Below are positions 1 to 64,000 of a stretch of 64,000 nt of DNA, in pieces. The stretch comes from Arcobacteraceae bacterium. Lineage in GTDB: Bacteria; Campylobacterota; Campylobacteria; Campylobacterales; Arcobacteraceae. The notes below the pieces were generated by a model. That model had not been told where the DNA came from. It saw only the letters and a program-made list of their open reading frames with translations, and made no database searches. The stretch lies in the NCBI GenBank assembly GCA_050292155.1, contig JBNKLC010000045.1, forward strand, positions 18,757 to 82,756. Direction: 5' to 3'. Positions within the stretch are counted from its first letter, which is position 1, and every line of letters begins with the position of its first letter. The translations under genes were made by a program, and so were the position numbers.

Positions 1-460
1 TGTTTTTCTCTTGCAGTTTTGCATCTGTTTTCCACATATCGTAGATAAGGTCGGTATTATCGGAAATTGATTCAACCATTACCGCATACGATTTTGAGTG
101 GTTTGCTTCTTCGTAAGATTGACGTGAAAGAATTGCATTAATTTCAGGTGCCGTGATATATGGATTGATATTATCCATCAAGTTATTTGTTTGCAAGGAA
201 TCCATAAAAATAAGTTGGCTTAGTACAAGGTCATACATCCGTTTTTCAGGAGGTGTAAGATATTTATAATCTTTTGCATCTTGGGTCATTTGTACTTCTC
301 TAGGGAACCATGTATTTGCTTCCATCGTATCCCATAGTTTTAAAGCCCATTCGTATTTTGCCCGTGTAAAGTTGATCATCCCGTCAGGATTACCGCCAAA
401 TGTTCTTCTTGCGTTAAGGTCTTCTTTTGACGAGGGATTGTATATTGTTTTTCTATCCAT
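1..460 (-). CDS. nrdB: ribonucleotide-diphosphate reductase beta subunit (class I R2); 5' part only, 3' end runs off the window
   Basis: My own minus-strand translation from CAT at 458-460 gives [58 protein letters not shown]..., an R2-like N-terminus. It lies directly downstream of nrdA. It is not in the supplied ORF track because it is truncated. Confidence 0.85.
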
Positions 461-492
461 TGTTGTACTCTTTAAATAAAATTTTTAATTTT

Positions 493-518
493 CAAAAAGG
501 GTGTTTTTATTGACACCC
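493..518 (-). terminator. terminator-like hairpin between nrdA and nrdB, overlapping the nrdA stop codon
   Basis: On the minus-strand RNA: GGGUGU-CAAUAAAA-ACACCC followed by UUUUUG. Stem arms are 499-504 and 513-518. The nrdA stop codon at 507-509 lies in the loop. Confidence 0.4.
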
Positions 519-2891
519 TACACATTCCATACTTCTATCAGCCACGTCGGCAACGGCTTCAGGGGACTGACTTCTTAGATAATATGTCGATTTAAGACCC
601 AGCTGCCATGCTAAAGTATAAAGTTCATGGAGGTATTTACCGCTTGCTTTATCTAAGCTCATAAAGATATTTGTCGATTGCCCTTGGTCGATCCATTTTT
701 GCCGTACGGCTGCAGCTTTTATGATATCTGTTTGTTCCACTTCATACGCAGGGGTATAAAAATTCCATGTTTCTGGGGTAAGTTCAGGAACAACCACTGG
801 AATTTGTCCACTTAAATTCTCTTCATACCATTTTCTTTTATAAACCGGCTCAATCGCTTGAGTGGTACCCACTAAAATAGAGATTGACGAAGTTGGAGCA
901 ATCGCCATAAGGTAACCGTTTCGCATTCCGTTTGTTTTTACCTTTTCTCTTAAAGCATCCCAATCAAATCCCGTATCAAAGAGGTCTTTTTCCACAAGTG
1001 CTTGAACAGCAGGTGTTGCATGGTCAAAAGGCATAATTCCTTTAGACCATTTTGAACCCTCAAAAGTAGGATAAATCCCTTTTTCAACTGCAAGGTTTGA
1101 TGAAGATTCGATAGCATAGTAGCTGATAGCTTCCATAACCATATCAATTTTTTTAAGATGGTCGTTACTTCCCCATACAAGCTGATGTTCGGCTACCATT
1201 TGCGACTCTCCCATCACACCAAGACCGATAGATCGTGATTTTAGGTTTGTTGCTTTTACTTTTCTAAGAGGATAAAAGTTTAGATCAATTACATTGTCAA
1301 GCATTCTGATTGCCGTTGGCACTACTCTTGCAATATCTTCTTTTGTATTGATTTTACTAAGGTTTACCGAAGCCAAGTTACAAACGGCGGTATCTCCGTC
1401 GATTTTCTCTTTTTCAACGATAAAGATACTTTTCCCGTTTATTGAATCAAGAGCGGTAATTTTATTGGCTTTTTTTACCCTTCCATTATCAAGGGTTACT
1501 TCCTCTTCCTCTTCAAAAGTTAAAATTTTACCGTCTTCAAGCTCTAATTTTATAAGGTAGTGGTTTGGATTTGTATTTTGAAAAATCTCCGTACAAAGGT
1601 TGGAGCTTCTAATAAATCCCGTATGGTCGTTTGGATTTGCTTTATTTGCATTGTCTTTAAAGCAAAGGAAAGGGGAACCGGACTCAAAATATGAGGTTAA
1701 GACTTTTTTCCAAAGAGCTTTTGCACTCATCTGTTCTTTTGTGATATTTGGATCATTTTCATACTCTTCATATCTTGCTTTAAAAGCATCTCCCGTAAGT
1801 TCGGCTAAATCTTTTACTTCATAAGGATCAAAAAGTGTCCAGTGACCGTCACTTAAAACTCTCTCCATAAAAAGGTCATTGATCCAAAGTGCAGGGAAAA
1901 GATCATGTGCTCTACGTCTCTCTTCCCCCGAATTTTTCTTAAGATCGATAAAATCTTCGATATCCATATGCCAAGGCTCGATATAAACGGCAATCGCACC
2001 TTTTCTAGTCCCTAATTGATCAACTGCAAGTGCAATATCATTGGTAATTTTCAAAAATGGAATTGTCCCGCCTGCGGCACTTTTATGCCCGTCAATCACA
2101 CCGCCTAAAGCTCGAATAGAGTTCCAATCCCAACCGATACCTCCACCAAATTTTGATAAAAGTGCCATCTCTTTATATCCGTCAAAAATACCCTCGATAT
2201 TATCGGGAGATGAACCTATATAGCAAGAACTTAACTGGTGTCTGTTTGTTCTTGCATTTGAAAGTGTCGGAGTTGCGAGCATCACTTCAAATTTTGAGAT
2301 TACGTCGTAGAACTCTTTTGCTTTTTCTTGCTTGTCATCTTCATTCTGTGCCAAAAACATAGCGATACCCATAAACATCTGTTGAGGAAGTTCTATGGGA
2401 TCTTTTTGGTTGTTTTTTAGTAAGTATCTATCGTAAAGTGTTTTCATCCCAAGATAGGTAAATTGATAATCTCTGCACGGTTCAAGATACTCCGATAACT
2501 CATCTAAGTCATAACCGTCTTCAAGTCCTGGGATTATTCTTCCTGCTTCTTGTCCGTATTTGATATACTCCTTGAGGTGCCCATAAGGTTCCCCTTTTAT
2601 CCCATGTGTAGCTTTTCCAACTTTATGGTATAGATCAAATAAGAAAAGTCTTGAAGCAACAAATGTCCAGTTTGGTACGTCAATATCTATCTTTTCAACC
2701 GCTGTTTTGATAAGTGCATCTTGGATGTCACTTGAACTCATTCCGTCTATAAATTTGATTTGTGCATCAATTTCCAGTTCACTTTGGCTGACCCCTTCAA
2801 GGTCTTTTGTTGCCGCTATAGTGTGTTTTTGGATTTTTGTGATATCCAAAACCTCTCGTCTACCATTTCTTTTTTGTATCATTATGGCCAT
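507..2891 (-). CDS. nrdA: ribonucleotide-diphosphate reductase alpha subunit (class I R1)
   Basis: Motifs SSNLCTEI and CNLASVNL (active-site Cys pair), an ATP-cone-like N-terminus, and C-terminal CVGCQ. Start placed at MAIMIQKRNG (CAT 2889-2891) rather than the ORF-track start at 2966. Confidence 0.93.
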   Translation of the reverse strand: MAIMIQKRNGRREVLDITKIQKHTIAATKDLEGVSQSELEIDAQIKFIDGMSSSDIQDALIKTAVEKIDIDVPNWTFVASRLFLFDLYHKVGKATHGIKGEPYGHLKEYIKYGQEAGRIIPGLEDGYDLDELSEYLEPCRDYQFTYLGMKTLYDRYLLKNNQKDPIELPQQMFMGIAMFLAQNEDDKQEKAKEFYDVISKFEVMLATPTLSNARTNRHQLSSCYIGSSPDNIEGIFDGYKEMALLSKFGGGIGWDWNSIRALGGVIDGHKSAAGGTIPFLKITNDIALAVDQLGTRKGAIAVYIEPWHMDIEDFIDLKKNSGEERRRAHDLFPALWINDLFMERVLSDGHWTLFDPYEVKDLAELTGDAFKARYEEYENDPNITKEQMSAKALWKKVLTSYFESGSPFLCFKDNANKANPNDHTGFIRSSNLCTEIFQNTNPNHYLIKLELEDGKILTFEEEEEVTLDNGRVKKANKITALDSINGKSIFIVEKEKIDGDTAVCNLASVNLSKINTKEDIARVVPTAIRMLDNVIDLNFYPLRKVKATNLKSRSIGLGVMGESQMVAEHQLVWGSNDHLKKIDMVMEAISYYAIESSSNLAVEKGIYPTFEGSKWSKGIMPFDHATPAVQALVEKDLFDTGFDWDALREKVKTNGMRNGYLMAIAPTSSISILVGTTQAIEPVYKRKWYEENLSGQIPVVVPELTPETWNFYTPAYEVEQTDIIKAAAVRQKWIDQGQSTNIFMSLDKASGKYLHELYTLAWQLGLKSTYYLRSQSPEAVADVADRSMECVGCQ

Positions 2892-3068
2892 AAAAAAGCT
2901 CCACCGTTTTTGAAAAATTTTGTTTGATTTGTAAAGAAGTACTTTATCAAAATTTACCTCTATCACAACTTAAAAAAAGGTCAATTTTATTTATACAAAA
3001 CTAAATTATTTTTAAAGTAGAAATTGGATACAATGTCTCTCAAAATTATACATATATAAGGAAAATTG

Positions 3069-4064
3069 ATGGCGGTAAAGGTAGCTATTAACGGCTTGGG
3101 TAGAATTGGAAGATGTGTTGCAAGAATTATTAGTAAAAGAGATGACGTGGAGCTTGTAGCTGCAAATGCAAGTGGGGCTGAGGAGATGATTCAATACAAC
3201 TTGCGATACGATACCGTACATGGAAATAGAACGGATATAGATGTAAAAGATGGATATATTTATATTGGAAACGACAAAGCAAAATTATTAAGTGAGAGAG
3301 ATCCTGCAAAATTGGATTTTGCTGCGTATGGGGCAGATGTTGTTTTGGAGTGTACCGGAGCATTTTTGACCTCGGAGTCTGTGCAAGGATATATTGATAA
3401 CGGTATAAAAAAAATTGTATTTAGTGCACCTGCAAAAGATGATACTGCAACATTTGTTATGGGTGTAAATGAAGATAAATATACAGGACAAAATATAGTC
3501 TCTAATGCTTCTTGTACCACAAACGGTTTAGCACCGGTTGCAAAAGTATTGGATGATATGTTTGGGATAGAAAAGGGATTGATGACAACTATCCACTCTT
3601 ATACGGGAAGCCAACCTATCTTGGATGCAAAACATAAAAGTGAAGTGCGAAAATCACGATCGGGTGCAAATAATCTAATCCCGTTTACAACAGGGGCTGC
3701 AAAGGCAATTGGAAAAGTTATGCCTCATCTTAACGGAAAACTTAACGGACAAGCAATCAGAGTTCCTACTCCAAATGTTTCAATGGTGGATTTAACTGTT
3801 ACGTTAAATAAAAATGTAACATTGCAAGAGGTGCAAGATGCATTTTCAAAAGCTAGTGAAGGGAATCTCAAAGGGATTTTGGGAATTGACACGGAAGGTA
3901 GAGTAAGTTCAGACTTTAACGGAGAGGAGCTTTCAAGTGTAGTTGCTCTTGATACTATTCAAGTTATCGGGGATAATATGGTAAAAGTACTTTCTTGGTA
4001 CGATAATGAGTGGGGATATTCTACAAGACTCGTAGATATGGGCGTATACGTAGCTACAAACTAA
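3069..4064 (+). CDS. gapA: glyceraldehyde-3-phosphate dehydrogenase
   Basis: INGLGRIGR NAD-binding motif, SNASCTTN catalytic Cys, TIHSYTGSQ, WYDNEWGYS C-terminus. The ATG at 3069 follows the TTG used in the track. Confidence 0.93.
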   Translation: MAVKVAINGLGRIGRCVARIISKRDDVELVAANASGAEEMIQYNLRYDTVHGNRTDIDVKDGYIYIGNDKAKLLSERDPAKLDFAAYGADVVLECTGAFLTSESVQGYIDNGIKKIVFSAPAKDDTATFVMGVNEDKYTGQNIVSNASCTTNGLAPVAKVLDDMFGIEKGLMTTIHSYTGSQPILDAKHKSEVRKSRSGANNLIPFTTGAAKAIGKVMPHLNGKLNGQAIRVPTPNVSMVDLTVTLNKNVTLQEVQDAFSKASEGNLKGILGIDTEGRVSSDFNGEELSSVVALDTIQVIGDNMVKVLSWYDNEWGYSTRLVDMGVYVATN

Positions 4065-4091
4065 AAAAATTTAATAAAGAGATATAAAAAT

Positions 4092-5288
4092 ATGAAATTA
4101 CAAGAGATTAAAAACATAGATATTACAGGGAAAAAAGTATTTATAAGATGTGATTTTAACGTACCTGTAGATGAATATCAAAATATTACCGATGATAGAA
4201 GAATTCAATCGGCACTCAATACTATTAGATACTGTATAGACAATGACTGTGCGGTTATTATCGCTTCACATTTTGGAAGACCGGAGAACGGTTATGAGGA
4301 GAAGTTCTCTTTAAAACCTGTGGCAAAAAGATTACATACATTGTTAAAAAGAGATATAAAACTAGCTCCCAATGTAATTTGTGATGAGACGATTGCTATG
4401 GCAAATGCGCTTCAAAGCGGCGAGATTATGCTTTTGGAAAATATGAGATTTGAAGTTGGAGAAACCCAAAATGACCCGGAGTTGTCTAAAACTTTGGCAG
4501 ATATGGCAGATGTTTATATCAACGATGCTTTTGGAGTATCCCATAGGGCACATGCTTCGGTTGAGGGGATTGCAAAATATTTTGATATCGATTCAAAAGC
4601 AGCTGGATTTTTACTTGCTAAAGAGATTAAATTTTTCTACCATATTGTTGAAGAGCCAAAAAGACCTTTTGTCTCAATTGTAGGGGGATCAAAAGTAAGT
4701 GGAAAATTGGAAGCTCTGCATAATCTTATTCCGAAGGTTGATAAGATTATTATCGGCGGTGGTATGGCATTTACATTTCTTAAAGCACTTGGGCATGAGG
4801 TTGGAAAATCTTTGGTTGAAGATAATTTAATAGATGAAGCAAAACAGATTATGGAAGAGGCAGATAAGCTTGGAGTAAAATTTTATTTACCTATCGATGT
4901 AATTGCAGCAGAAGCTTTTGATGCTGAAGCGATAGCTAAACTGGTAACGGTTCAGGAGATACCAAAAGAGTGGATGGGGCTTGATATCGGAACGGCAACT
5001 GCCCAGCTTTTTTCTTTGGCTCTAAGAGATGCCAATACTATTCTTTGGAATGGACCGATGGGTGTTTACGAGATGGATAAATTTGCAAAAGGGAGTACAA
5101 AAATCTCCCATGCAGTTGCAAACTCATTTGCTACAACCGTAGTAGGTGGTGGAGATACTGCCGATCTTGTAAAAAGAACGGGAGATGAAGATGAGATGAC
5201 TTTTATCTCAACGGGCGGTGGAGCTTCACTTGAACTTATCGAGGGGAAAGTACTTCCGGGTGTAAAAGCACTTATTATCGAGAGATAA
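4092..5288 (+). CDS. pgk: phosphoglycerate kinase
   Basis: RCDFNVP N-terminal motif, [12 protein letters not shown]-terminal motif, 398 aa, directly downstream of gapA. Confidence 0.95.
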
Positions 5289-5294
5289 AAACAC

Positions 5295-6308
5295 TTGATA
5301 AATATCTTTATAAACGGAATAGGGAGAATCGGCAAGTCTATTTTTAGACTTGCTCTTTTAAATAAGGATATAAATATCGTAGCAATCAACGATATCAATA
5401 AAAATCAAAAAAATATAGCATACGGAATTAACTACGATTCCACTTACGGAAGTTTGGAAGAGAAATTTACCGTAATAGACAACTTTTTAAAAAACGATAC
5501 ACATCTTATTCAAATATTTAATGAAAAAAATATTTTGGATATAGATTTTGGCTCTTTAAATATAGATATTATTATAGATGCAAGTGGTGCAAAAATAGAC
5601 AAGAAAAGTTTAGAAAAACTGCCTGTAAAAAAAGTACTCTTAACCCATGCAAATAAAGATGTGGACAATATTATCTTAGGTGTAAATGAAAATCTTTTAC
5701 AAGATGCTTCAAAAAAACTAATTGCAACAAGTTCTTGTAATGCTACGGCACTTTTACCCGTTCTTGAAGCTATAGACAAATGTTATGAGATAGAATACGG
5801 AGATATTACCACCGTACATCCTCTGCTTAACCATCAAAAAACTTTAGATAATGGTTGTATTGGAAGTGATGATAGAGGGGTTGCGTGTAATTTTGAATTT
5901 GGACGGAGTGCTACGCAAAATATTATTCCTAGTCGTACTACGACTATTGAAGCGTGTTCGTTAATCAATCTAAAATTTAACAGTGACCTTATAAGCTCTC
6001 ATTCTTTTAGAACCTCTACACCAACGGTAGGAGCGATAAATCTTTGTGTAAGCGTAAAAAAAGAGCTTAGCAAAGAAGAACTTGTGGAGCTTTTTGAAAG
6101 GTTACAACAAAATCAAAAATATCAAGTATTTTACAATAACTTTGACCCATTAGTTTCAAGCGACTTTACCGCTTCAAAATATACATCGATTATCGATCAT
6201 AGGTTTACCGGTGTTATCCAAAATAAAATGATCAAGTTAGTACTTTGGTATGATAATGAATACGGATATGCTTCTAAAGTTGTGGATATGCTTACTTTGA
6301 TAGAATAG
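5295..6308 (+). CDS. divergent GAPDH-family dehydrogenase paralog (substrate unknown)
   Basis: INGIGRIGKSIFR, SSCNATAL (Cys retained), TVHPLLNHQ (His retained) and WYDNEYGYASKVVDM all align to GapA motifs. The STGAAKA phosphate-site region is replaced by SRTTTIEAC. TTG start 7 nt after the pgk stop. Confidence 0.75.
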   Translation: MINIFINGIGRIGKSIFRLALLNKDINIVAINDINKNQKNIAYGINYDSTYGSLEEKFTVIDNFLKNDTHLIQIFNEKNILDIDFGSLNIDIIIDASGAKIDKKSLEKLPVKKVLLTHANKDVDNIILGVNENLLQDASKKLIATSSCNATALLPVLEAIDKCYEIEYGDITTVHPLLNHQKTLDNGCIGSDDRGVACNFEFGRSATQNIIPSRTTTIEACSLINLKFNSDLISSHSFRTSTPTVGAINLCVSVKKELSKEELVELFERLQQNQKYQVFYNNFDPLVSSDFTASKYTSIIDHRFTGVIQNKMIKLVLWYDNEYGYASKVVDMLTLIE

Positions 6309-6374
6309 TTCTTCAATTATTAATTAAAGTTATCTTTGCTATGATTTTTAAATAAATCTAACAAGGATATATAC

Positions 6375-7019
6375 ATGACTCCGTCACAACTTTACATACA
6401 AGAAACCCAAAATGGAAAATTAAAAGCAGAAATAAAAGAGATGCTCTCATCTAAGGCTCTTAGTAGATATGAAGCAGAGGAGTTAATACAATTAAATGTA
6501 TTAAACGAAATAGAGCGACCTAGAAAAATATACTCCTCAGAAATAAAAAAAATAAAAGAAAATCATAATATGACCGCAAAAGAGAAGCTAGATACGATTA
6601 GCCATCTTTATACCAATAATGGATTTGAGGTAGTAGATAGGGATAGATTGAAAATAAAACTGTTTAAAAAGAAAAAGTTCTCTTTTTTTAGTGCATTTTT
6701 ATGGTTTTTACTCCTTGGGGTTGGTTTGGTTATCTATATTTTATATTATCTATTTAAAGGGGATAATGTAGAGATTATCACGGTAGAAGATAACTATAAA
6801 GAGAAACCACAAAATATGGAAGAGGAAGTAGAGTTTGAGTCGAGTGAAGAGGTTATGGAAGATGAGCTTGAAAATAGTTCTGTAGATATAGACCAAGAAA
6901 CGCAGGAGATAGCTCAAATATCTGAGGATAAAGATAATGTTGAAAAAGAAGAATTATCTGAAACATTTGAAGATACGGATATAGTTAAAGGAGAAGAGAC
7001 TAAAAAAGAGGATAAATAA
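6375..7019 (+). CDS. hypothetical single-pass membrane protein with highly acidic C-terminal tail
   Basis: Central hydrophobic helix FSFFSAFLWFLLLGVGLVIYILYYLF preceded by KKKK. The C-terminal ~80 aa are rich in E/D. I recognise no family. Confidence 0.5.
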   Translation: MTPSQLYIQETQNGKLKAEIKEMLSSKALSRYEAEELIQLNVLNEIERPRKIYSSEIKKIKENHNMTAKEKLDTISHLYTNNGFEVVDRDRLKIKLFKKKKFSFFSAFLWFLLLGVGLVIYILYYLFKGDNVEIITVEDNYKEKPQNMEEEVEFESSEEVMEDELENSSVDIDQETQEIAQISEDKDNVEKEELSETFEDTDIVKGEETKKEDK

Positions 7020-7106
7020 AATTTGATTTAAAAGAAAAATTGCCAGTCCAAATGAATTTTTAGTATTATAAGTTTAGCTAATTGATTTAAGAAAAATGAT
7101 ATTATA

Positions 7107-8366
7107 ATGACTTTATGGGATAAGGTTGTTATAATTATGGGTAGATTTATAGAAAATATTCTTACAAGCGGTCATACTTTTAACGATAGGCAAAACCTGT
7201 TAAAGTATCGGGTACGGCTGTTTAACCAGATTGATATCTTTGCAATTATATTTTTATTACTCGCGAGTATGAAAAATTATTATGTACTGGGTAATATAAT
7301 TTTAATCCAAGTTTTTATAGAAATCTTTTACGCTTCCCTTATTTTCTTTTTTATCCTTTTATTACGTAAAGATTTAAAATATTATACATTTGTTATGAGA
7401 ACACAGATGTTGCTTTCTCTTGTTGTTTTGGCTTCTGCACGTTTAAATCTTCCCGATGATCAACTTGTAATCATTTGGTTTTACCTTGCACAACTTATCA
7501 CTTTTGCAATAGGAAGTAATAGATTTGGTTGGACATATACGTTTTTAAGTATTATTATCAATGTTACTATATTTGAGTACCAAAGTTTAGATAATGGTCA
7601 TTTAACTATAGGTACATATATCCTCTCTACGATACTTATTGCATTGGTTGCTTCAAGATCTAACAGTAAAATTGAATCTGTTGAGCGGATATTGACACAT
7701 CAAAACAGTGAATTGGATAAAAAAGTCCATAAAAAAACAAAAGAGATAAAATCGTTACTAAAAGAGATAGAATTAACCCAAAAAGAGGTGGTCTTTACAA
7801 TGGGAGCTATTGGAGAGCGGCGTTCACACGAAACGGGAAATCATGTAAGAAGAGTTGCCGAATACTCAAAACTACTAGCTATGAAATACGGAATAGATGA
7901 AAAAAAAGCAGAACTGCTTAAACAAGCTTCCCCTATGCACGATATCGGAAAAGTTGCAATCCCGGATGATATTTTAAATAAACCTGGAAAGCTCACGGAA
8001 GATGAGCGCAAGATAATAGAACAACACGCAAAATTTGGATACGATATTTTAAACCATAGTGAAAGAGAATTATTGCAAATAGCTTCCATAGTTGCATATG
8101 AACATCATGAAAAATGGGACGGAAGCGGTTATCCAAGGGGATTAAAAAAAGAGCAGATACATATATATGGTCGTATCACGGCGTTAGCCGATGTTTTTGA
8201 TGCACTGGGCAGCAGCAGGGTGTATAAAAAAGCATGGGAAGATGAAGCTATTTTTTCATTTTTTGAAAATCAAAGAGGAAAACACTTTGATCCCAAACTT
8301 GTCGATATATTTTTTGCAAGTCTTGATGAGATACTTTTTATACGGGATAAATTCAAAGATGTATAA
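7107..8366 (+). CDS. membrane-anchored HD-GYP domain protein (putative c-di-GMP phosphodiesterase)
   Basis: N-terminal ~190 aa are multi-helix hydrophobic. C-terminal HDIGKVAIPDDIL and HHEKWDGSGYPRGL motifs. The start is uncertain; MGRFIEN at 7137 is also possible. Confidence 0.85.
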   Translation: MTLWDKVVIIMGRFIENILTSGHTFNDRQNLLKYRVRLFNQIDIFAIIFLLLASMKNYYVLGNIILIQVFIEIFYASLIFFFILLLRKDLKYYTFVMRTQMLLSLVVLASARLNLPDDQLVIIWFYLAQLITFAIGSNRFGWTYTFLSIIINVTIFEYQSLDNGHLTIGTYILSTILIALVASRSNSKIESVERILTHQNSELDKKVHKKTKEIKSLLKEIELTQKEVVFTMGAIGERRSHETGNHVRRVAEYSKLLAMKYGIDEKKAELLKQASPMHDIGKVAIPDDILNKPGKLTEDERKIIEQHAKFGYDILNHSERELLQIASIVAYEHHEKWDGSGYPRGLKKEQIHIYGRITALADVFDALGSSRVYKKAWEDEAIFSFFENQRGKHFDPKLVDIFFASLDEILFIRDKFKDV

Positions 8367-8525
8367 AAGAGATAAAAATAGTTACTTCCAATAAATCAAA
8401 ATAAATTAATTTCTTAAAAATTCCAAAAAAATGATATAGTTTAATGTATTTTATTATAAAATTGTTTCTAATTTAAAATGACTATAGGTCAATTTTAATA
8501 ACAATAATTGTATAAAGGGAAGAAT

Positions 8526-9059
8526 ATGGTTAAAAAACTATCTTTAGCTACGGTTGTAGCATTAAGTTTAGGAACAGGTGCATTTGCAGATGGTTTTTAT
8601 GCGAAACTCAGTGGAGGTGCAACAAGTACGGATGTAGATATGGCAAATGGAAACAATGTAGAATTTGATACGGGATATTTGGTAAATGTCGCAGTTGGTA
8701 AAAGTTTTAATGCCTTTGATGTAGAACTTGAATATTCGTATGGTAATAGAGATTGGGAAAATAAAACCCTAAATACAAAAGGGAGTGGTAAAGAAAAAGG
8801 TTTTTACCTTAATGGATACTATAATTTTAATACAGATACAAAATTTACCCCATACATCGGTGCCGGTATTGGCCGATTAAAAGCTGATGACAGTTTTGAT
8901 TCTGCCACAGAAACATCGTATCAAGGGATGATCGGTGGAACGTTTGCAGTAACTGAAAAGGTTGATTTAAATATTGAATATAGATATAGAAAAGCAGACT
9001 ATGATGTTGGAGACATTGACTCAAACAATTATATTTTTGGAGTAAAATATAAATTTTAG
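8526..9059 (+). CDS. small outer-membrane beta-barrel protein (OmpW/opacity/porin-family-like)
   Basis: Signal peptide MVKKLSLATVVALSLGTGAFA, alternating beta-strand pattern, terminal ...GVKYKF with C-terminal Phe. ATG at 8526 is preceded by AAGGGAAG. Confidence 0.7.
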   Translation: MVKKLSLATVVALSLGTGAFADGFYAKLSGGATSTDVDMANGNNVEFDTGYLVNVAVGKSFNAFDVELEYSYGNRDWENKTLNTKGSGKEKGFYLNGYYNFNTDTKFTPYIGAGIGRLKADDSFDSATETSYQGMIGGTFAVTEKVDLNIEYRYRKADYDVGDIDSNNYIFGVKYKF

Positions 9060-9080
9060 TTAAATACAAAACAACTCTTT

Positions 9081-9103
9081 GTACCCAAAATTATTTTGGG
9101 TAC
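9081..9103 (+). terminator. intrinsic terminator after the OMP gene
   Basis: Perfect 10-bp stem GTACCCAAAA / TTTTGGGTAC with a 3-nt loop, followed by a T-rich stretch. Confidence 0.6.
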
Positions 9104-9208
9104 ATTTGACTTTTCCTCTTTTTTATCAATATTACTTTTTCTTATTAAGATGACTGCAAGTGAAATATTTATATAGTTAAAAGATTATATTTATGGCTAA
9201 GGAATAGG

Positions 9209-10117
9209 ATGAAAAAATATATTGCAGTGCTACTTTTATTGAGTAGTTTTTTATTTGGATATGATGTACATATTATGTCCCAAGAAAATAGTGACGGCAA
9301 GGTAACACCAAAAACAATTGAGGCTGAATTTAAAAAAGCAGGTTTTTATATCTCCGATAATAGAGATATGAATATCCCTTTTATGAAGCAGTTTAAAAAT
9401 ACCCATTATAAGTCGTATCATCTTTTTACCTTATACTCTGTAGATATCGTAAAGAAACTGGCAAAAAAGTATCCTTCGATTGGACTGTTTACCCCATTAA
9501 GCATGGCTATATTTACAAAAAAAGGCGATGATAGAATTTATATCTCTTATCTTACAAGTGATGCAATTGCAAAGATTACAAAGATACCTGCACGGGAGCT
9601 TAAAGAGTTGGAGATGGAGATAAGAAAAACATTGATGTTTGCACTGCCTAAAGGGGAGTATGAGGCATTGGAGTATGAGATATCAAAAACTAAAAAAGAG
9701 CTTGTAACAAGGGCACAAATTAATCTTGAGAGTAAAGATTGGGAAGATGAAATTGAGGGATTTATTGAAGAGTTTGAGGGGATGCTTGAAACAAAAGGAT
9801 TCGTACAAGCCGGATATACCGATATAAACTACGATTTTCAAAAAGTGAAAAACAATGTGTATGATTTTTTTGTCTCAGAATCAATTTGTAAACTTCCCGT
9901 TATCTACACCGTATCCAAAAATAGACCGGAAGCTGGAGCATTTGCACCTTGTGCTATCTCCATATATAAAAAGAAAAATGAAAATATTTTACATATTGAG
10001 TATCCAAATGTTTATAACTGGATATCATCTTTATCTTTGAGTGATAAGGATTCTATTGAGATATTATTAAAATCCCAAAAACAAGTAGAAACTATACTTC
10101 AAGAGATAAAAGAGTAA
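9209..10117 (+). CDS. secreted hypothetical protein, possibly tandem DUF302-like domains
   Basis: Signal peptide MKKYIAVLLLLSSFLFG. Two similar segments, ...GLFTPLSMAIFTKKGDDRIYISY... and ...GAFAPCAISIYKKKNENILHIEY..., resemble the DUF302 core as I recall it. Confidence 0.4.
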   Translation: MKKYIAVLLLLSSFLFGYDVHIMSQENSDGKVTPKTIEAEFKKAGFYISDNRDMNIPFMKQFKNTHYKSYHLFTLYSVDIVKKLAKKYPSIGLFTPLSMAIFTKKGDDRIYISYLTSDAIAKITKIPARELKELEMEIRKTLMFALPKGEYEALEYEISKTKKELVTRAQINLESKDWEDEIEGFIEEFEGMLETKGFVQAGYTDINYDFQKVKNNVYDFFVSESICKLPVIYTVSKNRPEAGAFAPCAISIYKKKNENILHIEYPNVYNWISSLSLSDKDSIEILLKSQKQVETILQEIKE

Positions 10118-10193
10118 ATGTGCTAAAACAATTATAAAATTTTCATAACTTTCATGGTAGAATATGTTTTTAAATTATAAGGATTAAAAAGTT

Positions 10194-11915
<1,722 letters not shown>

Positions 11916-11927
11916 GTAAGTGTAAAA

Positions 11928-12806
11928 ATGAAAAAGTTAATTTTATTATTTTTATTTTCTATTTCTATTTTTGCAAAAGTAGATATCTCTTTGTCCCATA
12001 CAAAGGTAAAAAATGGGACAACCTTTGCCGTAGTTTTTCAAAGCGATACGAAAATGACTCAGGCTCCAAATGTCGTATTTCAAGATAAAACGTACCAAAT
12101 GTTTACAATCAACGGTTCTATAAAAAACTATGAGCTATTTTTACCGATTGATTATCATAATCCAAGAAAAAAAGAAAATATAGAAGTAAAATATTTACAA
12201 GATGGGAAGCTTCAAAGAAAAGAGTTATTTATCAATGTAGTAGATGGAAATTATAAAAAAAATGAGATTATAAAAGTTGCAAAAGGGAAAGTGACATTAT
12301 CCAAAAAAAATAAAGAGCGATCGAAAAAAGAGTATGCAAAAGTGTATAAAAATGTTTATTCACAAGTTTCTTTATATGATTTAACAAACAATGAAAATTT
12401 TACCAATCCAATGCAAAGTATTATCACAAGTAATTTTGGAAATGCAAGAATCTACAACGGTACAACAAGAAGTTACCACACGGGTACCGATTTTAGAGCA
12501 AAAACAGGAACACCGATATACGCTTCAAACAATGGAGTGGTAGCACTTACAATGAATAGATTTTATTTAGGTAATGTTGTATATATAGACCACGGCAGAG
12601 GGGTATACAGCTATTATTGTCATATGAGTGATATAAAAGTAAAAAAGGGACAAAGGGTAAAAAAAGGGGAATTGATAGGAATTTCAGGAAAAACAGGACG
12701 GGTTACGGGTCCCCATCTTCATTATGCTTTTAGGCTCTACAATACTACGGTTGATCCTTTGCAGTATCATCGGCTTTATAATCAAATCTTAAAAAGATAT
12801 CATTAA
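11928..12806 (+). CDS. M23 (LytM-type) family metallopeptidase
   Basis: Signal peptide. HTGTDFRA and GPHLHYAF metal-binding motifs in the C-terminal domain. Confidence 0.85.
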   Translation: MKKLILLFLFSISIFAKVDISLSHTKVKNGTTFAVVFQSDTKMTQAPNVVFQDKTYQMFTINGSIKNYELFLPIDYHNPRKKENIEVKYLQDGKLQRKELFINVVDGNYKKNEIIKVAKGKVTLSKKNKERSKKEYAKVYKNVYSQVSLYDLTNNENFTNPMQSIITSNFGNARIYNGTTRSYHTGTDFRAKTGTPIYASNNGVVALTMNRFYLGNVVYIDHGRGVYSYYCHMSDIKVKKGQRVKKGELIGISGKTGRVTGPHLHYAFRLYNTTVDPLQYHRLYNQILKRYH

Positions 12807-12870
12807 TTAAATCATTACGTAAATTTGGATATTATATCTCCTATTTTGAAGAAGATTTAAGAGAGAAAAA

Positions 12871-14082
12871 ATGTCAATAGATTTTAAACAATTAGCAAAC
12901 AAATACCAAACACCATATTATGTATATGATTTTGATTATATTTCAAGGCAATACAATGAACTCAAAGAAGCTTTTAAAGCAAGAAAGTCTCTTATTTCTT
13001 ATGCCGTAAAAGCAAACTCAAACCTTAGTGTCGTAAAACACCTTGGAGACCAAGGGAGCGGAGCGGACTGTGTAAGTATCGGTGAAGTAAAACGTGCAAT
13101 TAAAGTGGGTATCCCAAAATATAAAATTATATTCAGCGGTGTGGGAAAAACAGATGATGAGATCAAAGAGGCGTTGGAGCTTGATATTTTGATGATAAAC
13201 GTAGAGAGTGACGCCGAGCTTGACCGGGTTGAACTGATGGCAAAAAACCTAAATAAAGAGGCTCGTATCTCAATAAGGGTAAATCCAAACGTCGATCCAA
13301 AAACACATCCATACATCTCAACGGGACTCCATGAGAATAAATTTGGTGTGGATATCGATACTGCTAAGCGGATGTATATAAAAGCAAAAAAAAGCGAATA
13401 TATAGACCCCGTCGGTATCCACTGTCATATAGGTTCCCAATTAACAGAACTGGCACCGATAAAAGAGTCTGTAAATATAGTAGCCAACCTTGTGAGAAAT
13501 ATAAAAGCGGCACTTGATGTGGAATTAAAGTTTTTTGATGTGGGCGGCGGTCTTGGTATAGTTTACGATAAAGAGACTTTAATTGATACCTACGAGTATG
13601 CTCAAATAATTCTTGATGCACTTCACGGGTTAGACATTACGGTTGTGTGTGAGCCTGGAAGATTTATCGTGGGAAACAGCGGAGTATTTGTCACAAAAGT
13701 ATTATATGAAAAAACAAACGGGGAAAAAAGATTTGTAATCGTAGACGGTGCGATGAATGATCTATTGAGACCATCTTTGTATGATGCATATCATAAAATT
13801 GAGATTGTAGGTAAAAGTGAAAATCCAAGTGATTGTAACGTAGTGGGTCCCGTGTGTGAAAGCGGCGACTTTTTTGCAAAAAATATTGAATTGCCACTTA
13901 CCGAGCACAATGACCTTATGGCGATTTACAGTGCAGGAGCATACGGTTTTACGATGGCAAGTAATTACAATACTAGAGGAAGAGCTGCTGAAATTGCAGT
14001 TGAAAACGGGCAGGACAGATTAATCAGAAGAAGAGAAACTTTTGAAGATATAATTGCCCTTGAAGAAGAATATATAAAGTAG
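12871..14082 (+). CDS. lysA: diaminopimelate decarboxylase
   Basis: YAVKANSNL (PLP Lys), HCHIGSQ, GPVCESGD, 403 aa. Confidence 0.92.
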   Translation: MSIDFKQLANKYQTPYYVYDFDYISRQYNELKEAFKARKSLISYAVKANSNLSVVKHLGDQGSGADCVSIGEVKRAIKVGIPKYKIIFSGVGKTDDEIKEALELDILMINVESDAELDRVELMAKNLNKEARISIRVNPNVDPKTHPYISTGLHENKFGVDIDTAKRMYIKAKKSEYIDPVGIHCHIGSQLTELAPIKESVNIVANLVRNIKAALDVELKFFDVGGGLGIVYDKETLIDTYEYAQIILDALHGLDITVVCEPGRFIVGNSGVFVTKVLYEKTNGEKRFVIVDGAMNDLLRPSLYDAYHKIEIVGKSENPSDCNVVGPVCESGDFFAKNIELPLTEHNDLMAIYSAGAYGFTMASNYNTRGRAAEIAVENGQDRLIRRRETFEDIIALEEEYIK

Positions 14083-14104
14083 ACCCGAAATAAAAGGATA
14101 ATAT

Positions 14105-15184
14105 ATGGGAAATGAATCAGGATTACAAAATTTAAGAGATGCCTTAGATACGATTGACAATCGATTGTTAGACCTTTTAAATGAAAGAATGCAAACGATT
14201 CATAAAGTAGGAAAACTTAAAGCTCAATCAGGCGGTGCTATATATAGACCCGAGAGAGAAAAAGCGATTATCGATAGATTGGAACAACGATCAAAAGAGA
14301 AAAAAGGGGATCTTACAAGGGATGCTATCGAGGCACTTTTTTTGGAAATTTTTGCAATAAGTAGAAATCTTGAGTTGCCTGAGAATATTGCATTTTTAGG
14401 ACCTGAGGGGAGCTATACCCATCAAGCCGCAGAGAGTAGATTTGGTGCGATGAGTGCATATTTACCGATAAGTTCTATCAAAGGTGTATTTCGTGAAGTT
14501 GCCAATAAAAAAGCAAAATTTGGAGTAATACCTATAGAAAACAGCTCCAATGGAATAGTAAGCGATACTATCAATTGTCTAAGCGAGTATGATTTAAACA
14601 TTATTGCAGAAGTGATGGTGGATATTCATCATTGTTTGGCTACGACGAGTGATCATGTAAATCAAATAAAAAAAATATATTCAAAAGATATTGCTATAGA
14701 GCAGTGTAGAAAATTTTTAGAAGATGTAGGGCTTGACGAGGTGGAACTTATCCCTGTAGAGAGTACTGCAAAAGCTGCGAAGTTGGCAACAAAAGAAAAA
14801 AATTCTGCAGCAATCTGTTCCCATATCGGCGCAAAGATGTATAATCTTCCAATTCTTTTTGAAGATATTGAAGATGAAGGGGATAATAGAACAAGATTTT
14901 TAATTGTCAGTGATTTTGAAAACGGTAAAAGCGGCGATGATAAAACATCTGTTTTAGTACAGTTACCAAATGAACACGGAGCACTTGTAAGGTTTTTAAA
15001 TGATTTTGATGAAGCAGGGATCAACCTTACAAAAATCAAATCACATATTGTGGGGGGAATTTCAACATTTTTTATTGATTTTAACGGACATAAAGATGAT
15101 GAACATGTTGCAAAAATATTTGAAAAACACAAAAATAGTATAAAAAATTTAGGAAGTTATGTAAGGGAAAGAGATGACATTTAA
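14105..15184 (+). CDS. pheA: bifunctional chorismate mutase / prephenate dehydratase
   Basis: N-terminal CM helix [23 protein letters not shown] domain [23 protein letters not shown], and a C-terminal ACT-like region. Confidence 0.9.
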
Positions 15185-16271
15185 TCCGGTATTAGACAAT
15201 GTAAATATATATGAGGCAGGAAAGCCTATAGAACTTGTAGTAAGGGAGTATGGGGTTGAGCCAAAAGATATTATAAAACTAGCATCTAATGAAAATCCGT
15301 ACGGGACGGCACCCGAAGTGAAAAAAGTGATAGAGGCAAATGCAAAAAATGCTTGTATCTATCCCGATGATTCGATGTATGAATTAAAAGGGGCTTTGGC
15401 TAAAAAGTTTGATGTAGAAGATAAAAATATTATTATCGGTGCAGGGAGCGATCAAGTGATTGAGTTTTGTGTTCATGCAAAATGTGATGCAAACTCAAAA
15501 GTACTTATGGCAAAAACTACGTTTGCAATGTACGAAATTTATGCAAAACAAACTGGAGCTACTATTTTAAAAACACCGTCCGATGAGCATAATTTGGATG
15601 AGTTTAGAGCAATCTACAAAAAAGAAGGGGCAGATATCATTTTTCTTTGTCTTCCCAACAACCCTTTAGGGGAGTGTTTGGATGCACAAGAGGTAAACGA
15701 CTTTTTGGCTGAAATAGATTTAAATACTCTTGTGGTATTAGACGGTGCTTATCAAGAGTATGCAAAATATAAAGATCCTGCAAAAAAGATAGATGTAAAA
15801 GAGATTACACAAAAATATCCAAATGTGATCTATCTTGGAACTTTTTCAAAAGCATACGCACTTGGAGGTATGAGAGTAGGATATGGAGTAGCAAATGAAG
15901 AGATTATTGTAAATCTTCATAAGCTTCGACCACCTTTTAATATTACCGTTTTAACTTTGGCTGCTGCTATTGAAGCAACCAAACATGAAGATTTTGTTGA
16001 TGAGTGTGTTGGGAAAAATTTTGAGCAGATGGTTAGGTATGAAGAGTATGCAAAAACAAAAGGGTTTCGATATATCCCTTCATATACAAACTTTATTACA
16101 ATTTATCTTGATGGATACAGCTCAAAAGAGATTTCACAAAAACTATTAGAATGTGGTGTAATCGTAAGGGATATGACAGGCTACGGATTTAATGCAATTA
16201 GAATTACCATTGGAACAAGTGAACAAAATACAAAAGTATTTGAAACACTTGATAAAGTTCTAAAAAAATAA
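15174..16271 (+). CDS. hisC: histidinol-phosphate aminotransferase
   Basis: LASNENPYG and [16 protein letters not shown] (PLP Lys). Overlaps the pheA end by 11 nt. Confidence 0.88.
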
Positions 16272-16283
16272 AAGGAGAGAACG

Positions 16284-17582
16284 ATGTTTTCCAGATTTAA
16301 ACTACAACAGCACGGTACAAGTGTAAAAACGGAGTTTTTAGCAGGATTTACCACATTTTTGACTATGATGTATATAGTTCCCGTGAACGGATTTATTTTA
16401 AGTGATGCGGGATTACCTATGGGAGCCGTTATTACGGCGACGGCACTTATTACAATTTTAGCTACTGTTTTTAATGGATTATGGTCAAACACACCCATTG
16501 CCATGAGTGTCGGAATGGGGCTTAATGCTTATTTCTCTTATGGACTTGTATTGGGTATGGGATTGCCTTGGCAAAGCGCACTTGGTGTTGTGTTTTTAAG
16601 TGGTATTATTTTTATGATACTTTCATTTACAAAGTTTCGTGTATGGATTATGACCTCGATTCCAGTGGATTTAAGACGTGCCATTAGTGCAGGAATTGGT
16701 GCATTTATTGCATTTATAGGGTTAAAACAGATGGGGATAGTTGTGGATAATAAAGCAACGCTTGTAGCACTTGGGAATCTTTCAAATCCTATGGTTCTTT
16801 TGGGAATATTTGGATTATTCGTTACTTTGGTATTTTATACATTTAAATTTAAAGGTGCATTTATTTTAGGGATACTTGTAACATCTATTGCAGGATGGAT
16901 ATTTGGAATAGGAGCTATGCCAAAAGAGATAGTGGGACTTCCTGCGTCAATCTCTCCTATATTGTTACAACTTGATATTATGAGTGCATTATCTTTAGCG
17001 TTACTTCCTGTGATTATTACTTTTTTGGTAACCGATATGTTTGATACCCTTGGAACTTTAACGGGAGTTGGAACAAGAGCAAATCTTTTTCAAACAACTG
17101 ACTCAAAAGATAAAGCATTGGAAAAAACACTTGAGGCGGATGCAGTGGCAACTGTTGGTGGAAGTTTACTTGGAGTTTCAACTACAACCTCATTTATCGA
17201 AAGTGCCAGTGGTGTTGAAGAGGGTGGACGGACTGGATTAACCTCTGTATTTACGGGACTATTTTTTATCCTTACACTTTTTATGTTACCTCTTTTTAAA
17301 TCGATCCCTGCAAATGCTATCTATCCTGTTTTGGTAGTTGTAGGTGTATTGATGTTTAGTGAACTGGGAAATATTAATTTTAAAAACAACGATTTGGCAG
17401 TGACAAGTGCAGCATTTTTAATGGTTATATTGATGCCTTTAACATACTCTATTACAAATGGGTTTGCTGCAGGTTTTGTCGTATATACTGCATTAAAATT
17501 AATGAAAAGAGAAACCAAAGATATTAATTTGGGATTAATAGTAATTACATTAATCTCTTTATTGGTATTTATATTACACTAA
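16284..17582 (+). CDS. NCS2/AzgA-family purine (adenine/guanine/hypoxanthine) permease
   Basis: 432 aa polytopic. N-terminus FKLQQHGTSVKTEFLAGFTTFLTMMYIVPVN is typical of AzgA-like permeases. Confidence 0.8.
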   Translation: MFSRFKLQQHGTSVKTEFLAGFTTFLTMMYIVPVNGFILSDAGLPMGAVITATALITILATVFNGLWSNTPIAMSVGMGLNAYFSYGLVLGMGLPWQSALGVVFLSGIIFMILSFTKFRVWIMTSIPVDLRRAISAGIGAFIAFIGLKQMGIVVDNKATLVALGNLSNPMVLLGIFGLFVTLVFYTFKFKGAFILGILVTSIAGWIFGIGAMPKEIVGLPASISPILLQLDIMSALSLALLPVIITFLVTDMFDTLGTLTGVGTRANLFQTTDSKDKALEKTLEADAVATVGGSLLGVSTTTSFIESASGVEEGGRTGLTSVFTGLFFILTLFMLPLFKSIPANAIYPVLVVVGVLMFSELGNINFKNNDLAVTSAAFLMVILMPLTYSITNGFAAGFVVYTALKLMKRETKDINLGLIVITLISLLVFILH

Positions 17583-17591
17583 GGGAAGAGA

Positions 17592-18041
17592 TTGGAAAAA
17601 ATCTATTACAGTTACGAAGAGTGTATTAGAGATTGTAAAGTTTTAATACCAAAGTTAAAGGAGTATAATCCCGACGCCCTTATAGCTATTGCAAGAGGTG
17701 GACTTACTTTAGGACACCTTTTAAGTGAAGCATTAGGGACAAGAGAGATTTACTCTTTAAATTCTATCCATTATGACGGGATGAAAAAGCTTGATACTTT
17801 TGATATTTTTAATATCCCCGATCTCTTAAGACGACACAAAGTTGTTCTTATTGAAGATATTATCGATAGCGGGGAGAGTATGGTGGAGATATTAAAGGTT
17901 TTAAAAGATAAGTATCCCCATTGTGAATTTAAAACAGCAACAATATTTTACAAACCTACGGCTTTAATTCAGCCCGATTTTAGTGTAAAAGAAGCAAAAG
18001 GGTGGATTGAATTTTTTTGGGAAGTTGATCCACTAGGATAG
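17592..18041 (+). CDS. purine phosphoribosyltransferase (xanthine/guanine-type)
   Basis: PRPP-binding loop VVLIEDIIDSGESM, 149 aa, adjacent to the purine permease. TTG start. Confidence 0.75.
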   Translation: MEKIYYSYEECIRDCKVLIPKLKEYNPDALIAIARGGLTLGHLLSEALGTREIYSLNSIHYDGMKKLDTFDIFNIPDLLRRHKVVLIEDIIDSGESMVEILKVLKDKYPHCEFKTATIFYKPTALIQPDFSVKEAKGWIEFFWEVDPLG

Positions 18042-18050
18042 AGAGTAAAT

Positions 18051-19850
18051 ATGGATATAAAAAATAAAAATATAAAAGAGTTGGAACAACTTTCGCAGGA
18101 TATTAGAGATAGAATTATAGAAGTAGTCTCAATAAACGGTGGACACTTTAGCTCAACTCTTGGGGCGGTTGAACTTACCCTTGGTATGCACAAAGTTTTT
18201 GAAAGTGAACATGATCCTTTTATTTTTGACGTATCACACCAATGTTATCCCCATAAACTTATAACCGGACGTTGGGAAGAGTTTAGCACCCTTAGGCAGT
18301 TTAACGGAATAAGCGGATTTACAAAACCAAAAGAGAGTGATGCCGATTATTTTGTAGCAGGACATTCATCTACTTCAATCTCTTTGGCAGTGGGTGCTGC
18401 AAAAGCCGCTAAATTAGAAGATAACGGTAAAGTTCCGGTTGTAATGATAGGGGACGGTTCTATGAGTGCAGGGATGGTATACGAAGCACTGAATGAACTT
18501 GGTGATCTTAAACTACCCGTTGTGATCATACTAAACGACAATGAAATGTCTATTGCAAAACCGATTGGTGCAATCTCTAAACATCTTAGTAAAATATTGG
18601 CGGGAAAATCGTACCAAAGTTTTAAAGATAAAGTTGATAAATTTATCAAAAACAATATGCCTGAGGGGACAACTTATATAGCAAAAAGGATGGAAGAATC
18701 TTTAAAGCTTATTACCCCTGGGATTATGTTTGAAGAGATGGGGATAGATTATATAGGTCCGATTGACGGACATGATCTTAAAGAGATAATAGATACTTTA
18801 GAGATTGCAAAAAAGATGCAAAAACCCGTAATCGTTCATGCACGGACAATTAAAGGGAAAGGTTATCCTATAGCCGAAGGACATTATGAACACTGGCATG
18901 GAGTTGGACCTTTTGATGTTGAAACAGGGGAGTTTGTTAAAAAAAGCGGTGGAAAAAGTGCTACGGCAGTTTTCAGCGATGGGTTGTGTAAATTGGCAAG
19001 AGAGGATGACAAAGTGGTTGGTGTTACCGCTGCGATGCCAAGCGGTACGGGAATTGATAAACTGATGGAAGAATTTCCGACAAGGTTTTGGGATGTAGCG
19101 ATTGCGGAGCAACACGCAGTAACCTCTATGGCAGCCATGGCAAAGGATGGATTTAAACCATTTGTGACTATCTATTCTACATTTTTACAAAGAGGGTTTG
19201 ATCAAATTATCCATGATGTATGTTTGATGAATTTGCCTGTAACTTTTGCAATCGATAGAGCAGGGATAGTAGGAGCTGATGGGGAAACCCACCAAGGGCA
19301 GTTTGATATAAGTTTTTTACGATTTTTACCAAATATGACCCTTTTTGCTCCAAGGGATGCAAAGACACTGGAGTATGCTTTGGAATTTGCAAAAGATTTT
19401 GAATCTCCTTGTGCTCTGCGTTACCCAAGAGGAGCATTTAGTGAGTTGGATTACGAGCCGAAAAAATTTCATTTAGGACGAGGAGAAGTTTTAAAAGAGG
19501 GAAACAGCGGGAAAGTTTTTATCGGGTATGGTGCAGGTGTTGCAAAAGCCATTGAAACCGAAAAGCTTATTGATGAAGATATTACGATAATAGATCTTCG
19601 GTTTGTAAAACCGCTTGATAGTGAACTGCTTTTGGATATTTCTAAAAAATCTACACAATGGTATGTTTTTAGCGATTCACAAAAGCAAGGTGGGGTAGGA
19701 AGTGCACTTTTAGAGTTTATCAGTGACAATGATTTGGATATAAAGCTTAAAACATTTGAATACGACGATATCTATATCCAACATGGAGATACAAAGCTTT
19801 TAGAGGAAGATTTGGGAATATTGCCTTGGCAGATTGCTGAGCAAATTTAG
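18051..19850 (+). CDS. dxs: 1-deoxy-D-xylulose-5-phosphate synthase
   Basis: GGHFSSTLG, GHSSTSIS, GDGSMSAGMVYEALN (TPP motif), 599 aa. Confidence 0.93.
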   Translation: MDIKNKNIKELEQLSQDIRDRIIEVVSINGGHFSSTLGAVELTLGMHKVFESEHDPFIFDVSHQCYPHKLITGRWEEFSTLRQFNGISGFTKPKESDADYFVAGHSSTSISLAVGAAKAAKLEDNGKVPVVMIGDGSMSAGMVYEALNELGDLKLPVVIILNDNEMSIAKPIGAISKHLSKILAGKSYQSFKDKVDKFIKNNMPEGTTYIAKRMEESLKLITPGIMFEEMGIDYIGPIDGHDLKEIIDTLEIAKKMQKPVIVHARTIKGKGYPIAEGHYEHWHGVGPFDVETGEFVKKSGGKSATAVFSDGLCKLAREDDKVVGVTAAMPSGTGIDKLMEEFPTRFWDVAIAEQHAVTSMAAMAKDGFKPFVTIYSTFLQRGFDQIIHDVCLMNLPVTFAIDRAGIVGADGETHQGQFDISFLRFLPNMTLFAPRDAKTLEYALEFAKDFESPCALRYPRGAFSELDYEPKKFHLGRGEVLKEGNSGKVFIGYGAGVAKAIETEKLIDEDITIIDLRFVKPLDSELLLDISKKSTQWYVFSDSQKQGGVGSALLEFISDNDLDIKLKTFEYDDIYIQHGDTKLLEEDLGILPWQIAEQI

Positions 19851-19859
19851 GAAAAACTT

Positions 19860-20522
19860 ATGCAAAACAGTAGAGTAAAACATTTTTTTGAGCTTGTAGT
19901 TCAAGGATTATTTTGGGTGCTTCCGATTGTAGTTATAGCTATGATTGTATTGTGGTTGTATGAAAAAGTAGATGTGATTGTAGAAGCTATTTTTTCATTG
20001 ATTGGGTTTACTCCACAAAGCAATCATCTATTGTGGTTTATTTTAGTACTTATTATACTTGTGGTACTTTTATATTTTGTGGGACATTTTGTAGAGACAA
20101 GACTGGCTAACTGGACACAGAAAATTCTTGAAAAGATACCGGGATACTCAACTATAAAAGATATAATCGGTATTTTTAATTCTTCTAAAAAAGGGGAAAC
20201 ACAAGTTTTGGTTGTAGCAATTCGTGGATTTGCCAATGAGGGGTATAATATAGGATTGATGTATTCGCAAAATGAATCGATCATAAAAGACCACTATACC
20301 ATAACCCTTTCACAAACCCCTATTCCAAACGGCGGATATATGTTTGAAGTACATAAAGACAATATCTTTGTAATTGAAGAAGCTACATTTGACCATAACC
20401 TCCAATATCTTTTATCGATGGGTGTAAAAAGTATAAAAGATATTATAGGAGTTGAAGCAAAATCTATTGAAGAGTTTACTTCGTTGGAGAGTTGGTTAGC
20501 CGCAAAAACTTCAAGTCTATAA
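19860..20522 (+). CDS. DUF502-family membrane protein
   Basis: Two N-terminal TM helices, IPGYSTIKDI loop, then a soluble C-terminal domain. Same architecture as the paralog at 48203-48823. Confidence 0.6.
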   Translation: MQNSRVKHFFELVVQGLFWVLPIVVIAMIVLWLYEKVDVIVEAIFSLIGFTPQSNHLLWFILVLIILVVLLYFVGHFVETRLANWTQKILEKIPGYSTIKDIIGIFNSSKKGETQVLVVAIRGFANEGYNIGLMYSQNESIIKDHYTITLSQTPIPNGGYMFEVHKDNIFVIEEATFDHNLQYLLSMGVKSIKDIIGVEAKSIEEFTSLESWLAAKTSSL

Positions 20523-20933
20523 TTCACTCAATAGATACAATCCTGCAAGATAGCCTTGCTCTTGGTATTTGTTTAGACTTGGAGGGAATTCAACTGCATT
20601 GTTTTTTTCAAATTTACTGATTGCTTGAGGGGAGATAAGTTTTACTTCACAAAGTCCGTTGAGTTGGATTAATCCCTCAAGTTTAAAAGTAACAGCCCCA
20701 CCTGCAAATGTCCCTTTTTTTGCCCGTTTTTTAATAGCAATATATTCTATATCGTATTTTTTGATAAGATTTTTTATAAAAGCAACATAGTTTTGAAGTT
20801 CATCTATATCCTCATCATTTTGAATAGATATTTTTTTCTCTTTAATATCCATATAGTGTACGTTCCCGTGGGTAGTATCTATTAAGCAAAAAATAGTGTT
20901 ATTTGCTTTGAGTTCAATTGCACATATTCTCAT
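20517..20933 (-). CDS. hypothetical protein, DUF3010-like
   Basis: 138 aa. MRICAIELKANNTIFCLID... N-terminus and a KKRAKKGTFAGGAVTFKLEG segment resemble DUF3010 proteins as I recall them. Confidence 0.4.
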   Translation of the reverse strand: MRICAIELKANNTIFCLIDTTHGNVHYMDIKEKKISIQNDEDIDELQNYVAFIKNLIKKYDIEYIAIKKRAKKGTFAGGAVTFKLEGLIQLNGLCEVKLISPQAISKFEKNNAVEFPPSLNKYQEQGYLAGLYLLSEL

Positions 20934-21085
20934 AGTATATCCTTTGTAGTTTATATAAAAAAGTATAGTGAAATTTTTTATATTACAATGATTTTATTGC
21001 AAATTGCAATTTTTATTTACCAATATTAATTTAAGTTTTACATAGAATATAGTATATTGTACACTCTGAAACAAAAAGGAAACCG

Positions 21086-22024
21086 GTGAGAGAATCTATC
21101 CAAAATTATATAAAGCAATTAGAAATGCTCTTAAGCTTTCAAGGGATATGCTGGTGGATAATAGATTACGAATACGACCCTGAATATTTTTACTGCAATG
21201 AATTAATGGAAGACACTTTTTCTTTGGATAAAAATTTAGAAAAACACTCCGTGGCACTTACCTGTCCGATTGCCGGAGATTATAACAAAAATATAGAACT
21301 TGCCGAAGATTCAAAAATAAAAGCGCAACTTGTATTTGATGAGTATAATCAATTGATAAAACAAGAGATAAATGAATATAAAAATCAATTTCCTTACTAT
21401 AATGAAAAATTAAATAAAACATTTTATTTTTCCAGTCGTGCAAAAGTGATAGAGCTTAATGAAAATAAAGAAGTATCAATCCTTTTTGGGATTATTGTAG
21501 ATATTACAAAACATCAAGAACAAAAAAAGGAATTTGAGAGACTCTCTCAAACCGATGCCCTTACAGGACTTTATAATAGATTTAAATTAGATGAATCTTT
21601 AAACATAGAAATAGATAGATATAAAAGGGAAAATAGACCGTTGAGTCTTATTATGATGGATATAGATCAATTTAAAAATATCAATGATCAGTTTGGACAT
21701 CTTATAGGAGATGAAGTGCTGAAACAAATTGCCGGTATATTAAAAGAGAATACAAGAAAAATTGATGTTATAGGAAGATGGGGTGGGGAAGAATTTATGA
21801 TAATTTGTCCAAATACCCCGATAAGAAATGCAAAAGAACTTGCCGAAAAATTGCGGATACGTATGCAAACAATTGCTTTTAAAACAAAAAAAGAGCAAAC
21901 GGCTAGTTTTGGGATAAGTGAATTTAAAAACGATGATAGTGTGGACTCTTTTATAAATAGAGCCGATAATGCCCTTTATCAAGCAAAAGCAAAAGGTAGA
22001 AATAGAGTTGAGGTTTTTAACTAA
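21086..22024 (+). CDS. diguanylate cyclase (PAS-like sensor + GGDEF domain)
   Basis: GGEEF active site (RWGGEEFMI) with an RKID I-site 5 residues upstream. N-terminal ~150 aa are PAS-like. GTG start. Confidence 0.85.
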   Translation: MRESIQNYIKQLEMLLSFQGICWWIIDYEYDPEYFYCNELMEDTFSLDKNLEKHSVALTCPIAGDYNKNIELAEDSKIKAQLVFDEYNQLIKQEINEYKNQFPYYNEKLNKTFYFSSRAKVIELNENKEVSILFGIIVDITKHQEQKKEFERLSQTDALTGLYNRFKLDESLNIEIDRYKRENRPLSLIMMDIDQFKNINDQFGHLIGDEVLKQIAGILKENTRKIDVIGRWGGEEFMIICPNTPIRNAKELAEKLRIRMQTIAFKTKKEQTASFGISEFKNDDSVDSFINRADNALYQAKAKGRNRVEVFN

Positions 22025-22054
22025 CTATTTCTAAATCTAAAAAAAAGGAAAAAA

Positions 22055-23035
22055 ATGTATAAAATAAAATCAATCTTACGATTGTTGTTATTATCTGTAA
22101 TGATAATTTCGTTTCAAGCCTGTTCTGTAAAACTACCATTGAAAGATGTTAAAGCATCTGACAATAGTTACAATGCAATTAATAAAAAAAGTGGTGTAAA
22201 AGAATTGAGTTTCAAAAATGGTTTAGAAGATAGTGATAAACTATTAATAGGTATATTTGAAAAAAATGTACATCTACTATATGATAAAAAAGATGTAGAT
22301 AGTTTTAATTTTATTAAAAATGCTATAGTTAATGAGATTCAGGCAAGAAGATTACCTATAAAAATAATGGATAATGTAAAAGATGCTATAAAATTGGATA
22401 AGTTTCAAATATATACTCACAGGTCAAGTGCTTTTTCTCCAACGGTAACATTTTCAATGTTAAAAATAGATGTTGAGATAGGAGAACAAAAGAAAAATTT
22501 TAGTTCAATTATAAAAAGAGGGAAAGTACCTATTTGGGAATTTGAAGAGGTTACAGATCCTTGTTTTAATGAACCCATTATGCTAATGGTAAAAGAGGTT
22601 GTTGCAAAAATCAATAAGCAATATTATAATTATAAACTAAGTGATGAAAAAGTAAATGAAGTTATTGCTAAAATAGAACAAGGAATTGAAAATAAAGATG
22701 AATTAAATTATCTTAATATTTATGAATTAGGTTTTTCAAATAATCCAAAAGTACTAGATACTTTAATTGCATATTCTAATAATTCGGATGAATATCTACG
22801 ATTGGCTTCAATCTCTATGTTAGGGCTAATAGGTGGAGAAAGTCAGTTTGAATATTTGATATCAAAATATAGAAACTCAAAGCTTTGGCAAGATAGAGCG
22901 TTAGCTTTAAAAGCCATAGCCGATATAGATACACCAAAAGCGAAAAAGTTTATTCAACAAGAATATAATTTGTGGAAGGTCCAAGATACAAAAGAAGGTA
23001 AATGGAATACGATGCTTATGGAAGTTTATATGTAA
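22055..23035 (+). CDS. lipoprotein with C-terminal HEAT-like repeats
   Basis: Lipobox MIISFQAC at the end of the signal peptide. C-terminal SDEYLRLASISMLGLIGG...QDRALALKAIADID resembles HEAT repeats. Confidence 0.55.
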   Translation: MYKIKSILRLLLLSVMIISFQACSVKLPLKDVKASDNSYNAINKKSGVKELSFKNGLEDSDKLLIGIFEKNVHLLYDKKDVDSFNFIKNAIVNEIQARRLPIKIMDNVKDAIKLDKFQIYTHRSSAFSPTVTFSMLKIDVEIGEQKKNFSSIIKRGKVPIWEFEEVTDPCFNEPIMLMVKEVVAKINKQYYNYKLSDEKVNEVIAKIEQGIENKDELNYLNIYELGFSNNPKVLDTLIAYSNNSDEYLRLASISMLGLIGGESQFEYLISKYRNSKLWQDRALALKAIADIDTPKAKKFIQQEYNLWKVQDTKEGKWNTMLMEVYM

Positions 23036-23193
23036 ACTTCTATAAACTAAAGATACAGTTTTAGAAAAATGATTCAACAGCAGAAATAGTTTTTAGAATA
23101 TTCTAAAATTTTTTTTATAACGTATAGATAATGGAATATAGTGTTATGTAAAGGTATAATAAACTATTAAAATTATATAGTACAAGGTATTTT

Positions 23194-23604
23194 ATGTTTA
23201 TTTTTGCTGTACAATCTGTAGCTGGTGGCTTTTTAGATGAGGATTTAAGTCATTTTAATAAATATTTTGATGATTGGTGTGCTCAATTTGATAATTATGA
23301 TGATGCGATGACTATCGTACAAACTCTTGAAAATCCAGAAAATATTGTTGTTGTGGAGATAACACCATTAAGTTATCCAAAATACTTTTTCCCATCCCTA
23401 CAAGGTACGGTTTATCTCACAAGACAAATTGAAGATAAAATTATCTGTGCAGTTGAGCCATTTATGGGTGCTAGTTTTAAAATAGCTATATGTGACCTTA
23501 AAACAAAGCATGTGAAATTTAAAAAAACCAATTATAAAACTATTGCAAATGTTGAGGGTGCTTTTACCCATTTTGGGGATAATTTGAATTTAATTGAAGA
23601 GTGA
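23194..23604 (+). CDS. hypothetical protein
   Basis: 136-aa ORF in an AT-rich islet. No motif recognised. Coding status rests only on ORF length. Confidence 0.35.
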   Translation: MFIFAVQSVAGGFLDEDLSHFNKYFDDWCAQFDNYDDAMTIVQTLENPENIVVVEITPLSYPKYFFPSLQGTVYLTRQIEDKIICAVEPFMGASFKIAICDLKTKHVKFKKTNYKTIANVEGAFTHFGDNLNLIEE

Positions 23605-23750
23605 AATAAATAAAACGTATCCAAAACAAATTTGTAATAAACTTTAGATACAAAAAAATAAAAAATAAAAAATAAAATTGCAAAATGCCAAGTTTTTAAT
23701 TAAACTTTTTAATTTATGATATGATTGATAAAAAGAGGGAGGATAAGCTT

Positions 23751-24599
23751 ATGACAAAAGATATTATTCAAACATTAACATCTGATTTTGAGTCATTTGT
23801 AAATAAAACAGAAGATGGTGTGGAGTTTTGGTTAGCTAGGGATTTGCAACACCTTTTAGGATATACAAAATGGGATAATTTTAAAAATGTAATTTTTAAA
23901 GCAAAAACTGCTTGTGAAGTTTCAGGATATGAAATAGCAGATCATTTTGCCGATGTCGGGAAAACGATAGAGATGCCTAAAGGAGCTGTAAAAGAGATTG
24001 ATGATTTAATGCTTACACGATATGCTTGTTATCTTATAGCTCAAAACGGCGATAGTAAAAAAGAGCAAATAGCATTTGCTCAAACGTACTTTGCTATTCA
24101 AACAAGAAAAGCTGAATTAATAGAGCAAAGAATACTAGAGTATGAAAGGGTAGAGGCAAGAGAAAAATTACAACAAACCGAAAAAGAGTTGTCAACGGTT
24201 ATCTATGAACAAACAGGCGGGAATCAAAATTTTGCAATTATTAGAAGTAAAGGAGATCAAGCATTATTTAATCATACTACGGCTCAAATGAAAGCAAAAT
24301 ATAAAATTAAAGAGAATAAACCATTGGCAGATTATATGCCTACGATTCTTCTAAAAGCTAAAGATTTTGCAACAGAAATCACTATCTATAATGCAAGAGA
24401 AAATAAAATGGATACAGAAAATAAAATTTCCAATGAACATATTACAAATAATAAAACAGTTAGAGATACGCTCATTTCAAGAGGGATTGTACCTGAAAAT
24501 TTACCACCGCAAGAAGATGTTAAAAAAGTAGAAAGAAAACTTAATTCTAATGATAAAAAAATGTTAAAAGATATTGGAGCGTTTAATAAAGAAGATTAG
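23751..24599 (+). CDS. dinD: DNA-damage-inducible protein D family
   Basis: EDGVEFWLARDLQHLLGYTKWDNFKNVI...LTRYACYLIAQNGDSKKEQIAFAQTYFAIQTRK matches the DinD N-terminal domain. ATG at 23751 is preceded by AGAGGGAGG. Confidence 0.75.
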   Translation: MTKDIIQTLTSDFESFVNKTEDGVEFWLARDLQHLLGYTKWDNFKNVIFKAKTACEVSGYEIADHFADVGKTIEMPKGAVKEIDDLMLTRYACYLIAQNGDSKKEQIAFAQTYFAIQTRKAELIEQRILEYERVEAREKLQQTEKELSTVIYEQTGGNQNFAIIRSKGDQALFNHTTAQMKAKYKIKENKPLADYMPTILLKAKDFATEITIYNARENKMDTENKISNEHITNNKTVRDTLISRGIVPENLPPQEDVKKVERKLNSNDKKMLKDIGAFNKED

Positions 24600-24613
24600 T
24601 TAAAATCAATTTA

Positions 24614-25495
24614 TTAAACCATGTGATCTATAACCACAAGCACAAAAAACACAATCCCCAAATACCCATTTACAGTAAAAAAAGCCCTATCAATTTTCGT
24701 AAAATCTTTTTTTACCAAATAGTGTTCATACCCAAGCATAACAGCACTTATTAAAACTGCAAGATAGCCAAATATTCCTAGATTTGCTATCATTACAAAA
24801 AGGAGCCAAAGTACGACTGTTAAAGAGTGGAGTACACGGGAGAAGAAAAATGTTGCTTCTACTCCAAATTTGGATGGAATTGAGTGAAGACCTAGTTCTT
24901 TATCCATTTCTATATCTTGTAAACTATAAAGCAGATCAAACCCCGCAACCCAACACATAACGCCAAGGGCTAGTAAAACCGACCAAAAAGTTATACTTTC
25001 ACTGACTGCAACAACTCCTGCAATAGGAGCTAGTCCAAGGGAAACTCCTAAAATAATATGGGCTAAAAATGAAAATCTTTTAAAATAGGAATAGCTTCCA
25101 ATTACGATTAAAATAGGAAGTGAAAGATAAAAGGCAAGGTCATTTACAAAGTAAGCTACTACAATAAATCCAAGTGCATTGAATAAAGTAAAAATTGCCA
25201 TTTGTGTTGGATTGATTCTTCCATCTACACTTGGTCTATTTACGGTTCTTGGATTAAGGGCATCAATGTCTCGGTCTAAAAATCTATTAAAGCCCATTGC
25301 AAAGTTTCTTGCCGTAATTGCCGCTAAAGTACCCATCAAAAGTAGGTACCATCCAAACCAACCTTGTGCGGATACAACCATTGCAATAAAAATAAAAGGT
25401 AATGAAAAGATTGAGTGTTTGAACATTACAAGTTCGTTAAAATCATTTAAAAGTTTAAGTATTTTTTCCATAAGGGGGATTTTACTATAATTCAT
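24614..25495 (-). CDS. UbiA-family aromatic prenyltransferase (possibly the menaquinone/futalosine-pathway enzyme)
   Basis: NRFLDRDIDALNPRTVNRPSVDG Asp-rich motif, ~8 TM helices. Start uncertain: 25495 (MNYSK) or 25471 (MEKIL). The track start at 25570 would overlap miaA. Confidence 0.78.
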   Translation of the reverse strand: MNYSKIPLMEKILKLLNDFNELVMFKHSIFSLPFIFIAMVVSAQGWFGWYLLLMGTLAAITARNFAMGFNRFLDRDIDALNPRTVNRPSVDGRINPTQMAIFTLFNALGFIVVAYFVNDLAFYLSLPILIVIGSYSYFKRFSFLAHIILGVSLGLAPIAGVVAVSESITFWSVLLALGVMCWVAGFDLLYSLQDIEMDKELGLHSIPSKFGVEATFFFSRVLHSLTVVLWLLFVMIANLGIFGYLAVLISAVMLGYEHYLVKKDFTKIDRAFFTVNGYLGIVFFVLVVIDHMV

Positions 25496-25498
25496 CTT

Positions 25499-26404
25499 AT
25501 GTATAAAGAAATAGCAATCATAGCACCAACTGCATCGGGGAAAACCGATCTTTCCATCGAACTTGCCCATAAAACAGATTCTATTATCCTCTCTTTGGAT
25601 TCATTAGCCGTTTACAAAGAGATAGATATCGCTTCGGCAAAACCAACTTTACAAGAGAGAGACGGGATAGTACACTTTGGGATTGATGAGGTGTATCCAA
25701 ATGAACAGTTTGATGTAATAGAATTTATAGAGTGTTATAAAAGAGCAAAAGAGTTTGCTGTCAAAAATGGTAAAAATCTTATTATAGTGGGTGGAACAGG
25801 TTTTTATTTAAAAGCGATGCTTGATGGCATTTCCCCTGCACCTATTATTACAACTGAGATAGAAAAAAAAGTACAAGATACTTTGATGGATTTAAACGGT
25901 GCCTATGATTTTTTAGAAAATATCGACCCAATCCATATGAAAAAAATAGAAAAAAATGATAGATATAGGATAGAAAAAGCTTTGGAGATATGTTTTGGCT
26001 CAGGTTTAAGCCCAACGGAGTATTTTGGAAAAAATAAACCAAAACCGATAATTAATGATTTAAAAATATTTCAAATTGAAACAGATGTGGAACTTTTAAG
26101 GGGGAGAATAGCTAAAAGAACAAAAAAAATGTTACAAAACGGAATCATTGATGAGGTAATTTATTTAGAAAAAAACTATACAAGAGCACCAAAATGTATG
26201 AAAAGTATAGGTATTGTTGAAACATTGGATTATCTTGACGGAAAAATTGATAAAAAAAGATTGGAAGAACTCATCTCTACACATACTGCACAACTTGCAA
26301 AAAGACAAAGAACCTTTAACAGATCGCAGTTTACAAATGTACTAAAAGGCGATTTGAACACTTTAAAAGATAAAATCCCTCATGAAATGAAGTGTTGCGT
26401 ATAG
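25499..26404 (+). CDS. miaA: tRNA dimethylallyltransferase
   Basis: P-loop APTASGKT and SLDSLAVYKEIDIASAKP, 301 aa. Confidence 0.88.
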   Translation: MYKEIAIIAPTASGKTDLSIELAHKTDSIILSLDSLAVYKEIDIASAKPTLQERDGIVHFGIDEVYPNEQFDVIEFIECYKRAKEFAVKNGKNLIIVGGTGFYLKAMLDGISPAPIITTEIEKKVQDTLMDLNGAYDFLENIDPIHMKKIEKNDRYRIEKALEICFGSGLSPTEYFGKNKPKPIINDLKIFQIETDVELLRGRIAKRTKKMLQNGIIDEVIYLEKNYTRAPKCMKSIGIVETLDYLDGKIDKKRLEELISTHTAQLAKRQRTFNRSQFTNVLKGDLNTLKDKIPHEMKCCV

Positions 26405-26490
26405 TTACAGTGTAGCCCTGTTTTAACACATTTTTCCCCATTATTGTAAGTTAATATTTAAATATAATTAGCTATTATTTGTGAATCACT

Positions 26491-26523
26491 GCCGACTCTT
26501 CTGATGGGAGTCGGCTTATTTTT
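26491..26523 (+). terminator. intrinsic terminator-like hairpin immediately upstream of the nuoA ribosome-binding site
   Basis: 8-bp GC-rich stem GCCGACTC / GAGTCGGC (26491-26498 and 26508-26515) with a 9-nt loop, followed by TTATTTTT, then AAGGGG and the nuoA ATG at 26535. Confidence 0.6.
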
Positions 26524-26534
26524 AAGGGGAAAAA

Positions 26535-26924
26535 ATGGAACATTCTAACTTTGTGCATCCGTACTTCGGTGCTTTTGTTATGTTTGTATTAACATTTGGA
26601 GCGTTTATCGCTACAACGGTAGCGGCAAGATTTGTAAGTAGAAAACTTGCAAGAAGAAATACCGAAAAATTAAAAACTACACTGTATGAGTGTGGACCAG
26701 AGGTTACAAAACAGCCTAATACTATCTCGGTACAGTTTTATCTTATGGCACTTTTATTTATTTTATTTGATGTGGAGATTATCTTTATGTTTCCATGGGC
26801 AGTGGATTTTAAAGTGCTTGGATGGTTCGGTTTTATTGAGATGTTATTATTTATCTTATTATTGGCAATCGGATTTATCTACGCTTGGAAAAAAGGAGCA
26901 CTAGAATGGCACAGCATAAAGTAA
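26535..26924 (+). CDS. nuoA: NADH:quinone oxidoreductase subunit A
   Basis: 129 aa, 3 TM. YECGPE and [11 protein letters not shown] motifs. Confidence 0.92.
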
Positions 26925-27415
26925 ACTACTTTAGAGAAGGTGGAGAAGCGATAAAGCTAACTACTGTTGATAAAATAGTCAATTTTGGTAGAAGTAACTC
27001 TTTATGGCCTATGACTTACGGTCTTGCATGTTGTGCAATTGAGATGATGGCAAGTGGTGGTTCAAGGTTTGACTTTGATAGATTCGGTACGATCTTTAGA
27101 GCATCTCCAAGACAATCGGACGTTATCGTAGTTGCAGGAACTTTGACAAAAAAACACGCAGAATTTATGAGAAGATTATACGATCAAATGCCTGATCCAA
27201 AATGGGTAATCTCTATGGGATCATGTGCAAATACAGGCGGTATGTTTAATACTTATGCAACGGTTCAAGGTGTAGATAGGGTAATCCCAGTGGATATCTA
27301 TCTTCCAGGTTGTGCCCCTCGACCTGAGACTTTACAGTTTGCATTGATGATGTTACAAAAGAAAATAAGAAGAGAGCCTGCAGGTATGGCTCAAAGAGCA
27401 AAAAGGTTGATATAG
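26906..27415 (+). CDS. nuoB: NADH:quinone oxidoreductase subunit B
   Basis: [15 protein letters not shown] and LPGCAPRPE (N2 cluster ligands). ATG at 26906 is preceded by AAGGAG. Confidence 0.93.
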
Positions 27416-28237
27416 ATGAGAGCATATACATCAAAAGATAACGTACAAAAAAAATCGTACTACAACGATAGATTTTACGTAACACCGACACTTAAAAGAA
27501 AAAGTGTTTACGATGATTCTACCTTTAGCAGTGATTACGGTAGTTTAAAAAATATTGTAGAGATAAAAGAAGCTTATATTGAATTAGACCATTTGGTTGT
27601 TATTATAAATCCAGAGGAGAATATCAAAGCAATCGAACATTTAAAAAAGATTCGAGCTTACGATATGATGATGGAGCTTACGGCAGTTGATTATGTAGCT
27701 TCCAAGGGTGGTTTTGAGATAGTTTACGAACTTCTTTCAACTACAAAAAGAAAAAGAATCCGAGTAAAAGCTTTTATCAACAACGGCGACGCAATCAACT
27801 CTGTGGAAAAACTTTTTAGAATGGCAAACTTTAGTGAGCGTGAGATGTATGATATGTATGGAATCTACGTAAACAATCACTCTTACCTTAAAAGAATCCT
27901 TATGCCTGATGATTGGCAGGGACATCCTTTGCTTAAAACATATCCACTTCAAGGGGATGAAGCGTCAAATTGGTATGAGGTTGATAAGATTTTTGGTAAA
28001 AAAGCAAGAGATATTATCGGACCTGAACTTAGAGATGCAGCATGTGTAGATAGATATGATAGTGAAAGATTTGCAAGACTTGGTCATGAAGTTCCGTTTG
28101 GTACGGAGATTAGTGAAGGGAATGAACCTGATACACCTATCAGGTACCAAGAAGAGGGTGGAGTAAAACTCTTTGGTGCGACATTGGTTACACCGTTTGA
28201 TAAAAAAGAAACAAAACAATTGAAAGAGAGAAAGTAG
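27416..28237 (+). CDS. nuoC: NADH:quinone oxidoreductase subunit C
   Basis: FSEREMYDMYGIYV motif, 273 aa with terminal extensions. Confidence 0.88.
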   Translation: MRAYTSKDNVQKKSYYNDRFYVTPTLKRKSVYDDSTFSSDYGSLKNIVEIKEAYIELDHLVVIINPEENIKAIEHLKKIRAYDMMMELTAVDYVASKGGFEIVYELLSTTKRKRIRVKAFINNGDAINSVEKLFRMANFSEREMYDMYGIYVNNHSYLKRILMPDDWQGHPLLKTYPLQGDEASNWYEVDKIFGKKARDIIGPELRDAACVDRYDSERFARLGHEVPFGTEISEGNEPDTPIRYQEEGGVKLFGATLVTPFDKKETKQLKERK

Positions 28238-29464
28238 ATGCAAGTTACCAATAGATTAAAACCTTTCTTTGAAAATATTGCGTTTGAACGTGAAGATAAC
28301 ACAATGGTTGTAAACTTCGGTCCGCAACACCCTTCAGCTCACGGTCAGTTACGACTTATGCTTGAACTTCAAGGGGAAGAGGTAGTAAAAGCACATCCTG
28401 ATATCGGATATCTTCATAGAGGTATTGAAAAAATGGGTGAAAATATGATCTATAACGAATTCTTACCTACAACGGATAGAATGGATTATATTGCGGCAAC
28501 AGCCAATAACTACGGATATGCACACGCAGTTGAACAACTACTAGGCATTGAGGTTCCAAGACGGGCAGAGATTATTAGAACAATGTTGCTTGAGCTTAAT
28601 AGAATTATCTCTCATCTTTTTTGGTTGGCAACCCATGCACTTGATGTGGGTGCAATGTCTGTTTTCCTTTATTGTTTCCGTGAGAGAGAATTTGCAATGG
28701 ATTTGATGGAGGATTATTGTGGAGCTAGACTTACCCATTCGGCAGTTAGAATCGGTGGAGTTCCTTTAGATCTTCCTTTAGGATGGTTGGGAAATCTTAA
28801 AAAATTTATCGATACTTTAGATGAGCAGATTAATGTTTACGAAGGGCTTTTAACCGAAAATAGAATTTGGAAAATGAGACTTGAAAATGTAGGTACCTTA
28901 ACTCCTGAGACGGCAAAAGAGTGGGGATGCAGCGGACCTACCCTTCGAGGAAGCGGAGTAAAATGGGATTTACGAAAAGAGATGCCTTACGGTATCTATC
29001 CTGAACTTGATTTTAATATTCCTATTTCAGATAAATGTGATTCGTATGGAAGATATAAGTGTTATATGGCAGAGATGAGAGAATCTATGAAAATCTTAGA
29101 GCAGCTTATTCCTATGTACCATGAAAGCGATACACAGCTTATGGCTCATGCACCTCAGTATATCTCTGCAACAAAAGAGGATATGATGACGCAAAACTAC
29201 TCTTTGATGCAACACTTTGTCCTTGTAACACAAGGGATGAGACCACCTGTTGGAGAAGTGTATGTTGCGACAGAATCTCCAAAAGGGGAACTTGGGTTTT
29301 ATATTGTAAGTGACGGTTCGCCTTATCCATATAAATTAAAATGTCGGGCACCTAGTTTTTGGCATACTGGATTATTACAAGATTTACTACCGGGGCACCA
29401 ATTAGCCGATGTTGTTACTATTATCGGTAACCTTAATATTGTATTTGGGGAGATTGACAGGTAA
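28238..29464 (+). CDS. nuoD: NADH:quinone oxidoreductase subunit D
   Basis: [24 protein letters not shown], and C-terminal [14 protein letters not shown]. Confidence 0.94.
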
Positions 29465-29745
29465 TGAAACGATATGATTTAAGAGGGCATAAAGAGAATT
29501 TTATCCCTAGAATGGTTGAATTGATGGGTAGTGAAATCAAAGAGGGAGAAAATGCTGTTTTTCTTTTTGAGATTGGAGATTTTAGTTCTGTCCAAGCAGC
29601 GGCAGATGTAGTAAAAGAGAATAACTGGAGATTAATGAATTCGTTAAAATTCAATGAAGTTGATTGGACTATTATCGTAAAAAAAGAGCAGCCTCCTATC
29701 GATGAGCTTCCTGAAACTACGCAAGAGGAAGAAGCTACAGAGTAA
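29464..29745 (+). CDS. small Cys-free protein occupying the nuoE position (Cj1575c/HP1264-like placement)
   Basis: 93 aa with no cysteine, so no 2Fe-2S site. ATG overlaps the nuoD stop (TAATG). Acidic C-terminal tail. Its position matches the NuoE-replacing small ORF of Campylobacter and Helicobacter. Confidence 0.65.
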   Translation: MKRYDLRGHKENFIPRMVELMGSEIKEGENAVFLFEIGDFSSVQAAADVVKENNWRLMNSLKFNEVDWTIIVKKEQPPIDELPETTQEEEATE

Positions 29746-29771
29746 CGGCTCTATAGTTAAAGGAATTTGTT

Positions 29772-31784
29772 TTGAGTAAAGTGTATTATTCTAATTGGCA
29801 GGGTGAAGTAATAGATAATAGAGGTGTGTCCGTTGAAGAGTGGGCTGAATCTTCTGTTAAATTACCTGTTAGTTATACAAAAGAATCGGCAACAAAAGCA
29901 TTTGTCGGATGGGACGGATTTGCTCTTTTTGATGAAACTGTAGATGTTGTAAAACTTGCGATGAATTATGCAAGGCAATATCAAGAGTACAGTGAAGCTT
30001 GTGGAAGATGTACACCTGGACGTTGGGGTGGACAAATCTTGTTTGATATGATTGATAAAATTGCCAGAGGCGAAGGGGAGTATAGTGATTTAGCACATAT
30101 CAAAGAGGTAAGCAGCACTATGCAGCAAACCAGTAAATGTGAAATCGGTAAAACGGTTCCAACTCCGATTTTAGGGATGATTGGATCATTTGAAGAGCAA
30201 TTTATTTCACTCATTAAAAATAAAACCAAATCGCCGTGGTATGAAAATGACGATTCAAAATATATTGCAAATGTAACTGCTCCTTGTACAGATATGTGCC
30301 CGGCTCACGTAGATATCCCGGGATATATTGAAGGGGTTAGGGAGCTTGATTTTGAAAACTCTTTAAAGTCTACAAGACAAACTATGCCTTTGGCTCATAC
30401 GTGCGGAAGAGTTTGTCCCCACCCTTGTGAAGATGCGTGTAGAAGAGGAAATCTTGACGAACCTATTTCTATTATGGAACTTAAAAGAATCGGAGCAGAT
30501 TATGAAAGCGATCATGAACTCGAATGGTTCCATCCAATTAAGCCCAAAAAACCAAAAAATGACGGAAAAAAAGTAGCAATTATCGGTGCGGGACCTGCTG
30601 GACTTACGGCAGCTTATTATCTTGGAGTTGAAGGTATCGAAGTAAAGATTTTTGAAGAGCTTCCCGTACTTGGCGGAGAGGTTGCCGTGGGAGTACCGGA
30701 ATATAGAATGCCGGTTGATAAATATAATATAGATATTAAGCTGGTTGAAGATTTACCTACGGTTGAAATTATTAGAAACCATAGAGTAGACAGTGAGAGA
30801 CTTACAGAGATTTATGAAGAGTTTGATGCAACACTTCTTGCTTTTGGTGCACGTCTTTCTAAAAAAATTAGATGTGAAAATGAAGATCCAAGTTACGAGG
30901 GTTACTGGGGAGCAATCGATATGCTCGATAAGGTAAACCTTTGGAATAAGTATGGTATCGGAGAATCTGCAGCAAATGACCTTAAAGATAAAACCGTTGT
31001 ATGTGTAGGTGGTGGATTTACCTCTATGGACGTTGTAAGATGTTCTATTAGAGAGGGTGCAAAAAGAGTTGTAATGCTTTATAGAAGAGATGAAAAAACA
31101 ATCATTAGAAATACGACACTTGAAGAGTACACCGAAGCTGTTGAAGAGGGAGTAGAGTTTATTTTCTATTCTGCAATCGATACGATTATTGATGACAATG
31201 GAAAGATAACGGCAGTTATCGTGGATAAATACGAGCAGGTTCCAGATCCTGATGGTGGAAGACCGCAACTTGTAAAAATTGAAGGGGCTTCTGAAAAAAT
31301 CGAGTGTGATTATGTAGTTCCTGCGGTATCTCAAGCACTTGATTTACAAATTTTACCTAAAGAGTGGGATATAGAGATGACATCGTGGTCATCGATCCAA
31401 ACCAACGGGAAAGATTATATGACAAATAAGCCTGGACTTTTTGCAGCAGGAGACTGTGAATACGGTCCAATGACCATCGTAAATGCAGTAGGTCAAGCAA
31501 AACGTGCCGCTTCGGTAATCGGTAGATATATTTATGACGGTAAGATTTCATTATTGGATAATGAGATTATGGAAGACCATATGAATAAAATGAAAGTCTA
31601 CAATAAAGCCGAAAAAATCACGGGATGGATGCCAGGACTTCCAAGAGAAGAGAGTGAAAAACTTTCAGCAGCAGTAAGACGAGATAATAACAAAGAGGTA
31701 AATCTTGGATTCACTGCAGAGGAAGCTAGAGCTGAAGCTGAGCGATGTATGCGGTGTTATTATTTAGGGATGGTGGCAGTATGA
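29772..31784 (+). CDS. FAD/FeS oxidoreductase in the nuoF position: NuoF-C-terminal-like domain fused to a GltD/NfnB-type NAD(P)H-binding module
   Basis: N-terminal ACGRCTPGRWGG...KCEIG resembles the NuoF N3-cluster domain, with the third Cys replaced by Gly. This is followed by CTDMCPAHVDIPGYI, CGRVCPHPCEDACRRG, VAIIGAGPAGLTAAYYL, LGGEVAVGVPEYRMP, VVCVGGGFTSMDVV and FAAGDCEYGP. C-terminal tail AEERCMRCYY-type CxxC. TTG start. Confidence 0.75.
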   Translation: MSKVYYSNWQGEVIDNRGVSVEEWAESSVKLPVSYTKESATKAFVGWDGFALFDETVDVVKLAMNYARQYQEYSEACGRCTPGRWGGQILFDMIDKIARGEGEYSDLAHIKEVSSTMQQTSKCEIGKTVPTPILGMIGSFEEQFISLIKNKTKSPWYENDDSKYIANVTAPCTDMCPAHVDIPGYIEGVRELDFENSLKSTRQTMPLAHTCGRVCPHPCEDACRRGNLDEPISIMELKRIGADYESDHELEWFHPIKPKKPKNDGKKVAIIGAGPAGLTAAYYLGVEGIEVKIFEELPVLGGEVAVGVPEYRMPVDKYNIDIKLVEDLPTVEIIRNHRVDSERLTEIYEEFDATLLAFGARLSKKIRCENEDPSYEGYWGAIDMLDKVNLWNKYGIGESAANDLKDKTVVCVGGGFTSMDVVRCSIREGAKRVVMLYRRDEKTIIRNTTLEEYTEAVEEGVEFIFYSAIDTIIDDNGKITAVIVDKYEQVPDPDGGRPQLVKIEGASEKIECDYVVPAVSQALDLQILPKEWDIEMTSWSSIQTNGKDYMTNKPGLFAAGDCEYGPMTIVNAVGQAKRAASVIGRYIYDGKISLLDNEIMEDHMNKMKVYNKAEKITGWMPGLPREESEKLSAAVRRDNNKEVNLGFTAEEARAEAERCMRCYYLGMVAV

Positions 31785-34057
31785 GTGAACGGGTACAACA
31801 TAGAGGAAAACTAATTACTATCACTATTGATGGACGTGAATGTCAAGGTGTTTACGGTCAAACTATTTTAGAGATTGCAAGAAAAAACGATATTTATATC
31901 CCTACAATGTGTTACCTTACAAAGGTTTCGCCTATAACATCGTGTAGGATGTGTGTGGTTGATGTTGCAGGTGTTGAAGGTAATGTTCTTTCGTGCCAAG
32001 AAAAAGCGGTGGATGGTGCCGTAATCACTACAAATAACGAAGAGCTTTTCAGACATAGACAAAATATTATGAAAATGTATGATGTAAATCATCCGTTGCA
32101 GTGTGGAGTTTGTGATAAAAGTGGAGAGTGTGATCTTCAAAATAAAACTTTGGAATTTGGTGTCGATTCACAAGAATTTGCATTAAAAGAACCTGCAAGA
32201 AAAAAGAAAAAATGGGGTATCTTAGGATATGATCCGTCACTTTGTATCATGTGTGAAAAATGTGTTCATACGTGTAACGAAGTAATTGGAAGTGCAGCTC
32301 TTTATGTAAAACCGGGTGGTTATAAATCTATTATCGATATTAAGATGAGTAGGTGTGAACAGTGTGGAGATTGTATCTCCGTATGCCCTGTCGGAGCACT
32401 TGTTTCAAATGAATACAAATACACTTCAAATGCTTGGGAATCGAAAAAAATCCCTGCTACATGTGCACATTGTAGTAGTGGATGTTCTCTTTATTATGAT
32501 GTAAAACATGCCGGTGTTTCTAATCCTTATGAGAAAAAAATCACGAGAGTAACAAACGACTCTGAATTTAGCGAACTTTGTGGAGCCGGTAGATTTGGAT
32601 TTGAGTTTGAAAATAAAGGAGATGTAAAAGATCCTGAGAAGTTAGCTCGTGCGGTGGAAGCTATCAAATCAAGTGATGTAATCTCTTTTAATTCTTATAT
32701 TACAAACGAAGAAGCTTTTATATTGCAAAAAATTAAAGAGCAAACGGGGATTAGACTTTGGAATGACGATGCAAATTTTTATAAAAAATTTATGGATGAG
32801 TATTCAAAAGTAAGCGGTCGAACTTTATATAGTGCAACAAACGAAACTATAAGAGATAGTGATGCAGTTATTATGATAGGAACAAGAATTTCAAGAGATA
32901 ATCCAGTGGTAAAATATGCTGCAAATATTGCCGTCAAAACAAAAAGGGCAAACTTTATCTATATGCACCCGATTGATGATATAAATCTGCAAAACAAATA
33001 CAACCAATTTGTAAAATATGAAGCGGGAAGCGAAGAGGGTGTAATTGCTCTTCTTGCTTCATATTTGGTTGAAAATGTTCCAAGTAAATATGAGAGTTTT
33101 TTTGATGAACTTGATATCGGTAATTTAAGCGGAGATTGTAATGTGGGCGAAGAGGAAATGGAGGCTGTTGTTAAAAAACTTACAAGAAGTAAGAATAAAA
33201 CTTTAGTAATCGGCGAAGACCTTTATGCCCATAAAAGAGCGAAAAACATTGCCAAAATTGTAGGGCTTATTGAAAAGTACACTGACTTTAACGTGATGAT
33301 TATCCCATCTCAAACAAATACTTTAGGGGTAAGTTTGATTTGTGATTTGGATGAAAAGGGCGGCGATAAAGTTGTGGGGTATAATGAAGTTGGAGATTTT
33401 ATCATTTCAAGCGAGGGTCTTGGAGATATAGAGGTACCTGCACTGAACCAACAAGAGGGGACTTTTACTTCGATTGATAAAAAAGTTCTGAATACAAATG
33501 TTGCTTTGGCTTTTGAGGGGTATTGTTTAAATGATATTGCCAATGCCCTTTTAGGTACAACAGTTGCACATACGATTGATTATACTAAAAATTTACCATC
33601 CTCAAAAGGGTTTCAAGCAGTGGAATTCGATTCTTTAGGAAATGGATACGATAGATATGGAAACGACCAAAGAGGATATAAATTAGAAGAGGGTGTTAAT
33701 GAATCTGAGATTGTAGAGATTGAAGAGATAGCTGAAATTGGAACTTATAACGGTACGGTTATTTATAGATGTGAACCGTTACATCAATTTAATCCAAATA
33801 CCGCAAAGTCGTTAAAACTTCAAACAGACAAAAGTCTTAGAGGGAGTGCAGCCTTTGCAACTGCTGCAAAGATAAAAGACGGCGATACAGTTACGATAAG
33901 CTATAATAACAAGTTTGTAACAAGAAAATTTAAAATAGAGAAGGCGATCAAAGGTACGATTGCATTATGTCCAACATTTGATGATCCATTGGAAGATGGA
34001 GCAGTAACTTTTGGATATAGATTTAAGCAAGTACAAATTAATAAGGTTGAAGCATAA
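31781..34057 (+). CDS. nuoG: NuoG-like FeS subunit, paralog 1 (N7-type Cys motif intact)
   Basis: 2Fe-2S CYLTK..CRMCVVDV..LSCQ, HPLQCGVCDKSGECDLQ, CIMCEKCVHTC, CEQCGDCISVCPVGAL, plus CAHCSSGCS...ELCGAGRF. ATG at 31781 overlaps the upstream stop (ATGA). Confidence 0.85.
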   Translation: MSERVQHRGKLITITIDGRECQGVYGQTILEIARKNDIYIPTMCYLTKVSPITSCRMCVVDVAGVEGNVLSCQEKAVDGAVITTNNEELFRHRQNIMKMYDVNHPLQCGVCDKSGECDLQNKTLEFGVDSQEFALKEPARKKKKWGILGYDPSLCIMCEKCVHTCNEVIGSAALYVKPGGYKSIIDIKMSRCEQCGDCISVCPVGALVSNEYKYTSNAWESKKIPATCAHCSSGCSLYYDVKHAGVSNPYEKKITRVTNDSEFSELCGAGRFGFEFENKGDVKDPEKLARAVEAIKSSDVISFNSYITNEEAFILQKIKEQTGIRLWNDDANFYKKFMDEYSKVSGRTLYSATNETIRDSDAVIMIGTRISRDNPVVKYAANIAVKTKRANFIYMHPIDDINLQNKYNQFVKYEAGSEEGVIALLASYLVENVPSKYESFFDELDIGNLSGDCNVGEEEMEAVVKKLTRSKNKTLVIGEDLYAHKRAKNIAKIVGLIEKYTDFNVMIIPSQTNTLGVSLICDLDEKGGDKVVGYNEVGDFIISSEGLGDIEVPALNQQEGTFTSIDKKVLNTNVALAFEGYCLNDIANALLGTTVAHTIDYTKNLPSSKGFQAVEFDSLGNGYDRYGNDQRGYKLEEGVNESEIVEIEEIAEIGTYNGTVIYRCEPLHQFNPNTAKSLKLQTDKSLRGSAAFATAAKIKDGDTVTISYNNKFVTRKFKIEKAIKGTIALCPTFDDPLEDGAVTFGYRFKQVQINKVEA

Positions 34058-36507
34058 TGGACAATATGATTAATATAACTATTAACGGCAAAGAGTGTCA
34101 AGCAAAAGAGGGAGAGTTTATCCTGAACGTTGCACGGGCGAACGGTATCTTTATACCTGCTGTTTGTTACCAAACAAAATGTACACCAACTCTAGCGTGT
34201 AGATTGTGTTTGGTTGAAGCAGATGGGAAGCAAGTATACGCTTGTAATGCAAAAAGTAAAGATGGGATGGTTATCGAAGTTAATACACCAAACATCGAAC
34301 AAGAAAGACGTGCAATTATGGAGGTTTACGATGTAAACCATCCTCTGCAGTGTGGAGTATGTGACCAAAGCGGAGAGTGTGAACTTCAAAACTATTCGCT
34401 TTATATGGGCGTAGATTCACAAAACTATGCGGTTAAAGACGTGCATAGACCAGCATCAAATTGGGGAGTAATGAAATATGACCCGGGTCTTTGTATCGTG
34501 TGTGAAAAGTGTGTGACTATCTGTAAAGACATGATAGGATCAAATGCCCTTGGAACCGTAAAAAGAGGTGCGGATGCCCTTGATAAAGCATATAAAGAAG
34601 CTATGCCAAAAGATGCGTATGCGATGTGGAATAAACTGAATAAAAACCTTATTGGATTTGAGGAAGAAAAATGTATCGATTGTGGAGAGTGTATCTCTGT
34701 TTGTCCTGTCGGTGCACTTGTAAGTTCGGATTTCCAATATAAATCAAATGCTTGGGAGCTTACAAAAATTCCTGCATCAAATCCATACAGCTCAGATTGT
34801 TCATTAATGTACTACGAAGTAAAACACGACTCAATTGAAAACAATAAAGAGAAAAAAATATATAGAGTAACAAATGATGCACACTATGTATCTTTAAACG
34901 GAGCGGCTCGATTTGGATTTGACTATGTAAATAAAGCGGATAAAGATGAAGCGGCATTTACAAAAGCGGTAGAAGCATTACAAGGTGCAGATTCAATTTT
35001 ATTTAATTCATTTATTACAAATGAAGAGGCAAAAATTCTTCAATCTATCAAAGAAAAAACGGGTGCAAAACTTATAAATATGGATGCATTCAAATTCAAA
35101 GAGTTTTTAAATAATTACTCTAAAATAACTGGAGAAAGTTTTTATAAAGGAACTTTAGAAGATATTCACAACAGTGATTTTTTAATCTCTCTTGGATCAT
35201 TTTTAAAATCAGATGCTCCGAGTGTAAAATATGCGTTCAACAATGCAATAGGGATGAATAAAGGTGCAGGACTTTATTTTCATCCAATGGGAGATAAGCA
35301 TATCGAAGGACTTGGGAAAAAAGGCAAAACAATTGAGACAATTGCTACAAATCCTTTATCCGAAGAAGCCGTATTATATTTTATCCTTGATCAATTTGGA
35401 GAAAATCTCCCTGAAGATATTGCAAAATATGTTGCAGGTTTTCAAGAACAAAGAACAAAAACTGTAACGGAAACAATCAAAGAAACAGTAGAAGAAACGG
35501 TTGTCGATCCGGAAACGGGAGAGGAATCTGTTCAAAAGAAAGTTGTCCCTAAAAAAGTTGAAAGTGAAATTACTTACAAATACACAAAACTGCTTGAGCT
35601 GATGGGGGCTGATGAATCATTGCTTGAAACAATCGAAGCGATGCTTGCAAAAAAAGAAAAATTCAGCTTAATTATCGGAGAAGATTGTATCAATCATCCA
35701 AATAGTGAAAATATAGCAAAACTTGTCGGAATGGTTGAAAAATATACGAAATTTACGGTCCTTATTATACCGTCGCAAACAAATACTTTAGGGGTAAGCT
35801 TACTTTGCGATCTTGATGTGATAGCAAACGGTACAACGGTTGGATACAATATGGCAGCAGATTATCAAATGAGTGCGTTAGGCGACGGAGATATCGATAT
35901 GCCTGTACTTTCACAACAAGAGGGGACTTTTGTAAATATCGATAAAAGAGTTGTCCCTACAAATGCGGCAGTTGCTTATAACGGATATTCTCTCAACGAT
36001 ATTGCAAATGAAATTTTAGATAATAAAAAAGAAAATACCATTGAATATACAACTGAAATATTTAAAGGGATTGCATTTGATGATTTGGAAAATCGGTATA
36101 CAAATGATAGAGTCGAACATAGAGGATATATTTTAGAAGCGTTACAAACCGAAACAAACGAGAGTGTGAATACCGAGATAAAATCACTTGAAAAATCCCA
36201 AAGTGAGTATATAATTTACAATGCAAATCCAATAAATCAATTTAATGAGTTTAGTGCGCTCTCCCATCAACTAAAAGATGATATAGTTGCTTTACATATT
36301 TCAGATGAGTTGGCTGCAAAACTTGAAGTTGAGGCAAACGGAAGCGTAGAAGTAACGGCAAATAAAACAACTATTGCATTACCTGTAGTAGTTGATAACA
36401 ACCTTATCGGGGAGATTGCCTATGTTCCGACATTTGAAAAAAATTCTCAAACTAAAAACTTATTTGACAACTGTAGATTTGCTACAGCAAATATAAAAAA
36501 GGTGTAA
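34057..36507 (+). CDS. nuoG: NuoG-like FeS subunit, paralog 2 (N7-type Cys motif lost)
   Basis: CYQTK..CRLCLVEA..YACN, HPLQCGVCDQSGECELQ, CIVCEKCVTIC, CIDCGECISVCPVGAL. The N7 region reads ASNPYSSDCS...SLNGAARF. ATG overlaps the paralog 1 stop (TAATG). Confidence 0.85.
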   Translation: MDNMINITINGKECQAKEGEFILNVARANGIFIPAVCYQTKCTPTLACRLCLVEADGKQVYACNAKSKDGMVIEVNTPNIEQERRAIMEVYDVNHPLQCGVCDQSGECELQNYSLYMGVDSQNYAVKDVHRPASNWGVMKYDPGLCIVCEKCVTICKDMIGSNALGTVKRGADALDKAYKEAMPKDAYAMWNKLNKNLIGFEEEKCIDCGECISVCPVGALVSSDFQYKSNAWELTKIPASNPYSSDCSLMYYEVKHDSIENNKEKKIYRVTNDAHYVSLNGAARFGFDYVNKADKDEAAFTKAVEALQGADSILFNSFITNEEAKILQSIKEKTGAKLINMDAFKFKEFLNNYSKITGESFYKGTLEDIHNSDFLISLGSFLKSDAPSVKYAFNNAIGMNKGAGLYFHPMGDKHIEGLGKKGKTIETIATNPLSEEAVLYFILDQFGENLPEDIAKYVAGFQEQRTKTVTETIKETVEETVVDPETGEESVQKKVVPKKVESEITYKYTKLLELMGADESLLETIEAMLAKKEKFSLIIGEDCINHPNSENIAKLVGMVEKYTKFTVLIIPSQTNTLGVSLLCDLDVIANGTTVGYNMAADYQMSALGDGDIDMPVLSQQEGTFVNIDKRVVPTNAAVAYNGYSLNDIANEILDNKKENTIEYTTEIFKGIAFDDLENRYTNDRVEHRGYILEALQTETNESVNTEIKSLEKSQSEYIIYNANPINQFNEFSALSHQLKDDIVALHISDELAAKLEVEANGSVEVTANKTTIALPVVVDNNLIGEIAYVPTFEKNSQTKNLFDNCRFATANIKKV

Positions 36508-36510
36508 AAG

Positions 36511-37470
36511 ATGGATAATGATATTATAATGACGCTTGTTAAAGTATTAGTTATTTTACTTGTATTTTCTGCTTTAGCAGGGTTTACGACTTATATTGAA
36601 AGAAAAGTCTTGGCATTTATGCAAAGACGACCCGGACCTATGCATGTGGGACCGTTTGGACTTTTACAAATTTTAGCAGACGGTGCAAAACTCTTTACAA
36701 AAGAAGATTTTATCCCGCAACATGCGAATAGACTTATTTTTATGATTGCACCTGTTATCACTGCTGCGACTGCATTTATTGCAATGACGGCAGTTCCTTT
36801 TGTACCGGGTGTAATCGTATCGGATGTAAATGTCGGGGTACTTTTTGTCCTTGGTGTGATGGCAACCGGACTTTACGGACCACTTCTTGGAGGGATGTCT
36901 CAAGCAAATAAATGGGGACTTCTTGGAGGAGCTAGAACTGCGATTCAGCTTCTTTCTTACGAGGTTGTAACGGGACTTTCACTTTTAGCTCCTCTTATGT
37001 TGGTTGGTTCATTATCTTTAATCGATATCAATAACTACCAAGCAGGTGGAGTCGGCAATTGGATTCTTTGGACGCAACCTGTCGCATTTTTTTTATTTTT
37101 AATTGCAGGTTATGCAGAGACAAATAGAACACCGTTTGATCTTTTAGAGCATGAAGCGGAAGTTATCGCAGGATATGCAACTGAGTATTCTGGAATGAGA
37201 TGGGGTATGTTTTTTATCGGGGAGTATGCAAATCTATTTACAATTTCATTTTTAACTTCACTTATCTTTTTAGGTGGATTTAACGATTTATGGTTTATCC
37301 CAGGAGCAATTGCAATTATACTTAAAGTTATGTTTTTAATTTTCTTATTCCTTTGGACAAGAGCTTCTTGGCCGCACGTAAGACCTGATCAACTTATGTG
37401 GTTATGTTGGAAAATATTAATGCCTTTAGCCCTATTAAATATTTTAGTTACGGCTATCGTGGTAATTTAG
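36511..37470 (+). CDS. nuoH: NADH:quinone oxidoreductase subunit H
   Basis: ERKVLAFMQRRPGP and GYATEYSGMRWGMFFIGEY, 8 TM. Confidence 0.93.
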   Translation: MDNDIIMTLVKVLVILLVFSALAGFTTYIERKVLAFMQRRPGPMHVGPFGLLQILADGAKLFTKEDFIPQHANRLIFMIAPVITAATAFIAMTAVPFVPGVIVSDVNVGVLFVLGVMATGLYGPLLGGMSQANKWGLLGGARTAIQLLSYEVVTGLSLLAPLMLVGSLSLIDINNYQAGGVGNWILWTQPVAFFLFLIAGYAETNRTPFDLLEHEAEVIAGYATEYSGMRWGMFFIGEYANLFTISFLTSLIFLGGFNDLWFIPGAIAIILKVMFLIFLFLWTRASWPHVRPDQLMWLCWKILMPLALLNILVTAIVVI

Positions 37471-37477
37471 GGGTTGA

Positions 37478-38104
37478 ATGATGAGTTTTAAAGAATTAAA
37501 AGAGAGAAACGTAGGATCTCAAGAATATATGATGATGGATATTAAAGAGTATCCAAAATCGGGATGGCAGGAATTTAAACAGATCGTTGGTCGAGGTTTA
37601 AAAAACGAGCTTTTTAAAGGTCTTGGGATTACTTTTAAGATAATGAAAGAGGTGGTATTTCAAGGGAAAACCCATAATACACTTTATCCAATTGAAAAAC
37701 TTCCAATAAGCCCAAGATATAGAGCAGTACATAAACTATTAGCATTACTTGAAAGCGGTCATAATAGATGTATCGGATGTGGACTTTGTGAAAAAATCTG
37801 TATCGCTAAATGTATTAGAATGGATACAAAAATCGATGAAAATTCAAGAAAAGAGGTTAGCGAGTATACAATTAATCTCGGACGTTGTATTTTTTGTGGA
37901 TATTGTGCAGAAGTTTGTCCAGAACTTGCGATTGTTCACGGAGGAAGATATGAAAATTCCAGTGAACAAAGGGAGCATTTTGTCTTAAAAGAGGATCTTT
38001 TAACACCGTTTGACAAATTGGCAGCCCAAGTTGAATACGACGGTTTTGGATCGGTTTCACAAGATGCAGATAAAAAAATCAAAAAAACGCCATTGGCATA
38101 TTAA
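37478..38104 (+). CDS. nuoI: NADH:quinone oxidoreductase subunit I
   Basis: Two 4Fe-4S motifs, CIGCGLCEKIC and CIFCGYCAEVCP, with an N-terminal extension. Confidence 0.92.
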   Translation: MMSFKELKERNVGSQEYMMMDIKEYPKSGWQEFKQIVGRGLKNELFKGLGITFKIMKEVVFQGKTHNTLYPIEKLPISPRYRAVHKLLALLESGHNRCIGCGLCEKICIAKCIRMDTKIDENSRKEVSEYTINLGRCIFCGYCAEVCPELAIVHGGRYENSSEQREHFVLKEDLLTPFDKLAAQVEYDGFGSVSQDADKKIKKTPLAY

Positions 38105-38107
38105 GGA

Positions 38108-38692
38108 TTGATAATGTTTGAAGTAGTAGCTTTTTACCTTTTTGCTTTTTTAACAATAGCAATGTTTTTAGTCACGGTTAGGACTAAAAATGCACTTTAT
38201 GCACTAAGTTCACTTGCAGCAGGTATGATCTTTATCTCTGCATTTTTCTTCCTTTTGGGAGCGGAATTCTTAGGTGCCGTACAAATTGTAGTATACACAG
38301 GAGCAGTTATGGCTCTATATGCTTTTGGTATGATGTTCTTTGATTCGATTAATGATGTAAAAGAATCGGTAGCAAATCCGAGATTGACATTTATGCTGAC
38401 AGGGATTGTTGCACTGTTGGTAGTGTCTATTTTTATTGCACCTATTATAGGAGCAAACGTAACTGCACACTATCCAGTGCATGAAGCATACGGTAATACA
38501 CAAGATATCGGTTTAGTATTATTTACAAAATATTTAGTTCCGTTTGAAGTTGCGGCAGTTATGCTTTTGGTTGCAATGATCGGTGGAATTATTTTAGCAG
38601 GAAAACAAATGGATGTATCAATTACCGAGATGAGTGAGACTGAAATTGACCACCATAGAACAGATACAGAGATTGCAAAGGATATCAAATGA
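38108..38692 (+). CDS. nuoJ: NADH:quinone oxidoreductase subunit J
   Basis: 194 aa hydrophobic, VQIVVYTGAVMALYAFGMM, in operon position. Start TTG 38108 or ATG 38114. Confidence 0.85.
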   Translation: MIMFEVVAFYLFAFLTIAMFLVTVRTKNALYALSSLAAGMIFISAFFFLLGAEFLGAVQIVVYTGAVMALYAFGMMFFDSINDVKESVANPRLTFMLTGIVALLVVSIFIAPIIGANVTAHYPVHEAYGNTQDIGLVLFTKYLVPFEVAAVMLLVAMIGGIILAGKQMDVSITEMSETEIDHHRTDTEIAKDIK

Positions 38693-38994
38693 GTATTACG
38701 TTAAATGATTATTTAATACTTAGTACTATTATCTTTATGATAGGGATGTACGGAGCATTAAGAAGAAAAAATTTATTAATGTTGTTTTTCTCAACGGAGA
38801 TAATGTTAAATGCAGTCAATATCGGAATGGCTGCAATTTCTAAATTTCACGGCGATCTTACGGGGCAGATGTTTGCATTTTTTGTAATTGCAATTGCTGC
38901 AAGTGAAGTTGCTATTGGATTGGGATTATTGATTTTATGGTTTAAAAGACACAATACTATCAATCTTGATTCACTACAAAGTATGAAGGGGTAA
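38689..38994 (+). CDS. nuoK: NADH:quinone oxidoreductase subunit K
   Basis: 101 aa, 3 TM, FFSTEIMLNAVN and AASEVAIGLGLL. Confidence 0.9.
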   Translation: MSITLNDYLILSTIIFMIGMYGALRRKNLLMLFFSTEIMLNAVNIGMAAISKFHGDLTGQMFAFFVIAIAASEVAIGLGLLILWFKRHNTINLDSLQSMKG

Positions 38995-38996
38995 GG

Positions 38997-40943
38997 ATGG
39001 AAAGTTATTTATATATTGCACTGTTTGCTCCACTTGTCGGATCACTCTTTGCAACATTATTTGGAAACACTCCAAAAAAATTATTTGTAGGGGTAATAAC
39101 TTCTGCATTATTAGCGGTATCTTTAGGGGCATCATTTAGTCTTTTAATGCATGTTTACCTTACAGATACGGTAATTCATGTAAGGATGCTTGATTGGATT
39201 GTGATCGGTAATGTGGATATCCCTTTTGGATTTATTGTTGATCCGGTGAGTGTTGTGATGATGGTTGTCGTAACAACGGTTTCCACTATGGTACATATAC
39301 ATTCAATCGGATATATGGACCACGATAGAAGCTTTAATAGATTTTTTGCTTGGTTATCGGCGTTTGTTTTTTCTATGATGATTCTGGTCATGAGTGACAA
39401 CTTTGCAGGACTATTTATCGGATGGGAAGGTGTTGGACTTTGCTCTTGGGGACTTATTGGTTTTTGGTATCATAAAAAAGATGTTGCAAGAAGCAAAGAT
39501 ATTATGGAGTCTCCTTTTTCAACATTGTCTCCATATTCATCCCCATCTCCGTCATGGGCGGCAAATGAAGCATTTATTATGAATAGAGTTGCCGACCTTG
39601 CGATGTTGATTGGATTATTCTTAATCTTTTGGAATATTGGAAGTTTACAATATGATGAAGTATTTGCAAAAATCGGATCGCTTGATCATGGTTTGATTAT
39701 CGCAATCGGTGGTTTCCTTTTTGTGGGTGCAATGGGTAAATCTGCACAATTTCCTTTTAATACATGGCTTGCAAATGCAATGGAAGGTCCTACCCCGGTA
39801 TCGGCGCTTATCCATGCAGCGACAATGGTAACGGCAGGTGTTTATTTGGTGGTTCGAGCAAATGAAATTTTTACCGTTATCCCTGAAGTTGGATATGTGA
39901 TTGCAACTGTCGGTTCTATTGTAGCAATGGGAGCTGCTGCTATGGCATTAGTTGCTACCAATATGAAAAAAATCATTGCATTTTCAACACTTTCACAACT
40001 TGGATATATGTTTGTTGCAGCAGGACTTGGAGCGTATTGGGTAGCCTTATTCCATCTGGCAACACACGCATTTTTCAAATCGGTATTATTCTTAGGTGCA
40101 GGAAATGTAATGCATGCGATGAATGATGAGATTAGTATCAAAAAAATGGGTGGATTATATAAATATATGCCTCGTACCGGATTTATTATGATAGTGGCTT
40201 CAATTGCCCTTGCCGGGATTTTCCCGTTTGCAGGATTCTTTTCAAAAGATTTAATCCTTGAGGTTGCTTTTGGAACACACCATCTTGTTATTTGGGGAGT
40301 ATTATGGATAACAGCAGGACTTACTGCATTTTATTCTTTTAGAATGGTTATGTATATTTTCTTTGGAGAAGAAAAATGGAGCCATAATAAAGAGGATGAA
40401 AATTATCAACATCCACATGAAGCATATTGGTATGTTATTGCTGCGATGACCCCTCTTGCGATAGTGGCATTTATCGGAGGATGGTTTAAAGAGTTCTACG
40501 TAAGCATGATAACAAAAACATTACCGGAACTTGAAATTCACGTGCATCACGATACACTGAATATTTTAATAGCAATTACATTGGCAATAGCCCTTGGAGG
40601 TATTGCATTAGCCGTGTTTAAATTTAAAAAAGACGGTACCTATTTTAGCGGAACATTTAAAAATAGACCATGTTACAAACTTTTGGCAAACCAATATTTT
40701 TTGAACCATTTTTGGGAAAATGCAGTTTCAAAACCTTACGGTAAACTTGCAGAATTTAGTTGGAAAGAACTTGATTTAAAAATTATTGATACTATTGTCG
40801 ATGGAATCGCAAAAGGTATCTATAGTGGAGGGGAAGCAGGAACCGCAATCCAATCTGGTAACCTCTCAAAAGCATTAAAATGGATGGGAATCGGTATTCT
40901 TATCTTAATAATTTTAGCCGTTGCATTTGGCAACTTAAAATAA
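38997..40943 (+). CDS. nuoL: NADH:quinone oxidoreductase subunit L
   Basis: 648 aa antiporter-like subunit, GWEGVGLCSW and MGKSAQFPFNTWLANAMEGPTPVSALIHAATMVTAGVY. Confidence 0.93.
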   Translation: MESYLYIALFAPLVGSLFATLFGNTPKKLFVGVITSALLAVSLGASFSLLMHVYLTDTVIHVRMLDWIVIGNVDIPFGFIVDPVSVVMMVVVTTVSTMVHIHSIGYMDHDRSFNRFFAWLSAFVFSMMILVMSDNFAGLFIGWEGVGLCSWGLIGFWYHKKDVARSKDIMESPFSTLSPYSSPSPSWAANEAFIMNRVADLAMLIGLFLIFWNIGSLQYDEVFAKIGSLDHGLIIAIGGFLFVGAMGKSAQFPFNTWLANAMEGPTPVSALIHAATMVTAGVYLVVRANEIFTVIPEVGYVIATVGSIVAMGAAAMALVATNMKKIIAFSTLSQLGYMFVAAGLGAYWVALFHLATHAFFKSVLFLGAGNVMHAMNDEISIKKMGGLYKYMPRTGFIMIVASIALAGIFPFAGFFSKDLILEVAFGTHHLVIWGVLWITAGLTAFYSFRMVMYIFFGEEKWSHNKEDENYQHPHEAYWYVIAAMTPLAIVAFIGGWFKEFYVSMITKTLPELEIHVHHDTLNILIAITLAIALGGIALAVFKFKKDGTYFSGTFKNRPCYKLLANQYFLNHFWENAVSKPYGKLAEFSWKELDLKIIDTIVDGIAKGIYSGGEAGTAIQSGNLSKALKWMGIGILILIILAVAFGNLK

Positions 40944-40955
40944 GGAAGGGGAAGT

Positions 40956-42482
40956 ATGGAATATATTTTATCAATATTAGTATTTTTTCCGGCGTTTGCA
41001 GCTGTTATCGGTTTTTTAGTCGATAAAGATGCAATAAGGACGTATGGAATTACCGTAACGGCAATTGAGTTTCTACTTTCTTGCTATTTGTGGATGAGCT
41101 TTGACTCTAATTTTGCAGGGATGCAGTTTAGCGAGTATATCCCCGTAATTTCCCAATATGGAATTGCATACAATTTAGGACTTGACGGAATATCTTTATT
41201 TTTAGTACTTATGACAACCTTTATGACAATGATCTCTATTATCGGACTGACCGAAAAAAGAGATCTTAAAAACCTCATTATCTCGGTATTATTCTTAGAG
41301 ATGACAATGGTTGGGGTATTTGTTGCTCTTGATGCGATAATTTTTTACGTATTTTGGGAACTCTCTTTGGTACCTATGTTATATATCATTGGAGCTTGGG
41401 GTGGAAAACTTAGAATTTATGCGGCGATTAAATTCTTTTTATATACGTTCTCAGGTTCACTTATAATGCTTCTAGGTATGTTATATCTTGGATATGTATA
41501 TGCACAAACTACTGGAACATGGAGCTTTAGTTTACTTGATTGGAACATGATGATGCTTCCGATTGATATGCAGCTTTGGTTATTTGTTGCATTTTTCTTA
41601 GGGTTTGCTATCAAAGTTCCAATGGTACCGTTTCATACGTGGCTCCCTTATGCCCATGGACAAGCACCGACTATCGGTTCTGTTATCCTTGCAGCAGTAC
41701 TTCTTAAAATGGGTACATACGGGTTTGTAAGATTTTCACTTCCATTATTCCCAGATGCAAGTGTAACGATGATGATTCCTATGGCAATACTTGGTATTAC
41801 CGCCATTATCTATACGGCACTTGTGGCATATGCACAAGAGGATATCAAGCAAGTTGTAGCGTATTCGTCCGTTTCACACATGGGGGTAATTATCCTTGGT
41901 ATCTTTGCGCTGAATGTTGAAGGTATCGGAGGATCAATCTTCCTTATGATCTCTCACGGTATCGTATCGGGTGCTCTGTTTATGTTGGTAGGTGTGATAT
42001 ACGATAGAAGACATACAAAAATGATGAGTGAATTTGGTGGACTTGCAAAGTCTATGCCGATTTATGCAACTATTTTTGGTGTGATGTTGATGGCTTCGGT
42101 TGGACTTCCTTTAACAATTGGATTTGTGGGTGAATTTTTAAGTTTACTTGGGTTCTTTGCAGTGAGTCCTGTTATGACGGCTCTTGCAGGTACTACTATT
42201 ATCCTTGGAGCGGTTTATATGCTGGTTCTTTATAAAAAGACATTTTTTGGGCCGATTACAAACCCTATCAATGAAAAATTAACAGATGCAAAGGGGAGAG
42301 AGATCGCAGCATTGATTCCACTTGTAATGATTGTTGTTTGGTTAGGTGTTTATCCAAAACCTGTACTTGATCCAGTTGATAAATCTGTAAAACAGTTAGT
42401 ACAAGTGATGTACCTAAAATCAGTTACGCCTGAAGCAAAAGAGAAAATTGCTGCAGTGAATACTATAGGGGAGACAAAGTAA
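40956..42482 (+). CDS. nuoM: NADH:quinone oxidoreductase subunit M
   Basis: 508 aa, [23 protein letters not shown] and AYSSVSHMG. Confidence 0.93.
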
Positions 42483-43966
42483 TGATTGAACCGATTTCAA
42501 TAGATATAACATCTTTAAATCTACCAAGCTTAGCACCGATGTTGGTGGCTATAATCGGAGGTTTGTTGATTTTATGTATAGATCTTTTTAATAAAAACCT
42601 ACATAAATCACTCTATATAATGCTGACAATCCTTGTATTGTTGATCGATTTGGGCGTAGTGGTAGGATACAACGGAGGAACAAGAGGTTTCTTTGATATG
42701 ATGTTAATGGATGGTATCTCAATACTCTCTCAAGTAATTATCTTGGTTGCATCGGGATTGTTTATCTCTTTGGCACTTTCACAAAAAAGATTTCACGAGT
42801 ACAGATATCCTGAATATTTTGCACTGTTTTTATTTATGACTGCAGGATTTCAGTTTATGGTAGCAAGTGACAGTTTGATTTTGATCTTTGTAGGGCTTGA
42901 AACGGCTTCAATGTCACTTTATCCGTTAATTGCAATGCACAATAGGGACAAATCAACGGAAGCAGCAATTAAGTACTTTACTATGGGAGCTTTAGCGGCA
43001 GGTTTCTTTGCTTTTGGTTCTATGATTTTTTATGCACTTACAGGGAGTGTTGAACTTGGACAAATCTCAGCAGCACTTGTAGCATCTGATTTTGCAAACT
43101 ATCCGTTTGTATTATTAGGGGTTGTATTTTTACTTGGAGCGTTGGCATTTAAACTTACTTTGGTGCCATTTCATACGTGGGCGCCTGATGTTTATGAGGG
43201 TGCAAGTTCTGCTATGGCAGGATATATGGCAATCGTTCCAAAAATAGCTACTTTTATCGTAGCACTTAGATTTTTTGAAATTTTTGTAAGTGTGGATAAT
43301 AGATGGGTAGAGATGGTTCTTTATATTGTAGTAGTGGTAACCATGACTATTCCAAATATGATTGCTTTGGTTCAAACCGACGTGAAAAGGATGTTGGCAT
43401 ATTCATCTGTATCTCATGCAGGTTTTGTAATGGCAGCCATTTTAGTAGGAACAACCCAAGCAACACAAGGATTATTTTTATATTGGATTTTATTTGCATT
43501 TGCAAATCTTGGTGCATTTGCAATGTTATGGGTAAATAGAACAAAACATGATCATGGATTTACATCGGACCACCCACATGAGAAGTTTGCAGGTATGATT
43601 AAAAGGTCACCGGTTGCTGCATCTATTATGGGACTGTTTATGTTGAGTCTTGCCGGAGTTCCTCCATTTAGTTTGTTTTGGGGGAAAATGTATCTTTTAG
43701 GATCTGTTATTAACAGTGGAGAGATTAGTTTGGCAGTGATTATGGTACTTAATTCTGCAATAGCAGTGTACTATTACTTAAAATTGGTTGTATATATGTT
43801 CTTAAAATATCCGGAAGCCGATGATAGAATGGTATTTATGGGAAATGCGAACAACTCTCTTAAAACAGTTATCGGTATCTCTGCAGTAGTTACGATCACT
43901 TCCATTATCTATGTTGATCCTCTACTTGATATGATCTCTACTTATGTTCAAATGAGTGGATTCTAA
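42482..43966 (+). CDS. nuoN: NADH:quinone oxidoreductase subunit N
   Basis: 494 aa, [21 protein letters not shown] and [13 protein letters not shown] overlaps the nuoM stop. Confidence 0.93.
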
Positions 43967-43974
43967 ATTAGTCA

Positions 43975-43998
43975 AAAACAAGGCTTTTGCCTTGTTTT
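43975..43998 (+). terminator. intrinsic terminator of the nuo operon
   Basis: AAAACAAGGC-TTTT-GCCTTGTTTT perfect 10-bp stem, 9 nt after the nuoN stop, followed by a T/A-rich stretch. Confidence 0.7.
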
Positions 43999-44080
43999 AT
44001 CTCCTTTTAAACAAAACTTCATTAGAATTTCAATCCTCTTTAAGATAAGCATTGAAAATATATTTGTATTTTGAATGCTT

Positions 44081-44177
44081 CTCTTAGACCTTTACAATTG
44101 AACTTACAAGCAACTCCCCAGGGTAGGAATACAGCAAGGAACTTGTACTTTTGGTGTGTTTGGGTATCTGGGAGGGG
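44081..44177 (+). ncRNA. ffs: probable small bacterial SRP RNA (4.5S RNA)
   Basis: A ~97-nt extended hairpin I folded by hand. The apex is GUA-GGAA-UAC (GGAA tetraloop 44126-44129), flanked by CAGG (5') and AGCA (3'). Below that is a 3-bp UCC/GGA stem, then a 4-nt/1-nt asymmetric loop (CAAC vs A), then a UACAAG/CUUGUA stem. The ends CUCUU...AGGGG pair. The core aligns to the E. coli CAGG-UCC-GGAA-GGA-AGCA. A TATTTT -10-like box lies at 44067-44072. Confidence 0.65.
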
Positions 44178-44293
44178 CACTTATATGTTAAAAACCCTTT
44201 TATTGACAATCCATTAATAGCTAATTCAATGTTCTAAGGCTTATTTTATATAGAAACTTTATAATTTAGATTGCTTTAAAAAGAGTCTTAAGG

Positions 44294-44602
44294 ATGGATA
44301 TGAATATTTTAATACCCGTAGATGACAGTGATATTGAAGAGGCAAAACTTGTATCGCTTGATGCGGCAAATTTTTGGCTTTTGATAGATATTAATGAAGG
44401 GAAAGTGATAAGTAATCAATTTTACCAATCACGCGAAGAGATAAGCGATTGGATTGATGTAGCTATCGTATTAAATCAAATGGAAAATGTCTGGACTTTG
44501 ATGGATGAGGGGATTGCAATTCTTGTAGCACCTACTCAACGATATATAGATGATATAGTTGAAGCATATCTTTTTAAAGAGCTTCATGATATGAATGTTT
44601 AA
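44294..44602 (+). CDS. small hypothetical protein (possibly NifB/NifX-like dinitrogenase-cofactor-binding fold)
   Basis: 102 aa, acidic. The MNILIPVDDSD... alternating pattern is weakly reminiscent of the NifX/NifB C-terminal family. No firm motif. Confidence 0.3.
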   Translation: MDMNILIPVDDSDIEEAKLVSLDAANFWLLIDINEGKVISNQFYQSREEISDWIDVAIVLNQMENVWTLMDEGIAILVAPTQRYIDDIVEAYLFKELHDMNV

Positions 44603-44622
44603 ATAAAAAAATAGGATAAAAA

Positions 44623-45141
44623 ATGTTTGGATTTGGGAAAAAAGAACTTAAAAAATATGATTTAAGTGAAGAACAGTTAAAAAAACTGCAATATGCAAAA
44701 TTTACTACGAGCAAAGGGGTAATATGGACAAAACTAACTCCGGAGTTTACACCAAATACTGTTGCTAATTTTGCCCATTTAGCCAATGATGGTTTTTATA
44801 ACGGGCTTAATTTTCATAGAGTAATTGAAGGATTTATGGCTCAAGGCGGATGTCCTACAGGGACCGGAACAGGTGGACCTGATTGGGCAATAGAGTGTGA
44901 AACCGATGCCGAGGGGCAAGTTCATAAACGAGGAAGTTTATCAATGGCACATGCAGGTCCCAATACAGGAGGAAGTCAGTTTTTTATCTGTTTTGTACCT
45001 TGTCCACACTTAGATAGAGGACACACTGTATTTGGTGGTATTGAGGAGGATGATAAAGAGAGTTTTGAGGTACTTGATCACATACAACAGGGCGATATCA
45101 TTGAAAAAATAGAGATTTTAGAATCCAAAGGGAAAGAGTAA
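44623..45141 (+). CDS. peptidyl-prolyl cis-trans isomerase (cyclophilin type)
   Basis: FHRVIEGFMAQGGCPTGTGTGGP and SLSMAHAGPNTGGSQFFI motifs. Confidence 0.9.
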   Translation: MFGFGKKELKKYDLSEEQLKKLQYAKFTTSKGVIWTKLTPEFTPNTVANFAHLANDGFYNGLNFHRVIEGFMAQGGCPTGTGTGGPDWAIECETDAEGQVHKRGSLSMAHAGPNTGGSQFFICFVPCPHLDRGHTVFGGIEEDDKESFEVLDHIQQGDIIEKIEILESKGKE

Positions 45142-45147
45142 AATAAT

Positions 45148-46863
45148 TTACTCAATCTCTTTTTGGGGTACTCCAAAATAGTATCCTTGAAATTTATCTA
45201 TTCCAAGTTCATATAACGTATCAAAAATCTCTTTTGATTGTACATGTTCCGCAATTGTTTTTATCCCCAGTTCTCTTGAAAATTTTACAATAGCTTTTAC
45301 AAGTTCCAATGATTTTTCATTTTCTAAAATAGAGGTAATCAAAGAACCATCAATCTTGATAAAATCTGGAGCCAAAGTATTGATATGGGAAAAGTTGGAA
45401 AAGCCCGTCCCAAAATCATCCAATGCGATTTTTATCCCCATTTTTTTAAACTCGTTAATAAATTCCACAAAAGAGTTATAACAATCAACACCTTCATGCT
45501 CAATAATTTCAAAGATAACGTTATTGCTAATGTCAAATTCAGTTTTATCTTCTAAATGATATTTTTTGATAGTTTCTTTTAAACTACTGTAAATATCACC
45601 ATTTTTAATATCTTGATAAGTAAGATTAATTGCGATAGCAACATTTTTTTCTACCATTTTTTGCAATGTTGATTCGATCATAAACCGTGTAAGTTGAATA
45701 TATTGTTTGGTTAAAATGGCAAGATCCAAAAACTCGTCAGGTGCTAAAAATTCAACTTCATCATTTTCATTTATCTGCTTAATTCTAATAAAAGATTCAT
45801 ATTGCACCACTTCACAGTTTCGATTTACAATAGGTTGATAAAAAGGGACAACTCTATTTTGCGCTAAAGCACTTTTTATCTCTTTTCTCCAAAAAAGATT
45901 ACTTTGAAGGGTGTTGGTATAATCAATATCGTAAGTAAATCCAATAAAATTTCTTCCCCTTTTTCGTGCCTCGTATAAAGCCATATTCGCTTTTTTGAGA
46001 GCTTGGGAAGAACTAAAAGAGATACCGATGGTAATTTCCAGTTCTACAGGTTCATCAACACCATTAAGATAAAATGAATTTTGCTCAATAAATTCAAAAA
46101 GTTCGTTTAAATCTTTTTCGTATTTTTCAACTTCAAGATATTCGACAATATCCAAAAATACAAATTCATCTGCATTGATTCTGTAAACTTTGTACGATTT
46201 GTCTTTTGTAAAATCTGTAAGCATAGAGGTAAATTTAATTAAAATCTCATTTCCTGCACTTAAACCGTAAAGTTGATTATAGATACTAAACTTGTCTATA
46301 TTGATAAGCATTACAACAGGAGAATGAAAAGTATCTACAGAGTCCAGTTCATTCATCAATACAGGAAGTGTGGCAAGTTTTGTAAGAGGATCGATAGCAA
46401 ATGTATTGATATTTGAAAGATTAATCTCTTTTAATGTTTGATCGTATGTTGAGATTTTCGTGTTAATGTTTTCTTTATTAATTATCTCTTCCATAATGGT
46501 AAGAAATTGTTCAAATTTTAAAGGTTTGAAAAGATATCCGTCAATTCCTATTTTTGTTACATCAAGGATAGTTTCCTTGTCTGTTACGGCAGAGAGTATC
46601 ACGACAAAAAGATCAGAATTTATCTTTTTCATTGATTTTAACATCTCTATACCGTCAAGTATCGGCATCCTGATATCGGTAATTACAAGTTGATAATCTT
46701 TTTGATTAAATTTTTCCAATCCTTCTTGACCGTTTGTAGCAGTATCTAAGTTTGGGAAAAAAACTCGTAAAAGGTTTGCCGTAATTTCAAGTATTTGTTC
46801 TTCATCTTCAACCAAAAGGACATTGAGCCTTTGTGAAATTTCGGTAATCTCTCGTAGTGTCAT
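45148..46863 (-). CDS. response regulator with REC, degenerate GGDEF and EAL domains
   Basis: REC N-terminus (LLVEDEE...VITDIRMP). The GGDEF position reads RINADEFVFL. EAL domain with YQPIV, ESFIR, FEIIEHE, DDFGTGFSNF, IKIDGS, AEHVQS, QGYYFG. Confidence 0.85.
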   Translation of the reverse strand: MTLREITEISQRLNVLLVEDEEQILEITANLLRVFFPNLDTATNGQEGLEKFNQKDYQLVITDIRMPILDGIEMLKSMKKINSDLFVVILSAVTDKETILDVTKIGIDGYLFKPLKFEQFLTIMEEIINKENINTKISTYDQTLKEINLSNINTFAIDPLTKLATLPVLMNELDSVDTFHSPVVMLINIDKFSIYNQLYGLSAGNEILIKFTSMLTDFTKDKSYKVYRINADEFVFLDIVEYLEVEKYEKDLNELFEFIEQNSFYLNGVDEPVELEITIGISFSSSQALKKANMALYEARKRGRNFIGFTYDIDYTNTLQSNLFWRKEIKSALAQNRVVPFYQPIVNRNCEVVQYESFIRIKQINENDEVEFLAPDEFLDLAILTKQYIQLTRFMIESTLQKMVEKNVAIAINLTYQDIKNGDIYSSLKETIKKYHLEDKTEFDISNNVIFEIIEHEGVDCYNSFVEFINEFKKMGIKIALDDFGTGFSNFSHINTLAPDFIKIDGSLITSILENEKSLELVKAIVKFSRELGIKTIAEHVQSKEIFDTLYELGIDKFQGYYFGVPQKEIE

Positions 46864-46965
46864 TTTAAATTTCCAAATTGTTATAAAATAGTTTATGATA
46901 CCATATTATTTCTTTAAAATAAAGTGTATAAATTTTGTTATCATAGACTTAGTTTTCATACCTTA

Positions 46966-48210
46966 CTACATATACTTTTGTAAAACAGAAGGTATATTAA
47001 TAGTTCCATCTTCATTTTGATAATTTTCCATGATAGCAACCAAGGTTCTACCAACTGCTAAAGAACTACCGTTTAATGTATGGGCTAAAATATTTTTCTT
47101 TTCATCTTTATATCTTATTTTTGCCCGTCTTGCTTGAAATTCCCTTGTATTTGAGATGGAGCTGATCTCCCTAAATTTCCCTTGACCCGGAAGCCATACT
47201 TCAAGGTCGATTGTTGTAGCTGCACTAAATCCGAGATCACCGGTACAAAGTTGCACTTTTTGATGTGCAAGACCAAGTGAAGTTAAAAGGTCACTCGCAG
47301 TTTCTACCATCTTTTGAAATATTTGTTCTGATTGTTCCTGTGTAGTTATTGCTACCATCTCCACTTTGTCAAATTGGTGTTGCCTGATAATCCCTCTTGT
47401 ATCACGTCCTGCACTTCCCGCTTCTTTTCTAAAACAAGGAGTATACGATGTTAAAAGTAAAGGAAGTTCCTCTTTATCTAATATCTCATCATTATAAAGA
47501 TTTGTAAGGCTTACCTCTGCCGTTGGAATCATATAAAGATCTTCCCCCTCTATTTTAAAAAGATCATCTCCAAATTTTGGTAATTGCCCGGTACCTTCCA
47601 AAGTATTTGTATTTGCCATAAATGGGACATACCACTCTTCAAATCCACGTTCACGGTTAAAATCTAAAAAGTAGTTAATTAAAGCTCTTTCTAGTCTTGC
47701 ACCAATCCCTTTTAATGCAGCAAATCTACTTTTTGCAAGTTTCACTCCCCGTTCAAAATCTATCATGCCGTTTTGTTCGCCTAATTCCCAGTGCTCTTTA
47801 GGTTCAAACGAAAATGATGGTTTTTCTCCAATTACCTCAAGAACAACATTTTCATCCTCATCAGCCCCAATCGGAACATCTTCATCAGGAAGATTTGGAA
47901 TACCCATAGCAAAGCTTTCCATCTTTGTTTCAAGATCTCTTACCTCCTCTTCAAGTTGTTGTTTTTTCTCTTTTAATTCCCCTATTTGGGCTTGAAGCGG
48001 AGCTATATCTCGCCCCTCTTTTTTGTACATTCCAAATTGGTTAGAGAGTTGTTTTTGTTCTGCTTGGGTTGTTTCCATTTCCCGTCTTTTGCTTTTTGCT
48101 TGTTCAACATCGGCTTTTAATTTTTCTAACAGTTCTTTCTCTACACCCTTTTTTTGTAGGGCTTTACTTACGCTATCAAAATCTTTTTGCAATAATTTTA
48201 TATCAATCAT
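46966..48210 (-). CDS. serS: seryl-tRNA synthetase
   Basis: N-terminal coiled-coil arm, class II motifs [30 protein letters not shown] and [17 protein letters not shown]. Confidence 0.94.
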
Positions 48211-48823
48211 CTATTAATTTTCCTTTTTTTATATCTATATCGTTTTGTATAATTTGGGAAATCTCCTCTTTTTTTACAAAATCAGCTCCCATGCTTACAA
48301 TAAATTGACTCGCTTGTGCTACACTGAGCGAGGTTGATTTTAGTTTATCACGATGGACAATAACTGTATATCCACTTGTAGGATTTGGGCTTGTTGGGAC
48401 AAATAGTACATAAATATCTTCATGTTTACTTAATACATATGCAGGAACCCAAAGGTCCTTTTTGGGATATTCAACTAATACCACCTCTTTTTTCATATCT
48501 TTATTATTTGGTTTAAATAGCTCGGTTATCTTTTTTAAAATTCCGTAAATAGTGTTAATTGCAGGGACTCTATTTAGAATATTATCTATTATGGATACCA
48601 CATAAGATTTACCCGCTTTTTCAATGGATGAACCTATTAAAGCAAGAACAATGATAGTAGCGATTATAAGACCGGCAGTAACTATTTCATTATTTGTATA
48701 AGAAAATACATATTCAAACAAATTAAGAGATACGGAATGTAACCAAAAAAGAAGTTGAATAACAACCACAAAAGGGATGAGGGCAAGTGAACCTACAAAA
48801 ACATACCTAAAAAACTGTTTCAT
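48203..48823 (-). CDS. DUF502-family membrane protein (second paralog)
   Basis: Two N-terminal TM helices, [15 protein letters not shown] loop, soluble C-terminal domain. Its stop overlaps the serS start by 8 nt. Confidence 0.6.
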
Positions 48824-48878
48824 CTAAACCTCTAAAATTTTTTGCTATTATACCCTAAAATATTTTAAGGAAAATGAT

Positions 48879-49844
48879 TTGAGAATTTTAAGTGGAATTC
48901 AACCAAGCGGTACGATTCATATAGGGAATTATTTCGGTATGATTAAAAAGATGATCGAGTCGCAAGATGACGGGGAGCTTTTTGCATTTATCGCTTCGTA
49001 TCATGCTTTGACTTCGGTAAGCGATAAAGAGGTTTTACAAAAAAATATTTTTGAGGCAGCAGTGAATTTTTTAGCACTTGGAATGGATCCCGAGAAATCA
49101 ACTTTTTGGGTGCAAAGCGATGTACCTGAAGTATTGGAACTTTATTGGATACTCTCAAATCATACGCCGATGGGGTTACTTGAGAGGGCACACAGCTATA
49201 AAGATAAAACGGCACGTGGTCTTGCAACCAACCATGGACTTTTTTCCTATCCTGTTTTAATGGCGGCAGATATTTTATTGTTTGATTCAAATATTGTGCC
49301 TGTGGGAAAAGATCAAATACAACATGTTGAGATGACAAGAGATATTGCAAATACTTTTAATAATGCTTATGGAGAAATTTTAGTTATGCCTGAAGCAAAG
49401 GTTGATGAGGTAGTAGCAACGGTTCCGGGGACCGATGGAGCCAAAATGTCAAAAAGTTATGGAAATACGATTGATATGTTTGGGACAAGCAAAGGGCTTA
49501 AAAAACAAGTAATGAAAATAGTAACCGACTCAAAAGAACTCGATGAACCTAAAGAGTTTGAAACTTGTAACGTTTATAAACTGTGTGAACTTTTTATGGA
49601 TGAAGATGATCTGATTGCTCTTCAAAAAAGATATGCAACACCCGGAGAGGGATATGGACATTTTAAACTGACATTAATGGATAAAATCAATGAACATTTT
49701 GCTCCATATACACAAAGAAGAGAATATCTTATGAATAATCCCGATGAAGTCAAAGAGATTTTAGCCCAAGGTGCAAAAAAAGCACAAAAAGTTGCCAAAG
49801 AGAAATTGAGATTGATAAAAGATGCAGTGGGTCTAAACTACTAA
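48879..49844 (+). CDS. trpS: tryptophanyl-tRNA synthetase
   Basis: GIQPSGTIHIGNY (HIGH) and KMSKS motifs, 321 aa. TTG start. Confidence 0.92.
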   Translation: MRILSGIQPSGTIHIGNYFGMIKKMIESQDDGELFAFIASYHALTSVSDKEVLQKNIFEAAVNFLALGMDPEKSTFWVQSDVPEVLELYWILSNHTPMGLLERAHSYKDKTARGLATNHGLFSYPVLMAADILLFDSNIVPVGKDQIQHVEMTRDIANTFNNAYGEILVMPEAKVDEVVATVPGTDGAKMSKSYGNTIDMFGTSKGLKKQVMKIVTDSKELDEPKEFETCNVYKLCELFMDEDDLIALQKRYATPGEGYGHFKLTLMDKINEHFAPYTQRREYLMNNPDEVKEILAQGAKKAQKVAKEKLRLIKDAVGLNY

Positions 49845-49863
49845 AAATATATAAAAAAGGGCA

Positions 49864-51177
49864 TTGATGGATAAAGCATACCAAGGGATATTAATAGCTT
49901 TCGTTTTATCGGTAATAGGATATCTTACGGCTAATATCTATTTTGAACCTACACATGCACGTCTTATAGCTGTTGTGGTTTTTTTGGTTACCCTTTGGAC
50001 AAATGAAGCACTCCCTTTAGGAGTAGTTTCTCTTTTACCGATTATCCTTTTCCCCTCACTTGATATTTTAACAACATCGGCAACAACTGTTAATTATTCC
50101 AAATCGATTATCTTTTTATTTTTAGGTGGATTTTTACTGGCAATTGCCGTTGAAAAGATAGGATTGCATAAAGTGATTGCCAATAAGCTTTTAAATATCT
50201 TTCCTCCAAGTAGTAGAGGGATTATATTTGCCCTTGCTATCACTTCTGCATTTTTAAGCTCACTTCTATCCAATACAACCACGGCACTTTTACTTATGCC
50301 GATAGCTCTTTTTTTAACAGATATAAAAGAGCTAAAAATCCGTTTTGTACTCGCTATTGCCTATGGAGCAAGTATAGGAGGGATAGTAACTCCTATAGGA
50401 ACTCCGCCAAATCTTATTTTAATGGGATTTTTACAAGATAATCATTTAGAAACTCTCACTTTTATCACTTGGATGTTTAAAACTCTCCCTTTAGCGGCAA
50501 TTATGCTTACAATCGTCCCTTATATACTCTCTTTAGGAACATCGAAATTTAATATAGAAAACACTATTGAAAGTAAACAACTCTCAAAAGAGCAAAAAAG
50601 ACTTCTGATGATTTTAGGCACATTGGTAATTGTCCTTTTTGTAAATTCATTTTTTAAAATAAGTGAAGCGGGAATATTGCTCGGGTATGGTTTATTGATG
50701 ATGGTTCCAAAAATTGGGTTTATTGAGTGGGAAGATAGTAAAAAAATTCCTTTTGAGATTATATTTTTATTTGGTGCAGGATTTTCTATCGCTGCAGCAT
50801 TTGGATCAACGGGACTGGCTGAAGCTATATCGCAGCTTTTATTGGCTCTAACTGAACTGCCTGTATTGGTGCTTATTATTATCGTGGCATCACTTATTAC
50901 CTTTACAACGGAAGTTACGAGTAATACAGCTTTAATCTCAATTGCACTGCCTATTATTTATGCTCTAGGAACTGCTGCAAATTTAGATACGGGATTAATT
51001 TTAATGGTAGCAACCATTTGTGCAAGTTATGCTTTTATGCTCCCTATTGCAACCCCGCCAAATGCTATTGCGATGAGTAGTAAAGTTTTACGTATAAAAG
51101 ATATGGCAAAGTATGGAATAGTATTTAATATTTTGGCGATTCTTTCAACAACGTTGATTGCATCTCTTTGGTGGTAA
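49864..51177 (+). CDS. SLC13/DASS (ArsB/NhaD superfamily) anion transporter
   Basis: 437 aa polytopic, with duplicated hairpin-type motifs GGIVTPIGTPPNLI and MLPIATPPNAI. Confidence 0.7.
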   Translation: MMDKAYQGILIAFVLSVIGYLTANIYFEPTHARLIAVVVFLVTLWTNEALPLGVVSLLPIILFPSLDILTTSATTVNYSKSIIFLFLGGFLLAIAVEKIGLHKVIANKLLNIFPPSSRGIIFALAITSAFLSSLLSNTTTALLLMPIALFLTDIKELKIRFVLAIAYGASIGGIVTPIGTPPNLILMGFLQDNHLETLTFITWMFKTLPLAAIMLTIVPYILSLGTSKFNIENTIESKQLSKEQKRLLMILGTLVIVLFVNSFFKISEAGILLGYGLLMMVPKIGFIEWEDSKKIPFEIIFLFGAGFSIAAAFGSTGLAEAISQLLLALTELPVLVLIIIVASLITFTTEVTSNTALISIALPIIYALGTAANLDTGLILMVATICASYAFMLPIATPPNAIAMSSKVLRIKDMAKYGIVFNILAILSTTLIASLWW

Positions 51178-51188
51178 AAGAAAAGAAT

Positions 51189-51461
51189 TTAAGAAAGAAA
51201 CTGCTTGATTTTTTTGTAGTCGTCCAACTCTTTTTTCATATTTTGTCTATGCGTTTTTAAAAAAGAGATATTTTTGAAAAGAAGTTCTCTTAGACGTTCA
51301 AGTTGATCTATTTCTAGTTGAAAATCTTCAATTGAAGAGTGACCGCTTAAATATTCCGTAACCCAAGAACTAAGGCTGGAAGCCCGTAAATTATCATCAT
51401 CAATGGCATCAATATATTGAAGCCGTTGTAATGCTTTTATAGACCGGTCTCTTCTTTCCAT
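51189..51461 (-). CDS. small helical protein downstream of fliS (FliT-like position)
   Basis: 90 aa, predicted all-helical, overlaps the fliS 3' end by 25 nt. Same position as the chaperone gene following fliS in Helicobacter-type flaG-fliD-fliS clusters. No motif recognised. Confidence 0.4.
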   Translation of the reverse strand: MERRDRSIKALQRLQYIDAIDDDNLRASSLSSWVTEYLSGHSSIEDFQLEIDQLERLRELLFKNISFLKTHRQNMKKELDDYKKIKQFLS

Positions 51462-51793
51462 GCTTCAATAAGTCCAGTTACTACTTTTTTTACCTGAGCG
51501 ATTGCACCAATATTATTATCAACACCGGCACTAAAAAGAGTTTCAATCTGATAAAGATAAAGACCGTCAAGATAATAAGCGACATCCCCACCGTCAAAAT
51601 CCAATATATTTCTAAGCTCATCAAATATAGCAATAGACCTATTGATATATTCAAACTTTTTTTCTACGTTATTTTGATTTATCGCATCTTCTACAAATGT
51701 CAAATATTTTAAAAGCCCCTCATAAAGCTTTAAAATAAGCATATACGGGTCTTCCGTCGTTGCTGCTTGCTGGTTATAAACTTCTAAACTCAT
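51437..51793 (-). CDS. fliS: flagellar export chaperone FliS
   Basis: LILKLYEGLLKYL and four-helix-bundle length. ATG at 51793 with GGAG 6 nt upstream is preferred over the GTG at 51805 used in the track. Confidence 0.85.
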   Translation of the reverse strand: MSLEVYNQQAATTEDPYMLILKLYEGLLKYLTFVEDAINQNNVEKKFEYINRSIAIFDELRNILDFDGGDVAYYLDGLYLYQIETLFSAGVDNNIGAIAQVKKVVTGLIEAWKEETGL

Positions 51794-51828
51794 TATAATC
51801 TCCACATTTGATATATGGAGATTATAAT
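51792..51828 (-). promoter_or_regulatory. 13-bp hairpin sequestering the fliS Shine-Dalgarno and start codon
   Basis: mRNA sense: AUUAUAAUCUCCA-(11 nt loop)-UGGAGAUUAUAAU-G. Arms are 51816-51828 and 51792-51804, perfectly complementary. The 3' arm contains GGAG and the AU of the AUG. Confidence 0.5.
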
Positions 51829-51849
51829 ATATAAATACTTAAATTTTAA

Positions 51850-53193
51850 CTACTTGGCAGTAGACTGTTGTATCATTAATTGTAATCCGCTGAATGATGC
51901 TTCCATTTGTGCAATGATAGATGCATACTCGACAAATTGACTTGCCATTGTACCGTATTTTGTTTCCATATCTTCAATTGTCTGTTCTTTTTCATCTTCT
52001 AAATCTGTTTTTCTATCAAGCATATTTTCTGCATACTTTGTTAGTACACCGTCATAAGAGTTGATATCATCCATGTACTCTTTCATTAAAGTACCAAAAC
52101 CTTTATCTTCAGCAGTACCTAAAAAGAAATTTTTTACACTATCATAATCTGTTGTTAAAGCTTCTCCTAATGCTGTTGTATCAATTATAAGTAATCCGTC
52201 TTTATCAAATTCAAAACCAAAATTTACTGCATTGGTATTATCCGGTCCATACTCTTGAAAAAACATATTTTTTATGTTACTCAGCATATTTCTCAGTGTT
52301 GATTTATCTTCAATTGGACTTTCCGTATCGTATATTTCTGCTGTAATAAAAGCTGCGATTTCATTATATGCATCAGCTAGATCTTGAACAGCAGGCATAA
52401 TCGCACTGTCATCCTTTTGAATACTTAAAGTAGAACCCCCAATTTCTGTAGCAGTTACTTTTAAATTTCCTTCAACGGTAATACTATTTGACGAAACATC
52501 ATAAGCTACTCCATCAATTGTCGCTTGTAAGTTTTGTGCGGTTAATGTATGATTTCCGGCATCGTTAAAACCAAAAGTAACACCTGATTCAACAATTGTA
52601 AGGGCATTGGCAGTTCCTGGATCACTACTTTTAAGAACAAGCTTATACTCATCAACCCCAGTTTGTTCAACAGAAGCGGTAGCTGCACCGTTTAGATTGA
52701 TACTGTCGGCTAACTCCTGCAAAGTTAAACCGTCAGTGGTAAAATCTGTTCCATTAATTGTAAGTGTACCTACGCCTAATGCAGTTTCTGCTCCAGCTAA
52801 AGTATAACCATTTGATTGCCATACATCTTTTTGAGCCAATTGGGTTACATCAATATGATACGTCCCTTCTTGTAAAGATCCCACATCTGTTGCATCAAAG
52901 ATTGCCGATGTTCCAGTTGAAGAGGCTGAAATTTGATCAAAAACATTATTTGTTGAACTAAAAAGATCAAACTGTTTTACTTGTGCGAGAAAGTCATCAA
53001 CTTTAGCTTGTAACCCTGTTATCTTTTCAGATTCAAGTTCCCAACTTTCTAAATCTTGCTCAATAGGTAATAAACGAGCTTTCTCTTCTGCGGCTCTTAA
53101 TTTATTGATAGTATCTCCACTCAGTGATTGGGTAGCTTCGCTCCCAAAACTTCCTATCATACTATAATCATAATCTGTAGTTAATTCAGCCAT
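51850..53193 (-). CDS. fliD: flagellar filament capping protein FliD
   Basis: N-terminal IGSFGSE...INKLRAAEE and C-terminal KYGTMASQFVEYASIIAQMEASFSGLQ heptad regions. Located between flgK and fliS. Confidence 0.85.
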   Translation of the reverse strand: MAELTTDYDYSMIGSFGSEATQSLSGDTINKLRAAEEKARLLPIEQDLESWELESEKITGLQAKVDDFLAQVKQFDLFSSTNNVFDQISASSTGTSAIFDATDVGSLQEGTYHIDVTQLAQKDVWQSNGYTLAGAETALGVGTLTINGTDFTTDGLTLQELADSINLNGAATASVEQTGVDEYKLVLKSSDPGTANALTIVESGVTFGFNDAGNHTLTAQNLQATIDGVAYDVSSNSITVEGNLKVTATEIGGSTLSIQKDDSAIMPAVQDLADAYNEIAAFITAEIYDTESPIEDKSTLRNMLSNIKNMFFQEYGPDNTNAVNFGFEFDKDGLLIIDTTALGEALTTDYDSVKNFFLGTAEDKGFGTLMKEYMDDINSYDGVLTKYAENMLDRKTDLEDEKEQTIEDMETKYGTMASQFVEYASIIAQMEASFSGLQLMIQQSTAK

Positions 53194-53218
53194 AATATCC
53201 TCCTTATGTTAAATTAAA

Positions 53219-55486
53219 TTAACGTTTTAATCCTAATAATACTTGCAGCATCTCATCAATTGTCGTAATGATTTTTGCATTTGCTTCATAGGCAGCTTGA
53301 AATTTAATCAATGAGACCATCTCTTCATCACTATCAACTTTTGTCAATTTGTCATAGGTTGTTTGAAGTGATTCTTTTACTGCTTCTTGTGCCTCTTGAT
53401 TAAAAATTATAGTTTCTCTATCATCGGCAACTTTTACCCGTAATGTTTGAAAATATTCTGAAAAGGACTGGTTGTTCTCACCTGTACCGTCAAAATCAAT
53501 ATCTGTTTTCCATTGAATTTCAGCTAAATAATCAAGATCTTCTTGCGATAGATCATGAATATTATTGGCATGAAATTGAAGTGTTTTTACACTTGCTCCT
53601 GAAAAAAGGTTAAGAAATATTGCTTTATCTGCATCATAGTCAATATTAACGGCATCTGTTCCAAAGATATACGTTTCACTGCCGGTTTCTATAAATGAAT
53701 CAGTATAATCCGAAAGCTTTTGTGCAAAAAGATTCAACTTTTCTTTATATTCTTTAAATAAATTGCTTCCTGAATCGGTTTTAATATTATTTAAAATGGA
53801 ACTTAAAGAACCACTATTGACTTCAACCTCTTTGTCATAGATCTCTAAATGGATATCATCAATTCCCTCTTTACTAAAGGTTTCATTTATATCTATATAT
53901 TGTCTTGAGTTATTATCATTAACAAGTAGTTCTCCGACAAAAGATCCGGCTTCTCCATCAACAACTGCTTCAATAAATAGATATCTGTCATCATGTCCTG
54001 GAGCATTGACACCAAGTGCAGGATTTTGGTATTTTGAGTGTCGTATATCAGAAGTAAGTATTTTATGACCATTTTGATCTAATTCATATTTACCGTTATA
54101 AGCAGTAACTGTACCACCAATATCTTTATCTTGATTGATGCGATATACTAACGCTTGAATAATATTGTTTTGGGTAACAACACCACCTCCGCCCGAAGCA
54201 TCAAAATCAACAGGAACACCTAGAGAATCAACTATCGTTTCTCCAATGGTAACTGTCATTTGATGACTATTATCAAGGATATAGGTAAGACTTTCCGTAT
54301 CTCCTTTTGTTGTTTCAATACTTCCGGTAAAATCAATCCCGGTACTTGAACTATTTCCAATGGCAGGGACATCTCCTTCAAATTGAGCATATGTAATTGT
54401 TACTTGATTCCCTGCTACAGTTAAAGAAGCTATCTCTTGATCAGGATGATAGAGATTCCAATTTGTAATGATGTTTGCACTTTGTGCATTTATATCTGTT
54501 GCTACGGCAATGCCGTCATCTCCCATTTGAGTAGGTACCGTATATCCTAAAAATTGAATAGTTTTTGCAGTACCGACAGCATCGCCACTACCATCATCTA
54601 CCAAACCGTTAATATCAATAGTTTGAACTTCGGCAATAGCAGCAGCTCCTGTGAATGATGGAAAAGAGCTGATAAAATCTCCATTAATACCCGTAGTTAA
54701 TGTAGCACCTGTTACAGGATCGGTTGCAGCATAAATATCTTGTTGAGGGGTATAGTTTTCTATTAATTTAATTTCATGGATATTAGTGTTAAATTTTACT
54801 GCTGTAATTCCTGCAACAATAAGCTCATAATTATCAGGATTTGAATCATCTGAAATCTCTACATCAATATATTGTGCTAACTCAAGTTCTAGTGTATCTC
54901 TTTTATCAAGAAGATCATTTCTATCTGTGGTTGAATGAAAAATTTTGTCACTGATATTTCCTATCTCTTTTAAAATAGTATTAACTCTATCAACTAAATC
55001 GTTGGCTTCACTAAGGAGACTCTCTTCTTTTGCTTCAATATCTCCATACAATTTCTTGAGACTTTGCACCACGCTTGTAGCACTATTGAGAAGATCATTT
55101 TTATAAATCTCATCTTGGGGTGTGGTACGGAGATTTTCAATTGATTCAAAATATCTATTAAGTTCGGCAGAAAGACCTGCATCATCAGTTTCATCAAAAA
55201 TGGACTCCATATCTCCAAGCATAGAGTTTAACTCTTTGATACTATTAAGTCTTCCCTCTTGAGTCACAATATTTTTGTATAAATATATATCGGTTGTTCG
55301 AGCGACATTATCAATCCATACACCACGACCTGTGCGTCTTGCATCATCATGTCCAAGTTCCGAAATATTTACAACTCTTTTTTTATAGCCATCAACATTT
55401 TCATTGGCAATATTATTAGAAACATTCTCAACTTGAGTTTGCGATACTTTTAATCCAGTTTGTGCAACATTTAATGTGTGTAACAT
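53219..55486 (-). CDS. flgK: flagellar hook-associated protein FlgK
   Basis: N-terminal LNVAQTGLKVSQTQVENVSNNIANENVDGYKKR and C-terminal LIKFQAAYEANAKIITTIDEMLQVLLGL. Long variable central region. Confidence 0.88.
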   Translation of the reverse strand: MLHTLNVAQTGLKVSQTQVENVSNNIANENVDGYKKRVVNISELGHDDARRTGRGVWIDNVARTTDIYLYKNIVTQEGRLNSIKELNSMLGDMESIFDETDDAGLSAELNRYFESIENLRTTPQDEIYKNDLLNSATSVVQSLKKLYGDIEAKEESLLSEANDLVDRVNTILKEIGNISDKIFHSTTDRNDLLDKRDTLELELAQYIDVEISDDSNPDNYELIVAGITAVKFNTNIHEIKLIENYTPQQDIYAATDPVTGATLTTGINGDFISSFPSFTGAAAIAEVQTIDINGLVDDGSGDAVGTAKTIQFLGYTVPTQMGDDGIAVATDINAQSANIITNWNLYHPDQEIASLTVAGNQVTITYAQFEGDVPAIGNSSSTGIDFTGSIETTKGDTESLTYILDNSHQMTVTIGETIVDSLGVPVDFDASGGGGVVTQNNIIQALVYRINQDKDIGGTVTAYNGKYELDQNGHKILTSDIRHSKYQNPALGVNAPGHDDRYLFIEAVVDGEAGSFVGELLVNDNNSRQYIDINETFSKEGIDDIHLEIYDKEVEVNSGSLSSILNNIKTDSGSNLFKEYKEKLNLFAQKLSDYTDSFIETGSETYIFGTDAVNIDYDADKAIFLNLFSGASVKTLQFHANNIHDLSQEDLDYLAEIQWKTDIDFDGTGENNQSFSEYFQTLRVKVADDRETIIFNQEAQEAVKESLQTTYDKLTKVDSDEEMVSLIKFQAAYEANAKIITTIDEMLQVLLGLKR

Positions 55487-55538
55487 TTTATACCCCTATT
55501 ATTGATACAATTGTAAAATAACAATTCTTAAATTTAGA

Positions 55539-56282
55539 TTAAAAAGGAGATATAGTTTCTAAGATTCTAGTTCCCCAAGGTTTCTCCATATAATCCTGTT
55601 CATCTCCATCTTTAAAATAGACAACTTTTAAATTTGCTAGTTTGCTTGAGTCTATGGTGTTTCCTTCTAACTCTTGTGGATTCATTACTCCACTTATTTT
55701 AAGTGTATGTTTTTGACCACTAATCACAACATACTTTAATCCCTCTAAAAGATAGTTGCCGTTTTGGTACTGTTCAGTTACTACAGCTGATACATCGTAT
55801 TCAAGTACATCTTCGATGGTAGTTTCGGCAGTTGCACTAAATGAACCGCTTCTGCTTGGTAAGCTAAATCCCATTCCTAAAAGTTTATTTAAAACATGTG
55901 CAGATCTTTTAAGAACACTTCCTAAAATCGGTGCATCTGTTTGAGGTACATTATTTAACGATCCTCCTGTTTGTGTTGTGCCGTCATCATTTAAAGAAGT
56001 TTTTCTTTCACTCTTTGTTTCAACTTTAGAAGGACCTTCTTTTACTGTAATATAGATAATATCTCCAAGTTGAAGCGCTTTTCTATCTGAAAAAAGTGAG
56101 CTGGTTTGTCCTGTAAACAAGGAACCTTTTGCTTTTGGTTTTGGAGGTTCGATTTTTGCAGGTATCTGATATTTTGGTTTTTCATTTATTTTTACAGACT
56201 CATTCATAGCCTGTCTACTTTTACTACAAGCTGTAAGTGAAAAAATAATTACAAAGAGTACAAACAACAACCTAAGCTTCAT
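55539..56282 (-). CDS. flgH: flagellar L-ring lipoprotein FlgH
   Basis: Lipobox FSLTAC, LFSDRKALQLGDIIYITV and VISGQKHTLKISGV. ATG at 56282 is preceded by GGAG. Confidence 0.88.
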   Translation of the reverse strand: MKLRLLFVLFVIIFSLTACSKSRQAMNESVKINEKPKYQIPAKIEPPKPKAKGSLFTGQTSSLFSDRKALQLGDIIYITVKEGPSKVETKSERKTSLNDDGTTQTGGSLNNVPQTDAPILGSVLKRSAHVLNKLLGMGFSLPSRSGSFSATAETTIEDVLEYDVSAVVTEQYQNGNYLLEGLKYVVISGQKHTLKISGVMNPQELEGNTIDSSKLANLKVVYFKDGDEQDYMEKPWGTRILETISPF

Positions 56283-56700
56283 ATTTATTCTCCACAATAG
56301 TTTTAAGATCAAGTGCTAATTTAATATTTGTTTTTGTATGCTTAATCATAGCATTTGCTCCGTATCTAATAAGTATAGGTTCAATATTTGTTGTAAAATC
56401 ACATACAATCAGCAGCCTATCTTTTACAATTTCAATAGATTGGATATGCTTTTGATCCAAGAGTTTGACAATAGTAACAGCTTCTTTATAAATAGTATTT
56501 TCCAGCTTTACCGTTTTATCATTGAGTTTTCGCTCAATTTCCTCTTTTATTTCAAGTTTTGTAGCAAGTATTTGGTTTTGTTCTTGAAACTTGGTACTCA
56601 TATGATTATAATAAAGATAAAAAATAATAAATAAAGAAAAAGCTGCTGCAAATTTGACAGCCGTTCTTTTGGTATTTCTATTTTTTACTAGAACAATCAT
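56272..56700 (-). CDS. bitopic membrane protein of unknown function within the flagellar operon
   Basis: 142 aa with one N-terminal TM helix (FAAAFSLFIIFYLYY), a coiled-coil segment, then a beta-rich C-terminal part. Its stop overlaps the flgH start by 11 nt. Confidence 0.5.
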   Translation of the reverse strand: MIVLVKNRNTKRTAVKFAAAFSLFIIFYLYYNHMSTKFQEQNQILATKLEIKEEIERKLNDKTVKLENTIYKEAVTIVKLLDQKHIQSIEIVKDRLLIVCDFTTNIEPILIRYGANAMIKHTKTNIKLALDLKTIVENKYEA

Positions 56701-56717
56701 ATTAAGACAACCTTATT

Positions 56718-57275
56718 TTATTTAATCACAAACGATGTAAAGAAGATATCGAGAACAGGGTTTCTTACTCTCTCTTCATCGCCTTCTGGAATAGAGTCGT
56801 TTAAAATATTATTGATCTCATCAAGCATCTCTTCTTTAAGCATCGCTTTTCCACCGACGGTTAAAAGTTCTTCAGAACTTCTAGCACTTACTTGTCGTAT
56901 AACCGAATCGATAATTTCTGCTTTCGTTTGTTCTAATATCGCTTCAATTTGCGGCTCTTTTGTTCTTAGTGTAAAAGAGAGTTTCATAAGTTTTACCCTC
57001 CCTTTTGCATCGGTAATATTAAGTACTAGGCTATCAACAGTTCCCCTAAAAGTTTCTCCAATATTCTCTTTTGGATCAGTAGTTTGAGCTTGTTGTTGCT
57101 CAACGGCAGTAGGAGCAATTTGTTGTGGTTTATCGTCAAAAATACCCTTTGACATTAGAAAATAAGCAAGTCCTCCAACTGCCAATAAAAGAACTACAAT
57201 CAAGACAACCAAAATGATCATCATTGATTTTCCACCACCTTTTTTCTCTTCTGTTTGAACCGTTTCTTCTGCCAT
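56718..57275 (-). CDS. fliL: flagellar basal-body-associated protein FliL
   Basis: Single TM (MMIILVVLIVVLLLAVGGLAYFL), LVLNITD...KLMKLSFTL and VLDIFFTSFVIK typical of FliL. ATG at 57275 is preceded by GGAGGG. Confidence 0.82.
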   Translation of the reverse strand: MAEETVQTEEKKGGGKSMMIILVVLIVVLLLAVGGLAYFLMSKGIFDDKPQQIAPTAVEQQQAQTTDPKENIGETFRGTVDSLVLNITDAKGRVKLMKLSFTLRTKEPQIEAILEQTKAEIIDSVIRQVSARSSEELLTVGGKAMLKEEMLDEINNILNDSIPEGDEERVRNPVLDIFFTSFVIK

Positions 57276-57294
57276 ATTTCCCTCCAAATAAAAT

Positions 57295-57786
57295 TTATTT
57301 TTGTTTGTTGTCTTCTTTTAAAATTCTCATTTTTTTCATAATAAGAGTTGCTGTATCGGTATCAAGTTTTTTTAATATCTTCATAACTCTTTTCTCTTTC
57401 ATTCTAAGCATTATATCAAATACTTCATCAATTTCCCCATTGTCAATCATTGTATTAAAAACATTTACCACAACACCCAGTTTCATTTTATCATACATTC
57501 TCATTGATTTAGAGGTAATTTCTCTTTTAATCTCTTGAAGTATTTTTTGATTTTCATCTTTGGTTTTTTTTATATTTTCTTCTGCTTTTAAGATCTCTTT
57601 TTGTATTTTTTCCAAGGCTGCTTTATTTTTTTGATATTGAAGCTCTTTGGTTTCGTAAAATTCATTTAGCTCGTCTTTTACCGTCAAAAGCTCCTCTTTT
57701 TCTTTGTAATAAGCACTTTTGGTTTCACTTGCTCCAAGCAAAGCATTTGAAAAGAGAATACAAAGTAATAATAGTTTCAAATACAT
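57295..57786 (-). CDS. periplasmic MgtE_N/MotE-like flagellar-associated protein (Cj1496c-like)
   Basis: Signal peptide, long coiled coil, C-terminal FNTMIDNGEIDEVFDIMLRMKEKRVMKILKKLDTDTATLIMKKM resembling the MgtE N-terminal-type repeat. Confidence 0.55.
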   Translation of the reverse strand: MYLKLLLLCILFSNALLGASETKSAYYKEKEELLTVKDELNEFYETKELQYQKNKAALEKIQKEILKAEENIKKTKDENQKILQEIKREITSKSMRMYDKMKLGVVVNVFNTMIDNGEIDEVFDIMLRMKEKRVMKILKKLDTDTATLIMKKMRILKEDNKQK

Positions 57787-57787
57787 C

Positions 57788-58204
57788 TTACGATACCTTT
57801 AATTTATCAAAAAACTTCACTTGCATATATTCAGATGCGGTAAGCTCTTCTTGTTTGTTGATACTTTTAATTTTTTGTTTTTTTTGTTCTTGTAAAATAT
57901 AGTTAAATTGTTCACTTTCACGGTTAAGTGCAATAATCTTTTGATCATATTGTTCTATTTGTTGGAGATAAAGTAATTTTTGCTGTCCCAGTTTTACAAT
58001 TTTATCTTTCATAGTAGCTTTATGAATCTCCAACATTTTAAAATCGGAAATTGCTCCCATAATATTTACTGAAGCACTCTGGAGATCTCTAATTGTTTTA
58101 GAAAGTTCTTTATTTAAGTCCTCAACTTTACTTACAATTTGTTGCTTTTGCAGCACTTCTTGGTTGATTTGCTGTTCTTTAAGTTTATATAGTTTATTAA
58201 TCAT
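57788..58204 (-). CDS. coiled-coil protein, FliJ-like flagellar export component
   Basis: ~138 aa, all heptad-rich (KLKEQQINQEVLQKQQIV...). ATG overlaps the fliQ stop as ATGA. Size and position fit FliJ, but I recognise no diagnostic motif. Confidence 0.45.
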   Translation of the reverse strand: MINKLYKLKEQQINQEVLQKQQIVSKVEDLNKELSKTIRDLQSASVNIMGAISDFKMLEIHKATMKDKIVKLGQQKLLYLQQIEQYDQKIIALNRESEQFNYILQEQKKQKIKSINKQEELTASEYMQVKFFDKLKVS

Positions 58205-58464
58205 GCTTTTCCAAACGTAATAATAAGGTCCCATAGATCATGGGTATATTGTAATATATGATCACCGATCCAAGGTAAAGAAAATACAATAAAAACAGAT
58301 ACGATAATCATTTTAGGAACAAACGCCAAAGAAGCATCACTGATTTGAGTTACTGCTTGAAAAACACTAATTAATAAACCGATAACCATACTTACAATTA
58401 ATGACGGCAAACCTAAGAGTAAAATGATTTTTACAGTTTGTTGTGAGATTGCCATAAAATCCAT
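58201..58464 (-). CDS. fliQ: flagellar type III export apparatus protein FliQ
   Basis: 87 aa, two TM, LLLGLPSLIVSMVIGLLISVFQAVTQISDASLAFVPKMI. Confidence 0.92.
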   Translation of the reverse strand: MDFMAISQQTVKIILLLGLPSLIVSMVIGLLISVFQAVTQISDASLAFVPKMIIVSVFIVFSLPWIGDHILQYTHDLWDLIITFGKA

Positions 58465-58467
58465 AGT

Positions 58468-58902
58468 CTAATCTTTTACCTTTATCGTAATTTCAATTGT
58501 TTTATTATTGAGTAGTTCTGAAAGCAACGTAGCAAGATCGGTTGTATTTACTTGAGATACATTTGAAACAGTCGTTTGCTCTGTCTCTTCTATAGCTTCA
58601 TCTTCTTGAACAATAGGATCATCTTCTTGAGTATTTTCTTCTACGATCACCTCTGCTTCTTCTTGTGCAGAGTCATCTTGAATATTTTCTTCTTCTGTTA
58701 TATCTTCTTTTATTTCCTCTTCTAGATTTTCTTCTTGAGGTGTATCGTTTAAGGCTGAAGGTTCATCCAAGTCTTCAATGGTAATACCGTCAATTTCAAT
58801 AGAAGAATCTTCAGAAGAATTCTCTTCTGGAATTTTTTCTCCCAATGCTTCAAGTACGTCAGATTCTATAAGTTCATCCAGTTCAGATAATTGTTCAGCC
58901 AT
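58468..58902 (-). CDS. extremely acidic, probably disordered protein with a short ordered C-terminus
   Basis: About 145 aa, dominated by E/D/S/T/Q (EENSSEDSSIEIDG...EEEIKEDITEEENIQDD...), ending in LATLLSELLNNKTIEITIKVKD. The ATG at 58902 has better AGGAG spacing than 58908. Confidence 0.5.
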   Translation of the reverse strand: MAEQLSELDELIESDVLEALGEKIPEENSSEDSSIEIDGITIEDLDEPSALNDTPQEENLEEEIKEDITEEENIQDDSAQEEAEVIVEENTQEDDPIVQEDEAIEETEQTTVSNVSQVNTTDLATLLSELLNNKTIEITIKVKD

Positions 58903-58913
58903 AATCATTCTCC

Positions 58914-59339
58914 TTACGGGTTATTTTTCAAAGCATCTAAAGTATCATCTTCAAGCATCTCGTCAATAGATGTGATCTCATCTGCTTTTGGTTTAGAATT
59001 TTCAATCGACTCAAGTCTTTTTTCAATATAAATTACAATATCTTCATAAGTCCGAACGCTAATATCTCCAATACCGTGATGATCTAAAAATTTTTTTTGT
59101 ATGCCGTCTTTAGGAATCAAAAATTTAAAGATTTTAGAAAAAAGATCGTTTTCAATCACTTTATTTTGGTCTATAATAAATATTTGATTGGGATTTTCTT
59201 CAATCAGCTCTTCAAGCCTGTAGAGGTATTCAACGTCGATTATCTCGCCGTCAGTTATTTTAAACTTAATATTGCCGTGTTCAAGAATCTTATGGATATG
59301 CATCTTAAAAGAGAGATCACCGTAAATATATATATTCAA
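58914..59339 (-). CDS. hypothetical protein, first gene of the minus-strand flagellar operon (flavodoxin/receiver-like alternation)
   Basis: 141 aa. The beta-alpha alternation NIYIYGD / HIHKILEHG / KFKIT / LEELIEENPNQ / IFIIDQN suggests a CheY-like fold lacking the canonical acidic pocket. Confidence 0.4.
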   Translation of the reverse strand: MNIYIYGDLSFKMHIHKILEHGNIKFKITDGEIIDVEYLYRLEELIEENPNQIFIIDQNKVIENDLFSKIFKFLIPKDGIQKKFLDHHGIGDISVRTYEDIVIYIEKRLESIENSKPKADEITSIDEMLEDDTLDALKNNP

Positions 59340-59452
59340 AATCTGCCTTATTGTTTAACTATTAAATTATCAAAACTCATTATATATAATTTTTATTAAA
59401 CTTTAGATAAAATAACCAAGAATATAAAATCTCATGAATAGGGATCGTCGAA

Positions 59453-60532
59453 TTGGTTAAATTTTTAGTTTTATTTTTTATTGGTATCTCCCTATATGGA
59501 CAAACTTTAAAAGAGATATCAAATATAGTGGGAATCCGTGGAAACCAACTTATCGGATACGGTATGGTTGTAGGTGCAAGAGCAGGTGGAGACTCCTCTA
59601 TCTCTACGCAAACTTTACAAAATCTTTTACGAAATTCAAATATTAAAATTAATCCCTCGGATGCGGGAGATACTGCTGCGGTTATTGTAACATCAACTTT
59701 ACCTGCATTTGCGAGACAAGGGGATAAATTAAAGGTTGAAGTTTCCTCTTTGGACGGTGCAGATTTGGACGGTGCAAAACTTTTAGTAACCCAGTTAAAA
59801 GGTATCGATGGAAAAGTATATGCAATAGCCCAAGGGACTATTGTAGGGGTTTCCGAAGAGGAAAAAAAGAGTAGAGGAAGAAGGGACAAAGGTTCAAAAA
59901 CAGGTTACATTTACGGTGGAGCAATTGTAGAAAATGAACTTGATTACTCTTTACAAGATGAAAAATCGATAACATTGAGTTTAATAGAACAAAATGCAAA
60001 AATAGCGGCGCAAGTTGAAGAAAAAGTTAATGATAAATTTGGACAAAACATTGCCTATGCAGTCGATACGAGAACAATTAAAGTCAAAAAACCTCAAAAC
60101 ATCTCTATTGTTAGATTTATTGCAGAGATTGAGAGTATTGAACTTGATTCGATGATGAAGAAAAAAGTGATTATCGATCCTATTAAAGAGATTATCGTAG
60201 CAGGATCCGATATCACAATCAATCCCGTGACAATCTCAAGGGAAAATTTTACCCTGCGGATTAAAAAATCGGATTTATCGGATAAAGCTTGGGCAGATCC
60301 CGCTGCAAATATAGGTATTGATGTGGGAGATGATGCAAAAGTGCAAAAAGTTCCCGGAGCCGTAGAGGTAGATGTGGATAATGGATTGCTTAACACAAGA
60401 AGACAACCGACTGTTTCAGATCTTATGAGAGCTATGAAAACAATGAAAATTGATATAACAGAGATAATTGAAACAATGAGAATGCTTGATAGACTCGGTG
60501 CTATCAATGCAGATGTGGAGATGGTGAGATAA
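59453..60532 (+). CDS. flgI: flagellar P-ring protein FlgI
   Basis: Signal peptide, LKEISNIVGIRGNQLIGYGMVVG, AAVIVTSTLPAFARQGDKLKVEVSS, YAIAQGTIV, and C-terminal VSDLMRAMKTMKIDITEIIETMRMLDRLGAINADVEMV. TTG start. Confidence 0.88.
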   Translation: MVKFLVLFFIGISLYGQTLKEISNIVGIRGNQLIGYGMVVGARAGGDSSISTQTLQNLLRNSNIKINPSDAGDTAAVIVTSTLPAFARQGDKLKVEVSSLDGADLDGAKLLVTQLKGIDGKVYAIAQGTIVGVSEEEKKSRGRRDKGSKTGYIYGGAIVENELDYSLQDEKSITLSLIEQNAKIAAQVEEKVNDKFGQNIAYAVDTRTIKVKKPQNISIVRFIAEIESIELDSMMKKKVIIDPIKEIIVAGSDITINPVTISRENFTLRIKKSDLSDKAWADPAANIGIDVGDDAKVQKVPGAVEVDVDNGLLNTRRQPTVSDLMRAMKTMKIDITEIIETMRMLDRLGAINADVEMVR

Positions 60533-60533
60533 T

Positions 60534-61634
60534 ATGGCAGAATTTTTAAGTCAAGATGAGATTGATGCACTTTTAGATATAGCAGATGAAGACGGTTCGT
60601 TAGAAGATATTCCTGAGGAATCGGGAGCAGCGGCAAAAGACAGAAGTTATGCTATTTATGACTTTAAAAAACCAAATAGAATCTCTGCAGATCAAATGAA
60701 AGCGTTCAATGCGCTTCATGATAAGATGTTAAGAACTACCATATCCGATCTCTCTGCTATGCTTAGAAAAATTGTTGATATAAAGCTATATAGTATCGAG
60801 CAGATGACTTACGGAGAATTTATCCTCTCCATTCCCCAAATTACAAGTTTAACAACTTTATCTATTAAGCCTCTTGATGGAAGAATTGTTATGGAGTGTA
60901 ACCCTGCAATCAGTCATAAAATCATTGCACACCTTTTAGGAAACGGCGAGAGTACGCTGAGCGAATCAACGGAAAAAGAATTGACCGATATTGAGATGGA
61001 AGTGTTTAATCATTTCTACCAACTTATCATCAAACATCTAAAAATTGCATGGGATGATGTTTCAACAGTTAATTTTAAAACCGAAAGTATGGATACAAAT
61101 GCAAATGCGATTCAAATTATTTCCGATCATGAGATTGTCCTTTTGGTTGTATTTGAGATAACAATTGACGATGAGTCTGGATTTCTTTCTATTTGTTATC
61201 CTATATCATATATTGAATCATTGTTAAATGTAATAGTCGAGAAAGTTTTTGCCGAAGCGAAAAATAGAAAAGTAAGTAAAAAAAGAGATATTAATACCTT
61301 GATATCCGGTGCTAAAATGAATATTGAAGCGATTTTAGCCGAAACGGAACTTCCTATAAAAGAGCTGCTTAATTTAAAAGAGGAGGATGTGATTGTATTT
61401 AGTAAAAATTCAACAAGTACCTCTACAAAAATTTATATTAATAAAAAAGAGAAATGGTCCGGACTTGCAGGTTCAAGCAGCAATCGAAAAGCAGTTCAAA
61501 TACAATCAAATATAGACCATGAAAAAATGGAGACTTTGGAGTCTTTAAAAGCACTCGATCAAGAAAGATCCGATAAACAACAAAAAGCGAATGAGGCTAT
61601 CGCAAAATTGATCTCTATTAAAGATGAATTTTAA
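60534..61634 (+). CDS. fliM: flagellar motor switch protein FliM
   Basis: N-terminal LSQDEIDALL CheY-binding peptide, YDFKKPNRIS, and a central FliM domain. 366 aa. Confidence 0.88.
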   Translation: MAEFLSQDEIDALLDIADEDGSLEDIPEESGAAAKDRSYAIYDFKKPNRISADQMKAFNALHDKMLRTTISDLSAMLRKIVDIKLYSIEQMTYGEFILSIPQITSLTTLSIKPLDGRIVMECNPAISHKIIAHLLGNGESTLSESTEKELTDIEMEVFNHFYQLIIKHLKIAWDDVSTVNFKTESMDTNANAIQIISDHEIVLLVVFEITIDDESGFLSICYPISYIESLLNVIVEKVFAEAKNRKVSKKRDINTLISGAKMNIEAILAETELPIKELLNLKEEDVIVFSKNSTSTSTKIYINKKEKWSGLAGSSSNRKAVQIQSNIDHEKMETLESLKALDQERSDKQQKANEAIAKLISIKDEF

Positions 61635-61713
61635 AACAAATTGATTTATTAGTTTTTTAGCTACTTTTCAATATAATCGTCTGTTAAAATTTATTGATAT
61701 TTAAAGGATGATT

Positions 61714-62813
61714 ATGCTTTTAACCCCAGGTCCTACTGCTGTTCCGGAGTTTGTAAGAATTGCAATGGCAGCTGAGACACTTCACCATAGAACACCTGAA
61801 TTTGAAGCGATATTTAAAAACACAAGAGAGCTTCTTTTAGAGTTACTCGGCATGGATGAAGCAGTAATGTTAGCCTCAAGCGGTACGGGAGCTATGGAAG
61901 CTTGTGTTATAAATCTTACAAAAACAAAAGCATTAACGGTAAACTCAGGGAAATTTGGAGAGAGATTTGGGAAAATTTGTGATGCACACAATATTCCTAA
62001 ATGTGAAATAAAGCATGAATGGAACACTCCTGTAGGTGTAGAGGAGATAGTTGAAGCGGTTAAAAATGATGCAGATATAGATTCGGTTTGTATCCAAATA
62101 TGTGAAAGTGCAGGGGGGCTTAGACATCCTGTTGAAGAGATAGCTAAAGCACTTAAAGAGATCAATTCAAATATTATGGTTATAGCAGACGGTATTACTG
62201 CCGTGGGTGTTGAAAAGATCGATACTACAAATATAGATGCACTTATAACAGGGAGTCAAAAAGCATTGATGCTGCCTCCGGGACTTGCGATTATTGGATT
62301 GAGTGATAAAGCGGTTGAATTTATCAATGAAAATTCAAAAGGGTACTATTTTAATTTAGCATCAGAGATTAAAAAACAAAAAACCAATACAACAGCATAC
62401 ACCGCTGCAACAACTTTAATTATCGGGTTGGGTGCTATTTTGGAACAACTTAAAGGAATAGGTTTTGAAACAGTTTATAAACAAACTGCAAAGAGAGCCG
62501 AAGCTACAAGAGAAGCTTTGAACGCTATTGGATTGGAAGTGTATCCATCAACTCCTGCTGATTCTATGACAACTATAAGTTGTGATAAATCAAATGAGGT
62601 GCGAAAAATATTAAAAGAGAAATATGATTTAAATATTGCAGGTGGACAAGATCATCTAAAAGGGAAAATTTTTAGAATCAATCATATGGGATTGGTTGAA
62701 GATTATGAAGCAGCATGGGCTGTTAATGCAATAGAAAAAGCATTATCCGATCTTGGTATCAGAGAGTTTGACGGTACCGCAAATAAAGTATTTATCCAAA
62801 GGTTTTTTGCATA

Positions 62814-62814
<1 letters not shown>
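61714..62814 (+). CDS. class V pyridoxal-phosphate aminotransferase (serine-pyruvate/alanine-glyoxylate/phosphoserine type)
   Basis: MLLTPGPT N-terminus, SGTGAMEA, and TGSQKALMLPPGL (PLP Lys). Confidence 0.8.

Positions 62815-64000
<1,186 letters not shown>

Follow-up and report, generated by a model that had tools for sequence, protein, structure and literature searches.

A Predicted NADP(H)-Linked Flavo-Iron–Sulfur Protein in the NuoF Position of an Arcobacteraceae Complex I Operon

Introduction

How electrons enter a complex I that has no NuoF is the question raised by a nuo operon in a 64,000-nucleotide stretch of DNA from an Arcobacteraceae bacterium (GCA_050292155.1, contig JBNKLC010000045.1; hereafter the window). 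In Campylobacter jejuni, the layout is reported to be of the X/Y/G type, like that of Helicobacter pylori, and complex I is reported to be flavodoxin-dependent. In Sulfurimonas denitrificans, Suden_1824 has been proposed to stand in for NuoF as an NfnB-like protein in which the NADP(H) residues are conserved, accompanied by two copies of NuoG (McNichol and Sievert, bioRxiv 10.1101/717884, 2019). The same preprint describes this composition of complex I as conserved across Sulfurimonas and Sulfurovum, and credits Weerakoon and Olson (2008) with having noted it first (bioRxiv 10.1101/717884). The original prediction for the window, that it holds a novel third solution for electron entry, is thus preceded by that of Suden_1824, an independent prior proposal, and the novelty of the present system is limited.

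Organization of the nuo Operon

The window contains a complete nuoA–N operon on the forward strand, in which subunits A–D and H–N are all found (by Pfam for all but nuoM, which is placed by its position and size alone). Upstream of the variant input module, nuoA (26535–26924; PF00507), nuoB (26885–27415; PF01058), nuoC (27416–28237; PF00329), and nuoD (28238–29464; PF00346) encode core subunits of the Q-module and membrane part (26535..29464). The input module comprises nuoX (29464–29745), a gene for a 670-residue protein (29772–31784; assigned by Pfam, NCBIfam, and PDB matches and a structural model), nuoG1 (31781–34057; 758 residues; NF006305, 879 bits), and nuoG2 (34057–36507; 816 residues; NF006305, 1081 bits in a single full-length stretch). 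It is followed by nuoH (36511–37470; PF00146), nuoI (37478–38104; Fer4 dicluster), nuoJ (38108–38692; PF00499), nuoK (38689–38994; PF00420), nuoL (38997–40943; PF00361/PF00662), nuoM (40956–42482), and nuoN (42482–43966; PF00361/PF00662). The order of nuoA–D and the input module is kept in all 15 genome loci compared.

The TAA codon of nuoD shares bases with the ATG codon of nuoX (TAATG), and the TGA codon of the 670-residue frame shares bases with the ATG codon of nuoG1 (ATGA), and the genes are translationally coupled at both junctions; the latter overlap places the true start of nuoG1 at 31781 rather than 31745. The 670-residue frame begins with TTG, with a Shine–Dalgarno sequence (AAAGGA) located 7–8 nucleotides 5′ of it.

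As originally predicted, Pfam and NCBIfam profiles detect no canonical NuoE or NuoF between nuoD and the nuoG genes. The nuoF model TIGR01959 aligns with the 670-residue protein at profile positions 281–407 only and scores 57.8 bits, far below the cut-off of 558. The interval between nuoD and nuoH also encodes no NfnA/NfnS (PyrK-like) partner and no HydB/HydC-like FMN bifurcation module.

NuoX

The 93-residue protein in the nuoE slot contains no cysteine, in keeping with the original prediction, but it is not the filler of unknown kind suggested there. It matches PF16514 over its full length (118.6 bits, E 1.4e-34) and the NMR structure of H. pylori HP1264 (PDB 2LXR; E 2e-18), and is, as judged from sequence, an ordinary member of the HP1264/Cj1575c (NuoX) family with an acidic 17-residue C-terminal tail past the 76-residue core.

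Domain Structure of the 670-Residue Protein

The N-terminal domain (residues 1–155; 29772..30236, forward strand) corresponds to the tail of NuoF. It matches PF10589 (NADH_4Fe-4S) at residues 63–144 (E 1.3e-18), and residues 25–152 align with the C-terminal, N3-bearing part of NuoF, HydB, and HoxF chains in the PDB. The predicted ligands of the N3-like site are Cys77, Cys80, and Cys123, and Gly83 replaces the third canonical cysteine (nucleotides 30000–30020 and 30138–30140). The three cysteines are invariant and position 83 is glycine in 126 of 126 Campylobacterota homologs, none of which has a compensating cysteine for this site. The site may therefore hold a [3Fe-4S] cluster, use a non-cysteine ligand, or be empty, and the electron wire may be broken at this point.

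The main part of the following Fe-S domain (residues 169–248; 30276..30515, forward strand) matches PF14691 (Fer4_20) over profile positions 29–111 only, and contains the motifs C172-x3-C176-P and C211-x3-C215-x3-C219-x3-C223. All six cysteines are invariant in the 126 homologs and would be six of the eight ligands for two predicted [4Fe-4S] clusters. The FAD and NADP(H) Rossmann domains (residues 266–576; 30567..31499, forward strand; PF07992 Pyr_redox_2, E 7e-25) carry the motifs GAGPAG, VGGGFTSMD, Tyr437-Arg438-Arg439 (YRR; nucleotides 31080–31088), and FAAGDC. All 80 aligned family members have YRR, which aligns with the LYRR motif of StnC and NfnA; the predicted specificity for NADPH draws on this single motif. 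Arg312 (PEYRM) is equivalent to the conserved arginine that has been discussed for bifurcation in NfnB.

A C-terminal element (residues 637–663; 31680..31760, forward strand) ending in EEARAEAERC659MRC662 corresponds to the segment with which the Fe-S domain of GltD, NfnL, and DPD begins. Taken alone, it matches Fer4_20 profile positions 2–28 (E 1.5e-4), the portion preceding that covered by the main part of the domain, which shows that the circular permutation exists at the sequence level. Cys659 and Cys662 are invariant among the Campylobacterota homologs and probably complete the ligand set of the distal cluster.

These profile matches (PF10589, PF14691, and PF07992) bear out the original prediction of a NuoF-tail fusion with a GltD/NfnB-like flavo-FeS module, with the FAD and NADP(H) motifs (GAGPAG, GGGFTS, and YRR) intact; the predicted glycine in place of the third N3 ligand and the predicted permutation of cluster ligands also stand. 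The permutation is not a distinctive feature, as it is common to a very large family that includes the solved NfnA and StnC.

The AlphaFold2 model of the protein is one compact fold (pLDDT 91.3, pTM 0.89). Its best Foldseek matches are 9bov_A (Caldicellulosiruptor saccharolyticus NfnA), 8oh5_C (Sporomusa ovata StnC), and 9n5u_A (Thermococcus sibiricus NfnA), at E about 1e-40 over about 500 columns, ranked above NfnB/NfnL, GltD, and DPD. Sequence identity is 73–90% among Arcobacteraceae-like loci and 66% in a “Helicobacteraceae” MAG; this conservation is similar to that of NuoD, higher than that of NuoG1 and NuoX, and among the highest in the operon. Homologs are labeled “FAD-dependent oxidoreductase” or, by JGI, “formate dehydrogenase (NADP+) beta subunit” in databases.

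NuoG Paralogs and the Partner of the 670-Residue Protein

NuoG1 is an additional NuoG paralog, found together with the 670-residue gene. It has motifs for a [2Fe-2S] cluster (Cys44, Cys55, Cys58, Cys72), an N5-type cluster (His104, Cys108, Cys111, Cys117), two ferredoxin-type [4Fe-4S] clusters (Cys155–165 and Cys192–202), and an N7-type cluster (Cys228, Cys231, Cys235, Cys267), as tabulated for cysteine conservation in 17 sequences. Pfam finds no significant match to a Molybdopterin domain in NuoG1, only a weak Molybdop_Fe4S4 hit (E 0.0017). NuoG2 has the same motifs except that of N7, which is lost, so that nine clusters are predicted for the two proteins together. The single NuoG of H. pylori gives 481 bits with NuoG2 and 425 bits with NuoG1; on these scores, NuoG2 is its ortholog.

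Wherever the genomic context was read, the gene immediately 3′ of the 670-residue gene encodes a protein with Fer2_4, NADH-G_4Fe-4S_3, and Fer4 domains. This partner is NuoG1 in the window, the 15 genome loci, Wolinella, and Sulfurovaceae. Three nuo operons from Deltaproteobacteria/Desulfobacterales MAGs each have a single NuoG, and there it is this NuoG that is the partner; elsewhere, it is an FdhA-like enzyme, the [FeFe]-hydrogenase HydA, or a HoxU-like protein in POR operons. The permuted family is very large (E ≤ 1e-30 for 8000 of 8000 scored candidates). In a rough tree, the relatives nearest to the Campylobacterota clade are found in two-gene loci for FdhB-like and FdhA-like proteins, and these FdhB-like relatives also have glycine at the third N3 position.

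Loss of the Arm and the Origin of NuoY

The 670-residue gene is absent from 26 of 80 NuoX-containing metagenome loci and from H. pylori, and it is exactly in these cases that NuoG1 is a remnant without the Fe-S N-terminus. In such operons (type B), a cluster-free remnant of the NuoG1 C-terminal domain is kept in the same slot, which argues for that domain as a structural part of the complex. HP1265, the NuoY of H. pylori, scores 67.6 bits against the NuoG1 HMM and −0.5 against the NuoG2 HMM. It has no similarity to the 670-residue protein (BLASTP E > 6), consistent with the original view that the latter is not a protein of the HP1265 type. NuoY of H. pylori and the environmental proteins of the Y type are truncated remnants of NuoG1, apparently a new assignment, and the 670-residue gene therefore seems to have been lost repeatedly, together with the Fe-S domains of NuoG1.

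Relationship to Known Systems

The Suden_1824/1823/1822 system resembles that of the window in its non-canonical NuoE and NuoF slots, its NfnB-like protein in place of NuoF, and its two NuoG proteins (bioRxiv 10.1101/717884). Orthology with the window, which itself belongs to an Arcobacteraceae-like genome, is supported because a “Helicobacteraceae” MAG, a Sulfurovaceae MAG, and Wolinella all show identical synteny. The available passages of the preprint do not deal with the NuoF-tail domain, the three-cysteine site, the permutation, the wider FdhB-like family, or the connection with NuoY. The C. jejuni and H. pylori enzymes have a NuoX (Cj1575c/HP1264) in the same operon position and a NuoY (Cj1574c/HP1265), and the single NuoG of H. 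pylori corresponds to NuoG2; the H. pylori type has no FAD/NADPH module, and HP1265, as a truncated NuoG1, is unrelated to the 670-residue protein.

The best matches by sequence (E 3e-78) and by fold (Foldseek E 3e-41) are the NfnL-like domains of NfnA (9BOV, 9N5U) and StnC (8OH5), which share the permuted order, with RCxxC following the flavoprotein body, the LYRR motif, and an FAD/NADPH site feeding a NuoG-type cluster chain. In Bfu-type NfnA and StnC, this module is inserted within a NuoG-like polypeptide of a soluble enzyme with an FMN-containing, HydB/HydC-like bifurcating core, whereas the 670-residue protein is a separate polypeptide with a NuoF tail and is predicted to belong to a membrane-bound complex. 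NfnA/StnC use a lysine (Lys170) as a ligand of the proximal cluster; in the 670-residue protein, a fourth cysteine (Cys211) is invariant and the equivalent Lys238 is also conserved. The StnC structure includes a modelled NADPH (PMC10482914), and the FAD of NfnA/StnC is a non-bifurcating entry point for NADPH that terminates a linear Fe-S chain (PMC10482914, PMC11829005).

NfnB/NfnL (of NfnAB/NfnSL), GltD, and the N-terminal half of DPD share the FAD/NADPH two-Rossmann fold and two [4Fe-4S] clusters (target-normalized Foldseek TM-score about 0.78), but have a canonical, non-permuted Fer4_20 domain and no NuoF tail, and their partners are NfnA/NfnS, GltB, and the DPD C-terminal half, respectively, instead of NuoG1. 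Database naming and the two-gene loci also indicate likeness to FdhB of NADP+-dependent formate dehydrogenase (Moorella thermoacetica Moth_2312-2314 type), although the partner in the window is a catalytically degenerate NuoG paralog rather than a Mo/W formate dehydrogenase. Only the last roughly 125 residues of canonical NuoF (Nqo1, 51 kDa), i.e., the end of the ubiquitin-like domain and the N3 four-helix bundle, are shared; the 670-residue protein has no FMN/NADH Rossmann domain, and its N3 motif is CxxCxxG…C rather than CxxCxxC…C.

Electron Entry and Alternative Readings

On balance, the 670-residue protein is probably a reversible, non-bifurcating NADP(H):iron–sulfur oxidoreductase arm that replaces NuoF and is wired through NuoG1 into complex I, a reading supported by NfnA/StnC, in which the FAD admits NADPH and terminates a linear Fe-S chain. 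The domain and motif matches, the constant NuoG-type partner, the joint loss of the arm and the NuoG1 Fe-S domains, and the earlier proposal for Suden_1824 also speak for it. NADPH would reduce the FAD of the GltD/NfnL-like body, from which electrons would pass singly to a proximal [4Fe-4S] cluster (Cys176, Cys215, Cys219, and probably Cys211), a distal [4Fe-4S] cluster (Cys172, Cys223, Cys659, Cys662), and the three-cysteine N3-like cluster. The NuoF-tail domain would bind NuoG1 at its NuoG-type N-terminus, in the way that NuoF docks on NuoG, and electrons would proceed via NuoG1/NuoG2, NuoI, and NuoB to menaquinone.

In the proposal of McNichol and Sievert, the module is instead bifurcating or confurcating: electron pairs would be split or merged at the FAD or at a NuoG cluster junction, obligatorily coupling quinol/quinone to NADP(H) and ferredoxin or flavodoxin in one reaction. 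The homology to NfnB/NfnL of the bifurcating NfnAB/NfnSL and the presence of Arg312 make the sequence compatible with this scheme, the nine predicted clusters in two NuoG paralogs would allow a branched path, and rTCA autotrophs with such an operon require NADPH as well as reduced ferredoxin (bioRxiv 10.1101/717884). It is nevertheless rather unlikely, as the FAD in the closest solved homologs has been shown or argued to be non-bifurcating (PMC10482914, PMC11829005), structures later than the preprint; partner modules for bifurcation are missing between nuoD and nuoH, and the same family serves simple two-subunit enzymes. The confurcating-type module of the original prediction is, for the same structural reason, not favored. 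That the arm has the same architecture but uses NADH, or both nucleotides, as a structurally different and functionally ordinary NADH dehydrogenase input, is unlikely: GltD-like modules do occur in NADH- as well as NADPH-dependent enzymes and the nearest NCBIfam model is named just “NAD(P)-binding protein,” but the invariant YRR aligns with NADPH-binding StnC and NfnA, the preprint equates it with the 2′-phosphate-binding Tyr310 and Arg311-312 of Thermotoga maritima NfnB (bioRxiv 10.1101/717884), and the JGI name specifies NADP+.

It is quite improbable that the 670-residue protein pairs with NuoG1 in a soluble, degenerate FdhAB-like oxidoreductase of its own, co-transcribed with complex I but unattached to it. 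Soluble FdhB-like/FdhA-like pairs exist and NuoG1 is a full-length extra paralog; against this, the pair is always embedded in the operon, flanked by nuoD/nuoX on one side and nuoG2/nuoH on the other, and stop codons overlap start codons; NuoG1 lacks a significant Molybdopterin-domain match, its C-terminal remnant is retained in type-B operons, and the partner is the sole NuoG of the nuo operon in the Deltaproteobacteria/Desulfobacterales MAGs. A regulatory or protective appendage, such as a redox sensor or electron overflow sink, with flavodoxin or ferredoxin as the true donor as reported for C. jejuni, is very improbable. NuoX and NuoG2 are common to the H. pylori-type operon, for which flavodoxin dependence is reported in C. 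jejuni, repeated loss of the arm seems to have left the operon in place, and the three-cysteine site is unusual; such a role is at odds with the invariance of every catalytic motif and with a conservation that ranks among the best in the operon.

Implications

NuoX, NuoG2, and the NuoG1 C-terminal domain are the part in common with the H. pylori-type enzyme, and a second, low-potential donor site probably exists alongside the NADPH arm. In the reverse mode, the proton-motive force would drive the arm to produce NADPH. Input modules arranged in this manner, without NuoF, are widespread.

Structure of the nuo Operon

A complete nuo operon lies on the + strand of the window, with nuoA starting at 26535 and nuoN ending at 43966. 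Two ORFs, encoding proteins of 93 aa (29464–29745) and 670 aa (29772–31784), stand between nuoD (28238–29464) and the two nuoG paralogs, nuoG1 (31781–34057) and nuoG2 (34057–36507). The nuoD, 93-aa, 670-aa, and nuoG1 genes are translationally coupled: the stop codon TAA of nuoD overlaps the ATG of the 93-aa gene (TAATG), the 670-aa gene has a TTG start with an AAAGGA Shine–Dalgarno sequence ahead of it, and its TGA overlaps the ATG of nuoG1 (ATGA). Because of this last overlap, the start of nuoG1 is placed at 31781 and not at 31745, the position in a mechanical ORF list.

The original prediction that no canonical NuoE or NuoF is encoded between nuoD and nuoG holds. The 93-aa protein contains no cysteine, lacking all four N1a ligands, and matches no 2Fe-2S thioredoxin-like family, and the NuoF model TIGR01959 matches the 670-aa protein with 57.8 bits (cut-off 558.65) over positions 281–407 of 410 only, which are the last 127. 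The motifs that the prediction had quoted are all found in the translation of the 670-aa protein. Among the ORFs of the nuo operon, neither a gene for a PyrK-like NfnA/NfnS partner nor HydB/HydC-like FMN genes were found. An older survey gives Arcobacter a full 14-subunit complex I (PMC3144371); a second, canonical nuo operon in some Arcobacteraceae, if present, would mean that the variant operon does not encode the sole complex I.

Two other regions of the window are of separate interest. The pgk gene (4092–5288) is flanked by two GAPDH paralogs (3066–4064 and 5295–6308), the second of which departs much further from the Pfam models than the first and may have a different nucleotide specificity. 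A low-GC patch (22001–24600; 27% compared with about 35%) adjoins a gene for a BRO-N domain protein (23721–24599) just upstream of the nuo region, and may be a small insertion of mobile or phage origin.

NuoX, the 93-aa Protein

The 93-aa protein matches the whole PF16514 (NADH-UOR_E) profile (positions 1–74 of 74) with 118.6 bits against a cut-off of 25, and its residues 1–75 match the NMR structure of H. pylori HP1264 (2LXR; E 2e-18). These matches assign it to the known NuoX (Cj1575c/HP1264) family as an ordinary member. Its gene directly follows nuoD, a slot that is the same in H. pylori, Wolinella, and Sulfurovaceae. The prediction that a Cys-free protein fills the nuoE slot is thus correct and, given that the protein belongs to NuoX, describes the standard condition in Campylobacterota. 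Its sole departure from the family is an acidic C-terminal tail of 17 residues (29689–29745). NuoX C-termini are diverse: H. pylori NuoX has 76 aa in total, the protein of the window has its short acidic tail, and one metagenomic NuoX (L071:5501–6268) reaches 255 aa through a long low-complexity, KAEAEAK-rich extension.

Architecture of the 670-aa Protein

Three Pfam domains, which the original prediction had named for checking, are all found in the 670-aa protein: PF10589 (NADH_4Fe-4S, the NuoF Fe-S region; aa 63–144), PF14691 (Fer4_20; aa 169–248, profile positions 29–111 only), and PF07992 (Pyr_redox_2; aa 266–576). The last 27–34 residues, scanned alone, match Fer4_20 positions 2–28 (E 1.5e-4), and the predicted circular permutation of the cluster ligands is therefore confirmed at the sequence level. 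In alignments, the EA.RCxxC element likewise follows the flavoprotein body in NfnA and StnC, so the permutation is a family trait.

In a search of PDB sequences, aa 166–663 best matched Csac NfnA (9BOV_A, E 3e-78), S. ovata StnC (8OH5_C, E 3e-69), and T. sibiricus NfnA (9N5U_A), with NfnB/NfnL, GltD, and DPD ranking behind; aa 25–152 matched the C-terminal N3 domain of HydB, HoxF, FdsB, and NuoF. No solved chain among the PDB sequences spans both halves. An AlphaFold2 model (built with 80 sequences) is confident and compact (pLDDT 91.3, pTM 0.89), and Foldseek with this model returned the same ranking, with about 500 aligned columns for NfnA/StnC compared with about 440 for NfnL/GltD/DPD.

The protein has the full family architecture, namely N-terminal PF10589, Fer4_20 positions 29–111, Pyr_redox_2, and Fer4_20 positions 2–28 with a C-terminal RCxxC, in about 640–690 aa; an alignment of 80 members has 88 invariant columns. 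The nearest NCBIfam model, NF009410 (PRK12771), scores 378.6 with a cut-off of 516, and the protein therefore belongs to the architecture family and not to that curated model. NCBI annotates such proteins as "FAD-dependent oxidoreductase" and JGI as "formate dehydrogenase (NADP+) beta subunit". A Campylobacterota variant, P0125 (962 aa; a cluster of eight ENA sequences), carries a low-complexity insert of roughly 300 residues between the NuoF tail and the GltD-like body.

The original prediction also called for comparison with HP1265, the NuoY of H. pylori. HP1265 (328 aa) has no significant similarity to the 670-aa protein in BLASTP (best E 6.3) and matches NuoG1 instead, as described below. 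Judged against HP1265, the 670-aa protein is not NuoY, and a fusion of NuoY with GltD is rejected. Of the 150 best representatives found with the N-terminal 165 aa, none was NuoY-like, and the seven short matches that were read are truncated copies of the full architecture.

Cluster Ligands and Nucleotide-Binding Motifs

The four-Cys N3 motif of canonical NuoF (CxxCxxC...C) is not present in the 670-aa protein, in which the corresponding residues are C77, C80, G83 (30000–30020), and C123 (30138–30140). The three Cys are invariant in 126 Campylobacterota homologs, and the Gly that the prediction had noted at the third ligand position is found in 126/126. In other lineages, 11 of 14 aligned true family members have Cys at this position (two further sequences were set aside as HydB-like), and the three with Gly (P0135, P0144, and P0157) each have an extra Cys elsewhere, as a CC doublet or CxxC. 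No such compensating Cys was found in the 126 Campylobacterota sequences. The N3-like site could hold a [3Fe-4S] cluster, have a non-Cys ligand, or be empty. A conserved Cys near the N-terminus of NuoG1 (C21) was considered as an inter-subunit fourth ligand and rejected, as Wolinella NuoG1 lacks it and NuoG2 does not keep it at a fixed position.

Eight further Cys (C172, C176, C211, C215, C219, C223, C659, C662), enough for two [4Fe-4S] clusters, are also invariant in the 126 homologs. The ligands of the A7 cluster of Csac NfnA are C108, C147, C151, and K170 (PMC11829005). Mapping these residues by PDB sequence alignment suggests that C176, C215, and C219, plus C211 or K238, should bind the proximal cluster, and that C172, C223, C659, and C662 should bind the distal cluster.

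Y437-R438-R439 is invariant in 80/80 aligned members and lines up with LYRR of StnC and NfnA. NADPH is modeled in the StnC structure (PMC10482914), and a preprint by McNichol and Sievert on Sulfurimonas denitrificans Suden_1824 equates the YRR motif with the residues of T. maritima NfnB that contact the 2′-phosphate of NADP(H) (bioRxiv 10.1101/717884). Together with GAGPAG and GGGFTS, this motif predicts NADP(H)-dependent activity with bound FAD, and it is on such motifs that we infer cofactor binding and nucleotide specificity.

Partners of the Family in Other Enzymes

A search with the N-terminal 165 aa against 1.84 billion representatives recovered the full architecture in distant relatives of 27–35% identity, which have about 640–685 aa, an N-terminal NuoF tail, and a C-terminal ...EAERCLRCYR, and a family profile search yielded at least 8000 candidates, all with E ≤ 1e-30. 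In every context read, the next gene downstream encodes a NuoG-type N-terminus (Fer2_4 + NADH-G_4Fe-4S_3 + Fer4). This partner rule held in 11 independent contexts; in the window the partner is NuoG1, joined through the ATGA overlap. Elsewhere the partners are FdhA-like Mo enzymes (L019/L020, beside MTHFR, L019:6999–11561; L025:6001–10154), the [FeFe]-hydrogenase HydA (L024:3557–7354; named members of this 670-type protein's cluster are from Turicimonas muris), and HoxU-like 240-aa proteins inside 2-oxoacid:ferredoxin oxidoreductase operons (L026:3023–8705, L027:2959–8680).

NuoG itself is the partner in operons of the order nuoA-B-C-D-[652–663 aa]-nuoG(864–889 aa)-H-I-J-K-L (L017:4455–15992, representing L017/L018; L028:4458–15959; L029:4161–15971). 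The nuoG products of these loci have Mo-enzyme domains, and no NuoE, NuoF, or NuoX was found in their nuo operons; the embedded 670-type members in L017, L028, and L029 have the canonical four-Cys N3 motif. L017/L018 and L029 are labeled "Deltaproteobacteria bacterium" (NCBI), and the nearest named relative of L028 in the tree is a Desulfobacterales MAG protein.

In canonical complex I, NuoF docks on NuoG, as seen in Nqo1/Nqo3 structures. This parallel and, as the strongest argument, the partner rule indicate that the NuoF tail would be a docking and wiring element for NuoG-type N-termini. The roughly 650-aa family may be a general NADP(H) adaptor for enzymes with such an N-terminus, as the gene neighborhoods suggest.

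In a rough NJ tree without bootstrap, read together with motif states, the Campylobacterota clade groups with FdhA-partnered members, with which it shares C211 and the Gly of the third N3 position, and stands apart from the Deltaproteobacteria/Desulfobacterales MAG nuo clade. Because of this separation, two independent recruitments of the 670-type module into complex I are likely, not proven, and a single recruitment is not favored.

NuoG1, NuoG2, and the Origin of NuoY

The single NuoG of H. pylori scores 481 bits against NuoG2 and 425 against NuoG1, and NF006305 covers NuoG2 over its full length. By these scores NuoG2 is the ortholog of the H. pylori protein and NuoG1 is the extra copy. Both paralogs contain the [2Fe-2S], N5-type, and two ferredoxin-type [4Fe-4S] motifs (an eight-Cys ferredoxin-type domain). 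The N7-type motif is complete in NuoG1 only (C228, C231, C235, and C267 in 17/17 sequences); it is lost in NuoG2 (SNPYSSDC...LNGAARF), which has an insertion of roughly 22 residues between the two halves of the ferredoxin-type domain. In Wolinella succinogenes, NuoG2 (L022:10445–12234) is called as two genes (309 aa and at least 428 aa) with a 155-nt gap between them, which may reflect a true gene split, a frameshift, or an artefact of annotation.

The possibility that NuoG1 is a foreign FdhA that arrived with the 670-aa gene was rejected, as the nearest relatives of NuoG1 are the NuoG2-type NuoG proteins of Campylobacterota (about 40% identity, co-linear); its identity to FdhA-like or Deltaproteobacteria-MAG NuoG proteins is only about 30%.

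An HMM of NuoG1 (17 sequences) matches HP1265 (L021:5234–6220) with 67.6 bits (E 3e-23 for one target), compared with −0.5 bits for an HMM of NuoG2 (17 sequences). HP1265 aa 45–199 align with NuoG1 residues 354–510 and aa 262–308 with 684–731. On this alignment, HP1265 is homologous to, and co-linear with, the C-terminal part of NuoG1 that carries no clusters.

Operons with NuoX, the 670-aa gene, NuoG1, and NuoG2 are here termed type A, and H. pylori-like operons without the 670-aa gene type B. A NuoX alignment was used to scan metagenomes; of the 80 loci recovered, 47 are type A and 26 type B, with five too short to classify and two unclear. In type-B loci (among L036–L087), NuoX is followed by a protein of roughly 270 aa and then by NuoG2, and the 670-aa gene is absent. 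The intervening protein corresponds to NuoG1 residues of about 355–510 and 655–757, without the Fe-S domains (for example L045:3579–4415), and has up to 55% identity to NuoG1 of the window; L070 has a longer NuoG1 remnant (280–756).

In an NJ bootstrap analysis of NuoG and NuoY sequences (249 shared columns, 100 replicates), NuoG1 and NuoY together were separated from NuoG2 in 100/100 replicates, and one NuoY clade was nested with window-like NuoG1 sequences in 79/100. A single origin of the Y-type proteins is rejected, monophyly of all of them being recovered in 0/100 replicates. H. pylori NuoY and the type-B proteins are, by this tree, truncated NuoG1 paralogs that are polyphyletic within NuoG1. 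Because of this polyphyly, it appears that the H. pylori-type operon arose on more than one occasion, through joint loss of the 670-aa gene and the Fe-S N-terminus of NuoG1.

Distribution and Relation to Known Systems

The type-A order of the window, nuoD-X-670-G1-G2-nuoH, is of the Suden_1822–1824 type. The same gene order was found in 15/15 genome loci, from Arcobacteraceae and Campylobacterota MAGs, Arcobacter nitrofigilis, and a "Helicobacteraceae" MAG; nuoA-B-C-D-X-670-G1-G2-H-I is complete in 13, and the other two (L012 and L013) are 5′-truncated, begin inside the 670-aa gene, and agree from there. The order also occurs in Wolinella succinogenes and a Sulfurovaceae MAG. Identity to the 670-aa protein is 73–90% in Arcobacteraceae-like loci and 66% in the "Helicobacteraceae" MAG (L014), and across loci this protein is conserved to the level of NuoD and above NuoX and NuoG1. 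The genome-contig scan, which used the single 670-aa protein, covers close relatives only; the wider contexts come from contigs encoding the relatives and from the metagenome scan.

According to the preprint, Suden_1824 replaces NuoF, is 33% identical to T. maritima NfnB, and keeps the NADP(H) and cluster residues, with two copies of NuoG alongside; the composition is conserved in Sulfurimonas and Sulfurovum, and the first mention of the non-canonical NuoEF and of the NuoG duplication is attributed to Weerakoon and Olson (bioRxiv 10.1101/717884). Earlier surveys had simply put Sulfurovum and Nitratiruptor in a class described as "12-subunit with a NuoG-like protein" (PMC3144371). Because the preprint described Suden_1824, the locus of the window is a new Arcobacteraceae member of a kind already recognized from genomes. 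Of the original interpretation, the NAD(P)H- and FAD-dependent module is supported, whereas its novelty as a third solution for electron entry into complex I was anticipated by that account.

The protein differs from other known systems in its arrangement. The large subunit of NfnAB/NfnSL has a canonical Fe-S domain and a PyrK-like NfnA/NfnS partner, whereas the 670-aa protein has a split Fer4_20 and no such partner among the ORFs of its operon. In Bfu-type NfnA/StnC, the NfnL-like module lies inside a NuoG/Fdh-like polypeptide and works with HydB/HydC-like FMN subunits; in contrast, the module of the window forms a polypeptide of its own, together with a fused NuoF tail. As far as our searches of the open-access literature go, four points are apparently absent from it: the NuoF-tail (FdhB-like) adaptor rule across enzyme classes, the invariant three-Cys site, the Deltaproteobacteria/Desulfobacterales MAG nuo variant, and the derivation of NuoY from NuoG1 by recurrent truncation.

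Proposed Mechanism

With moderate confidence, we interpret the 670-aa protein as an NADP(H) arm that is reversible and does not bifurcate electrons. Electrons would pass from NADPH to FAD, to the proximal and then the distal [4Fe-4S] cluster, and to the three-Cys N3-like cluster, and from there through the NuoG1 chain to NuoG2, NuoI, NuoB, and menaquinone; in the reverse direction, under proton-motive force, the arm would make NADPH. Homology, motifs, synteny, and the pattern of loss are observed; the docking of the arm on NuoG1 and the direction of electron flow are inferred. The main rival is bifurcation or confurcation, which the preprint proposes for Suden_1824, a homolog that it describes as NfnB-like (bioRxiv 10.1101/717884), and the original prediction likewise considered a confurcating-type module. 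In the closest solved homologs, however, FAD is the terminal, non-bifurcating entry point (PMC10482914, PMC11829005), and the operon of the window encodes neither an NfnA/NfnS nor a HydB/HydC-type partner; for these two reasons bifurcation and confurcation are disfavored relative to the NADP(H) arm.

Type-B enzymes retain NuoX, NuoG2, and the C-terminal domain of NuoG1. The complex I of C. jejuni has the type-B layout in the literature (PMC3144371) and is reported to oxidize flavodoxin (Weerakoon and Olson, 2008, via bioRxiv 10.1101/717884 and PMC3144371). The type-A enzyme probably has a second, low-potential donor or acceptor site beside the NADPH arm.

A wider scheme is tentative and, taken as a whole, rather less likely than not. 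In it, the 670-aa protein and the Fe-S N-terminus of NuoG1 would form a detachable NADP(H) arm on a flavodoxin/ferredoxin-dependent complex I core. Type A would be a two-donor machine and, in reverse, a pmf-driven maker of NADPH and reduced ferredoxin or flavodoxin for the rTCA cycle, and amputation of this arm, repeated in the course of evolution, would have produced the H. pylori-type enzyme (with that of C. jejuni, per the literature). Independently, the complex I of Deltaproteobacteria/Desulfobacterales MAGs would have acquired the same FdhB-like adaptor, as would, in other settings, hydrogenases, formate dehydrogenase-like enzymes, and 2-oxoacid oxidoreductases.

Implications for Complex I in Campylobacterota

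NuoY as a NuoG1 remnant would give an evolutionary order, with type A first and repeated amputation to type B. It also leads to a structural prediction, in which the C-terminal domain of NuoG1 would be the anchor, and the N-terminus of NuoG1 with the 670-aa protein the removable wire. How reductants are coupled to complex I in Campylobacterota bears on the supply of NADPH and reduced ferredoxin in sulfur-oxidizing rTCA autotrophs such as Sulfurimonas and Sulfurovum, and on the reasons for flavodoxin use in C. jejuni and H. pylori. Should the 670-aa protein prove to be an NADP(H) arm, much of the phylum, along with a Deltaproteobacteria/Desulfobacterales MAG clade, would have a complex I that works as an NADPH:menaquinone oxidoreductase or, in reverse, as an NADP+ reductase.

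Follow-up and report, generated by a model that had tools for sequence, protein, structure and literature searches.

The window, the whole 64,000-nucleotide stretch of DNA that was analysed, contains a complete nuoA-N operon from an uncultured Arcobacteraceae-like genome. It encodes the non-canonical complex I of Campylobacterota in its type-A form, with an iron-sulfur flavoprotein (F*) followed by a short (G1) and a long (G2) NuoG paralog. Comparison with related loci makes it probable that G2 is the core NuoG and that F* and G1, which are inherited together, make up an NAD(P)H-linked module that is anchored via the C-terminal half of G1. The two-NuoG layout is not new. A preprint (bioRxiv 10.1101/717884), crediting Weerakoon & Olson 2008, described it for Sulfurimonas and Sulfurovum, with NuoX, a "NuoF substitute" of the NfnB/GltD kind and two NuoG copies, one short and one long; the Sulfurimonas counterparts of F*, G1 and G2 are Suden_1824, Suden_1823 and Suden_1822. 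The novelty allowed for in the sequence-only reading is lost, as earlier publications on the clade cover the duplication, both 'missing regions' of the short copy, the NfnB-like substitute for NuoF and a branching hypothesis.

Operon organisation

The gene order is nuoABCD-nuoX-F*-G1-G2-nuoHIJKLMN, bounded by two hairpins.

26491..26515, + strand, upstream terminator-like hairpin (10-bp stem, 6 GC pairs, then T-run)
26535..26924, + strand, nuoA (Pfam Oxidored_q4, E = 3.5e-34)
26885..27415, + strand, nuoB, N2 cluster subunit (Pfam Oxidored_q6, E = 2.2e-28)
27416..28237, + strand, nuoC (Pfam Complex1_30kDa)
28238..29464, + strand, nuoD (Pfam Complex1_49kDa, E = 1.3e-106)
29464..29745, + strand, nuoX (E*), 93 aa, in the NuoE position (Pfam PF16514 NADH-UOR_E, E = 1.4e-34)
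29772..31784, + strand, F*, FeS flavoprotein of 670 aa in the NuoF position (Pfam NADH_4Fe-4S, Fer4_20, Pyr_redox_2)
31781..34057, + strand, G1, short NuoG paralog, 758 aa (Pfam, NCBIfam NF006305, FeS ligands)
34057..36507, + strand, G2, long NuoG paralog, 816 aa (Pfam, NCBIfam NF006305, FeS ligands)
36511..37470, + strand, nuoH (Pfam NADHdh, E = 2.4e-109)
37478..38104, + strand, nuoI, N6a/N6b ferredoxin subunit (Pfam Fer4, Fer4_7; operon position)
38108..38692, + strand, nuoJ (Pfam Oxidored_q3)
38689..38994, + strand, nuoK (Pfam Oxidored_q2)
38997..40943, + strand, nuoL (Pfam Proton_antipo_N, Proton_antipo_M)
40956..42482, + strand, nuoM (Pfam Proton_antipo_M)
42482..43966, + strand, nuoN, 494 aa (position and length in the ORF list)
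43975..43998, + strand, downstream terminator-like hairpin (10-bp stem, then T-run)

The upstream hairpin terminates a miaA-like IPP transferase gene (ORF 25499-26404, Pfam IPPT match) and marks the 5' boundary of the operon; the downstream hairpin starts 9 nt past the nuoN stop and marks the 3' boundary. NuoX is a Campylobacterota-specific protein found in all related loci, whatever the architecture. The nuoN position is occupied in homologous loci by a third PF00361 protein (485-490 aa). The longest nuoB ORF begins with TTG, and the real start is possibly farther downstream.

The two NuoG paralogs are full length and in tandem, as first read from the sequence. Of the two start options for G1 (31745 and 31781), the ATG at 31781 agrees with the starts of the orthologues. 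The stop of F* (TGA, 31782-31784) overlaps the G1 ATG (gcagtATGAgt), and the stop of G1 (TAA, 34055-34057) has one base in common with the G2 ATG (gcaTAATGgac). Overlapping stop and start codons are ordinary in nuo operons; the overlaps claimed earlier are there, but they only suggest the translational coupling read from them. G1 and G2 are 41% identical over their full length (BLASTP, 338/827, E = 0). Both match Fer2_4, NADH-G_4Fe-4S_3 and Fer4 in Pfam and pass the NCBIfam NuoG equivalog NF006305 (cut-off 591 bits), G2 with 1081 bits and a collinear alignment and G1 with 880 bits. The C-terminal domain of G1 is MopB-like. The AF2 model of G1 matches FdsA, NuoG and Nqo3 (TMq 0.54-0.64), its FeS domain being modelled poorly (pLDDT 25-45).

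Iron-sulfur ligands and selection

The N1b ligands are C44-x10-C55-x2-C58-x13-C72 in G1 and C37-x10-C48-x2-C51-x11-C63 in G2; the spacing reported earlier for both paralogs is thus exact for G1, but G2 has x11 in place of x13. The N5 (H-x3-C-x2-C-x5-C) and N4 (C-x2-C-x2-C...CP) motifs are in both, as claimed. Each paralog has four more cysteines (C-x3 after the first motif and C-x2-C-x2-C before CP), giving the ferredoxin-like domain eight Cys in all and thus the ligands of two [4Fe-4S] clusters; the sequence-only reading had not listed them. At N7, G1 keeps C228-x2-C231-x3-C235-x31-C267 and G2 has N242, S245, S249 and N281, in agreement with the asymmetric loss described before.

This asymmetry holds for the present lineage, but it is not general. 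Across 79 G1 and 74 G2 sequences, the G1 set spanning at least four families, the N1b, N5 and N4 ligands are conserved without exception. N7 is retained in all 79 G1 sequences and gone in 38/74 of G2, so about half of the G2 orthologues still have it. The extra [4Fe-4S] site shows the reverse, being retained in 74/74 G2 and gone in 27/79 G1. The general rule is reciprocal: N7 is never lost in G1 and the extra cluster is never lost in G2. Losses at both sites are repeated, with possibly just about two independent events per site behind the pattern.

Both genes are under purifying selection. The dN/dS values (NG86, genome pairs) are 0.03-0.27 for G1 and 0.045-0.33 for G2 and are about equal per genome pair; those of the comparison genes NuoD and NuoH are 0.01-0.14. 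The idea of G1 as a redundant copy or one in decay, for which a dN/dS near 1 had been named as the sign, is refuted and has next to no probability. The bare duplication is all that speaks for it; against it stand the selection data, the invariant N1b, N5, N4 and N7 ligands and the thousands of database homologues, which cover 100% of the G1 query.

G2 as the probable core NuoG

G2 carries two inserts. The first, of about 50 residues rich in E/K/V/T (about aa 462-512), was noted earlier as acidic and repetitive; it is a conserved feature across families rather than a random low-complexity run. Its DNA shows weak tandem repetition. The second, of about 23 residues, lies inside the ferredoxin domain (about aa 160-205) and is common to G2 and the single NuoG of Helicobacter. 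The Cys-motif spacer is 49-58 residues in these proteins and 26-32 in G1 and all outgroups. G2 also adjoins nuoH in every locus, and the single Helicobacter NuoG falls inside the G2 clade in the tree. Neighbour-joining bootstraps are 29/100 for the G1 clade, 43/100 for the G2 clade and 100/100 for both together, so the indel, the synteny and the collinear profile alignment carry most of the weight for the orthology. On these grounds G2 is assigned as the orthologue of the single Helicobacter NuoG.

The roles could be swapped, with G1 canonical and G2 accessory, or the two could be isoforms alternating at one site by condition. We consider this improbable. G1 is closer to outgroup NuoG in having neither of the two inserts, its Cys spacing is like that of Aquifex NuoG, and both paralogs pass the same equivalog model. 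However, in all reduced architectures the sole protein retaining the NuoG FeS chain is of the G2 type, and a relic of G1 exists alongside it, which points to distinct sites for the two. The genes are adjacent and tightly joined, and in S. denitrificans their expression levels are similar (bioRxiv 10.1101/717884). The reciprocal, non-overlapping ligand constraints also speak against interchangeability.

Co-inheritance of F* and G1

Of 80 related species-level genomes, 78 have the genes in the order X-F*-G1-G2-nuoH; they come from Arcobacteraceae, Sulfurovaceae, Sulfurimonadaceae and Nitratifractor, and some Helicobacter share the order. F* and the FeS domain of G1 are both present in 83 loci and both absent from 8-9 (H. 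cetorum, H. himalayensis, three other Helicobacter-type loci, L086, L089 and L091/L092); none of these loci has one without the other. In 61/69 loci the F* and G1 genes overlap or are separated by no more than 2 nt.

Where the module is lost, the C-terminal half of G1 stays at the same operon position. A NuoY profile matches the G1 C-terminus (hhalign 99.8%, P = 5e-30, 309 columns), with scores of 75 for G2 and 65 for outgroup NuoG and less than 0.5% for controls; the orphan NuoY/HP1265 of Helicobacter is assigned from this match as a truncated G1. A 447-aa Sulfurovum protein (G1-deltaN) is likewise 34% identical to G1 aa 293-756. As this half outlives the flavoprotein and the FeS domain, G1 probably has a structural or docking site of its own. 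The earlier proposal was that one paralog is the structural NuoG and that the other joins the flavoprotein in an add-on module for electron input or branching. It holds in its core, but G1 is probably more than an add-on. Cj1574c (NuoY) is reported to mediate flavodoxin electron transfer in C. jejuni, a finding credited to Weerakoon & Olson 2008.

One locus (L029) has an isolated F*-G1 pair between purK/purE and selD, away from any nuo gene and with the same ATGA overlap as in the window. Such a pair, with neighbours from purine and selenium metabolism, would fit a free-standing soluble NAD(P)H:acceptor oxidoreductase, which would not bind complex I and would lie in the nuo operon to be co-regulated with it. 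NuoG-like subunits are also part of soluble enzymes (FdsA, HydA, NiFe-HydABCSL subunit A), and these give the top sequence and fold matches. We regard this as unlikely. The L029 G1 nests among the Arcobacteraceae G1 proteins encoded in the operon, suggesting that the operon was split recently, the pair sits between nuoX and G2 with tight junctions in the 78 genomes, and a soluble enzyme hardly explains why the C-terminal half is kept in place.

Electron path

F* is a fusion of a NuoF-type N3 cluster domain (aa 63-144) and a GltD/NfnB-type 2x[4Fe-4S]/FAD/NAD(P)H module (aa 160-590), and matches NF009410, gltA/gltD-type models and the nuoF C-terminus in NCBIfam. Among 72 orthologues the C-terminal tail has an invariant CxxC, and the N3-like domain has three invariant cysteines only, with Gly at the third Cys of the NuoF CxxCxxC; this cluster may thus differ or be absent. 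There is a precedent for wiring such parts together in NF009454, where a NuoG-type 2Fe-2S domain and a GltD-type module are naturally fused.

In every complex I, the N1b-N4-N5 chain of NuoG feeds NuoI and NuoB. In the arrangement we favour, the G2 chain would do so here, and its invariant extra [4Fe-4S], beside the 23-aa insert, would be the likely junction with further partners. G1 would be a paralog of ancient origin that serves two functions. With F*, its N-terminal FeS domain would form one electron module linking NAD(P)(H) to the core, and its MopB-like C-terminal half, with N7 always conserved, would anchor that module and persist as NuoY after module loss in host-associated lineages. 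All four proteins, NuoX, F*, G1 and G2, would sit within one complex. The path may be linear or branched, and the enzyme may work in the direction of NAD(P)H oxidation or of proton-motive-force-driven NAD(P)+/ferredoxin reduction; the cluster order and the nucleotide specificity are likewise inferred.

The enzyme could also be branched, bifurcating or confurcating, as in the model of McNichol et al. or in a Fix/Etf-like variant, although the odds are against it. The two NuoG chains would be two arms from one flavin or cluster junction, and menaquinol, NAD(P)(H) and ferredoxin/flavodoxin would be coupled in the complex, for example in a reaction that is driven by the proton-motive force and would supply the reverse TCA cycle (2 MKH2 -> NAD(P)H + 2 reduced ferredoxins). 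Electrons could leave F* by the 2x[4Fe-4S] domain or by the N3-like domain, the extra cluster of G2 is invariant, and the reported flavodoxin-interaction subunit NuoY is homologous to the G1 C-terminal half. Suden_1824 is NfnB-like with conserved NADP(H)-binding and cluster ligands, and the autotrophic Sulfurimonas and Sulfurovum are without Rnf and known bifurcating complexes (bioRxiv 10.1101/717884). However, NfnA, needed for bifurcation by NfnB, is absent here, the extra cluster of G1 (the proposed N7 connector) is dispensable in a third of lineages, and type A is also found in host-associated Helicobacter and in Arcobacteraceae, not necessarily autotrophs. The branched scheme is a more specific version of the arrangement with G2 as core and F*-G1 as module, and the two do not contradict each other.

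The nuo operon and its two NuoG genes

Open reading frames and Pfam matches define a complete nuo operon with a terminator-like hairpin at either end. Pfam recognises nuoA, B, C, D, H, I, J, K, L and M. Four further genes are located between nuoD and nuoH: NuoX (E*), a Campylobacterota-specific protein at the NuoE position; F*, an FeS flavoprotein at the NuoF position; and G1 and G2, the short and long NuoG paralogs.

Features of the nuo region
26491-26515, terminator-like hairpin
26535-43966, + strand, complete nuo operon
29464-29745, + strand, NuoX (E*), 93 aa, PF16514 (Pfam E = 1.4e-34)
29772-31784, + strand, F*, 670-aa FeS flavoprotein, PF10589 (N3-cluster domain) with Fer4_20 and Pyr_redox_2
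31781-34057, + strand, G1, 758 aa, directly upstream of G2
34057-36507, + strand, G2, 816 aa, directly upstream of nuoH
43975-43998, terminator-like hairpin

The two tandem, full-length NuoG paralogs described in the sequence-only reading are confirmed. They share 41% identity over their full length, both pass the NCBIfam NuoG equivalog model NF006305, and the overlapping start and stop codons are present (ATGA at F*/G1, TAATG at G1/G2). All the FeS motifs cited in that reading are found; the x13 spacing given for the 2Fe-2S site holds for G1, but G2 has x11.

Cluster sites and inserts of G1 and G2

Three cluster sites are complete in both paralogs. The N1b site (C-x10-C-x2-C-x11/13-C) consists of C44/C55/C58/C72 in G1 and C37/C48/C51/C63 in G2, and Pfam Fer2_4 matches both. 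The N5 site (H-x3-C-x2-C-x5-C; H104/C108/C111/C117 in G1, H95/C99/C102/C108 in G2) is accompanied by a match to NADH-G_4Fe-4S_3 in each protein. The N4 site (C-x2-C-x2-C...C-P) is C155/C158/C161/C202 in G1 and C146/C149/C152/C216 in G2. The ferredoxin-like domain carries eight cysteines in both proteins, sufficient for a second [4Fe-4S] cluster beside N4 (the extra [4Fe-4S]); in G2, this site is assigned to C156, C206, C209 and C212. The N7 motif, defined from the literature as C-x2-C-x3-C-(x27-31)-C at the start of the C-terminal domain, is kept in G1 and degraded in G2, as had been proposed. In G1, it is C228-x2-C231-x3-C235-x31-C267, and these cysteines align with those of Aquifex NuoG, which is the closest PDB entry by sequence; the aligned positions in G2 are N/S/S/N.

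Two inserts distinguish G2. The first (about 23 aa) is in the ferredoxin domain, where it separates one Cys motif from the other. The second (about 50 aa, rich in E, K, V and T; 35440-35590, aa ~462-512) is the acidic insert noted earlier, although the repetitive character ascribed to it is marginal at the DNA level. It is conserved across Arcobacteraceae, Sulfurovaceae, Sulfurimonadaceae and Nitratifractor, and is cleanly missing in one Sulfurovum subclade and in one other locus (L042), where G2 is about 775 aa. The insert behaves like a conserved yet dispensable surface element. Random low-complexity or tandem-repeat expansion was considered and rejected, as repeats in the DNA are marginal and the peptide is shared by different families.

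In the AF2 model of G1, only the C-terminal domain reaches good confidence (pLDDT 75-90); the FeS domain is too poor for cluster geometry. Foldseek searches with the whole model returned FdsA, E. coli NuoG and Thermus Nqo3 (TMq 0.54-0.64), and G1 is thus a full NuoG-type protein, not an FeS domain alone. G2 aligns end to end with NF006305 (1081 bits), the basis for assigning it a molybdopterin-oxidoreductase-like C-terminal domain. In the window proteins, Pfam detects no Molybdopterin domain, and neither a molybdopterin nor a hydrogenase catalytic site can be recognised.

The flavoprotein F*

Residues 160-590 of F* match Fer4_20, Pyr_redox_2 and gltA/gltD-type NCBIfam models, with scores below the curated cut-offs of the GltD/NfnB equivalogs (378.6 against 516 for NF009410; 266 against 472 for TIGR01316). 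Judged by these scores, F* is a relative with GltD/NfnB domains and not a member of those equivalogs. Its conserved cysteines are compatible with two [4Fe-4S] clusters. The N3-type domain (aa 77-123) has only three invariant cysteines, C77, C80 and C123, with glycine at the third Cys position of the NuoF CxxCxxC motif. The conserved C-terminal tail holds another invariant motif, CxxC (C659, C662), by which a cluster might be completed. NCBIfam NF009454 (PRK12814, 'putative NADPH-dependent glutamate synthase small subunit') hits not only the GltD portion of F* but also the 2Fe-2S N-termini of G1 and G2; members of this family therefore fuse a NuoG-type 2Fe-2S domain and a GltD-type module in one chain. 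The two kinds of domain are thus wired together in other proteins, a precedent in support of the mechanism proposed below. In one metagenome-assembled genome (MAG; L025), F* is split into two open reading frames of 302 and 457 aa, reflecting either a frameshift or an assembly error.

Conservation and selection

With G1 as query, 80 species-level genome loci were recovered. The order nuoABCD-X-F*-G1-G2-nuoH-nuoI is found in 78 of them, the exception among loci long enough being L029, and the gene junctions are tight throughout. Both paralogs are under purifying selection: in pairwise NG86 comparisons, dN/dS is 0.03-0.27 (G1) and 0.045-0.33 (G2), near equal for the two in each genome pair and about twice the NuoD and NuoH values. 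The ligands of N1b, N5 and N4 are invariant in 79 G1 and 74 G2 sequences. The dN/dS values and the ligand invariance reject the reading of one copy as a decaying duplicate, for which dN/dS near 1 would be expected.

The other two sites are lost unequally. N7 is kept in every G1 (79/79) and in 36 of 74 G2 sequences; it is lost from G2 in the whole Arcobacteraceae-type clade, including the window (NS-type replacements), and in some Sulfurovum (SSFD/AGFD type). Conversely, the ligands of the extra [4Fe-4S] are kept in every G2 (74/74) and lost in 27 of 79 G1 sequences (SxLA and xDLS types). The asymmetric N7 loss seen in the single sequence is real, yet it is half of a reciprocal pattern. That pattern is suggestive but statistically not strong, with about two independent loss events per site. 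All sites are retained in both copies at about 19 loci, among them the Sulfurimonadaceae and Nitratifractor loci examined; this condition is probably ancestral. N7 and the extra [4Fe-4S] are both kept by all of the examined single-copy NuoG proteins of G2 type.

Assignment of the core NuoG

Representatives at 50% identity were searched with G2 and placed in a neighbour-joining (NJ) tree. G1 and G2 form sister clades, jointly separated from other NuoG-like proteins with bootstrap 100/100. In this tree, single-copy NuoG proteins from H. cetorum, H. himalayensis and other Helicobacter group with G2; the individual paralog clades have bootstrap values of 29 and 43. As these clades are poorly resolved by NJ, we rely on indels, synteny and profiles. 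The spacer between the Cys motifs of the ferredoxin domain is 49-58 residues in every G2-clade protein, single-copy ones included, and 26-32 residues in G1 and all outgroups. NF006305 is collinear with G2 and is broken into three pieces on G1. G2-type genes always have nuoH adjacent. The spacer length settles the assignment, at the level of sequence comparison, of G2 as the orthologue of the single Helicobacter-type NuoG. From the comparative data we infer that G2 is the copy at the canonical NuoG site.

Operon architectures and the origin of NuoY

Five arrangements were found in the compared loci (L numbers denote loci from related genomes or contigs). NuoY is the HP1265/Cj1574c protein of Helicobacter/Campylobacter complex I, and G1-deltaN is G1 without its FeS N-terminal domain.

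Architectures of the NuoX-NuoG region
Type A, X-F*-G1-G2: window, 78/80 genome loci, Helicobacter sp. 12S02634-8 and one Helicobacteraceae MAG
Type B, X-NuoY-G2: H. cetorum, H. himalayensis, two other Helicobacter species and one gut metagenome contig
Type C, X-G2, without F*, G1 or NuoY: L086:4665-7460 and L089:4436-7035; the most reduced layout seen
Type D, F*-G1 alone: L029:7980-12289, between purK/purE and selD-like genes, in a MAG labelled Sulfurospirillum
Type E, X, divergent 338-aa Pyr_redox_2 flavoprotein, 447-aa G1-deltaN, G2: L091:4686-7344 and L092:185-2848 (Sulfurovum)

H. pylori HP1265 is placed with the type B NuoY by its 75% identity to the H. cetorum protein. In type D, F* and G1 have the same ATGA overlap as in the window, and zero nuo genes were found within 8 kb upstream and 2.3 kb downstream. 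The type E flavoprotein has weak YpdA/TrxR-like matches only. F* and the FeS domain of G1 are jointly present in 83 loci, jointly absent in 8-9 and never found apart.

The NuoY genes, which encode the orphan 'NuoF substitute' of Helicobacter-type complex I, have no Pfam match. A protein-database search with H. cetorum NuoY returned almost exclusively H. pylori matches, too shallow for a profile, so diverse NuoY sequences were taken from contigs encoding G2-type representatives.

NuoY genes
L081:5006-6004
L083:4172-5008
L084:4159-5001
L085:4211-4987
L090:5195-5992

The resulting profile of six Helicobacter-type sequences aligns with the C-terminal region of G1 with an hhalign probability of 99.8% (P = 5e-30, 309 columns), compared with scores of 75 for G2 and 65 for outgroup NuoG; the controls (F*, reversed and shuffled) are all below 0.5%. 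NuoY sequences score 53-100 bits with the G1 C-terminal HMM and 1-30 with the G2 model. NuoY and G1 have in common the motifs MHP..D..YE(V/A)G(S/T)EEGV.ALLA, LD(I/V)GYLS.E.N..EEE and G.DLY.H, and a C-terminal NG.V.Y...LKGT(V/I)A barrel. For the Helicobacter-type sequences, these alignments make it well supported that NuoY is a truncated derivative of the C-terminal half of G1. The 447-aa Sulfurovum G1-deltaN is 34% identical to G1 aa 293-756 and matches G1 better than G2 (226 against 135 bits); it looks like a form halfway from full-length G1 to NuoY. Derivation of NuoY from F*, as its remnant, was rejected, as BLASTP of NuoY against F* shows zero similarity. No statement of a NuoG or G1 derivation was found in the searchable papers on Cj1574c/HP1265, which is not proof of novelty, and literature searches for nuoX/nuoY/nuoG and nuoG1/nuoG2 gave nothing relevant. 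The Campylobacter counterparts of NuoY and NuoX have been discussed among core essential genes.

Comparison with known complexes

The novelty of the duplication does not stand, as the layout has been described for this clade (bioRxiv 10.1101/717884). [quoted passage not shown] The two-NuoG arrangement was called 'universally conserved' in Sulfurimonas and Sulfurovum (bioRxiv 10.1101/717884). The window shares with these complexes the gene order, the short/long NuoG pair (identity 36% in S. denitrificans and 41% in the window), the absence from the short copy of the ferredoxin-domain insert and the ~60-aa insert, an NfnB/GltD-like flavoprotein for NuoF and a non-canonical NuoE replacement. By gene content, the window operon can be assigned to the Sulfurimonas/Sulfurovum type A, with NuoX for NuoE, a flavoprotein for NuoF and tandem short-then-long NuoG. 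It differs in its host, an Arcobacteraceae-like lineage, and in the lost N7 cysteines of G2, whereas the Sulfurimonadaceae loci examined retain N7 in both copies. The window itself adds nothing of a new kind, and two NuoG genes here would not surprise a specialist.

The flavodoxin-dependent complex I of C. jejuni and H. pylori (NuoX/Cj1575c, NuoY/Cj1574c/HP1265, single NuoG) has NuoX (PF16514) in common with the window, together with collinear nuoABCD and nuoH-N. Its single NuoG, the G2 orthologue, always retains N7, unlike the window G2, and F* and the G1 FeS domain are missing, with NuoY in their place. The canonical NuoEFG (E. coli, T. thermophilus Nqo1-3, Aquifex aeolicus 7Q5Y) shares the NuoG fold and the N1b/N5/N4 ligands; its N7-type CxxCxxxC...C site has its counterpart in G1, and the 8-Cys ferredoxin domain of Aquifex NuoG is present in both G1 and G2. 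Unlike the canonical N-module, the window has neither a thioredoxin-like 2Fe-2S NuoE nor an FMN/NADH-binding NuoF, and has two NuoG copies in place of one; of NuoF, F* retains only the N3-type domain. F* also differs from the NADPH-dependent FeS flavoproteins of NfnB/GltD/DPD type in its N-terminal NuoF N3 domain and CxxC tail, and the partner genes NfnA or GltB are absent near it.

The best-scoring matches in fold and in sequence are FdsA, HydA of HydABC and subunit A of NiFe-HydABCSL (9ktl_A, 6tg9_A, 7t2r_A, 8a6t_A). They show that NuoG-type FeS wires link the parts of modular enzymes, some of which bifurcate. In Nitrospina gracilis and Kuenenia stuttgartiensis, NUO-2 has an altered NuoF/NuoG and additional FeS clusters, and it has been proposed to work in the reverse direction, reducing ferredoxin. 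It resembles the window in being a modified complex I with changed NuoF/NuoG; however, its extra ferredoxin-type clusters are in single NuoF2/NuoG2 proteins, whereas the window has a duplicated NuoG and a GltD-like flavoprotein. No solved Campylobacterota complex I structure was among the PDB matches.

A model for the two-NuoG complex

Primary production in sulfidic habitats is dominated by chemolithoautotrophic Campylobacterota, whose reverse TCA cycle requires reduced ferredoxin and NAD(P)H. We know of no demonstrated mechanism by which they make these reductants. The two-NuoG operon is the standing candidate for this role (bioRxiv 10.1101/717884).

The proposal that one paralog is the structural NuoG and the other, with the flavoprotein, an add-on module is supported in part and can be refined, with G2 as the core and F* plus G1 as the module. 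G2 would occupy the canonical site and pass electrons via N1b/N4/N5 to NuoI and NuoB. F* (FAD and NAD(P)H site, two [4Fe-4S], N3-like domain) and the N1b-N4-N5 chain of G1 would form an NAD(P)(H) arm, anchored by the C-terminal half of G1 with its invariant N7. That half may also dock flavodoxin or ferredoxin, because NuoY (Cj1574c) is reported, in work citing Weerakoon & Olson 2008, to mediate flavodoxin electron transfer in C. jejuni. The junction would most likely be the invariant extra cluster of G2, beside the 23-aa insert private to G2.

Such an arrangement may be linear, working as an NADPH:menaquinone oxidoreductase with an extension cord. Alternatively, the path may be branched, with proton-motive-force-driven or flavin-based bifurcation to ferredoxin and NADP+, as proposed in bioRxiv 10.1101/717884. 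A bolder version, which is speculative and which we consider rather unlikely, makes the two-NuoG enzyme a three-way redox junction coupling quinol, NADP(H) and ferredoxin. As the core wire, G2 would then lead to menaquinone, F* and the G1 FeS chain would make up the NADP(H) arm, and the ferredoxin/flavodoxin dock would be the C-terminal half of G1, of which the orphan flavodoxin-interaction subunit NuoY/HP1265 is a truncated descendant; coupling would be driven by proton-motive force or by bifurcation. If this were so, the series G1, G1-deltaN, NuoY, nothing would show how host-associated lineages shed the NADP(H) arm step by step.

The comparison of loci offers concrete handles for experiments: the core NuoG (G2), the inherited unit (F* and the G1 FeS domain) and the indispensable sites (N7 in G1, the extra [4Fe-4S] in G2). 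It also offers an evolutionary origin for the unexplained NuoY/HP1265 of Helicobacter-type complex I. The reciprocal constraints on ligands, the series of reduced forms and the homology of NuoY to G1 sharpen testable hypotheses on a long-standing question, the means by which these bacteria obtain low-potential reductant.

Genomic surroundings

The closest genome matches to the window are uncultured Campylobacterota/Arcobacteraceae MAGs at 73-83% identity, and the genes flanking the nuo operon are ordinary chromosomal genes. Megablast of the G1 and G2 genes against plasmids gave zero matches; the region is therefore taken as chromosomal and not on any known plasmid. A promoter scan was uninformative, with 58 sites against 73.9 expected.

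Minor features near the operon
22000-24600, low-GC patch (27% against ~35%), a few kb 5' of the operon
23721-24599, BRO-N domain protein, inside the low-GC patch
44081-44177, bacterial small SRP RNA (Rfam RF00169, 49 bits), about 80 nt 3' of the nuo terminator

The low-GC patch with its BRO-N gene may be the remnant of a phage or mobile element.
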